Below are positions 1-39,462 of a stretch of 39,462 nucleotides of DNA, one piece after another. The DNA comes from Pseudomonadota bacterium. GTDB lineage: Bacteria > Pseudomonadota > Alphaproteobacteria > MPNO01 > UBA2964. The stretch lies in assembly GCA_027624735.1 (NCBI GenBank), contig JAQBTY010000003.1, positions 1-39,462 of the forward strand. The letters run 5' to 3'. The number at the start of each line of letters is the position of its first letter. Position 1 is the stretch's first letter. The notes beneath the pieces were generated by a model. That model saw only the letters and a program-made list of their open reading frames with translations. It made no database searches and had not been told where the DNA came from. Both the position numbers and the translations under genes were made by a program.

Positions 1-122
1 GCCGTCAACCCGGACGATACCACGCGCCTTGCTCAAACCATCCGACCACCGTGAATAATCCGGGCTAGCGCCACCTGAGTCAACGGGATAAGCCGCAAAA
101 ATTATGATATAGAATAGGTGAT

Positions 123-177
123 AATTTATTTTTTATTTAAAGTGCGAGTCAAGTATTTATAGGATTATTTATAGGAT
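123..177 (-). promoter_or_regulatory. Putative leftward sigma70-type promoter with a perfect 12-bp tandem repeat next to the -35 box
   Basis: AT-rich island at about 97-180. On the minus strand TTGACT (152-147) is followed after about 18 bp by TAAATT (128-123). TATTTATAGGAT occurs twice in tandem at 154-165 and 166-177. The target gene would lie at or beyond the left edge. Confidence 0.5.
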
Positions 178-249
178 TCTGTGCTTCGCACCGAGAGTGC
201 GAACTGCCGCCGGAACGCTCTGGCGGGCCCACCCGATGGAGCAATAGGG

Positions 250-939
250 CTAACCCTCCAGGATTATCCGGATCAGCGCGTCCTGCATGGTCAGCATGGG
301 GAAATGGCCGGTGTCAAGTTCGTGCCAGTTTGCCTTGAGCGTTTCGGCGCAGCGCCGTTGATGGGGCTCACCGGGCTTGCCGGCCTGACGGCACCATATC
401 ACCGACGCATCCCAATCCTGGTCCCAGAAATTTTCCAGCACCACCGGACTGGTAAAACAACCGATGGGGTGAACGGTGGAGCGGTCGGCGGCCCAGGCGG
501 CCATATCCTCGTCAAGTTCCTGCCTGAACCGTTGATAACGGTCATCGCGGGTCGGACCGACGGCCAACTCGGTTTCCACTGACATTTGCCCGCCTGTGAT
601 ATCGCGGATGCATTCACCGTGCATCAACGCGAGCGCGTCGGAAAAAACCAGCCGCCGGATACGCTCGCGCGCCAGCTCCGCGACCTTGGCCATGACCATG
701 CCGCCGGCCGACGCACCCACCAGCACCACGTCGCGCAAATCCTCCGACCAAAGGAAGCCAGCCAGCTCTTCCGCCTGAGTCTCCGTGGTGATGCCGGGCC
801 TAAGCTGATAGGCGCGCTCGCCGCAGCCGTCCAGCGTCGGCGCGAACACCAGATGACCCGCAGCGCGCAATCGTGTCGCCACCGGTTTCCAGATCCAGCC
901 CCCCTGAAAGGCGCCATGGATAAGGATGAAAGTTGTCAT
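250..939 (-). CDS. Alpha/beta-fold hydrolase (esterase; MES/salicylate-esterase-like)
   Basis: FILIHGAFQGGW oxyanion motif, GASAGG nucleophile elbow (GxSxG) and C-terminal DTGHFPM catalytic His. Start trimmed from 1002 to the ATG at 939, which has a GGAG RBS at 947-950. Confidence 0.85.
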   Translation of the reverse strand: MTTFILIHGAFQGGWIWKPVATRLRAAGHLVFAPTLDGCGERAYQLRPGITTETQAEELAGFLWSEDLRDVVLVGASAGGMVMAKVAELARERIRRLVFSDALALMHGECIRDITGGQMSVETELAVGPTRDDRYQRFRQELDEDMAAWAADRSTVHPIGCFTSPVVLENFWDQDWDASVIWCRQAGKPGEPHQRRCAETLKANWHELDTGHFPMLTMQDALIRIILEG

Positions 940-961
940 GCGGTATCTCCCGGTCGATTGG

Positions 962-1831
962 CTAAGCGAAGGTCTTGTCGCTGATGACGACAAAGACGCC
1001 ATCCTTGTCGGTGAACTGGTATTGGCTGATGGGGCAGGATTTTTCGATCATGGCGGCCCTGATCTGACTCTCCGCGGTGGTCCTGCTGATCGCGGTAAGC
1101 AACCACATGGGCGCCTGTCCGGGGGAAAAGTGGCTGCAAAATCCGTCGATTTCTTCCCGGACCGTAGCGCCGTCCTCGACCTTGAAACCGATGTGATCGG
1201 GACCCCGTCCGGTAACACTGATACCGCCGTAATCGGTAATGCTCCAGGGAATGAGCATCAGGGTCATGCGGCCGTCCGATAAATAGTGATTGGGATCGTT
1301 CGCCGTCGGTCCCTTATGGGAAAAGCCGAAAATTTCATGATAGAACTGGGCGCATTCCTCAAGTTTGCGTGTCCGGATGGCGTAATGGTGAATATAGCGC
1401 GCCGCAGGATCGCCTTTTGACCAGCGCGCGAAGTTCAACGATCTGGGACGCTCCGCGGGACGCTCGCCAATTTCCCCTCCTTCGCTTTGAGAGAGCGTGA
1501 AAATGCTGCCCGCCGGATCATGGGAAAAATAGTCGCCGTTGGCGCCTTCGGGCGGCTGTTCGACCCAGCCGATGGCCGGGTAGTCGCTACGCAACTTGTC
1601 GAACAAGGCCGCGATGTCGTCAACCTCGATCCCAAAATGATCAAGCCCTACCCGATGACCGGCCAGTCGCGGGCGCAGGTTGAAGGTGAGGTTGCCGTCG
1701 CTCAGGAATTCGCCGAATTCAGGCGACCTGAGTGTCTGATCCAGCTCCATGCCGAATATGGTTTCGTACAGGGTGGCAACCGGTGTGGGATTGTTGGAAA
1801 TCGATGCGATATGACTAATTCTTGCCGTCAC
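962..1831 (-). CDS. Two-domain VOC (glyoxalase/bleomycin resistance/extradiol dioxygenase fold) protein
   Basis: Repeated VOC motifs ISHIA..LDHFGIEV..HDPAG and IHHYAIR..PDHIGFKVED..TDKDG. GTG start with AGGAG RBS. Confidence 0.8.
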   Translation of the reverse strand: MTARISHIASISNNPTPVATLYETIFGMELDQTLRSPEFGEFLSDGNLTFNLRPRLAGHRVGLDHFGIEVDDIAALFDKLRSDYPAIGWVEQPPEGANGDYFSHDPAGSIFTLSQSEGGEIGERPAERPRSLNFARWSKGDPAARYIHHYAIRTRKLEECAQFYHEIFGFSHKGPTANDPNHYLSDGRMTLMLIPWSITDYGGISVTGRGPDHIGFKVEDGATVREEIDGFCSHFSPGQAPMWLLTAISRTTAESQIRAAMIEKSCPISQYQFTDKDGVFVVISDKTFA

Positions 1832-1845
1832 GGAATACTCCTAAA

Positions 1846-2679
1846 TCAATCCGCGACCACGAAGCAGACGCCGTTGCTGTCGCAATATTGATATTTACTG
1901 TCCGGCGCGGCGCGGCGCAGCTGCGCGGCGCGTTGGCGATCCTTCTCCCGGCCATCCAGCAGCCAGCACGGCGCGGCCCCGGGGGCAAAGCGGCCAACGT
2001 AATCCACGATCTCTTCATGCACCGCGTCGGCGTCCTCAACCTTGAAACCAATGTGATCAAGCATGGGGCGGTTGGCATCGATCCCTGTGTAATCGGCAAT
2101 CTTCCAGGGGATGAGCTTCAACGTTACACGCCCATCGGTCAGGCTGTAATTCTCGTCATCTTCCTGGCGGTTGAGCGGTGCCATCTTGAAGACGTCATGG
2201 TAAAATTCGGCGCAGGTTGCCGGGTCGGGCGTGCGCAGCGCGAGATAATCCCCGTGGCGTTCCTGGTCCCGGTCTTCTTCAAGATACAGCCCATCGGTCT
2301 TCACCTCGCTGATGGTCTTATCCATATTCTTCTGGTTGATATCGACCACCTGGCCATCGGGATCGTGGATACCGACCTGCGCATAAGGGCGCGATCCGGA
2401 GCGTTTCACCCATTCGACGGTCGGGTATTTTTTCTCCGCCATGGTGAAGGATGCCTCGATGTCCTCGACCTCGATCCCAAAATGATCGAGACCGGCGGGC
2501 CCGGGCCGTCCGGGAATAATAGGGTTGAAGTTAAGCCCCACATAGCCTTCGCGGGCCGTCGCGGAAAAACCCAGGATCGACGCCTTCCTCTCCAACGTCA
2601 TGTTGAAGATTGTCGCATAGAATTTCGCAACCGTCTGAGGATCCTGCGCGATGCAGGCAATATGGTTCAGCTTGGGCAC
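1846..2679 (-). CDS. Two-domain VOC family protein, paralogue of 962..1831
   Basis: LNHIA..LDHFGIEV..HDPDG and LDHIGFKVED..CDSNG. Shares Y.L[ST]DGR[MV]TL.LIPW.I.DY.GI with its neighbour. AAGGAG RBS before the GTG. Confidence 0.8.
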   Translation of the reverse strand: MPKLNHIACIAQDPQTVAKFYATIFNMTLERKASILGFSATAREGYVGLNFNPIIPGRPGPAGLDHFGIEVEDIEASFTMAEKKYPTVEWVKRSGSRPYAQVGIHDPDGQVVDINQKNMDKTISEVKTDGLYLEEDRDQERHGDYLALRTPDPATCAEFYHDVFKMAPLNRQEDDENYSLTDGRVTLKLIPWKIADYTGIDANRPMLDHIGFKVEDADAVHEEIVDYVGRFAPGAAPCWLLDGREKDRQRAAQLRRAAPDSKYQYCDSNGVCFVVAD

Positions 2680-2795
2680 AATGTTGCTCCTTGAAATTCT
2701 TCTTCTGCCTCCGGTGAGGGTCGGTTATTTTTTACGATAGTACGGCATCTCGTGCGGACAAATAAAGCCCGACGGCCTTCCAGGGTAGGTCCGGT

Positions 2796-2823
2796 TTGCG
2801 TGTTCAGACGGGTTGGCTAGAAT
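2796..2823 (+). promoter_or_regulatory. Putative sigma70 promoter for the first Bug/TctC gene
   Basis: TTGCGT (2796-2801), 16-bp spacer, then TAGAAT (2818-2823) in a GCTAGAAT context, in the divergent intergenic region. Confidence 0.45.
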
Positions 2824-2874
2824 ACATCGGTTCATTCAAGTAAATTAATTCGGGATCAAGGGAGAAATAGCCCG

Positions 2875-3909
2875 ATGAGAAGACCGACAGGACTGTTTAC
2901 CGTGGGCTTTACCGCCCTGCTGATGGGCAGCTTCATCTCAGGCGCCGCTGCCGCACAAACCATGGAGAGTTTTTACAAAGGCAAGACCGTAAAGGTCATC
3001 GTTGGATTTGGCTCCGGCGGCGGTTATTCTAAATACTGCTTCCAGCTGTTGCGGGATCTGCCCAAATACGTTCCCGGCAACCCTGCCATGGTGTGCCAGT
3101 TCATGGGCGGCGGCGGCGGTGTAAAGGCGGCCAACTATATGTATAACGCCGGGCCCCGCGATGGCAGCGCCCTCGGTATGCTGGCCGACTACATGTCGGT
3201 GGCTCAGTTGCTGCGGCCAAAGAAAATCAAATACGACGCCCGCAAGTTTACCTATCTTGGTGTCATGGTGCCGGCCAACCCCGTGCTGATGGCGTGGCAT
3301 ACGGCACCGGCTACGTCGCTTAAGGATCTGCGAAAGAAAGAGCTCGTCGTCGGGTTCACCGGCAAACTATCGGCTGGCGGCATCAACGCTGCGATCATGA
3401 ACACCTTCGCCGATACCAGGATAAAATTCGTGGTCGGCTACAACAGCACCGGCAAGGTTGCGCTTGCCATGGAAAAGGGTGAAGTGCAGGGCAGCATGAG
3501 TTCATGGATCAGCTGGAAATCGCGCGCCCAGGCCTGGATCAAGGACAAGAAAATTATCCCGATCATTCAGGTCGGTCTGAAAAAAGCGTGGGACCTGCCC
3601 CATGTGCCGCTGCTGCTGGATCAGGCCAAGAACGATGCCGATCGTCAGGTATTGCAGCTGATCTCCGGCGCCGGTCCGTTCGGCCGGTCTCTGATCGCGC
3701 CGCCCGGCATGCCGAAATATCAAATCGATGGTTGGCGGAAGGCTTTCGATATGACCATGGCGGATCCCAAGTTCAGGGCTGAAGCCAAGCGCCGCAATAT
3801 CGAGATCGACCCGACCCCTGGCGCCGAGATCCAGCCCATCGTGGCAAAAATTTTGAGCACACCGAAGGATGTCGTCAAACGCGCGCAAAAAGCCGTGGGC
3901 ATCAAGTAA
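2875..3909 (+). CDS. Bug/TctC-family tripartite tricarboxylate transporter substrate-binding protein
   Basis: Signal peptide, then FYKGKTVKVIVGFGSGGGY, MGGGGG.KAANYMYN..PRDG, LAMEKGEVQG, APPGMP and AFDMTMADPKF, all typical Bug motifs. AAGGGAG RBS. Confidence 0.88.
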   Translation: MRRPTGLFTVGFTALLMGSFISGAAAAQTMESFYKGKTVKVIVGFGSGGGYSKYCFQLLRDLPKYVPGNPAMVCQFMGGGGGVKAANYMYNAGPRDGSALGMLADYMSVAQLLRPKKIKYDARKFTYLGVMVPANPVLMAWHTAPATSLKDLRKKELVVGFTGKLSAGGINAAIMNTFADTRIKFVVGYNSTGKVALAMEKGEVQGSMSSWISWKSRAQAWIKDKKIIPIIQVGLKKAWDLPHVPLLLDQAKNDADRQVLQLISGAGPFGRSLIAPPGMPKYQIDGWRKAFDMTMADPKFRAEAKRRNIEIDPTPGAEIQPIVAKILSTPKDVVKRAQKAVGIK

Positions 3910-3939
3910 AGATTATAAGCGAACGTTGAGACCCTATCG

Positions 3940-3976
3940 GCGCGGCGGTCCTTTGTGTGATCGCCGCGCTTTTTTT
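3940..3976 (+). terminator. Rho-independent terminator between convergent genes
   Basis: Stem GCGCGGCGGTC (3940-3950) / GATCGCCGCGC (3959-3969) followed by a run of 7 T. Confidence 0.8.
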
Positions 3977-3982
3977 ATTCCC

Positions 3983-4972
3983 CTACCCCACCGCGGCGAA
4001 CAGATCGTCCAGCGGCATGGCGGCGGGCAGGAAGGCTTCAGTGACCAGATGGCGCATGAAAGTTTCCAGATGGGCCCGGTTGGGTTCCAGACCGTAGGGC
4101 CAGGGATCGCCGCCAAATACCCGGTCCATTTCATCCAGATCGTCGAACATCCAGGGCGTCATGTACATCATGGCGCCGGTATAGCGCATCTGCTCCACCG
4201 CCTTGGCCTTTGAGGTCTCGAACGCGGCAAACAGGCTTTGTGCGATCCATGGGTTTTCGCGGTAAAGCGCCTCGCGCATCACCACCGTATGCATGATGGG
4301 GAAGATGCCGGTGCGGGCGAACCAGTCCTGTTCCACCTTGCGGAAATCAGGGATCAGGCGGGCGATATTGGGATCGGTGCGCGCCGATGACGGCACACGG
4401 GCGGCCATCACTGCATCGATCTCACCGCCGGACAGCGCCGCGCTCAGCGTGTCATGGCGGGTCAGCGCCGAGATGCGCAAATCGCGATCCGGCCGCACAT
4501 CGGACGCGCTTGGTTTGCGGGGCACATCGACGCCACCTTCGACCCAGTCGATGGTGTCGGTATCGACGCCGTATTCGTCGCGCAGGATGCCACGCATCCA
4601 GATCCCGGCGGTCTGGCGGTATTCCTGAATGCCGACACGCCTGCCTTCTAGGTCTTTGGGTTTCTCTATTTCCGTCTTGCGGTTGATGAAGAAATTGCCG
4701 TGGCGGAATACGCGGGACGGAAAAACCGGAATGGCCACGAACGGAAAAGCCTCGCCACCCGCCAGCGCACGGGACCGCTTGGTCAGATAGAGCGCCAGCG
4801 ACATTTCGGAGACGTCGAATTCCTCGCGCTCCGCCATGCCGACGAAAATGCTGTGCACCGGTATACGGGTTTCGTAGTTGAGCGTGATCCCCTCGGGTTT
4901 CACCGCGCCGTAGCGCATTGCCTCGATCCGGTCATAGGGACCGCTGGCGATATGCAGATTAAGATCAGCCAT
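3983..4972 (-). CDS. 4,5-dihydroxyphthalate decarboxylase (PhtD/OphC)-like protein, periplasmic-binding-protein fold
   Basis: YDRIEA, FDVSEMSL, AIPVFPSRVFRH, EYRQTAGIWMRGIL, TGIFPIMH and DPWPYGLEPNR are hallmarks of this family. No signal peptide. It lies 3 bp downstream of the last TauD gene. Confidence 0.8.
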   Translation of the reverse strand: MADLNLHIASGPYDRIEAMRYGAVKPEGITLNYETRIPVHSIFVGMAEREEFDVSEMSLALYLTKRSRALAGGEAFPFVAIPVFPSRVFRHGNFFINRKTEIEKPKDLEGRRVGIQEYRQTAGIWMRGILRDEYGVDTDTIDWVEGGVDVPRKPSASDVRPDRDLRISALTRHDTLSAALSGGEIDAVMAARVPSSARTDPNIARLIPDFRKVEQDWFARTGIFPIMHTVVMREALYRENPWIAQSLFAAFETSKAKAVEQMRYTGAMMYMTPWMFDDLDEMDRVFGGDPWPYGLEPNRAHLETFMRHLVTEAFLPAAMPLDDLFAAVG

Positions 4973-4975
4973 GTT

Positions 4976-5824
4976 CTATGCCGCCCGCGCCGTCGCCGCG
5001 ACGGGATCGGTGCCGAACACCGTGGTGCGACGCAAGAGCCGCCGTTCACCTTCCGAAAAATCGGTGCGCGCATGGTTGAGGCAGCGATTGTCCCAGATCA
5101 CGAAATCGCCCTTCGTCCAGACATGTTCATAGACGAACTCTGGCTTTTCCGTGTGATCCAACAGCTCTTGCAGGATCGCCTCACTTTCATCGGCCGGCAG
5201 TTCGACGATCTTTGACGTCATGAGACGACTGATATAAAGCGCGGTGCGGCCGGTCTCCTCATGTTCGATAAAGATCGGGTGTTGCCGCACACCGCTCAGC
5301 GATCTGGTCGCCACATCCTGCACGTTATCGGCATAATACATGTGCTCGGCATGACATCCCGCGAGCGTCGATTTCAGCGCCTCCGGCAGGGTGTCATAGG
5401 CCTTGTACATATTGGCGAACAGGGTGTTGCCGCCAATGGAAGGGACCTCCAGCGCATAGAGCAGTGTATAACGGAAAGGTCGCTTGGCAAAAGCGCCATC
5501 GGTATGGAACATCATTTCGCCATCGGGCAAGGAACCAATGGGCTTGCCGTCTTCCCGGATATTGCTGATCAGCATGGTGCCGGGATGAGAGACGCGGCCT
5601 TCTTCCGCCCATCCGATCTTGCGTTGACGCGTGCCGGGCTCACCAAATCTGGCCGTAAATCGAACCTGGTCTTCCTCGGAAATATCCTGTCCGGGGAATA
5701 CCAGCACCTGATGATCGAGCCAGGCACGGTGAACCGCCCGAAACGTGGCATCATCCATTTCCTCGCCGAGATCGATGCCCGTGACCCGCGCGCCGACCGC
5801 CTCTGAAATTGGCTCCGCCTTCAT
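4976..5824 (-). CDS. TauD/TfdA-family Fe(II)/2-oxoglutarate dioxygenase (copy 4 in transcription order)
   Basis: HxD motif FHTDG, GGNTLFANM, WDNRCLNHAR and RLLRRTT. Confidence 0.92.
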   Translation of the reverse strand: MKAEPISEAVGARVTGIDLGEEMDDATFRAVHRAWLDHQVLVFPGQDISEEDQVRFTARFGEPGTRQRKIGWAEEGRVSHPGTMLISNIREDGKPIGSLPDGEMMFHTDGAFAKRPFRYTLLYALEVPSIGGNTLFANMYKAYDTLPEALKSTLAGCHAEHMYYADNVQDVATRSLSGVRQHPIFIEHEETGRTALYISRLMTSKIVELPADESEAILQELLDHTEKPEFVYEHVWTKGDFVIWDNRCLNHARTDFSEGERRLLRRTTVFGTDPVAATARAA

Positions 5825-5846
5825 CGCAATCCTCTCCTATACATTG

Positions 5847-6704
5847 TCAGGCGGCCCGTGCCGCCGCCGCGACGGGATCGGTGCCAAACACCGTGGTACG
5901 GCGCAACAATCGGCGTTCTCCTTCCGAAAAATCGGTGCGCGCATGGTTGATGCAGCGATTGTCCCACATGACGAAATCGCCGGGCGTCCAGACATGTTCG
6001 TAGACGAATTCTGGATTTTCCGCATGATCGAACAGCATTTCGAGAATGTCGTCGCTTTCAGCGGCCGGAAGTTCAACGATCCTTGTGGTGAGCAGACGGC
6101 TTGCGTACAGCGCAATGCGGCCGGTTTCCTCATGAGCGATGAACAACGGGTGCTGGCGCACGCCGGTCAGCGACTCGGTCGGTTTCGCCTTATCGACACT
6201 GCCGGCATAGTACTGATGCTCCGCGTGGCAGGAGGCTAGCTTGCATTTCAGATCGTCTGGCAGGGTGTCATAAGCCTTATACATGTTGGCGAACTGGGTA
6301 TTGCCACCGACCGACGGGATTTCCAGCGCATACAACAGCGTGTAGCGGAACGGCCGCTTGGCGTAGGCACCGTCGGAATGGAACATCATCTCGCCATCGG
6401 GCAGAGAGCCGATGGGGACACCGTCCTTGCGGATATTGCTGATCAGCATGATGCCGGGATGGGCAACCCGGTCGCCTTCCGCCGTCGGGACCTTGCGGTT
6501 GCGCCCGCCAAGCTCGCCGAAATGCGCGGTAAAGCGGACTTGATCTTCCTCGCCGAGTTCCTGGCCGGGGAATACCAGCACCTGATAATCGAGCCACGCC
6601 TGATGGATTGTCCGAAACGCGGCCGCGTCCATATCGTTACGCAGATCTATGCCCGTGATGCGGGCGCCGACCGCATCGGAGATGGGTTCAATTTTGATAG
6701 ACAT
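5847..6704 (-). CDS. TauD/TfdA-family dioxygenase (copy 3)
   Basis: FHSDG, GGNTQFANM and WDNRCINHAR. Very similar to 4976..5824. Confidence 0.92.
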   Translation of the reverse strand: MSIKIEPISDAVGARITGIDLRNDMDAAAFRTIHQAWLDYQVLVFPGQELGEEDQVRFTAHFGELGGRNRKVPTAEGDRVAHPGIMLISNIRKDGVPIGSLPDGEMMFHSDGAYAKRPFRYTLLYALEIPSVGGNTQFANMYKAYDTLPDDLKCKLASCHAEHQYYAGSVDKAKPTESLTGVRQHPLFIAHEETGRIALYASRLLTTRIVELPAAESDDILEMLFDHAENPEFVYEHVWTPGDFVMWDNRCINHARTDFSEGERRLLRRTTVFGTDPVAAAARAA

Positions 6705-6716
6705 TGATCCCTCTTT

Positions 6717-7574
6717 TCAGGCCGCGACATCGATGCGGGCGCGCTCAGGACGAACGCCCTGGATCACATTGCGCCGCAGCAAACGCCGCTCGGTTTCAGG
6801 AAAATCCGTGCGCGCATGGTTGAGACAGCGATTGTCCCACATCACGAAATCGCCCAGCGACCAGACATGCTCGTAATACATCTCCGGTTTTTCGCTGTGA
6901 TCGAACAGGAAATTGATGATCTCTTCGCTTTCCGCCTCGGGCAGCTCGTTGATGCGCATGGTCAAAAGCCGGCTGACATAAAGCGCGGTGCGGCCGGTTT
7001 CGTTGTGTTCGATAAAGACAGGATGGGAAAACTCTCCTGAATAGGACCCCATATGCTGGCCGCGCTGTACCGTACCCGAGTAGTAACGCTGCAGCGCCGT
7101 GCAAGTGGAAAGCTTGGCCTTCAGATCGTCGGGCAGGGTCTCATAGGCCTTGTACAAATTGGCGAACATTGTATTGCCGCCAACCGATGGAATCTCAACC
7201 GCGTACAGCATGGAATAGTTATAGGGATGCTCGTCATAGGCGCCATCGGTATGAAACATCATCTCGCCATCGGGCAGCGAGCCGATCGGTTTGCCGTTCT
7301 CGCGGATATTGCTGACCAACATGATGGATTTGTCGGCGACATCCTTTTCGGGCCGGGTTTCATAGCGATCGCGTTTAGGGAACTCGCCCCACAGACGCGC
7401 GAAGCGGATTTGCTCGTCCTCGGTCAGATCCTGATTCGGGAAAATCAGCACCTGATGATCCATCCAGGCCTTGTGGATGGACGCAACAATTTCCGGGTCC
7501 AGCTCCTGGCTTAGATCCACCCCGGTGATCCTGGCGCCGGTAGCCGCCCCCGTCGGTTCCACTTTCATGCTCAT
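6717..7574 (-). CDS. TauD/TfdA-family dioxygenase (copy 2)
   Basis: FHTDG and WDNRCLNHAR. Start trimmed from 7700 to the ATG at 7574 (MSMKVEPTG), which aligns with the paralogues and has an AAGGAG/GGAAGAG RBS. Confidence 0.9.
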   Translation of the reverse strand: MSMKVEPTGAATGARITGVDLSQELDPEIVASIHKAWMDHQVLIFPNQDLTEDEQIRFARLWGEFPKRDRYETRPEKDVADKSIMLVSNIRENGKPIGSLPDGEMMFHTDGAYDEHPYNYSMLYAVEIPSVGGNTMFANLYKAYETLPDDLKAKLSTCTALQRYYSGTVQRGQHMGSYSGEFSHPVFIEHNETGRTALYVSRLLTMRINELPEAESEEIINFLFDHSEKPEMYYEHVWSLGDFVMWDNRCLNHARTDFPETERRLLRRNVIQGVRPERARIDVAA

Positions 7575-7588
7575 CTCTTCCCCACTCC

Positions 7589-8464
7589 TTACGCTGCCCG
7601 CACCGCATGCGCCGCCTCGGGCCGCACGCCCTGAACGGTAGTGCGCCGCAACAGCCGCCGCTCGCCGGCGGAAAAATCGGTCCGTGCGTGGTTGAGACAA
7701 CGATTGTCCCAGATCACGAAATCGCCCGGATTCCAGACATGCTCGTAAACAAAATCCGGCTTCTCAACATGGTCCAGCAGCCGATCGAGAATTTCATTGC
7801 CTTCCCCCTCGGGCAGGCCCTTCAGGCTGGTGGTCAGCAGGCGGCTTATATAAAGCACGGTGCGGCCGGTTTCCTCGTGGGCGATAAACACCGGATGGGC
7901 GAACGCATCATCCACCCGCGTGATCGCCAGGGTCTTCAGGATTTCCGGTGTGACGTGGCGACCGGCATAGTAGCCATGCTGCGCCTCCACATGGGCGAGG
8001 CGTTCCTTCAGATCGGCCGGCAGCGCGTCGTAGGCCTTATATAAATTCGCAAACAACGTGTTGCCGCCCGACGATGGAACCTCCAGCGCATACAACATAG
8101 TGTAGCGATAAGGATGTTCGTCATATTGCCCGTCCGAATGAAACATCATGTCGCCATCGGGCAGCGAGCCAATGGGTTCGCCGTCTTCACGGATGTTGGA
8201 GATCAGCATGATGGATTCGTGGGAGCGACGGCCTTCTTCCCGGCGCCCGGCATAGCGCGAGCGCAACGGCATCTCGCCCCAATGGGTGGCGAAGCGGATC
8301 TGGTCGGCTTCCGTCATGGTCTGGCCGGGAAACACCAGCACCTGGTGATCCAGCCACGCCTTATGGATCGCCCCATAGGCCGCAGCGTCCAGCACTGTCC
8401 CCAGATCGACACCGGTAATCCGCGCGCCGGTGGGGGCGTCCAATGGCGTAACAATGAGGGTCAA
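7589..8464 (-). CDS. TauD/TfdA-family dioxygenase (copy 1)
   Basis: FHSDG and WDNRCLNHAR. Start trimmed from 8623 to the TTG at 8464, preceded by a strong TAAGGAGG RBS. Confidence 0.9.
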   Translation of the reverse strand: MTLIVTPLDAPTGARITGVDLGTVLDAAAYGAIHKAWLDHQVLVFPGQTMTEADQIRFATHWGEMPLRSRYAGRREEGRRSHESIMLISNIREDGEPIGSLPDGDMMFHSDGQYDEHPYRYTMLYALEVPSSGGNTLFANLYKAYDALPADLKERLAHVEAQHGYYAGRHVTPEILKTLAITRVDDAFAHPVFIAHEETGRTVLYISRLLTTSLKGLPEGEGNEILDRLLDHVEKPDFVYEHVWNPGDFVIWDNRCLNHARTDFSAGERRLLRRTTVQGVRPEAAHAVRAA

Positions 8465-8579
8465 AGACGAAGCCTCCTTATTGTTTGTCGCTCTACCGTT
8501 TCCCCGATTGCAGTCAGTATAGGCGAAAATCGGCGCCCACTCCAAGATCGGTTCCGCACCCGCGAAGCCAAGCCGGCGC

Positions 8580-8608
8580 TTGCCGCCCGGCGGAACGGAA
8601 CGTACTAT
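8580..8608 (+). promoter_or_regulatory. Putative sigma70 promoter for the Bug-OCD-MarR unit
   Basis: TTGCCG (8580-8585), 17-bp spacer, then TACTAT (8603-8608). Confidence 0.45.
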
Positions 8609-8659
8609 CCGCGCCTGATCCATAGGATAAATTCACGTCACCTTACAAGGGAGACCCCA

Positions 8660-9718
8660 ATGAAGAATATATCGATTCGTTCCGCAACGGCCGCTGCTCT
8701 GGTCACCACCCTGATGGCCGCTGGCCCCGCCGCGCAGGCTGACGCGGTCGCGGATTACTTCGAGGGCAAGAATCTAAGAATCCTGATCGGGTTCGGCGCC
8801 GGCGGCGGCTATGACACAACGACGCGGATATTCGCGCGGCATTTTTCCAAACATATGCCGGGCCACCCGACCATCGTGCCTCAGAACATGCCGGGCGCGG
8901 GCAGCATGAAGGTTGCAAACTTCATCTATAACGCGGCCCCCAAGGATGGGCTGACCATTGGCGTGTTTGCCTCCTCAACCGCGCTGGAACCGCTATTCGG
9001 CAACAAGAAGGCAAAATTCCAAACGTCGAAGTTCAACTGGCTGGGCAGCATGCACCAGGACACGGCGAGCTGCACCGTCTGGAAAGGCGCCGGCCAGAAT
9101 ATCCGGACGCTCGATGATCTGGTGAAAGCGAAGAAACCGGTCCTGTTCGGCTCGACCTCGCCGGCCGCCATCACCAGCCAGCATGCGCTGGTCCTGAAGA
9201 ACTATCTCGGCGCGCCGGTGAAAATCATCTATGGCTATAAGGGCAGCAAGGCGGTCAGCCTGGCGGTGCAGAACGGCGAGGTCCAAGGTCTTTGCGGCAT
9301 GTTCGAGAGTTCCGCCAGAGGCGCATTCAGTCAACTCATCGCGTCCGGCGACCTGAAGGTCTTCGTTCAGTTCGGGCCGGACCGGGCGGTGCCCTTCTTC
9401 GGTGACGCGACCCGGCTTTATTCGAAACTCAAAAGCGAAGCAGACCGGCCGGTGCTTGATCTGATCTACCGCCAGACCCAGCTTGCGCGCCCCATGGCGG
9501 CGCCACCGGGCGTCCCGTCCGACCGCGTCGCCGCGCTGCGCAAGGCTTTCATGGCGACCCTGAGAGACCCCGCGCTGGTTGCCGACGCGGCAAAACGGAA
9601 GATCGAGTTCAACCCCCTGTCAGCCACCGAAGCAATGGCCCTGTTCGCCAAATTCGAAGCGACGCCGAAACCGCTCATCCGCAAAGCGGCCGCCCTGATC
9701 GGTAAAAAAGTGAAATAA
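8660..9718 (+). CDS. Bug/TctC-family substrate-binding protein
   Basis: Start trimmed from 8114 to the ATG at 8660 (AAGGGAG RBS). Signal peptide, GFGAGGGYD, QNMPGAGS, PKDGLTIG, GEVQG and APPGVP.DRV..LRKAF. Confidence 0.9.
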   Translation: MKNISIRSATAAALVTTLMAAGPAAQADAVADYFEGKNLRILIGFGAGGGYDTTTRIFARHFSKHMPGHPTIVPQNMPGAGSMKVANFIYNAAPKDGLTIGVFASSTALEPLFGNKKAKFQTSKFNWLGSMHQDTASCTVWKGAGQNIRTLDDLVKAKKPVLFGSTSPAAITSQHALVLKNYLGAPVKIIYGYKGSKAVSLAVQNGEVQGLCGMFESSARGAFSQLIASGDLKVFVQFGPDRAVPFFGDATRLYSKLKSEADRPVLDLIYRQTQLARPMAAPPGVPSDRVAALRKAFMATLRDPALVADAAKRKIEFNPLSATEAMALFAKFEATPKPLIRKAAALIGKKVK

Positions 9719-9740
9719 TACCCCGGGGAAAGAGCAATCC

Positions 9741-10835
9741 ATGACCATCGAAAGACCGAACCGCAACGCCATCCTTTTTCTTGGACCCGACGAAATCAAG
9801 GGCTTGATCTCCATGGAAGAGGCGGTCGCGGCCATCGAACAGGGCTATCGCGAGGCTGACGAGTTTCCCATCGGCAATGCGCCGCGCCGTCGGGTCCATT
9901 CACCGGAAGGCGTCAGGGTATCAAACTTCCCGGGCGGCATTCCGGGGCTTGGCGTCATCGGATCGCTGACCCGGGCCGAAATGGTCAGCCACGAAGGAGA
10001 AAACCAGTCCTACCCCTATCGCGAGCACCCCGTGTATTTGCTGTGGAATTCAGCGACAGCCAAACTCGACGGCATGATGATGGGGGAGATTTTCGACGAC
10101 CGAACCGGCTTTACCAGCATCATGGCGTTTCGCACCGGCGCCACCACCGGGGTTGGGGTCAAGGCGCTGTCACGCGAAGATTCCCATGTCTTCGGGCTGT
10201 TCGGATCGGGCGGCCAGGCGGTCAACAAGATCCTCGCCATCAACGCCGTGCGTGATATCCACAAGGTCAAGGTTTACAGCCGAAATCCGGCAAACCGCCT
10301 TGCCTTCTGCGAAAAAATGGCCTTGATGATCGGCAAGGAAATCGTGCCGGTCGAGACCCCGGAAGAGGTCATCAAGGGCTCCGATGTGGTGATTTCCGCC
10401 ACCGATTCAAACGTACCGGTATTCGACGGCTCGCTGATTGAACCGGGCCAGCATGTGGTCACCGTTGTCGGATCCAACTCCGCCCTTGTCGAAGGCGGCT
10501 GGCTGAAAAGCGGCAGACGCGAAAACGACGATGAGTTGGTCCGCCGCGCCGATGTGATCGTGGTCAATCATGTGGAATCGGTCACCATGGAAAAACAGGC
10601 CGGTCTTTATGACCCCATGCAGCAGGGCATTATTACCGAGGACGACATTCACTCATTGGGGTCCGTGCTGGCCGGAACCCATCCGGGGCGCACCAGCGAC
10701 GAACAGATCACCTATCATTTCAACAATAACGGTACCGCGGCGGCCGATATGGCGCTGGCCAAGATCGTGTTCGAGCGCGCCAAACTAGACGGCCGCGGAA
10801 CTGAGCTCGATATTCCGGTTCCGGGCATGCAATAA
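9741..10835 (+). CDS. Ornithine cyclodeaminase / mu-crystallin family NAD(P)-dependent protein (imine reductase or deaminase)
   Basis: APRRRV, AFRTGATTG, Rossmann GLFGSGGQA, SATDS..PV and GRTSDEQIT. Confidence 0.85.
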   Translation: MTIERPNRNAILFLGPDEIKGLISMEEAVAAIEQGYREADEFPIGNAPRRRVHSPEGVRVSNFPGGIPGLGVIGSLTRAEMVSHEGENQSYPYREHPVYLLWNSATAKLDGMMMGEIFDDRTGFTSIMAFRTGATTGVGVKALSREDSHVFGLFGSGGQAVNKILAINAVRDIHKVKVYSRNPANRLAFCEKMALMIGKEIVPVETPEEVIKGSDVVISATDSNVPVFDGSLIEPGQHVVTVVGSNSALVEGGWLKSGRRENDDELVRRADVIVVNHVESVTMEKQAGLYDPMQQGIITEDDIHSLGSVLAGTHPGRTSDEQITYHFNNNGTAAADMALAKIVFERAKLDGRGTELDIPVPGMQ

Positions 10836-10874
10836 TTTGAGGCCGTTGGCACCATTCCACAGTAGTGACGACCC

Positions 10875-11345
10875 ATGACATACGCTTCTTCCCTCGCGCC
10901 AACAGAACAAGAACATATGGCCGACGATCTTCTGTCGGACGTCCACGTCCTGGCCAATCTGATCGGCCGGGCGTTCTCGGGTCAACTCGACGGCACGTTC
11001 GGCATGTCGGTGCCGGAATGGCGGGTGCTGCTGACGCTGGCGCGTCATCCGGGCCTTACAGCGGCGGAAATCACCAATCGCTGGGCAATGGACAAAATGG
11101 CGATCAGCCGGGCCATCCAGCGGCTGGAAAGTGACGGCCATATAAGCCGCGACCGCAACCCCAGCGACCGGCGCAGCTACAAGTTGGGGCTTACCGCCTC
11201 GGGCCACGCCCTGCATCAGAAAATTCTGCCCGCCGCCAATAAGCGGGATCGGGAATTCGTCTCCTGCCTCACACGTGAGGAGCTGGCCGGTCTGCGCGGC
11301 TCGCTCGAGAAGCTGATCGCCCACGCCGGGGACTTGCGCGGCTGA
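10875..11345 (+). CDS. MarR-family transcriptional regulator
   Basis: GMSVPEWRVL, MDKMAISRAIQRLE and DRRS..L.LT.SG winged-helix motifs. Confidence 0.9.
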   Translation: MTYASSLAPTEQEHMADDLLSDVHVLANLIGRAFSGQLDGTFGMSVPEWRVLLTLARHPGLTAAEITNRWAMDKMAISRAIQRLESDGHISRDRNPSDRRSYKLGLTASGHALHQKILPAANKRDREFVSCLTREELAGLRGSLEKLIAHAGDLRG

Positions 11346-11452
11346 AGACGGGGATCACGCTTACCAGCAACGTACCTGATTTACGGGTTGGAAAGGACGC
11401 TTGGCTACTCTTGGCGGGATTCTTGCAATCTCAGCCCCAAGGGTAGGCCCCT

Positions 11453-13210
11453 GTGACACCGCATATTGGTACAATCCAACCACACCAGGCTGTAACACGG
11501 GGCTTCGATACCAGAGCGTGGGCCGCCCTCGCGTTCACCGTGACGAGTACATTCCTGATTCTGCTGTATTTTCACGACCGATTTTGGTTCTCGCGAGATG
11601 ATGGGTATTACGCCGAGATCGCGGCGCGCATCATCGCCGGCGATGTGATCCATCGCGACGTACAGGCGCTCCATACCGGGCTGATCTATTTTACCAACGC
11701 ACTGGCTCTTAAACTGTTTGGCGGAGATTTCATCAGCCTGCGTTATCCGCTGATCGCGGCTGGCGTCGTACAGGCGATATTGGCCTACCTGATCCTCGTC
11801 CCGCGCGGGATCGTGCCAGCCATGGTTGCCGGATTTGCCGGGGCGTCCCTGTCCGTTGTCCAGTTCTATAACCCCACCGCGCACTGGTACTGCGTACCGA
11901 TTTTCTTCGCCATCGTGATGGCTGTGGGTCCCACGGGTAGGGCGTGGCGCTGGCGGCTGGAGATCATCGGGGCGCTGCTGGCGACCTTGTTCCTTTACCG
12001 CCAGCTTACCGGCGTGTTCGTCGCCATCGGCGTGCTGACCTATCTGTTTCTCGACACGACGGAGGCGGAGCGGCGCGACCGACAGACTTGCTGGCTTGCG
12101 CGCACGATGATCGTCGTCATGGCGGCTGGCGTCTTTGCGTATCTCAGCGGCAAGGCGGATCCGGTAGCCTGGCTCGCCTTTGGCATCTGGCCTCTCCTTG
12201 TATTGCTGCGCGCCTGTTTCACGGTGACCATGGATAACCGCCATGGCGCCACCCTGTTGGGACGGCTTGCCGTGGGTGGCGCTGCCGCATTCATGCCACT
12301 GCTGGTCTACCATCTTGCGACCGGCTCGTTCGGTGCCTGGATGACCGATTCCTTCTTCGATGCCATTGCTCTGGGTGAGTTCTCTTATCAGAAGACAGCG
12401 CGATATGGCCTCTTCGCGCTTGTCGCGCTCAAGCAACTCGGCGATCCCAGCCGCTTGGGTGCGTTTCTAAACGGGCTCTATTGGCCAGTGCTAATTTTCG
12501 CCACCATGGCGCTGGGCATCGCCACTATAATCCGGCTTTACCGCCAGCCATTGGCCAGCGCGCCCAGTTTCGGCGAAACCGGCATGGCGCTGCCGTTCCT
12601 CGGCGTCTTTTATGGCCTCGTCGCGGTGCACTACCAGGACCCAGCCTATCTCTATTTTATCGCTGGCGTGACTGCCGCCGCGCTGCTCTGGTATGGCGCG
12701 GGATTGAGGCCCCCCTATCGCGCAGCCTTAATCGCCGCTGTTGCTTTACAGGCGGCAACAGGGCTGGCTTTTCACGCCGCCCAGCCGATCTCGCGCAGTT
12801 ACGCAAGCATGCTGGCCGGTGAGCGTGTGCCGGTGGTGAAGAGCAACCATGCGGCCCTGGCCGGCCTGTCCATGACTGCGAGCGATAAGGAGGCCCTGCT
12901 CGCTCTCATCGACCGGTACACCAAGCCGGATGACGCGATTCTCGCCATCCCGTCCAATGCCGATCTTTATTTTCTCTCGGGGCGGCGGAATCCGCTGCCC
13001 TATATGTTTGTGCCGTTTGGCGTCCGCGACGACGCGACAACAACTCAGGCGCTCAAGACCCTCGACGCCGATCCGCCGCGGCTGGTATTCCACGTGCCCG
13101 CGTTGCCCTACAATACCGCCCATACCAACCGGATCATGGATTTCGTGCGTACCGGCTACAACCATATCGCCACGTTGCGCGAGTTCGTCATCTATCTCCG
13201 GCGCGACTGA
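11453..13210 (+). CDS. Polytopic membrane protein, probable GT-C fold glycosyltransferase (ArnT/PMT-like)
   Basis: First TM followed by SRDDGYY and G...HRD, many hydrophobic segments, and a C-terminal soluble domain with LYFLSGRRNP typical of GT-C proteins. Confidence 0.6.
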   Translation: MTPHIGTIQPHQAVTRGFDTRAWAALAFTVTSTFLILLYFHDRFWFSRDDGYYAEIAARIIAGDVIHRDVQALHTGLIYFTNALALKLFGGDFISLRYPLIAAGVVQAILAYLILVPRGIVPAMVAGFAGASLSVVQFYNPTAHWYCVPIFFAIVMAVGPTGRAWRWRLEIIGALLATLFLYRQLTGVFVAIGVLTYLFLDTTEAERRDRQTCWLARTMIVVMAAGVFAYLSGKADPVAWLAFGIWPLLVLLRACFTVTMDNRHGATLLGRLAVGGAAAFMPLLVYHLATGSFGAWMTDSFFDAIALGEFSYQKTARYGLFALVALKQLGDPSRLGAFLNGLYWPVLIFATMALGIATIIRLYRQPLASAPSFGETGMALPFLGVFYGLVAVHYQDPAYLYFIAGVTAAALLWYGAGLRPPYRAALIAAVALQAATGLAFHAAQPISRSYASMLAGERVPVVKSNHAALAGLSMTASDKEALLALIDRYTKPDDAILAIPSNADLYFLSGRRNPLPYMFVPFGVRDDATTTQALKTLDADPPRLVFHVPALPYNTAHTNRIMDFVRTGYNHIATLREFVIYLRRD

Positions 13211-13354
13211 CAACTGGCCGGTTCCGCCTCAACACGCGTCGAACAGGCACCATGAAAATTTGTTAGACCGACCCCACAGACCTCGCCGCGATGATCGCGT
13301 CGTGGTATAGTTTTTTTTCTGACGGACCCAACAACACCCCAAGCGATTTTTCAT

Positions 13355-14638
13355 ATGGCGGATACAGTCCAGCCCGACGGCATGGCCGATGACAGGCCCC
13401 AATCCTTCGCAGCCATGCGCCATCCCGGCGCGCGCGCCTATCTGATCGGCGGCGCGCTGGCGATGATGGCCGACAGCATAGAACACGTGATCAGCTACTG
13501 GATGATCTATGAAAAGTTTCATTCCCCCATGCTGGGCGGGTTCGCCATCCTGTCGCACTGGCTGCCGTTCCTGCTGTTTTCAGTCTGGGCCGGCGGATTG
13601 GCGGACCGGTTCGACCCGCGCCGCATCATCCAGTGGGGCATGGTGCTGTTCATGCTGGTGTCGTTCGGCTGGGGCGTTCTGTTCCTGACCGATACGCTGG
13701 AGATGTGGCACGCCGCGGTGCTGCTGGTCATTCACGGCATCGCAGGGGTTTTGTGGGCGCCGGCGGGTCAGCTTCTGGTCCATGACATCGTCGGCGGCAA
13801 ACAGCTGCAAAGCGCCATTCGCACCATGGCGACGACCCGCACGCTGGGCCTGCTGCTGGGACCGGCGATCGGCGGCGGGCTGATGATCTGGCTCGGGCCG
13901 ACGTACGGCATTTTCGTCAACATCCTGATCTATCTGCCGCTGACCCTCTGGCTGTGGAAAGCGCCCTACGGCCCCGCCTTTCGCAAGGAAGAACGACCGG
14001 CGGCCAGCAAGCTAGGCGGGTTTGCCGACATCGTGGCGACGCTCGCGGCCATAAAGGACACCCCCGTCATCATCACCATGATCGCCGTCGCCGGCGTATC
14101 GTCTTTCATCGTCGGCAATGCCTATCAGGGGCAGATGCCGGCCTTCGCCGAAGCGCTCGGCTATGGCGGCGCGGGTATGTTCTACAGCCTGCTGTTCACC
14201 GCCAACGCCATCGGCGCGCTGACCGCGGGCGTGGTGCTGGAAACCGGCGGATTTCTATCGGCCCGTCCGCGACCGGTCTTTATCATGGTCATCCTGTGGT
14301 GCGGCGCCATGATCGGGTTCGCCGCGACCAAGAGTTATCCAATGGCGTTTTTCCTGCTGTTCATGGCGGGCTTTCTCAATTTGTCGTTCAGCTCCATGTC
14401 GCGGGCGCTGGTTCAGCTCAACGCGCCGCCCGCCCTTCGCGGCCGGGTGATCGGGCTCTACAATATGTCGGATCTGGGGCTGCGCTCGTTCAGCGGCCTG
14501 ACGGTCGGGTTCGGCGGCAGCCTGATCGGCATCCACTGGTCGCTGGGCCTCAGCGCGGCGCTGCTGGGCGTGGTCGTCATGGCGATGATGCTGGTCATGC
14601 TGCGCAAAATGCCGGACGGAAGCACGGCCGGCGGCTGA
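13355..14638 (+). CDS. Major facilitator superfamily transporter
   Basis: About 12 TM segments, motif A GGLADRFDPRR and a second-half P.ALRGRV motif. Confidence 0.9.
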   Translation: MADTVQPDGMADDRPQSFAAMRHPGARAYLIGGALAMMADSIEHVISYWMIYEKFHSPMLGGFAILSHWLPFLLFSVWAGGLADRFDPRRIIQWGMVLFMLVSFGWGVLFLTDTLEMWHAAVLLVIHGIAGVLWAPAGQLLVHDIVGGKQLQSAIRTMATTRTLGLLLGPAIGGGLMIWLGPTYGIFVNILIYLPLTLWLWKAPYGPAFRKEERPAASKLGGFADIVATLAAIKDTPVIITMIAVAGVSSFIVGNAYQGQMPAFAEALGYGGAGMFYSLLFTANAIGALTAGVVLETGGFLSARPRPVFIMVILWCGAMIGFAATKSYPMAFFLLFMAGFLNLSFSSMSRALVQLNAPPALRGRVIGLYNMSDLGLRSFSGLTVGFGGSLIGIHWSLGLSAALLGVVVMAMMLVMLRKMPDGSTAGG

Positions 14639-14693
14639 ACGGAGGCCGGCGTGCCAGACGGATTGCCATTGTACAGGCGATGGTATCGCCCTC

Positions 14694-15677
14694 CTACCCG
14701 CCGGTGAATTGTCGGATTACCCGTAACGCGAGGGACTTTTCTTCCTCGCTGCCGCTGACCTGGATCACCGGTTCCTGCAGGCCGGCTTCGAGATAGGCTT
14801 CGAGGCATTTGGCGCACTCGGCGGGCGTGCCGGCGACACCGAACGCCTCGACGGCGTCGTCGGGCACCAGGCTCGCGGCCTTATCGAGATCGCGGTCCGC
14901 CACGGCGTCGATGATGGCATCCTGGTCGATGGGAATACCCGCGGCCTTGATGTTTTCCGCCATCAGCCGGTTACGGAACAGGAAGCCGAGCTTGCGGCGC
15001 ACATTTTCCCGCGCCGACTTTCCGTCACCCGACACGGCGAAATGGATGTTCCCGGCGTTGCGCAGTTTGGCGGGATCGCGGCCCGATTCCCTGGCGCCTT
15101 GTTCGAACAGGGCGAGACAATGGGACACGAACGCCACCGAGAAGCCGGCGGACAGCAATATCCCGTCGGCGGTGTTGCCCGCCGCCTTCGCCACATCGCT
15201 GCCAAGTGCTGTGACAAAGATGGGGATTTCAGGCGGTCGAAAAGACATCCGCGCGCCGCTCAGCAGATAGGATTCTGTATAGCTTTCGGTGGGTTCGGTG
15301 GTCCACAGGGAGCGCAAATCCGCAATGTAATCTTCCACCGCCCTCACCCCGTCCTGCGGGTCCTTGCCAGATTCTTTCAGATCCAGCGTGTTGCCGACGG
15401 CGACGGACACCGCCACCCGCCCGGGATAGGCTTCGGCCATGGTGGCCAGCGACATGGCGGTGGGTGTGGGGTGAAACAGATAGGGCGTCACCGCGGCGGG
15501 AATAACGGTCGCACGTTCGGTCGCCCCGGCAAACGCCATGCAGGACACCAGCGCCTCGCGATAGCCGATATGTTCGGTCATCCACAGCCCGGTCACGCCT
15601 GCCTGCTCCGCCTGCCGGCAGATCTCGATGGTTTCGTTGATGGTGTCGAACCCATCGAACCGGATGCCGATGCCCAT
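14694..15677 (-). CDS. Luciferase-like (LLM) oxidoreductase, Mer-like, probably F420-dependent
   Basis: WMTEH, TPYLFHP, ATMAE..PGR, ADGILL and VAGTP.EC. Start trimmed to the ATG at 15677 (GGGAG RBS). Confidence 0.85.
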   Translation of the reverse strand: MGIGIRFDGFDTINETIEICRQAEQAGVTGLWMTEHIGYREALVSCMAFAGATERATVIPAAVTPYLFHPTPTAMSLATMAEAYPGRVAVSVAVGNTLDLKESGKDPQDGVRAVEDYIADLRSLWTTEPTESYTESYLLSGARMSFRPPEIPIFVTALGSDVAKAAGNTADGILLSAGFSVAFVSHCLALFEQGARESGRDPAKLRNAGNIHFAVSGDGKSARENVRRKLGFLFRNRLMAENIKAAGIPIDQDAIIDAVADRDLDKAASLVPDDAVEAFGVAGTPAECAKCLEAYLEAGLQEPVIQVSGSEEEKSLALRVIRQFTGG

Positions 15678-15698
15678 GGTTATTGTCTCCCTGTAAGG

Positions 15699-15817
15699 CC
15701 CCTCACCCTTCCCACGACACAAGCGTGTCGCGGGTCCCTCCCCTCTCCCGCGAGCGGGAGAGGGTTACTAAGCCTTAGCGAGCCAACGGGCGAGCCTAGG
15801 CGCAGTTGGGTGAGGGG
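15699..15817. repeat. Alphaproteobacterial intergenic palindromic repeat (CIR/RIME/REP-like element)
   Basis: Terminal inverted repeats CCCCTCACCC (15699-15708) / GGGTGAGGGG (15808-15817) enclose two hairpins: CCCACGACAC/GTGTCGCGGG (15711-15734) and CCCTCTCCCG/CGGGAGAGGG (15741-15764). Confidence 0.75.
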
Positions 15818-15841
15818 AAATTTCATGTCCTAAATCTAACG

Positions 15842-16837
15842 TCACCCGCCGGTGAATTCGCGGATCACGTCGAGCGCGAAGCGCCTTTCCTCGGCGCTGC
15901 CGCTGACCTCGATCACCGGCTCGTCGACGCCGGCATCGATATAGGCCTGGAGCTGGTCGCGGCATTGTTTCGGCGTGCCGGCGACGGTGAATTGCGGCAC
16001 CGCGTCGGGCGGGATCAGCTGGGCAGCCTCTTCCAGTTTGCGCTGTTTCACCAGATCGATAATCGCCTCGTGATCGATCTGAACATCCACCGAGGCGATA
16101 TTTTCGGCCTGCGCGGAATTGCGGAACAGGAAGGCGATTTTGCGCCGGTTGGATTCGATGGCCGTTTTACCGTCTTCGGAACAGGCAAAATAAACAAAAC
16201 CGGCCTTGCGGAATGTCGAGGGGTCGCGGCCGGCCTTGGCGAGGCCCGCTTCCGCGAAAGCCGCACCTTTCTTGATGGAGGCCAGCGACAGCCCGCCGGA
16301 ATAGAGCACCCCATCGGCGATCCGGCCGGCCAGCCCCAGCACCTGCGGGCCGGTCGAGGCGATAAAGATCGGAATTTCCTCAGGCGGCGTGAAGGCGAGC
16401 CGCGCGCCGCGCAACTGCCAGACCAGCCCTTCCTGATCGACGGTCTCTCCCGCCCATAGCGCGCGCAGGGCTTCGACATATTCGCGGATCACCCGCACCG
16501 GTTTTTCCGGCTTTTCGATGCCGGATTCGCGCAAGTTCAGAAGATTGCCCACCGAGACACAGATCCCGACCCGCCCCGGCGCCAGTTCGGCCATGGTGGC
16601 GAACTGCATGGCGGTCGGCATGGGATGCCACAGATAAGGCATCACCGCCGTCGGGCAGACCATGGCGCGGCTGGTCTTTTGCAGAAAGGCCGTGCATGAC
16701 ACCGCCGCCTCGCGATAGCCGAGATGTTCCGCCATCCAGATAGTGCTGGCGCCGGCCGCTTCGGCTTGCGCCGCGACCTCGATGGTCTCGCCGACGGGGT
16801 CGAACCCGTCAAACCGCATGCCCAGTCTTACAGCCAT
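15842..16837 (-). CDS. Luciferase-like (LLM) oxidoreductase, Mer-like, probably F420-dependent; paralogue of 14694..15677
   Basis: WMAEHLGYRE, MPYLWHP, IFIASTGPQ (compare Mer GAQGP) and AGRIADGV. Both paralogues end in [EQ]FTGG. Confidence 0.85.
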   Translation of the reverse strand: MAVRLGMRFDGFDPVGETIEVAAQAEAAGASTIWMAEHLGYREAAVSCTAFLQKTSRAMVCPTAVMPYLWHPMPTAMQFATMAELAPGRVGICVSVGNLLNLRESGIEKPEKPVRVIREYVEALRALWAGETVDQEGLVWQLRGARLAFTPPEEIPIFIASTGPQVLGLAGRIADGVLYSGGLSLASIKKGAAFAEAGLAKAGRDPSTFRKAGFVYFACSEDGKTAIESNRRKIAFLFRNSAQAENIASVDVQIDHEAIIDLVKQRKLEEAAQLIPPDAVPQFTVAGTPKQCRDQLQAYIDAGVDEPVIEVSGSAEERRFALDVIREFTGG

Positions 16838-16849
16838 CCGCCTACTCCC

Positions 16850-17974
16850 TTAATCGTCGAAACCGTTGGTGAGCAAATTCAGAAACTCGTCCCTGGTGAT
16901 ATCGCCAAAACCCATCCGGGCCAAGGTCAGTCCCTCGGCGCGAAAGTCGCGGCACATGATCACGGACGCCAGATGGATGATATGATCGATGGTCGGCGTC
17001 GGCACCCCGGCAAGGCGTCCGAGCTCCTGATAGATCAGATGGCCGTAGGGCACGTCTTCCAGCAGATAGCGGCTATCGAGGCTGGTGGGCGCCATGATCC
17101 ATTTGTCGGGCTCGCTCTGGTGAAACGCTTCGTAGGCGATGCCCGTATCGCGCGCCGCGTCGGTGGTGTAGCCCATGCGCCAGAACAGCTCGACAAACGG
17201 CATGGTTTTGGCGCCAAGCGCCTCCGCCACCGCCACCCGTTCGCGATCAACCGCATCGATCAGGCGACCGACCGACGGCGTGATGCCATCGTAATAATGC
17301 CGATAATCGCCGCCTGTCGCTTCGATACGCCCGACATTGCACAGCACCGCCGGCGGATGATGGATCGCATTGCCATAGGGGAACACGGTTTCCAGCACGT
17401 TGGAAAATTTCTGCACCGACGGGTAGACGGTCTTCACCACATCGTACATCCGTCCCGTCTCGCGGCCCGGAAACCCACCGAACACCATGAAGTCCGACAC
17501 CCGCGAGATTTTGCATTTGGTGGGCTCGATCCGGCGGCACAGATACGGCAGCGTCGCGGTTTCGCAAAAGACCGGGTTCTTGATGCCGTGCTCGCGCAGC
17601 ACATGCGGGATCATCAACAGCGTGTGACCGGGTGAGACAAACAATACCTGGTCTTCGGTCAGGTGCGGCGCCGCCGCCGACACCCATTTTTCATGCAGAT
17701 GCGCCGGGCTGACGATCATCACCAGTTCGGCGCCCGCCATGGCTGCTTCGGCATCGTCGGTAATCAGCCCGATGGGCGCAAAGCCGTCGCCAAACGGCGC
17801 CGTGTAGTTGATGCCGCCAAGTTCCTGCAGCGGCGCCAGCGCTTCCGGGTCCTGACTATAAAGCCTGATGTCAAAACCGAGCGTCCCGAGATGCGCCGCC
17901 GCCGACGTGCCGCCGCCGCCTGCGCCGAAGATGGCGATGCGCTTGACCGGTGATGTATCGGGAGAGGCAGTCAT
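16850..17974 (-). CDS. NAD/NADP-dependent octopine/nopaline (opine) dehydrogenase family protein
   Basis: GAGGGG Rossmann motif, ETATLPYLCR, NAIHHP (catalytic His), DRERVAVA and RYLLEDVPYG (catalytic Asp). Start trimmed to the ATG at 17974, 1 bp after the upstream stop. Confidence 0.88.
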   Translation of the reverse strand: MTASPDTSPVKRIAIFGAGGGGTSAAAHLGTLGFDIRLYSQDPEALAPLQELGGINYTAPFGDGFAPIGLITDDAEAAMAGAELVMIVSPAHLHEKWVSAAAPHLTEDQVLFVSPGHTLLMIPHVLREHGIKNPVFCETATLPYLCRRIEPTKCKISRVSDFMVFGGFPGRETGRMYDVVKTVYPSVQKFSNVLETVFPYGNAIHHPPAVLCNVGRIEATGGDYRHYYDGITPSVGRLIDAVDRERVAVAEALGAKTMPFVELFWRMGYTTDAARDTGIAYEAFHQSEPDKWIMAPTSLDSRYLLEDVPYGHLIYQELGRLAGVPTPTIDHIIHLASVIMCRDFRAEGLTLARMGFGDITRDEFLNLLTNGFDD

Positions 17975-17975
17975 G

Positions 17976-19079
17976 TCAGGCGCCCTCCGCCACGAAGCGG
18001 TCGAGATCCGCCGGGCCAAGACCGGCAAGCCCCATTTTCGCCAGCGTCAGCCCGGTTTCAGCATAGGGAATATCCATCAGCTGCGAACAGAGATGGATCA
18101 GCGCATCGATTGTAGGGGTTGCAACCCCCGCCAGATCGCCGAACGCGGCGAACGGCACCAGCCCATAACCAACGTCTTCATGCACATAACGGTGATTCAG
18201 GCTGGGCGGACTCATGATGGATTTATTAGGTTCGCTCTCGACGCAGGCGCGGGAGATATCGCCGCTGTCCAACGCTTCTTTCGTGGTCAGGCCGGCCTGA
18301 TAGAAATTTTCGAGAAAAGACGCGCTTGGCACACCCAGCGCCTTGGCCACCGCAAGCCGTTCGCGGTCCACTTCCGCCGTCACCCGACCGACCGCCGGCG
18401 TGATGCCTTCGCGGTAAAACAGAAAGTCGCCTCCGGTATCTTCTATCCAGCCCGCATTCATCAGCATACCGGGGGTGTGGAATACCGCGTTGATGTTTGT
18501 GAGCCCGGTTTCCAACACGCTGGAGCGGAGCACGATTTCGGGATAAAGCGGCTTGATGGCGGCAAAAAGCTCATCGGCATGCTTACCGGGAAAGGCGGCG
18601 AATTTGAGATTTTTCACATAGCTGAAAATATCCACCTCGGCCGGGCCGGTCTTGCGGCAGATATAGCTCAGCGTCACCCCTTCGCAGGTCTTCACGGCGT
18701 CGCGATACCCCGCCTCACGCAGGCTGTGGACGAAATGCAGTCCGCCGCCGGTATGGCCGGGATTGACGAAGACCGGCAGATCGGGAGTCAGAAAGGGCGC
18801 CAGCGCCTGGGCATAAAACCCGTGCGCGACCGAGGGCACCACCAGCATCACCAGGTCCGCGCCATGAACGGCGTCGGCCACGTCTGTGGTCATCAGATGG
18901 ACCGGTATCAGGCCGGTCTGCACGCCCTTGGCCAAAATGCCGCCCTGCGCCCGGATCGGGGCCAGGCTTTCTTCCCGCCTTGCGTGAAGCCGAACCTCCA
19001 AACCACGCCTGGTCAAATCCACCGCCGCGGCTAGCCCGCCGTGGCCCGCCCCCATGATCGCTACGCTGCGGATATCCAT
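17976..19079 (-). CDS. NAD/NADP-dependent octopine/nopaline (opine) dehydrogenase family protein
   Basis: GAGHGG, NPGHTGG, TLSYICR, NINAVFH, FYREGIT and HRYVHEDVGYGL. Confidence 0.9.
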   Translation of the reverse strand: MDIRSVAIMGAGHGGLAAAVDLTRRGLEVRLHARREESLAPIRAQGGILAKGVQTGLIPVHLMTTDVADAVHGADLVMLVVPSVAHGFYAQALAPFLTPDLPVFVNPGHTGGGLHFVHSLREAGYRDAVKTCEGVTLSYICRKTGPAEVDIFSYVKNLKFAAFPGKHADELFAAIKPLYPEIVLRSSVLETGLTNINAVFHTPGMLMNAGWIEDTGGDFLFYREGITPAVGRVTAEVDRERLAVAKALGVPSASFLENFYQAGLTTKEALDSGDISRACVESEPNKSIMSPPSLNHRYVHEDVGYGLVPFAAFGDLAGVATPTIDALIHLCSQLMDIPYAETGLTLAKMGLAGLGPADLDRFVAEGA

Positions 19080-19206
19080 CGTCTTGATGTCGCCTTGCTG
19101 TTGTTGGCCTGATCGATCTTTTCCGGCGACCGGTTCCGCAGTATTGTCGGATCAAACGTAAGACCTATCAACCCCGAGCCCGCAACCCTTCTGGAAAAAT
19201 CGACGC

Positions 19207-21597
19207 GTGACATCTGACCTGACCGAGACGGAGCTGCGCGACATGGCTGCGCGGCAACCACTGGAAATCCTGCTGGACGACGCCGGCCGCCTGCGCGATT
19301 CCGGACATGGCAGGCTGATTTCCTATTCGCGCAAGGTTTTTATCCCCCTGACCCATCTGTGTCGGGACGTTTGCCGCTACTGCACCTTCGCCCACCCACC
19401 GCGCGAAGGAGAAGCCGCGTATCTGTCGCCGGACCAGGTGCTGGCCATCGCCCGCACCGGGGCCAAAGCGGGCTGCAAGGAGGCGCTGTTCACGCTTGGC
19501 GACAAGCCGGAGCTGCGCTATCGCGCCGCGCGGGAAGCACTGGACGGTCTTGGCTTTGAGACCACGATTTCCTATCTGGCGGACATGTGCCGGCTGGTAT
19601 TCGAGGAAACCGGCCTGCTGCCCCACGCCAATCCCGGCGTGATGAATGCGGCGGAGCTCGCCGCCCTACGGGAGGTCACCGTATCGCAGGGCATCATGCT
19701 GGAGAGTACGTCTTCGCGGCTGTGCGAACCTGGCGGGCCGCATCATGGCTCGCCCGACAAGGATCCGGCGATCCGCCTCGCCACCATCGAGGAAGCCGGC
19801 CGCCAGCGCATCCCGTTCACCACCGGCATCCTGATCGGCATCGGCGAGACACGGGAGGAACGCCTCGATGCGCTGCTCAGCCTCCGCGCGTTGCATCGCA
19901 CCTACGGTCATATCCAGGAAATCATCATCCAGAATTTCCGCGCCAAGCCAGCAACCCAGATGGAAGGAGCAGCGGAGCCGGATCTCGAGGATCTCCTGTG
20001 GACCATCGCCATCGCCCGCCTCACCTTTGGCCCCAATATGAATATCCAGGCGCCGCCCAATCTCAGCCGTAGCGATTACCCCAAACTGATCGCCGCAGGG
20101 TTGAATGACTGGGGCGGAATTTCCCCGGTTACGCCGGATCACGTCAATCCCGAAGCGCCCTGGCCAGCGATAGACTCTTTGCGCGCCAACACAGAAGCAG
20201 CCGGCAAGCAGCTGGTTGAACGGCTGGCGGTCTATCCGGAATTCGCCCAGAACAGCGAGCAGTGGCAGGATTCGACTATCGCGCCCGCTATATTGCGGGC
20301 CATCGATTCGGACGGGTTGGCGCGGACCGAGGATTGGGCGCCGGGGCTGGACCTCCCCATTCCAATGATCGCCCCACCCACCGAAAGGACCGACCCCGCG
20401 ATAACGAAACTGCTGGATCGAGCCAGCGCCGGAAGTGCGCTGAGCGAGACCGACATTGTCCAACTGTTCCATGCCCGCGGCGCTGATTTCGACGCCGTGT
20501 GCAGGTCTGCCGATGCGCTGCGCCGCTCCATCGTCGGCGACCGCATCACCTATGCGGTCAACCGCAACATCAACTACACCAATATCTGCACCTATGGCTG
20601 CCGCTTCTGCGCTTTTTCGAAAGGCCCGCGACGGGAATCGCTGGGTGGCGTGCCCTATCTGCTCGATCTGCCGGAAATCGCCCGCCGCGCGGCCGAGGCG
20701 TGGGACCGCGGCGGCACAGAAGTCTGCATGCAGGGCGGCATCCATCCGAGCTTCACCGGCGACACCTACGTGGCGATCTGCGAGGCGGTCAAACAAGCCG
20801 CGCCCGACATCCATATTCACGCCTTTTCACCGCTCGAAGTCTCGCAGGGCGCGGCGACGCTGGGTATATCGGTCCCCGCCTTCCTCGACAGGCTGCGCGC
20901 CGCGGGGCTAGGCTCGCTGCCCGGTACCGCGGCGGAAATCCTGGACGACGATGTCCGGGCGGTGCTGTGCCCCGACAAGCTTTCGACAGCGGAGTGGCTA
21001 TCGGTAATCGAAAGCGCCCATGAGGCAGGATTCAAAACCACCGCCACCATCATGTTCGGCCATATGGACTCACCGGCCTCCTGGGCGCGGCATCTGATCG
21101 CCATCCGGGATCTGCAGAAACGAACCGGCGGCTTCACCGAATTCGTACCCCTGCCGTTTGTCCATATGGAAGCGCCGCTTTACCGCAAGGGCCAGGCCCG
21201 GCGCGGACCGACCTTCCGCGAGACCGTGCTGATGCATGCGGTGGCGCGGCTGGCGCTTCATCCGCACATAACCAATATCCAGACTTCGTGGGTCAAGCTC
21301 GGCGCCGCCGGCGCAAAAGCCTGTCTCGAAGCGGGCGCCAATGATCTCGGCGGGTCACTGATGAATGAGAGCATCACCCGGGCGGCGGGGACAGAACACG
21401 GTCAGGAATTTGCACCGACTGCCATGGAACAGGCAATCCGGGATCTCGGCCGCGAGCCATGGCACAGAACGACACTCTATGGCGATGCTTCGGCGGAGCG
21501 GCGGCTGGCGGCAAGAAACGCACCGCCGCTGGTCGATCTGCTCATCACGAGGGTTCCGGCAAAGACGGGGATGCGCACAGCCCCGGCCGTGGCTTAG
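19207..21597 (+). CDS. fbiC: Bifunctional FO synthase (CofG-CofH fusion), radical SAM
   Basis: Two CxxxCxxC motifs (CRDVCRYC and CTYGCRFC). CofG motifs YSRKVFIPLT, GSPDK and DHVNPEAPWP; CofH motifs NRNINYTN, PGTAAEILDD and QTSWVKLG. Confidence 0.95.
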   Translation: MTSDLTETELRDMAARQPLEILLDDAGRLRDSGHGRLISYSRKVFIPLTHLCRDVCRYCTFAHPPREGEAAYLSPDQVLAIARTGAKAGCKEALFTLGDKPELRYRAAREALDGLGFETTISYLADMCRLVFEETGLLPHANPGVMNAAELAALREVTVSQGIMLESTSSRLCEPGGPHHGSPDKDPAIRLATIEEAGRQRIPFTTGILIGIGETREERLDALLSLRALHRTYGHIQEIIIQNFRAKPATQMEGAAEPDLEDLLWTIAIARLTFGPNMNIQAPPNLSRSDYPKLIAAGLNDWGGISPVTPDHVNPEAPWPAIDSLRANTEAAGKQLVERLAVYPEFAQNSEQWQDSTIAPAILRAIDSDGLARTEDWAPGLDLPIPMIAPPTERTDPAITKLLDRASAGSALSETDIVQLFHARGADFDAVCRSADALRRSIVGDRITYAVNRNINYTNICTYGCRFCAFSKGPRRESLGGVPYLLDLPEIARRAAEAWDRGGTEVCMQGGIHPSFTGDTYVAICEAVKQAAPDIHIHAFSPLEVSQGAATLGISVPAFLDRLRAAGLGSLPGTAAEILDDDVRAVLCPDKLSTAEWLSVIESAHEAGFKTTATIMFGHMDSPASWARHLIAIRDLQKRTGGFTEFVPLPFVHMEAPLYRKGQARRGPTFRETVLMHAVARLALHPHITNIQTSWVKLGAAGAKACLEAGANDLGGSLMNESITRAAGTEHGQEFAPTAMEQAIRDLGREPWHRTTLYGDASAERRLAARNAPPLVDLLITRVPAKTGMRTAPAVA

Positions 21598-21619
21598 TGT
21601 CTAAACAAGGATCAAGGGA

Positions 21620-22327
21620 ATGACGGAGACACTACCGGCAATCGCCGTGCTGGGGGGAACGGGCAGTGAAGGATGGGGGCTGGCGCTGCGCTGGGCCGAC
21701 GCCGGATATTCCGTGATCATCGGATCGCGCTCGGCTGAGCGCGCACAGGAAGCCGCCGCCGCCATCGATGTTGAGCTGACCGGCCGGCCGGTGCGCGCAG
21801 GGGTCGACCGCCTCTCCGCGCGCGGCATGGCTAATACCGAAGCGGCCAAGGCGTGCCAAGTCGCTGTTCTCACCGTCCCCTTCGACGCCCAGAAATCCAC
21901 GGTGGAGGAAGTCCGGGGCGCGCTTAAGGGAAAGATCCTGGTCGATGTCACGGTGCCCTTGGTCCCGCCCAAAGTGCTGCGGGTTCAACTGCCCAACGGC
22001 GGCTCCGCCGTTGCCGCCATACAGGATATGCTGGGAGAGGAGATCCGCGTGGTGTCCGCGTTCCAAAATATCGCCGCGGCGCATCTGAAGGACCTCGATC
22101 ATGGCATCGATTGCGACGTGCTGGTTTGCGGCGACAACAAAGCGGCACGCGAGGAGATTATCAAGCTTGCCACGGATGCCGGCATGCGCGCCTGGCACGG
22201 CGGGCCCATCGCGAACTCAGCGGTGGCCGAGGCGCTGACATCGGTCTTGCTGTTCATCAATCGCAATTACGGTATCGACGGGTCCGGTTTCAAGATAACC
22301 GGCACGCCCAGCAAGGATAAGGCGTGA
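21620..22327 (+). CDS. npdG: NADPH-dependent F420 reductase (F420H2:NADP+ oxidoreductase, Fno)
   Basis: IAVLGGTG.EG.GLALRWA, IIGSRS, VDVTVPL, VVSAFQNI and DCDVLVCGD. Located inside the F420 operon. Confidence 0.92.
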   Translation: MTETLPAIAVLGGTGSEGWGLALRWADAGYSVIIGSRSAERAQEAAAAIDVELTGRPVRAGVDRLSARGMANTEAAKACQVAVLTVPFDAQKSTVEEVRGALKGKILVDVTVPLVPPKVLRVQLPNGGSAVAAIQDMLGEEIRVVSAFQNIAAAHLKDLDHGIDCDVLVCGDNKAAREEIIKLATDAGMRAWHGGPIANSAVAEALTSVLLFINRNYGIDGSGFKITGTPSKDKA

Positions 22328-23142
22328 CGCCCGAGATGGATACTGCACACCCTCACTCTGACGTGAATGTACCTGCCAGACTGTCCGTCACGGCGCTTGG
22401 CGGCATCCCGCTTATTAAACCTGGAGACGATCTTGTTCAGATCATCCTGGATGCGCTGGACGGGATGGGCGACCGGTTGGAAGATGGTGACATTCTGGTC
22501 CTGGCGCAAAAAATCGTCTCCAAATCCGAAGGCCGCATCGTCGATCTGGAAAGCGTGACGCCGTCCGCCAGGGCCTTAGAGGTTGCCGAACAGGTGGACA
22601 AGGACCCCCGTCTGGTCGAACTGATCCTGTCGGAGGCAACGGAGATCGTGCGCCACCGCAAGGGTGTGCTGGTGGTCGCCCATCGTTGTGGGGTCGTGCT
22701 GGCAAACGCCGGCATCGACCGGTCCAACGTGGATCAGGCGGTCGGGGGAACGGATACCAACGTCCTGCTGCTGCCGGAAGATTCCGACGCCTCCTGTGCG
22801 AGGCTGCGGCAGGATTTCCAGAACCGCGCCGGCGTGACGATCGGGATCATCATAAACGACAGCCTGGGACGGGCATGGCGCAACGGCACGGTGGGCGCCG
22901 CCATCGGCGCTGCCGGGATCGAGGCGCTGCTAGATCTCAATGGCGAACCCGATCTGTTCGACCGGCCGCTGCAAAGCACTCAGGTGGGGCTGGCCGACGA
23001 GTTGGCGGCAACCGCATCGTTGGTTATGGGGCAGGCGGGCGAAGGCCGTCCGGTAGTACTGATCCGGGGCCTTGAACGCGGACATGGCCAGGGTCGCGCC
23101 GCCGATCTGGTCCGGCCACGGGATCAGGACTTGTTCCGGTGA
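22324..23142 (+). CDS. cofE: Coenzyme F420-0:gamma-L-glutamate ligase (stand-alone CofE)
   Basis: PLIKPGDDL, QKIVSKSEGR, ANAGIDRSN, LLPED.D.S, DSLGRAWRNG and ADELA. GTGA overlap with npdG. Confidence 0.93.
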   Translation: MTPEMDTAHPHSDVNVPARLSVTALGGIPLIKPGDDLVQIILDALDGMGDRLEDGDILVLAQKIVSKSEGRIVDLESVTPSARALEVAEQVDKDPRLVELILSEATEIVRHRKGVLVVAHRCGVVLANAGIDRSNVDQAVGGTDTNVLLLPEDSDASCARLRQDFQNRAGVTIGIIINDSLGRAWRNGTVGAAIGAAGIEALLDLNGEPDLFDRPLQSTQVGLADELAATASLVMGQAGEGRPVVLIRGLERGHGQGRAADLVRPRDQDLFR

Positions 23143-24089
23143 TCCTCGCGCTGGCGGGCGGTGTGGGCGGCGCCAAGCTGGCCCACGGGCTGGTCCGAAT
23201 TCTTTCCCCGGACGGGTTGGTGATCGCCGTCAATACAGGAGACGATTTCGAGCATCTGGGGCTGCATATCTCGCCCGATCTCGATTCGGTCATGTACAAG
23301 CTTGCCGGTCTCAACGACACCGAACGCGGCTGGGGTCTCGCGGACGAGAGCTGGCATTTCATGGAAGCGCTGGCGCGGCTGGAGGGGGAAACCTGGTTCA
23401 ATCTGGGCGACAGGGATCTCGCCACCCATGTGGAACGGACGCGCAGGCTTGCAGCGGGCGAAACACTGTCCCATATCACAGCGGCTCTGTGCGGCGCGCT
23501 CGGCATAGAACACAGAATCGTTCCCATGACCGATTCCGCCGTCCACACCATGGTCACGACAGAGGCCGGCACCATACCCTTTCAGGATTATTTCGTGCGC
23601 CTTCGTTGTGAGCCTGTTGTAACCGGGTTTAGTTTCGCTGGCGCGGAAAGCGCCCGCCCTACTCCGGCCTTTACGGCGGCGCTGAAATCGGCAGATCTTT
23701 CTGCCATCGTGATTTGCCCCTCCAACCCCTATGTCAGCATCGACCCGATCCTGAGCCTGGCTGACGTAGCCGCTGCCCTTGAAGGGCGCCGTGTTCCCTT
23801 GGTCGCCGTATCACCGATCATCGGCGGCGGCGCCATAAAGGGCCCAGCGGCAAAAATGATGGCCGAGCTTGGCCTGCAACCGTCGGCGGCTTCTATCGCC
23901 TCACACTACGGTAGGCGACTAGACGGCCTGGTTATCGATCAGACCGATGGAGCGCTCGCGCCCAAGATCGAAGCCATGGGAATTCCGACACATGTCGCGC
24001 AAACCATTATGAAAAGCGCCGATGACGAGCGAACGCTCGCACAAGAAGTCTTGACCTTCGCCGCCTCGTTAAACGTCAGATCAAAATGA
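23139..24089 (+). CDS. cofD: 2-phospho-L-lactate / phosphoenolpyruvate transferase
   Basis: LAGGVGGAKL, NTGDDF..GLHISPDLD, WFNLGDRD.ATH, PSNPYVSI.PIL and KGPAAKMM. GTGA overlap with cofE. Confidence 0.95.
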   Translation: MILALAGGVGGAKLAHGLVRILSPDGLVIAVNTGDDFEHLGLHISPDLDSVMYKLAGLNDTERGWGLADESWHFMEALARLEGETWFNLGDRDLATHVERTRRLAAGETLSHITAALCGALGIEHRIVPMTDSAVHTMVTTEAGTIPFQDYFVRLRCEPVVTGFSFAGAESARPTPAFTAALKSADLSAIVICPSNPYVSIDPILSLADVAAALEGRRVPLVAVSPIIGGGAIKGPAAKMMAELGLQPSAASIASHYGRRLDGLVIDQTDGALAPKIEAMGIPTHVAQTIMKSADDERTLAQEVLTFAASLNVRSK

Positions 24090-24712
24090 GACTGTTTGCC
24101 GTCATTCCGGTCAAACCGTTCGCGGAGGGCAAGTCTCGGCTCAAAAATATCCTGTCCGATACGGCACGGCGTGATCTCAATTTTCGTATGTTCGAGCACG
24201 TCCTCACCGTAGCCGCTTCGATGATCGGCGCAGCCAACACCATCGTCGTAAGTGCCGATCAGACCGCGCTGGCCCTGGCCCGTGACCACGGCGCGACAAC
24301 CGTTCGCGAAGCAACGCGCACCGGGCTGAACGCCGCCCTGAAAGTGGGTGCGGAGAAGGCGGCGGCGCGCGGCGCGGATGCGATTCTGATCCTGCCCACG
24401 GACCTCCCCACGCTGTCACAGGACGATTTAGAGGCGCTTTTAGACTGCGCGAAGATTCCGCCGTGCGTCATTATCGCCCCCGACCGATCGAACCGGGGCA
24501 CCAACGCGCTTTTGATATCCCCGCCAGATGCGATCGGGTTCTCCTTTGGACCCGATAGTTTCTCCGCACACCAGGCGGCCGCCCACGCCATCCCCGTTAA
24601 GCCGGTGCCGGTGCACCGCGACGGGCTGGCATTCGATATCGACACGCCGGAAGATTATCAACAGCTTGAAAGACAGGGATGGGATGCTATTCGCTCTGTA
24701 GCAGGCAATTGA
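24086..24712 (+). CDS. cofC: 2-phospho-L-lactate / phosphoenolpyruvate guanylyltransferase (CofC/FbiD)
   Basis: IPVK....KSRL, GLNAA, DLP, APDR...GTNAL, FGPDSF..H and DIDTPED. ATGA overlap with cofD. Confidence 0.93.
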   Translation: MRLFAVIPVKPFAEGKSRLKNILSDTARRDLNFRMFEHVLTVAASMIGAANTIVVSADQTALALARDHGATTVREATRTGLNAALKVGAEKAAARGADAILILPTDLPTLSQDDLEALLDCAKIPPCVIIAPDRSNRGTNALLISPPDAIGFSFGPDSFSAHQAAAHAIPVKPVPVHRDGLAFDIDTPEDYQQLERQGWDAIRSVAGN

Positions 24713-24789
24713 AGGGTAGCGAAAACGACAAATTTATGGGGGAATAGACCCGCTCTGCTCCCTCAACCGCCTGATTTTGGAACCACCCG

Positions 24790-25944
24790 ATGAAATTAGC
24801 CTCCTGTAAGACCTATCGCGTTGCCGTCCCGACCCGGCGGGCCCATACCTGGGCCAGCAAGATGGACACACCGATCGGTCATCATGCCATTGTCAAACTG
24901 GAGGCCGACGACAGCACCATCGGCTGGGGAGAATCCCCCGCGGGCGAGACCTGGGGCGGCTCCGATATGCGCTATTACGGCGAATCGCCGGAAACCGTGT
25001 GTCATATGATTGAAACCCATCTTTTCCCCGCCATTCAGGGTATGTCACCGTTTCAGATCGCCAACATTCACGCACGCATGGACCGCGTGGTGAAAGGCCA
25101 TCCCTATGCCAAGGCAGCGCTCGACATCGCGATCTACGATCTTGCCGGCAAGGCGTCGGGCCGACCGGTATGCGAACTGCTGGGCGGCGATTTCCGCGAC
25201 AGCATCGAGGTGACTCATTCGCTTGGCATCATGCCCATCGACCAATGCATCGAGGAAGCAAAGCTGGCTGTGGCGGAAGGCATAACAACGATCAAATGCA
25301 AGACCGGACTGGACCCTGAGCGCGATGTAGAGATCGTCCGGCGGCTGCGCGAAGAGGTCAGCCGGACCGTCAAGATCCGGGTCGATGCCAACGAGGCGTA
25401 CCCCTCCGTCAGCGCGGCGGTCAGCGTCACCCGTGCGCAAGCGGCCTACGGTGTCTTTATCTGCGAACAACCGCTGATGGGCGCTGAAATGCTGGCCCGC
25501 GTCGCCGAGCGCATCGACATTCCGGTGATGGCGGACGAATCCGCCTGGACGGTGCATGACATTATCGAGCTGTACAATCTGCGCGCCGCCGAGTGTTTTT
25601 CCTGCTACGTCACCAAACCGGGCGGGCTATATCGCGCCAAGCAGCAGGGCGATATAGCCCATGCGCTGCACATGTATTGCGATATCGGCGGATCGGTCGA
25701 GCTTGGCATCGGCAACGCCGCCAATCTGCACCTGGGGGCCGCCCTGGAAAATGCCTATTTGCCAAGCGTTTGCCCGGTATCCAAGCCAAAAGGGGCGGCG
25801 GGCCCGGATATCGCGGGCAACTACTACCTCGACGATATCGTCACCGAGCCCTTCAAGTTCGAAGGCGGACGCGTATACCGCCCGCTTGGGCCGGGTCTGG
25901 GGATTGAGGTCGACGAAGACAAGATCGCGACCTACTCCCTATAA
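24790..25944 (+). CDS. Enolase superfamily, muconate lactonizing enzyme (MLE) subgroup (cycloisomerase or racemase)
   Basis: GWGE, AKAALDIAIYDL, KxK motif (KCK), metal ligands in DANE / EQP / DES, second Lys in TKPGG, and GPGLGIEVDE. Confidence 0.85.
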   Translation: MKLASCKTYRVAVPTRRAHTWASKMDTPIGHHAIVKLEADDSTIGWGESPAGETWGGSDMRYYGESPETVCHMIETHLFPAIQGMSPFQIANIHARMDRVVKGHPYAKAALDIAIYDLAGKASGRPVCELLGGDFRDSIEVTHSLGIMPIDQCIEEAKLAVAEGITTIKCKTGLDPERDVEIVRRLREEVSRTVKIRVDANEAYPSVSAAVSVTRAQAAYGVFICEQPLMGAEMLARVAERIDIPVMADESAWTVHDIIELYNLRAAECFSCYVTKPGGLYRAKQQGDIAHALHMYCDIGGSVELGIGNAANLHLGAALENAYLPSVCPVSKPKGAAGPDIAGNYYLDDIVTEPFKFEGGRVYRPLGPGLGIEVDEDKIATYSL

Positions 25945-26117
25945 GCCGATAAATCGCTGGCAGCCGTAATCAGGCCCTACTGATCATGGTGCGACTTTAT
26001 TAACCCCAATTTGGCAGTATTGGCGGCTTTCCGCGCGAAGGAAACTTCGCAAAATTCGTCTGCCCTGAGATAGGGACGCTATATTATCTTTGTTTATCAA
26101 ATGGTTATGATCAGCCA

Positions 26118-26948
26118 ATGCCGACGGCCGCGATTATGAAGAAATCGAACATTGTTCGGGTGTTGCTGGTCCTCATGGCAATGTCGCCGTCATCCATGGC
26201 TGCAATTTATTCAGCCGTGACCGGCCCGAACACAGGCGCTCCCGCTATACATGCCTTCAAGCCATCGGACGTTATTTTTCCTGGATTTATACAAACAGAT
26301 TTAAGGCAGCGACCGGAGGATAACCGAGGATTTTCCGGGTTCCTGGAGGAGGTCCGCAATGCTGTCAATTCGACCAGGGGGGGAGCTTCTTTGACGGATC
26401 GGGCCGAGGACGCATCCCTGGCAAACAGAAGAAGAGACAAGGGCCAATCCCGGAACGCCACCTATGAATCTTCCACTCCGATAAAGCTGGAGCCAAATTC
26501 GAGCACCGGAGCCACGACCGAGGTATATCTGGGCGTCAGTGTAAAACAAATTGTGAGTGAAATTCCGCCTGCCGGAACGATCATCCTGGAACGCCCAACA
26601 AACGGCACCACGGAAAATCGCGCTCGGGGAAAAGGATCGTATTCAGGGTCGGTCAAAGGTGGGGCGCTGGGCAGCGGCGGTAGCTGGCTTCGCGGAGGCT
26701 TTTTGTCGACAGGGGAGGCAAACGGTCTTTCGGGTTTCGGGTTTGACCTGCAGCCCATGTCCTTTCCGACCGATCAGGGAACCGGAGCAATTTTCGGTGC
26801 GGGACCTGGCGAGATCGAAGTCACCAAAGGCTTAAAAGCCCTTCGAAGGATAGTCCTGGATTTGGTCTTCAACCCGTTTGTCTATTTTGGCGGTCTGATC
26901 ATTGCCGTCTTCATGTTTATGGCGCGGTTCCGGAGCACATCGGCCTAA
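26118..26948 (+). CDS. Hypothetical exported protein with a C-terminal membrane anchor
   Basis: Fills the gap between two clear genes. Signal-peptide-like MKKSNIVRVLLVLMAMSPSSMA (possible start at 26136), Gly/Ser/Thr-rich body, C-terminal hydrophobic helix and basic tail. Confidence 0.55.
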   Translation: MPTAAIMKKSNIVRVLLVLMAMSPSSMAAIYSAVTGPNTGAPAIHAFKPSDVIFPGFIQTDLRQRPEDNRGFSGFLEEVRNAVNSTRGGASLTDRAEDASLANRRRDKGQSRNATYESSTPIKLEPNSSTGATTEVYLGVSVKQIVSEIPPAGTIILERPTNGTTENRARGKGSYSGSVKGGALGSGGSWLRGGFLSTGEANGLSGFGFDLQPMSFPTDQGTGAIFGAGPGEIEVTKGLKALRRIVLDLVFNPFVYFGGLIIAVFMFMARFRSTSA

Positions 26949-26968
26949 ATCATTTTCACGCTGTCCGA

Positions 26969-28087
26969 TCACCCACTACATTGCACGAGACATTTTGTCA
27001 CCGTCGCGTCGGAGAGAAGCGTACAGCCGTTTTCGGTTACCGCGACCATATCCTTGTTCTGCAGACCGAAACCGTAACCCGTCCGGTAGATAAGCGGTTC
27101 AATACCGAGCACCATCCCCGCTTCCAATGCACAATCGTTCTGGGCGCCAAGATACGGATCCTCATGCAGATGAAGGCCGATGCCATGGCCGACAAATGCA
27201 ATGGGCGGCATGTTCAGCGGGGCTATCATTTTCAGATATGCATCATAAATATCGCGGGTGCTGGCGCCCGGCTTGATGATCTCCAGCAACATTTGCGTCG
27301 CATCGCTTAACAGAGCCCATATGCGTTCCGCGTGCTCAGGCGGCTCACCGACATAGGCCGACCGGCAGACACCCGCGTGGTATCCGTTCAGGATCGAGAA
27401 GATTTCGACACGGCAGATATCTCCTGACGCCAAAATCCGATCGCTGGGACCGACATTGGGCAACTGGCTGCGCTCGCCGGTCGCAATGATCATGAATTTG
27501 AAATCCTCGGCGCCCCGCGCATAAATACCGCGCGTCAGATCCGCGGCAATCTGCATTTCCGAAATGCCGACATCTGCCACCGCCAGCGCATCCTTGATGC
27601 TCTGATCGGAAATGCGCGACAGACGATGCAGCAGATCAAGCTCCCTGCCGGTCTTGATCATCCGCGCCCGATTGAACAAATCCTGGGCCGCGACGAAATC
27701 GATTTTGGGCAACTCGCTGTTCAATATATTCAGATCGCGCGCCGGCAGATAATCGGTCTCGATTCCCACCCGCCCCTGGGTCAGCGATAACTCACGCAGC
27801 AGCTCGGCAAAGACCGCCATCGAGGAATCGGTAAATTCACCCCAGCTTTTCAGCGGCACACCGGGCAGCCGGGCTGAGACAGTGGATTCTTCCATATCAA
27901 CCGTGAATGCAGCCACTGTTGCGTCGGGTTTGACGACCAGCATGCTGTGCCGCCAGCGCAGCACATGATGGGAGGGCACGACGAACCCTGCCAGGTAGGC
28001 GAAATTTTCCGGGCTGGTCGCGATGATGGCGTCGAGCCCGTTTTCTGCCGCGATTGACGCGATTTTTTTCAATATGTCCTTATTCAT
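26969..28087 (-). CDS. M24 (pita-bread fold) hydrolase, creatinase / ectoine hydrolase-like
   Basis: N-terminal creatinase/prolidase domain (GLDAIIAT.PEN..YLAG), RMIKT..E, GHGIGL.LHE.P and LEAGMVLGIEP. Overlaps the upstream stop by 8 bp. Confidence 0.85.
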   Translation of the reverse strand: MNKDILKKIASIAAENGLDAIIATSPENFAYLAGFVVPSHHVLRWRHSMLVVKPDATVAAFTVDMEESTVSARLPGVPLKSWGEFTDSSMAVFAELLRELSLTQGRVGIETDYLPARDLNILNSELPKIDFVAAQDLFNRARMIKTGRELDLLHRLSRISDQSIKDALAVADVGISEMQIAADLTRGIYARGAEDFKFMIIATGERSQLPNVGPSDRILASGDICRVEIFSILNGYHAGVCRSAYVGEPPEHAERIWALLSDATQMLLEIIKPGASTRDIYDAYLKMIAPLNMPPIAFVGHGIGLHLHEDPYLGAQNDCALEAGMVLGIEPLIYRTGYGFGLQNKDMVAVTENGCTLLSDATVTKCLVQCSG

Positions 28088-30392
28088 ATTTTACACCACC
28101 AGCGTTTTGCGCTTCAGACAAGGCGCACCATATACGTTCCGGTGTCGCCGGCATGTCCACATCCCGGGCGCCGTGGCGCGCCAGGGCATCGGATACCGCA
28201 CACATCACCGCGGGCAGGGCGCCCACCGTACCGGCCTCGCCTGCGCCTTTAACACCCAACGGATTGAGCGCTGTCGGCACCGCGTTCGACCCAGTCTTGA
28301 TGGCACAGACATCTTCGGCCCGCGGCATGGCGTAATCCAGGAACGACCCGGTCAGTATCTGGCCGCTGTGGGGATCAAACCGGATGGCTTCAAGGACCGC
28401 CTGTCCGATGCCCTGAACGACACCGCCCTGTATCTGGCCTTCCAGCAGAAGCGGATTGAGCACCGTGCCGACGTCATCGACCGTCGCATAGCGGGCGATC
28501 GCCACCTGGCCGGTCTCGGGATCGATTTCCACCTCACATACATGGGTGCCGTTTGGAAAGGTCGGCGAGGACGGCGTGAACAAAGCGTCAGCCGATAGAC
28601 CGGACGCCGCCGCGACCACCTGCTCAATCGTGACAACACGGTCGGTACCGGCAACCCGGAAACGCCCCGCATCGAATTCGATGTCCGCGACTGCCGCCTC
28701 CAGCAGAGAGGCCGCCACAATTTTTCCGGCTTCGATTATTTTTTCAACGGCCAGAATGGCCGCGCTGCCGCCGGTAACCGCCGACCGGGAATTGAACGTG
28801 CCCATACCGGTGGCAACAGCGTCACTATCGCCATCCTGTATCCGGACCTTTGCGGGATCGAGACCCAGCGCTGGGCATACGAGCTGCCGATAGATAGTGG
28901 CATGGCCCTGTCCCTGCCCCGCGGTGCCGACGGCGATCGTGGCACACCCGCCTGGCTCTAGCCGGATTTCGGCGCCTTCGGGGCTGGGCCGGGCGGTCTG
29001 TTCGATCGCGTTGCTGATCCCAAGCCCCCGCAAACGGCCGCGCCGGCGCGCTTCTTCGCGGCGCGCGTCAAACCCCGCCATATCCGCAAGCTCGATGGCC
29101 GCATCCATGGTGCGTTCAAACGCACCACAATCATAGACGAGCCCAACCCCGGTATTGTGAGGAAAAGCATCCTCGCCGATAAGATTGCGCCGCCTCAGCG
29201 CCACGCGACCGATGTCCAGCGCGCGCGCCGCCTTGTCGATCAGGCGCTCGAGTATATAGGCCGCCTCGGGGCCCCCGGCGCCACGGTAGGGAGAGGTTGG
29301 ATTGGTATTCGAACAAACCCCTGCAACTGAAACATCGAGCGCCGGAATGTCATATACGCCGGACAAGAGCGCCAGCGTATTCAAAGGCGCCCGCGGTCCC
29401 TTGATGGCGGGGTAGGCGCCTAAATTGACCATTGCGGAAACGCGGAGCGCCAGAAACCTGCCGCTCGTGTCAAGCGCCAGACTGGCCTCGCTAACCGCGT
29501 CACGGCCATGATCGTCGCCTACAAATCCCTCGCTGCGCGAGGCAACCCATTTCACCGGGCGACCGAGCCGGCGCGCGGCCCACAGGACGCAAATCAACTC
29601 CGGATAGAGCGGGCCGCGCAGCCCGAAGCTGCCGCCGATATCTCCGGTGACGACACGAATCCGGGCCGGTTCCACGCCGAAAATGTATTTGGCTAGCTGG
29701 TCGCGGATGCCGTGTGGACTTTGCACGCCGCCGCGCAGGGTGTAGCGCGCCTCGCCCGCATCATAGAAGCCGATATAACCGCGGGGTTCCAGGGTACTGG
29801 CCGAAACCCGCTGGTTTACCAGGGCCTGATGTATGATATGGGCGGCTTTCCCAAATGCCTCATCGACAGCCTGACGATTACCTTCCTGAGCATAGAAAAT
29901 TTCATTGTTGGGGCATTCATCCCAAATTCTTGTCGCGTCTTCGGCGACAGCCTGTTCAATCCCGGTGACGGGGGTGAGGGGCTGGTACTCGATCACGACG
30001 CGGTCGGCAGCTTCTTCGGCAATCTCGGCTGTTTCGGCAATCACCATGGCGGTGCAGTCACCCATGTACCGGACACGATCGCTGGCCAGAGCCGGGTGCG
30101 GCGGTACCACCATGGGAGATCCGTCGCGTCTTCGGCATTCATCGAGACAGGGTATCGGGCCAATCCCGTCGGCTCGGTAATCCGCCCCTGTCAGCACGGC
30201 GAGGACTCCGGGCAGCAACATAGCCCGGTCTACATCGACAGCGATAATCCTGGCATGGGGATGCGGCGAGCGGATCATGACGGCCCGAGCCATGTCGGGC
30301 TCATCCCAATCGTCAAGAAACAACCCGCCGCCGGTCAGCAGGCGCTCGTCCTCGCTGCGTCTGACCGGCTCACCGGGCAAAAACAGTGCCAT
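28080..30392 (-). CDS. Xanthine dehydrogenase family molybdopterin-binding large subunit (CoxL form II-like)
   Basis: RRSEDERLLTG.G, RSPHPHARI, GGSFG, YRGAG, GQGHAT, GQIQGG..QGIG and KGAGE. Start trimmed from 30665 to the ATG at 30392. Confidence 0.9.
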   Translation of the reverse strand: MALFLPGEPVRRSEDERLLTGGGLFLDDWDEPDMARAVMIRSPHPHARIIAVDVDRAMLLPGVLAVLTGADYRADGIGPIPCLDECRRRDGSPMVVPPHPALASDRVRYMGDCTAMVIAETAEIAEEAADRVVIEYQPLTPVTGIEQAVAEDATRIWDECPNNEIFYAQEGNRQAVDEAFGKAAHIIHQALVNQRVSASTLEPRGYIGFYDAGEARYTLRGGVQSPHGIRDQLAKYIFGVEPARIRVVTGDIGGSFGLRGPLYPELICVLWAARRLGRPVKWVASRSEGFVGDDHGRDAVSEASLALDTSGRFLALRVSAMVNLGAYPAIKGPRAPLNTLALLSGVYDIPALDVSVAGVCSNTNPTSPYRGAGGPEAAYILERLIDKAARALDIGRVALRRRNLIGEDAFPHNTGVGLVYDCGAFERTMDAAIELADMAGFDARREEARRRGRLRGLGISNAIEQTARPSPEGAEIRLEPGGCATIAVGTAGQGQGHATIYRQLVCPALGLDPAKVRIQDGDSDAVATGMGTFNSRSAVTGGSAAILAVEKIIEAGKIVAASLLEAAVADIEFDAGRFRVAGTDRVVTIEQVVAAASGLSADALFTPSSPTFPNGTHVCEVEIDPETGQVAIARYATVDDVGTVLNPLLLEGQIQGGVVQGIGQAVLEAIRFDPHSGQILTGSFLDYAMPRAEDVCAIKTGSNAVPTALNPLGVKGAGEAGTVGALPAVMCAVSDALARHGARDVDMPATPERIWCALSEAQNAGGVKYE

Positions 30393-30441
30393 GGCCGCTT
30401 CCCCGCCTAAGCTGTTTTTTCGACCCGCCGGAACTGACGGC

Positions 30442-31227
30442 TCAGTTCGCGGCGCGCCTTTCCTTCGGCAAGTTTGGATCGCCAATTTCCTGCGCGGCGG
30501 CAAGCTTGTTGGAAAAATAATCGAAAAACAGACCGAGATTTCGTCCTTCGCCCATGGTCTTTGCCTTGCGGGCCAGCTCGTCGTCATCCGGCCAGTCATA
30601 GGCCAGACCCGATGCGGCAATTTCGAGCTGCTGTTGGCAGGCAACCTCCAGATTGACGCCGACAATGGTCATTTTCTCAATCGATTCGCCGCAGAACACC
30701 ACGCCGTGATTGCGCAGAAAGACGGCATAATGGTCGCCGAGAATATCCGCCATGTCGTCGCCGACGCCCATGTCGCGGATTAGCTCCGAGGTCCGCGTGT
30801 AGCGCGGCGGCGGCGCCGCGAAATAGCTGCCGGCGTTGGACAGCGCGCGCAACGGCTCGCTAGTGCAGGAAAATACCGTCCCATACCGCGGATGTGTGTG
30901 GGCGCTGGCATTGATGTCGGGGCGGGCCTTGTAGATTCCCATATGAATGGGCCACTCGCTATGGCGCTTGTTGCCGTCGCCATAGAGCAGATTGCCGTCG
31001 AAATCGAGAAGCTGGTGATCGTTCCAGTCCTGCACTTCGCCCAGCGTGAGACCCCAGCGCTTTATCCAGATTCCGCGTCCTTCCGGATCGCGCATCGCAA
31101 GATGCCCGAGGGTGAAATTGCCATGCCCTTCCATTTCGAGAATTCGGCTGGCTAGCGCCAGTCTGTCGAGCGACTCCCTTAACTCCGGTGATACATCGAT
31201 GGTATTCGACTGTGTGTGCGCCGCCAT
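30442..31227 (-). CDS. Class II aldolase/adducin family protein
   Basis: GH...R, SEWPIH..IY.ARPD, and Zn-binding HTH and LRNHG. GGAG RBS. Confidence 0.88.
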   Translation of the reverse strand: MAAHTQSNTIDVSPELRESLDRLALASRILEMEGHGNFTLGHLAMRDPEGRGIWIKRWGLTLGEVQDWNDHQLLDFDGNLLYGDGNKRHSEWPIHMGIYKARPDINASAHTHPRYGTVFSCTSEPLRALSNAGSYFAAPPPRYTRTSELIRDMGVGDDMADILGDHYAVFLRNHGVVFCGESIEKMTIVGVNLEVACQQQLEIAASGLAYDWPDDDELARKAKTMGEGRNLGLFFDYFSNKLAAAQEIGDPNLPKERRAAN

Positions 31228-31435
31228 TTCCGAACTCTCCCTGTTTCACGTATTACGGTTGGATAGGGGATTGTAGATCACCGGACCGCGCCTTCCAACG
31301 TCGATCGCGACCAAAATTTCCGGGTAATCGGCTATCGGGGTCTATCCGTTAGTTTTCAGGCTTTTACTGTTTTTTAACCACGAAGAAACACTCTGTAAAT
31401 CGCGTAAATCGGCGATTTTCGGCAATTGCGCGCGG

Positions 31436-33838
31436 TTGCTGTGGGAAGAGTTCTTAATAATCGTGTTTCGACATTGGCCAAGACTGGCGATCAACCTCAT
31501 CGCGGTGTCCGTGTTCACGGCCGGATGTGTCGTCACGCCCGACCCGATTGAAAATCAGGGCCACGTCGAGCGATCACGGCAAGATTTGAGCAAACTACGG
31601 TCGATCGAATTCGTTCCGACAAAACCAATAAAGCTGCATGAAGCCATGGCGCGCGCGGTCTCCTTTAATCTCCGACACCGCGTTGCACAGATCGAGCGCG
31701 ACATCGCCAACGCCGAGCTGGAAAAAAATAATTTCGAAATGCTCCCAACGTTTGACCTCAACGCCTCTCGTGACAGAAAAAACGTCAACATTTCAAATAC
31801 CGACGATCGCATATCCAATACAGCGAGCGCGACCTTTGCCTGGAATATACTTGATCTTGGCGTTAGCTATGCACGCGCCAACCAGCAGGCGGATGAAGTG
31901 CTCATCAAGCAGGAACAGGAACGCAAGGCTCTGCAAGATATCATCCGGCAGGTGAATGCTGCCTTTTGGCGAGCCGCGGCCGGCCAGCGGCTTCTGACAA
32001 AGGTCCATTCCATCGCGCGCGATCTTCAAGTTGCCATGGAGGCATCCCGCGAAATGGAGCGCACAAGAGCAACCGACGTTATTTCCGCGGTTTCGTTCCG
32101 GCGCACGATCGTTGAATCGGTCAAACAGGCCCTCGCCATCAGGCGCGAACTGCAGGAAGCAAAGTCGGAGCTTGCCGAACTTCTCAATATCCGACCGGGC
32201 ACGGACTTTGAGCTGGCACAGCCGGCAATGAACGTCAGTTTGCCCCGGCTCCCCATGTCGATTGAGAATCTGGAGGTTTTCGCCCTGGAGAATCGGCCGG
32301 AACTTCGTGTCGAAAAATATAATGAGCGTATCGGCAACTGGCAGGCGCGCGAAGCCTTATACAATTTGCTGCCTGGACTGAAGGTCAGCGCCGGTCAGAA
32401 CTACAACAGCGAATCGGCCAATCTGTCTCCAAACTGGATCAGCACCGGCGTGAATATGGGCATGAATTTGTTCAGTCTCTTTTCCGGATCCAGTGAATAC
32501 GAGATTGCCGAAGGCAAGGCAGAGCTGGCGCGCCGACAGCGGCTTGCCCTGTCACTGGCCGTATTGACCCAGGTGCATATGTCACGGATCAAATTCCAAA
32601 GCGCGGCGCAGCAAATGCGCCTGGCGCACGAGATCGCGGAATCCGACCGGTCGTTGACCCAACTGCTGCGCACCGACGGGCAGTTTCTCAACAACGATTA
32701 TTTCGAAGCGGTTAGCCTGTCGACCCAGCAACTTCAGTCGGAGATGAACGAACAGCGTTCATACGTGGATCTGGTGTCGGCCCATGCGGACCTCATGCAT
32801 GCTGTCGGGCTAGATTTGTTCCTGGACACCGTGCCTTTCAACGACATTCCCGCGCTCAGCGACGCTATCCGGGCGATGATGGCGCAGTGGACCATATCCG
32901 ACGGAACCGCGACGGAGCCAGCCATCGCCCTGCCACTGGACCAGTTGGTCAACAGCATGATTTCGGTGGACAGCCGCGCTGATACTTTGATCTCTACGGC
33001 AACAACAACTCACCCGGCAATACATCTGTCCAGGAAGACAGGTGCGTCGCCTGCTGAAACGCTTTTCACAACGGGCATACGTGAAGAAACCGAACTTGCG
33101 GCATCACTGCCGGAAATCTTTCGGCCGACCAGTCAGACCATATTAAATGATCGCCAGCCTGACGATATGGATGGGGCACCCGAAAGCGGCCAAAATACCG
33201 GCGACATCTCACCGATCGGCGCGGCGCGGCGCAATAGCGCACAGCCAGAAAATGACCTGCCCCCTGAAACTATCGAGAAGCTGAATAAAATTGCCCCATC
33301 GAGCCAGGCTAATCCCTCTGAGACAACGACAGACGTCGTAGACCGGAAAGTTCCTATTCGGCCGCTAAAATTAGGGCCACCCTCTACAAGCGGCGGCCGG
33401 GATGAGACACCGGCAACGAGCCAAACCACCGTCGGGAACACACGGGTCAGCGCAAAAAAACACAACGGCGCACTATCGAAAAAAGACCTAAACCGGGCAA
33501 CCGTCGAACGGATGACCAGAATTAGGCGGTCGAGCCCGGTCAATCCCTCGGAGACAAGGTCACACCCCGTCGACTGGGAATTCTCTACTCAGTCTCTGAA
33601 ATTAGGATCACGTTATACAGTCGGCGGCCGGGATGAGACCGCAGGAACCAGCCAAACGCGCGTCAGGAATTCACCGGCCGGCGCGGCAAAACACATCGGC
33701 ACACAGCCAAAGGAAAACATCATCCCAGAAACCATCGAGCGGCTGAACGGAATCGCGCCATCGAGCCGGGGCAATCCCTCAGAGACAAATCCAAAGCCGA
33801 TCGTCTGGGAATTTTTCGTTCCGGCTTCGAAATTGTGA
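31436..33838 (+). CDS. TolC-family outer membrane lipoprotein with a long repetitive C-terminal extension
   Basis: Lipobox FTAGC (true start probably the GTG at 31463), AMARAV..N, WNILDLGVSY.RA.QQAD, LAELLNI.PG and AL.NRPELR. Convergent with the T1SS genes. Confidence 0.85.
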   Translation: MLWEEFLIIVFRHWPRLAINLIAVSVFTAGCVVTPDPIENQGHVERSRQDLSKLRSIEFVPTKPIKLHEAMARAVSFNLRHRVAQIERDIANAELEKNNFEMLPTFDLNASRDRKNVNISNTDDRISNTASATFAWNILDLGVSYARANQQADEVLIKQEQERKALQDIIRQVNAAFWRAAAGQRLLTKVHSIARDLQVAMEASREMERTRATDVISAVSFRRTIVESVKQALAIRRELQEAKSELAELLNIRPGTDFELAQPAMNVSLPRLPMSIENLEVFALENRPELRVEKYNERIGNWQAREALYNLLPGLKVSAGQNYNSESANLSPNWISTGVNMGMNLFSLFSGSSEYEIAEGKAELARRQRLALSLAVLTQVHMSRIKFQSAAQQMRLAHEIAESDRSLTQLLRTDGQFLNNDYFEAVSLSTQQLQSEMNEQRSYVDLVSAHADLMHAVGLDLFLDTVPFNDIPALSDAIRAMMAQWTISDGTATEPAIALPLDQLVNSMISVDSRADTLISTATTTHPAIHLSRKTGASPAETLFTTGIREETELAASLPEIFRPTSQTILNDRQPDDMDGAPESGQNTGDISPIGAARRNSAQPENDLPPETIEKLNKIAPSSQANPSETTTDVVDRKVPIRPLKLGPPSTSGGRDETPATSQTTVGNTRVSAKKHNGALSKKDLNRATVERMTRIRRSSPVNPSETRSHPVDWEFSTQSLKLGSRYTVGGRDETAGTSQTRVRNSPAGAAKHIGTQPKENIIPETIERLNGIAPSSRGNPSETNPKPIVWEFFVPASKL
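33263..33835 (+). repeat. Degenerate 231-bp (77-aa) intragenic tandem repeat, about 2.5 copies
   Basis: Units start at 33263, 33494 and 33725: PETIEKLNKIAPSSQANPSET / RATVERMTRIRRSSPVNPSET / PETIERLNGIAPSSRGNPSET. LKLG...GGRDET..TSQT recurs with the same period. Confidence 0.85.
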
Positions 33839-33895
33839 ACGCCGTCCCGGATGGGCTGGCAACATTTGGTTCGATAAGGCGCGTCAACCCGCCGC

Positions 33896-35236
33896 CTACC
33901 GTTCGGAAAAGGCCCTGTCTAGAGACTGGAAGATAGGCCGCAGCAGATACCGCAACAGGGTGCGTTCCCCGGTGATGATATCGACCTCGGCCACCATGCC
34001 GGGCAGAACCAAATTTTCACCCGGTTTATCGCCGACATAATTCTTATTCAGCTTGATCTCCGCCCGGTAGTAAATTTCGTCCTGACGGTCCTTGAAGGTC
34101 GTGGCGGAAATCTTGGTGACCTCGCCTTCCAGCTCGCCAAACCGCGCAACGTCAAAGGTGGTCACTTTGACAGCGGCCTTTTGGCCGGGCGATATATGGC
34201 CAATATCGATCGGCGATACCCGGGCTTCGACAACCAGTTCCTGATTGACCGGTACGATTTCCGTGATGAGCCCGCCGGGTGTGACGACGCCGCCTATGGT
34301 GTGGACGGTCAAGCCCTTCACGATACCGCGAACCGGCGCGCGAACATCGACCCGCGCCGCACGGTCCTTCGCCCGGACAATGAGTTCACGTATACCAGCC
34401 ATCTCGGCGGAAATCTTGCCTGATTCGCCGAGAGCATCATTGTGCCGCGATGAATCAAGACGTTGCATCTTGCCACTGGCCTCCTCTATGGCACTTCGGG
34501 CGCGGTCAATTTTACCTTTGATCTCGGCGCTCTCACCGACGGCGCCCTCATAGTATTCAAGGGTCTGCAAATAGACGATCCTCGATACCAGGCCGCGCTT
34601 GACCAGCGATTCATGCATGTTTTTCTGTTTGGCCAGATTGGCGATACGGCTTTTGAGCCGGCTGGCCTGACGCCGCAGCACATCAAGCTCTGATTTGCGC
34701 TGGGCACGCTGAAACAGCAGTACCTCTCGCTCGTTTGCGAGCGCCTGGTTTTGCTGGCGCAAGATCGCCAGTTCCTCGCGGACGCTTAACTGGTGGCGCG
34801 CCTCTATATGATCGAACTTCGGTTTGCGGTTCTCCGCGAAGGCACGCAGCCGTTCGCGGCGTGTCTCCAGCGCCGCGTAGCGGGCTTCCATTTCGTCCAA
34901 CTGAGCGAAGGACGTCGTCGAGTCAAGCCGCGCCAGAACATCGCCTTTTTCCACCAGGTCGCCGTCACGAACCAGGATCTGGGAAACGATGCCCCCTTCG
35001 AGGTGCTGAATCGCCATGACCGAACCGCTCGGAACGACCTCGCCCGATGCCTTTGTGGTTTCGGTCAGGGTGGTTATGGCAGTCCATCCGATAAACACGA
35101 AGATGCTGAGCGTAATCGTCAGCAGCAACAGGCGGACGATCCTTGGCGGACCGACTTCTTCGAGAATGACCGATTGGGACAGGTGCCGCAGCTGACGGGC
35201 GTCGCCAAGGCGGGAGGGTGAAATCGGGCTGCTCAT
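33896..35236 (-). CDS. HlyD-family type I secretion periplasmic adaptor subunit
   Basis: Single N-terminal TM, IQHLEGGIV, coiled coil, RAPVRGIV, GGVV.PG, PGMVAEVDI.TG.RT and YLLRP. Confidence 0.93.
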   Translation of the reverse strand: MSSPISPSRLGDARQLRHLSQSVILEEVGPPRIVRLLLLTITLSIFVFIGWTAITTLTETTKASGEVVPSGSVMAIQHLEGGIVSQILVRDGDLVEKGDVLARLDSTTSFAQLDEMEARYAALETRRERLRAFAENRKPKFDHIEARHQLSVREELAILRQQNQALANEREVLLFQRAQRKSELDVLRRQASRLKSRIANLAKQKNMHESLVKRGLVSRIVYLQTLEYYEGAVGESAEIKGKIDRARSAIEEASGKMQRLDSSRHNDALGESGKISAEMAGIRELIVRAKDRAARVDVRAPVRGIVKGLTVHTIGGVVTPGGLITEIVPVNQELVVEARVSPIDIGHISPGQKAAVKVTTFDVARFGELEGEVTKISATTFKDRQDEIYYRAEIKLNKNYVGDKPGENLVLPGMVAEVDIITGERTLLRYLLRPIFQSLDRAFSER

Positions 35237-37404
35237 TGCTTCAGCGCACCGTGCAGATCCAGGGCATCCGCCGGTTTTCCATAATACCGAACCCGGCCAT
35301 TTTCGAGAACCATAAGATGATCCGCGACCCGCAAATGACTGGGCCGATGCGATACCACGATGATTGTCGTCGAGCCGCGAAACTTTTCTATCGCCGCCAG
35401 GAAAGCGGCATCACCCCGTTCATCCAGCATCTGTCCTGGTTCGTCGAACAGAAAAATCGTCGGCTTGCGTAAATACGCCCGGGTAAGAGACAGCTTCTGC
35501 TTGAAGCCCTCTGGCAGTTCCGCGACCACCGTCTCGGTCAAGCGTGTTTCATAGCCGTGCTGCAGGCCCAAAATCGCTTCATGAACGGCGGCTGTCTTTG
35601 CCGCCTCGACAATATCCTCGTCACTCGCCCACGGGGTGACCAGGCGAAGGTTCTGCGAGACCGTGCCGTAGATCATCTCACTGGTTTGCGGCACCAGACC
35701 GATATTCTGCCGGATGTCGATCGCGTCCATCTGCCTGACGTCGATCCCGTCGATCAGGACGGCGCCCATTTGCGGGCGGTAGAGCCCTGCCGCGAGATTC
35801 AAAATGGTCGATTTTCCCGCACCGTTGGCGCCGGTTATCGCCAGCACCTCTCCTGGCTCCACGGAAAAGCTGACCCCGGAAAGCGCCGGATCGGCGTCGG
35901 GTGTATGACGGAACGCCACGTTGCTGAACGAAATGCGGCCGCGATAGCTCAATTTCGGCGGAATGTGACCGGGCAGCCGCTCGGGCTTCAGCTTCATCAA
36001 GTGGTTGATCTGACGCAACGTGGCGCGGATCTGCGTCGCCCGGTTCAGCAACGTGAGCAGCGACTGGAATGGCCCCAGCACACGCCAGGATAGGGCCATG
36101 GAGGCGACCAGCGCGCCGATCGTCAGAGTCTTGTCCATGACCATGATCGCGCCGAATCCGACCATCGCTGTTCCAGCGCCGAGCAGGACGCTTTTGCCGA
36201 TTGTCTGCATGGTTTGATTGATCATGGCTACGCGGAAATCGCCAATGGCGGATTCCGCTGAAATATTGCTGAAACGCTTCAGCCATACGGTTTCGGCGCC
36301 GGCGAATTTTATTGCCCGCATCCCAGAAACCGCCTCGATCAGAAACCGTTGCTGCTGTGTCCTGCCTTTCGACACCTGGCCGTAGACCCGCCTGACAAAC
36401 GGTGAGGCCAGCATCGCGCCAGCGACAAGAATCACCGCCGCCAGAATCGGAACCAATACCAGCCAACCGGCCAGCACCGTGATGACCGCGGCAAATAAAA
36501 CGGCAAATGGTATATCGATCAGCGTTTCGCCCAGCGGGCCCGCGAAAAACTCCCGCACCGATTCGAATTCCTGCAGGTGAGAGACTTGCGCGCCCAGCGG
36601 TTCGTTCTCTGTCATTGCAATGGGCATCATCAATACCTGACGAAATCCCGCCGTTCCGATGATGTAGTCGATGCGGCCTGCCGCGTGGGCCATGGTGAGA
36701 GAGCGGAAACGGCGAAAGACCCATTCAAATCCAAGTGCCGAACAAACCCCCAAAAATAGCAGAATAAGCTGATCGACCGAGCCGGAAGGAATGACGACAT
36801 CGTATATGGCCATCATAAAGAGGGGCATTGCCAGGCTCATGAGGTTGACCATCAGCGTGATGACCAGAACCTGAAGAACAAGCTTGCGGAAACGGATGAA
36901 CAGCTCCGCCATCCAGGCCGCGCTATCGGATTGAAGGGGTCTCTGATCGGTGCCCTGTTTCAAGACATAAGCCGTGCCGCCGAGATTTTCCCCGGAAATG
37001 GTTTCCTTGGCGCGGGACGCGCCGTTGAAGACCCGGTAGCCGCCATCGTCGTTCCGCCCGAGCACCACACAGACAGACCCCTTATCGGGCACGAACAAAC
37101 AGGGCAGAAGACCGGGATTGAGGCCATCAAGCCCGATCTTGACGGCGACGGTATTGAAGTTGAGGTTGGCGAGCGTGCTCCTGAAATCCTCAAGATCAAG
37201 TGCATCGATAAAATGCGGCAGGGATTCCGATAGATGGCGCGCCCGGCCTGACCAGCCGAGAGCCTCCAGCAGCGGCACGAGACAGGCGCCGTAATCCGAT
37301 ATATCGTGCTCGACGTTGGCGCCGAACCCGCTCAGAATGCGGAGCCCGGCCGCCATCCCGACGTCAGCACGAGCGTCGCCCGATAGTGTGGCGGCAGCGG
37401 TCAT
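35233..37404 (-). CDS. Type I secretion ABC transporter with an N-terminal C39-like domain
   Basis: LPCL-containing C39-like domain, TMD PLFMMAIYD.VI, Walker A GANGAGKS, Walker B IFLFDEP and SHR. ATGA overlap with hlyD. Confidence 0.9.
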   Translation of the reverse strand: MTAAATLSGDARADVGMAAGLRILSGFGANVEHDISDYGACLVPLLEALGWSGRARHLSESLPHFIDALDLEDFRSTLANLNFNTVAVKIGLDGLNPGLLPCLFVPDKGSVCVVLGRNDDGGYRVFNGASRAKETISGENLGGTAYVLKQGTDQRPLQSDSAAWMAELFIRFRKLVLQVLVITLMVNLMSLAMPLFMMAIYDVVIPSGSVDQLILLFLGVCSALGFEWVFRRFRSLTMAHAAGRIDYIIGTAGFRQVLMMPIAMTENEPLGAQVSHLQEFESVREFFAGPLGETLIDIPFAVLFAAVITVLAGWLVLVPILAAVILVAGAMLASPFVRRVYGQVSKGRTQQQRFLIEAVSGMRAIKFAGAETVWLKRFSNISAESAIGDFRVAMINQTMQTIGKSVLLGAGTAMVGFGAIMVMDKTLTIGALVASMALSWRVLGPFQSLLTLLNRATQIRATLRQINHLMKLKPERLPGHIPPKLSYRGRISFSNVAFRHTPDADPALSGVSFSVEPGEVLAITGANGAGKSTILNLAAGLYRPQMGAVLIDGIDVRQMDAIDIRQNIGLVPQTSEMIYGTVSQNLRLVTPWASDEDIVEAAKTAAVHEAILGLQHGYETRLTETVVAELPEGFKQKLSLTRAYLRKPTIFLFDEPGQMLDERGDAAFLAAIEKFRGSTTIIVVSHRPSHLRVADHLMVLENGRVRYYGKPADALDLHGALKQ

Positions 37405-39095
37405 GCAAACTCCCGCTGTATTCGATCGATCGATCCGCGCGCGTCTTCAGGGGCTTTATGCACCCCATGATCGCGGATGACATAGCGCGTGTCCGCGAGT
37501 TCGAGGAACGATGGGCGGTGGCTGACAATCACCAGGGCGGATTTTCCGCGGTAGTATTTGAGCAGTTCCAGCAGGCGGGTGTCGCTGTCCTGATCCAGAA
37601 ACGTATTGGCTTCATCGAACAGGATGAGTTGGGGATTCTCGACCAGAGTAAGCGCGCGGATCAGGGCGATACGCTGGCGTACACCGCCGGGCAGCCCGTC
37701 ATTCGCGGCGTGTTCGACCCGCGTTTCATAGCCGTGCGGCATACGTCCCACCGCCTCGTGCAGCCCCAGCTTCTCCGCCATGATAAGAGCGTCGTCAATA
37801 TGGGAATCGCCGCGGAACATGGTCAAATTGTCCATCAACGAGCCCTGGAACAGAACCGGCTGCTGCGGCAGATAAACCACCTGAGAGCGCAGGCTCACCG
37901 CGTCATGCTCCCAGATATTCTGGCCATCGATAAGCACCTGGCCGGCGGAGGGGACATGCAGTCCCATGATCAGCCCTAGAAGCGTCGATTTTCCCGATCC
38001 GTTGGGGCCGCTCACGGCAATGGTTTCGCCGGCGTTGAAGTGAAGATTGACGTTCTGGAACAGCGCATTTTCCTGCTGCGTATAGGAAAAGGTGACATCT
38101 TTCAGGACGACGTTCCCCGCGATCCGGTGCAGGGCGGGCGCCTCGGGCTTGGATTCAAGCGGTAATTGCATCAGGTCATCGACCTGGTTGCGGGTAACCC
38201 GTGCGTTCTGAAACTGGGTCCAGGTCGCAACGGCCCGCATCATCGGCTGCGCGGAGCGGCTCGCAAGCAGGGTACAGGCGGCCAGCGCCCCGATGGTCAG
38301 GGCGCCGTCGATAACCATCGTGCTGCCGTAGGCCCCGACAGCGATTGCCGTCAGTTGCGAAAAAACCTGACCGGTGTTGCGGCTCCACGTACTGGCGTCC
38401 GCGAACAGATAACTCGCTTCCGCCGAACTCGCCTGCAGCCGTTCATAACGGCGGACCATCATCGCCTCCATGCCCAGCCCCTTGATGGTATGGATGGTTT
38501 TAAGCACTTCGATGATGAAGTTGTACCGGCGATCATCGGTCTCTCTTCTGAGTTTGAGCGCGGCGCTTACCCGTCGTCCGGCGATGGCCGCCGTCATACC
38601 CAACAAAATCAGAACGATGACCGGCACGACGGCCAACGGCCCCGCTATCAACCCGATCAGGAGAAAAAACAGCAGCGCGAAGGGAAGATCGACAATCAGC
38701 AACAGGGACTGGCCGGCAAAATGGCTTTTGACGGAATCAATCGCCCGCAAACGCTGAATGTGAACGCCGGGCGGCGATGCGTCGAAGGCACGCAGATCTG
38801 ATTTGAAAATATGGCCGACCGCGTCGCAGGCCATTCTGTGCTGCACCCGCGCCGCCGTCCAGTTTGAGATGTAGGCGCGCCCGAGACTCAGGATCATATC
38901 CAGGATCAGAATGAAACCCAGCGCGACCACAAAAATAGCCAGTGTCTGGTTTGAATTATTGGGAATAACGCGGTCATAGACCTGCAATATTGTAATCGGC
39001 AAGGCCAGTGACAGAATATTGATGGCGCTCGACGCAGCAATCAACTCCGCGCGGTGGCCACGCAGGATATCGAATTTGGGTGCTGCTTTTGTCAT
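37401..39095 (-). CDS. Type I secretion ABC transporter (TMD + NBD, no C39 domain)
   Basis: LALPITILQVYDRVIP, Walker A GPNGSGKS, signature LPGGVRQR, Walker B LILFDEA and SHR. ATGA overlap with the next ABC gene. Confidence 0.9.
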   Translation of the reverse strand: MTKAAPKFDILRGHRAELIAASSAINILSLALPITILQVYDRVIPNNSNQTLAIFVVALGFILILDMILSLGRAYISNWTAARVQHRMACDAVGHIFKSDLRAFDASPPGVHIQRLRAIDSVKSHFAGQSLLLIVDLPFALLFFLLIGLIAGPLAVVPVIVLILLGMTAAIAGRRVSAALKLRRETDDRRYNFIIEVLKTIHTIKGLGMEAMMVRRYERLQASSAEASYLFADASTWSRNTGQVFSQLTAIAVGAYGSTMVIDGALTIGALAACTLLASRSAQPMMRAVATWTQFQNARVTRNQVDDLMQLPLESKPEAPALHRIAGNVVLKDVTFSYTQQENALFQNVNLHFNAGETIAVSGPNGSGKSTLLGLIMGLHVPSAGQVLIDGQNIWEHDAVSLRSQVVYLPQQPVLFQGSLMDNLTMFRGDSHIDDALIMAEKLGLHEAVGRMPHGYETRVEHAANDGLPGGVRQRIALIRALTLVENPQLILFDEANTFLDQDSDTRLLELLKYYRGKSALVIVSHRPSFLELADTRYVIRDHGVHKAPEDARGSIDRIQREFA

Positions 39096-39462
39096 CGCCT
39101 GATATGGCCTAGATCACTTTCGATGGATACTGCCGGTCGCAACCACATAATCGCTCGTCGCCGCCCCGCTCGACCCCACTGCGATGAGCCCCGAAGTTCT
39201 AACTCACTGAAAATCAGTACATTTATTACCGACCGTAGAGTGCAGAAGCGGGTTAAATATTTGGTTAACCAAGTCAGAAAATCGGGGCCTGACATACAGC
39301 GCGGCGATGGCCGGTAGCAGCCCGGCGACCCGGACGCTCCCTACGAAACAGCGCCATCAGTACAAAACGTCGGAACGCGGGGTAATTCACGACAAATTTG
39401 TAATTGCTCACCCTGGGTGTTCCGGAAGGATCTGCGGGTGGTGTTTTTCGCTAACTTGGCAT

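Follow-up and report, generated by a model that had tools for sequence, protein, structure and literature searches.

A candidate catabolic gene cluster with an embedded F420 biosynthesis and recycling operon in an uncultured marine order of Alphaproteobacteria

Several described systems share parts with the locus considered here. In the picrate/2,4-dinitrophenol (npd) cluster of Rhodococcus and Nocardioides, the NADPH-dependent F420 reductase NpdG (Fno) is encoded with NpdC and NpdI, two paralogous luciferase-like (LLM-type) F420 hydride transferases that serve the catabolism of a nitroaromatic substrate; to our knowledge, this cluster does not include F420 biosynthesis genes. In the catabolism of ectoine and hydroxyectoine by EutABC and the hydrolase EutD/DoeA, a cyclic nitrogen compound is broken down by an M24-fold non-peptidase hydrolase together with an NAD(P)-dependent imine-type reductase and an enzyme of the racemase/dehydratase type, with no involvement of F420. 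Among the opine dehydrogenases (ODHs), N-(1-D-carboxyethyl)-L-norvaline dehydrogenase (CENDH; PDB 1bg6) of Arthrobacter sp. 1C comes from a strain isolated with an opine as growth substrate and acts, as far as is known, on its own, without partners of the F420, LLM or M24 kind; other enzymes of the family catalyze the final step in the formation of staphylopine-type metallophores.

Within the LLM fold, F420H2-dependent imine reductases of the LmbY/Apd6 type belong to class I type C, which groups with FMN monooxygenases, and reduce a cyclic imine beside a carboxylate, which shows that enzymes of this fold can reduce C=N bonds (PMC8518648). Proteobacterial F420 operons (Paracoccus, Oligotropha and Mycetohabitans) combine a fused fbiC with stand-alone cofE, cofD, cofC and fno, and the part of the review PMC8498797 that treats these genera leaves the role of F420 in them unassigned. 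Our literature searches, with Ney et al. 2017 lying outside their reach, turned up neither a report of ODH, LLM or M24 genes attached to such operons nor any description of a link between ODHs and F420, in agreement with the preliminary description of the present locus, which knew of no characterized pathway coupling the two.

The window, i.e., the whole stretch of 39,462 nucleotides that was analyzed, contains the following features:

13355..14638, + strand: MFS_3 (EntS-like) transporter (Pfam MFS_1/MFS_3), convergent on LLM-B; a possible accessory
14694..15722, - strand: LLM-B, luciferase-like F420-class paralogue (Pfam Bac_luciferase, E 1.2e-46; homology from ~15677)
15842..16837, - strand: LLM-A, luciferase-like F420-class oxidoreductase (Pfam Bac_luciferase, E 5.9e-56)
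16850..17974, - strand: ODH2, opine dehydrogenase family paralogue (Pfam Octopine_DH, E 2.2e-42)
17976..19079, - strand: ODH1, opine dehydrogenase family (Pfam Octopine_DH, E 1e-43)
19143..19171, - strand: predicted sigma-70-like promoter of the ODH operon, TTGATA-17-GACAAT
19207..21597, + strand: fbiC, fused CofG/CofH FO synthase (NF006687, 1151.5 bits vs cut-off 1018)
21620..22327, + strand: fno/npdG, NADPH-dependent F420 reductase (TIGR01915, 210.6 bits vs cut-off 149.8)
22324..23142, + strand: cofE, F420-0:gamma-glutamyl ligase (TIGR01916, 270.4 bits vs cut-off 180.65)
23139..24089, + strand: cofD, 2-phospho-L-lactate transferase (TIGR01819, 292.4 bits vs cut-off 257.45)
24086..24712, + strand: cofC, guanylyltransferase (TIGR03552, 152.9 bits vs cut-off 105)
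24790..25944, + strand: MLE-subgroup enolase-superfamily enzyme, MR/MLE (Pfam MR_MLE_C, E 6e-46, and MR_MLE_N)
26969..28087, - strand: atypical M24 (prolidase/creatinase-fold) hydrolase (Pfam Peptidase_M24 and Creatinase_N)
28080..30665, - strand: molybdenum hydroxylase large subunit (Pfam MoCoBD_1/2 and hammerhead domains; start probably later)

In the ORF calls, the F420 set fbiC-fno-cofE-cofD-cofC (19207-24712, + strand), with 4-bp overlaps at fno/cofE, cofE/cofD and cofD/cofC, diverges from ODH1-ODH2-LLM-A-LLM-B (19079-14694, - strand) across a spacer of 127 bp (19080-19206). The latter genes are separated by 1 bp (ODH1-ODH2), 12 bp (ODH2-LLM-A) and either 119 or 164 bp (LLM-A/LLM-B), the last depending on the start chosen for LLM-B; the ORF of ODH2 runs from 16850 to 18028, and the first ATG fitting the homology, at residue 19, places the gene at 16850-17974. 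These coordinates, the Pfam matches and the curated NCBIfam cut-offs, exceeded by all five F420 genes, bear out the divergent geometry and gene identities first proposed for the locus. Two promoter-like sites were predicted in the region 13200-28300, only one of them within the ODH1/fbiC spacer; in relatives, a similar element read by eye, TTGAT-N17-18-(C/G)A(A/T)AC, lies 5' of ODH1 whether the divergent neighbor is fbiC or MR/MLE.

The two ODHs are 44% identical, and ODH2 displays GAGGGG, a His within NAIHHP and an RYLLED motif. The top PDB match of ODH1 and its closest solved relative is CENDH (E 1.2e-55 over 356 residues, 4-359); the His and the R-Y-x-x-E-D motif are common to both, and about one third of the residues are identical by eye. 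The LLMs are likewise paralogous (53% identity), and their presence beside an fno that matches the npdG equivalog model recalls the npd cluster; the latter differs in lacking ODH, M24 and MR/MLE, in its actinobacterial host and in its nitroaromatic substrate.

The conserved core of the locus is wider than ODH and LLM: it includes the atypical M24 protein and usually MR/MLE, which accompany the ODH and LLM genes with or without the F420 operon. The top PDB match of the M24 protein is prolidase 1pv9 (E 2e-31). Its canonical metal-ligand positions read E228, G239, H301, E330 and K345, with three of the five ligands lost, and this E-G-H-E-K pattern is common to the window protein and all 23 orthologues from related loci; the enzyme would thus have lost its dinuclear metal site. 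It matches DoeA weakly (79.7 bits vs a cut-off of 575) and PDB 6twk at E 1.2e-15, and its partners belong to families other than those of ectoine catabolism. In two loci (L044, L045) where the LLM pair has parted from the ODHs, M24 stays with the LLM pair. MR/MLE starts 77 bp 3' of cofC on the same strand, and its top PDB matches are MLE 3i4k, the N-succinyl amino acid racemase 2p88 and dipeptide epimerases; g7, the largest genus, has no MR/MLE within 10 kb. The molybdenum hydroxylase subunit, for which every NCBIfam match falls under its cut-off, has homologues near the cluster in many loci and none in others, making it a variable accessory.

As the most likely reading, we give roughly an even chance to the proposal that the locus is a catabolic cluster conserved in an uncultured marine order of Alphaproteobacteria, with a complete operon for F420 biosynthesis and recycling embedded in it. 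Its position points to such embedding: MR/MLE follows cofC in the window, yet in four loci without fbiC (L014, L026, L032, L033) ODH1 diverges from MR/MLE itself, and here too a similar promoter element precedes ODH1.

We compared 40 relatives, 27 of which carry an ODH1 orthologue. First, fbiC lies 116-288 bp from ODH1 on the opposite strand in 18 of these 27, representing eight genera and three families at 61-73% FbiC identity, so that the adjacency noted in the preliminary description is kept in related genomes. In three more, fbiC lies at most 1.8 kb from ODH1, with an AMP-binding gene between them in G029 and a gap of the same size (~1.8 kb) in G033 and G036; in one, it is 12 kb off, with cofD directly adjoining ODH1. 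These 18, three and one genomes all fall in three families of one uncultured order, and as such relatives are not independent, the pattern reflects conservation by descent across the order rather than 18 separate events. Second, in 23 of the 27, one or more ODH genes are followed by an LLM, and contig ends interrupt two of the other four. Third, all 27 have an fbiC match (one a contig-end fragment, one with stops); since fbiC is nearly universal in the order (37 of 40), co-occurrence within it discriminates little. In a class-wide sample of 300 genomes, fbiC was found in 44, without the ODH/LLM set, and the ODH1, M24 and LLM-A clades in just 1, 2 and 0, respectively, a shared rarity that favors the proposed cluster.

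The same comparison contradicts the earlier view of a self-contained module: besides the class sample, 10 of the 40 relatives have fbiC without the ODH/LLM set, ODH-LLM is unlinked from fbiC in five of the 27 (G002, G009, G012, G014, G027), and the window genome has three further TIGR03619-type F420-class LLM candidates. The LLM pair is apart from the ODH pair in G003 and G008, and the F420 operon is split in G005. It is conceivable, if rather unlikely, that there is no shared pathway, and that a mobile or relocatable F420 operon landed in the spacer of an unrelated catabolic cluster and was inherited with it; the LLMs may then use F420, with the ODHs, M24 and MR/MLE acting independently of it. 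The three lines of evidence against self-containment, the split operon and the AMP-binding insertion all fit such a history, and one ancestor can account for most of the 18 adjacent cases. Against it stand the retention of the arrangement across eight genera and three families at the above FbiC divergence, the F420-class LLMs (by homology) being the genes bound closest to the ODHs, and an apparent shared transcription unit of cofC and MR/MLE, both in the window and in L013.

Both LLMs have Mer, the F420-dependent methylene-H4MPT reductase (PDB 1z69, 8qpl), as their top full-length sequence match (E 6e-29) and, like Mer, fall among the TIM-barrel LLMs that PMC8518648 classifies as type A; they match Mer and FGD types, unlike the type C imine reductases of the LmbY/Apd6 kind. 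Mer NF002619 is the top NCBIfam match of LLM-A (158.6 bits) and scores 126.2 bits with LLM-B, in each case under its cut-off of 276. As the ten top NCBIfam matches (also for LLM-B) and the ten top PDB matches of LLM-A (Mer, FGD, Adf, fHMAD) are all F420 enzymes, we infer that the LLMs are of the F420 class. Thus, the F420-class part of their original assignment stands on homology, but they are not Mer: LLM-A Arg8 aligns with the catalytic Glu6 of jMer, this position being Arg in 21 and Leu in 5 of 26 LLM-A homologues, and Asp96 is replaced by Asn. The analogy drawn with the iminium chemistry of Mer fails at these residues, and the genome yielded no Mch, hence no sign of an H4MPT pathway.

That the LLMs instead use FMN or another flavin, the F420 neighborhood being misleading, is quite improbable. 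Neither LLM reaches any curated NCBIfam cut-off, those of the F420 families included, and NCBI labels their homologues merely 'LLM class flavin-dependent oxidoreductase'; the top FMN-class family nevertheless scores just 64.6 bits for LLM-A and 53.5 for LLM-B, the earliest clearly FMN-dependent PDB chain appears at E 5e-6, and every one of the 27 relatives with ODH1 has an fbiC match, nearly always with an LLM beside ODH1. Two genomes weaken strict F420 dependence. In G019, fbiC, fno, cofE and cofD are each broken over 2-4 reading frames next to intact ODH1, ODH2, LLM-A, LLM-B and M24, so that F420 is not strictly required, or is salvaged, or the assembly is locally poor. In the distant G339, which has fbiC elsewhere, an FMN-dependent 2-hydroxy-acid dehydrogenase (FMN_dh, E 2e-133) directly follows ODH1 in place of the LLM, indicating that the LLM step may be possible without F420.

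A catabolic direction is suggested by L037, a locus from a soil MAG, in which one strand carries a GntR/FCD-type regulator gene, then M24-ODH-M24-MR/MLE-LLM and finally genes for ABC-transporter ATPases and a binding protein of the NMT1 type. The reverse proposal, which we consider less probable still, is biosynthetic: an opine-type metallophore or another secondary amine would be assembled by the ODHs, modified by the LLMs and exported through the MFS_3 transporter. It draws on the role of ODH-family enzymes in staphylopine-type metallophores and on the EntS-like MFS_3 gene adjoining LLM-B, with another, divergent one directly adjoining cofC in L015. In contrast, a hydrolase and an enzyme of the racemase type make up the constant partners, the L037 gene order and the opine-grown source strain of the closest solved ODH speak for breakdown, and a search of the genome (93.8% complete) for a nicotianamine-synthase-like PF03059 partner found none, while the control matched in one genome, which counts against the metallophore-like products once considered for the locus. 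Finally, it is very improbable that the ODHs and LLMs serve F420 biosynthesis itself, by supplying 2-phospho-L-lactate (2-PL) or reducing dehydro-F420-0 (DF420): they tightly adjoin fbiC, CofE (272 aa, F420_ligase as its sole Pfam domain) lacks the FbiB-type C-terminal domain, and passages of PMC8764529 discuss as open the source of 2-PL or the DF420 reductase in bacteria with such a CofE, but fbiC mostly occurs without them in the class sample and in the 10 relatives, in loci away from fbiC they still accompany M24 and MR/MLE, and five nitroreductase-family ORFs elsewhere in the genome could provide a stand-alone reductase.

Returning to the catabolic cluster, its substrate is most likely an N-substituted or cyclic amino-acid-like compound, candidate classes being opines, N-alkyl or imino acids, and compounds of the cyclic amidine/lactam type. 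The Glu-to-Arg replacement in the LLM-A homologues and the 2-hydroxy-acid dehydrogenase family member in the LLM slot of G339 point to a carboxylate-bearing molecule. In the putative pathway, the M24 enzyme would open or trim the substrate at a C-N bond, and the MLE-type enzyme would epimerize or dehydrate the product beside a carboxylate. The ODH would then interconvert a secondary amine and an imine/2-oxo acid with NAD(P), the LLM would carry out hydride transfer, in either direction, between F420 and a carbon adjoining a carboxylate (a 2-oxo/2-hydroxy or 2-imino/2-amino center), and Fno would link F420 to NADP(H). Thus, the cluster constitutes a testable candidate for the role of the rare redox cofactor F420 in such bacteria.

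The window spans one whole contig (39.5 kb) out of the 515 that make up a metagenome-assembled genome of 93.8% completeness, and it carries the cluster core listed below, with two luciferase-like paralogues (LLM-A and LLM-B), two opine-dehydrogenase paralogues (ODH1 and ODH2), an F420 operon, an enolase-superfamily gene (MR/MLE) and a gene of the prolidase/creatinase fold (M24).

Core genes of the cluster, with coordinates, strand and the basis of assignment
14694-15722, minus strand: LLM-B, Bac_luciferase domain
15842-16837, minus strand: LLM-A, Bac_luciferase domain
16850-17974, minus strand: ODH2, Octopine_DH domain, start at the first ATG fitting homology
17976-19079, minus strand: ODH1, Octopine_DH domain
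19207-21597, plus strand: fbiC, 1151.5 bits against an NCBIfam cut-off of 1018
21620-22327, plus strand: fno, 210.6 bits against a cut-off of 149.8
22324-23142, plus strand: cofE, 270.4 bits against a cut-off of 180.65
23139-24089, plus strand: cofD, 292.4 bits against a cut-off of 257.45
24086-24712, plus strand: cofC, 152.9 bits against a cut-off of 105
24790-25944, plus strand: MR/MLE, MR_MLE_N and MR_MLE_C domains, MLE subgroup
26969-28087, minus strand: M24, full-length alignment with prolidases (E 2e-31)

All five F420 proteins score above the curated NCBIfam equivalog values (FbiC, CofC, CofD, CofE and Fno); 4-bp overlaps join fno, cofE, cofD and cofC, and a spacer of 127 bp separates fbiC from the divergent ODH1. 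The gene identities and operon geometry of the F420 and ODH/LLM units in the preliminary description proved correct in every detail checked. The spacer features a promoter-like element, TTGATA-17-GACAAT, at 19171-19143, the only spacer site of two predicted in 13200-28300. The CofE lacks the FbiB-type C-terminal domain; elsewhere in the genome are five nitroreductase-family ORFs, none of them assigned, among which a dehydro-F420-0 reductase might be found.

We surveyed this adjacency in 40 relatives from five families of one order, which share ancestry, so that the counts do not represent independent events. An ODH1 orthologue (63-81% identity) was found in 27 of them, and 18 of these 27, spanning eight genera and three families, carry an fbiC match on the strand opposite to ODH1 and 116-288 bp from it. 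The adjacency of the F420 operon and the ODH/LLM genes is thus conserved in related genomes, with fbiC less than 300 bp from ODH1 in these 18. Among the remaining ODH1-bearing relatives, some 1.8 kb separate the two genes in G029, G033 and G036 (this stretch holding an AMP-binding gene in G029), fbiC is 12 kb off in G005 with cofD abutting ODH1, and the two are unlinked in G002, G009, G012, G014 and G027. An LLM gene follows the ODH gene or genes in 23 of the 27; contig ends cut two others, and G003 and G008 have the LLM pair elsewhere. The named records among these relatives are all uncultured MAGs labelled Rhodospirillaceae or Alphaproteobacteria. Further afield, a phylum-level sample yielded only distant ODHs (32-34% identity, four genomes of one genus), and ODH homologues from Ignavibacteria (35-36% identity; loci L039-L041) had neither LLM nor cof genes beside them at the thresholds applied.

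Mapping the window proteins on 38 related loci showed that M24, and usually MR/MLE, travel with the ODH and LLM genes, with or without the F420 operon. Hence, the unit outlined earlier, an F420 operon beside ODH and LLM genes, stands but was drawn too small. In the loci devoid of fbiC (L014, L026, L032 and L033), the gene that diverges from ODH1 is MR/MLE; in the window and in L013, MR/MLE trails cofC by 60-77 bp on the same strand; a similar promoter-like element is found upstream of ODH1 in relatives, whether its divergent neighbour is fbiC or MR/MLE. These arrangements place the F420 operon inside an ODH/LLM/M24/MR-MLE cluster, and the gene maps fit either its insertion or its later excision. 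In L044 and L045 the LLM pair is parted from the ODHs and still adjoins M24. A soil MAG (L037) presents, on one strand, GntR-M24-ODH-M24-MR/MLE-LLM, ABC-transporter ATPase genes, an NMT1-type binding protein and then ODH-LLM-LLM-cofC, an order that looks like an inducible uptake-and-catabolism operon. Further, one family (f2) has a second module elsewhere in the genome (L046 and L047), in which an LLM homologue (55%), a Mo-hydroxylase and ODH2 (83-86% identity) follow one another, showing that ODH and LLM recur as a pair. A second, distant M24 paralogue (~30% identity) lies directly behind or flanking ODH1 in L048 of genome G026 (14993-17361) and in L037 (8788-12235); in the latter, ODH and M24 read through as a single frame of 749 aa, perhaps because the two are fused, perhaps through an error of assembly.

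The M24 protein departs from the metal-ligand pattern of M24 metallopeptidases. The positions of the canonical metal ligands (D, D, H, E and E, after the numbering of Pyrococcus prolidase), placed by alignment, read E228, G239, H301, E330 and K345, and the E-G-H-E-K pattern is identical in all 23 orthologues. With three of the five ligands replaced in the window protein and throughout its orthologues, a standard prolidase or MetAP-type metallopeptidase was rejected; we infer that M24 is probably a creatinase-like hydrolase that works without metal. Its start is overlapped by the gene for a Mo-hydroxylase large subunit, ahead of which comes a class II aldolase/decarboxylase-like gene (28080-31227, minus strand). 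The best matches of the former are glyceraldehyde DH alpha and CODH-like proteins, all below cut-offs; in the window, genes for FAD or Fe-S subunits were not seen next to it, in contrast to L015, in which a gene for an FAD-binding subunit adjoins the large subunit. The MR/MLE protein is placed in the MLE subgroup of the enolase superfamily by its domains and by its best matches, which are muconate-lactonizing enzymes, N-succinyl amino acid racemase and dipeptide epimerases. Between MR/MLE and M24 lies a 276-aa Gly/Ser-rich ORF (26118-26948, plus strand), hydrophobic at its N-terminus and matching no family, which is maybe not a real gene; L024 and L033 have a decarboxylase-like ORF between or beside MR/MLE and M24 in its place.

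How tightly F420 synthesis is bound to this core is a separate matter. For a tight link speak the conserved position and the fbiC match carried by each of the 27 relatives with ODH1 (that of G004 is a contig-end fragment and that of G019 contains stops). A 300-genome class sample points the same way: among its scored first-look candidates, fbiC was found in 44 genomes, the M24 clade in two, the ODH1 clade in one and the LLM-A clade in none. Against a dedicated module, fbiC occurs without ODH1 in 10 of the 40 relatives. The genome itself holds 29 LLM matches, two in the cluster and 27 elsewhere, three of the latter being F420-class candidates of the TIGR03619 type (one above cut-off); an FDOR-type profile (PF04075) had no matches in the genome, but its control likewise matched nowhere. 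In G019 (L017 5000-9900), fbiC, fno, cofE and cofD are each broken into 2-4 frames, fbiC with two TGA and two TAG codons, beside ODH1, ODH2, LLM-A, LLM-B and M24 genes that are full length in a single frame. This points either to decay of the F420 operon next to a client cluster that is still intact, or to a poor local assembly. G339, from a different family of the class and the sole genome with an ODH1 orthologue among the scored first-look candidates of the class sample, has MR/MLE and M24 converging on an FMN_dh-ODH1 pair (L042 6500-11270). Here a gene of the FMN-dependent 2-hydroxy-acid dehydrogenase family (PF01070, E 2e-133) comes right after ODH1, in the LLM's slot, and fbiC is 1.25 Mb from the locus. 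Taken together, the fbiC genes without ODH1, the other F420-class LLMs, the broken operon of G019 and the FMN enzyme of G339 tell against the proposal of a self-contained module. That the operon and the ODH/LLM genes are associated by position only is possible, if somewhat improbable.

The two LLMs had been described as Mer-like F420 hydride transferases; the F420 class holds by similarity, and the proteins are not Mer itself. Mer (NF002619) is the best match of both, with 158.6 and 126.2 bits against an equivalog cut-off of 276, and TIGR03555 gives 123.2 and 107.2 bits against 348.7. In jMer, a glutamate protonates methylene-H4MPT, and the E6Q variant retains 0.4% of kcat (PMC11094777). The residue aligned to jMer Glu6 is Arg8 in LLM-A; across 26 LLM homologues, this position is R in 21, L in five and E in none, and jMer Asp96 is replaced by Asn in all 26. 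Position C of jMer (residue 178) was left out, being Gln in the paper and Asn in the PDB chain. Further, a search for Mch (PF02289), whose control matched three archaea, gave nothing in this 93.8%-complete genome. Thus, with sub-cut-off scores, these residues replaced and no Mch/H4MPT pathway found in the host genome, true Mer was rejected for the LLMs, and the analogy with Mer's chemistry at an N-CH2-N/iminium carbon breaks down at the catalytic glutamate. For the LLMs, the top ten among NCBIfam families and among PDB chains consist entirely of F420 enzymes, and the highest-scoring FMN family lies about 73-94 bits below the best F420-class family. Accordingly placed nearer the F420- than the FMN-dependent LLMs, they are assigned by similarity to the F420 class (types A/B, PMC8518648), and it is unlikely that they use FMN. 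ESM Atlas matches of M24 and LLM-A carried family-level names only.

Both ODHs contain the Octopine_DH helical domain (PF02317; 149.4 and 145 bits against a cut-off of 30) and the N-terminal Rossmann GxGxxG, as GAGHGG and GAGGGG. The closest solved structure to ODH1 is the Arthrobacter opine dehydrogenase (1bg6, E 1.2e-55). Alignment with 1bg6 and the scallop octopine dehydrogenase (3c7a) revealed a His and an R-Y-x-x-E-D stretch common to all four proteins, in motifs that read FHTPGM and RYVHED in ODH1 and IHHPPA and RYLLED in ODH2. We take this His and the Arg and Asp of the stretch to be catalytic, after the literature on OcDH and CENDH. By domain and motifs, both are members of the opine dehydrogenase family, with a putative activity of reductive amine/2-oxo-acid condensation.

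Such dehydrogenases also occur in metallophore synthesis, and a metallophore-like product had been entertained for this locus. However, no nicotianamine-synthase-like gene (PF03059, the CntL partner) was found in the genome, the control having matched one genome; a staphylopine-like cluster was rejected on this ground, and the hydrolase, regulator and ABC-transporter context does not fit biosynthesis, leaving a metallophore or other biosynthetic role quite improbable. A role of the ODHs and LLMs in F420 biosynthesis itself would accord with the short CofE, and 2-PL supply or DF420 reduction is discussed as an open question in the literature (PMC8764529); however, the phyletic pattern does not fit, and as general F420-biosynthesis enzymes they were rejected, a reading that is very improbable.

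Three features hint at what the cluster acts upon. The Arg in place of the jMer Glu, the FMN_dh in the LLM's slot of G339 and the nearest relatives of MR/MLE are together consistent with a substrate bearing a carboxylate next to the reacting carbon, as in 2-oxo/2-hydroxy or 2-imino/2-amino acids, which are what ODHs produce and consume. Accessory neighbours vary, encompassing genes for a Mo-hydroxylase, a 4,5-dihydroxyphthalate decarboxylase homologue, a class II aldolase/decarboxylase, a dienelactone hydrolase, and Rieske and amidohydrolase proteins; from this variation, the core may be plugged into differing upstream degradative routes. Tentatively, and with considerable doubt, we suggest that ODH, the F420-class LLM and Fno could form a new coupled hydride relay on one carboxylate-bearing C-N/C-O centre. 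In a redox-neutral stereoinversion, for example, an NAD(P)+-dependent ODH would oxidise a D-configured secondary amine to an imine or 2-oxo acid, an F420H2-dependent LLM would reduce the imine or 2-oxo acid to the opposite configuration or the hydroxy acid, and Fno would pass hydride from NADPH to F420.

The remainder of the window contains several further gene sets. Four tandem TauD/TfdA-family dioxygenase paralogues (4976-8623, minus strand; 57-76% mutual identity) form a block bordered by genes for two weak TctC/Bug-like binding proteins (2875-3909 and 8114-9718, the true start of the latter probably much later) and by two glyoxalase/extradiol-type genes (962-2679). A 4,5-dihydroxyphthalate decarboxylase homologue (3983-4972, minus strand; PDB 9jp7, E 4.5e-61) belongs to no Pfam or NCBIfam family, and its homologues lie near the ODH cluster in L014, L015, L017, L018, L020, L026, L029, L032 and L033. 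The stretch 9741-11345 (plus strand) holds a gene of the ornithine cyclodeaminase/mu-crystallin family and, behind it, one for a MarR regulator; the former, with weak matches to pyrroline-2-carboxylate reductase, iminosuccinate reductase and EutC, is a further imine-type reductase 4 kb from the cluster. Between MarR and an EntS-like MFS_3 transporter that adjoins LLM-B (13355-14638, plus strand) is a very hydrophobic 585-aa ORF (11453-13210, plus strand) with no Pfam or NCBIfam match, opposite which runs a long shadow ORF (11405-12436). A divergent MFS_3 gene also lies beside cofC in L015 of genus g7 (3200-4453), and MFS_3, whether it exports or imports, might be linked with the cluster or with the cofactor. 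At 31436-39095 there is a type I secretion-like set of an outer-membrane efflux protein (800-aa ORF), an HlyD-family adaptor and two ABC transporter genes.

We thus regard the complete F420 operon and the probably catabolic ODH/LLM/M24(/MR-MLE) core as a real, conserved association on the genomic evidence, a variant of known F420-LLM catabolic systems that is apparently absent from earlier descriptions. The available literature searched on opine or octopine dehydrogenase with F420 yielded only one unrelated review, and no such cluster appears among the titles listed for 2021-2026 on F420 in Alphaproteobacteria; this agrees with the earlier statement that no characterised pathway is known to couple opine dehydrogenases to F420 enzymes. 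According to a 2021 review, experiments had yet to address any F420-dependent enzyme from bacteria outside the Actinobacteria, and its outlook lists why Proteobacteria synthesise F420 as an unanswered question (PMC8498797). To this open question of the purpose of F420 outside Actinobacteria and archaea, the cluster, widespread in one uncultured marine order, brings a concrete, conserved and clonable candidate of about a dozen genes, among them two non-Mer F420-class LLMs, two ODHs, a metal-site-deficient M24 and all those for making the cofactor and reducing it with NADPH. If the link is only positional, it still documents a cofactor operon carried inside a catabolic cluster. If it is functional, F420 biochemistry would gain a further type of reaction or, at the least, a novel class of substrate; an M24 subfamily and an ODH clade, both new, would receive roles, and an unnoticed nitrogen or carbon source in sea water would be indicated. 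Were the hydride relay true, these bacteria could feed on marine opines or N-alkyl/imino acids; F420 would then have its first defined physiological role in marine Alphaproteobacteria, which would also explain why the cofactor genes joined the cluster.
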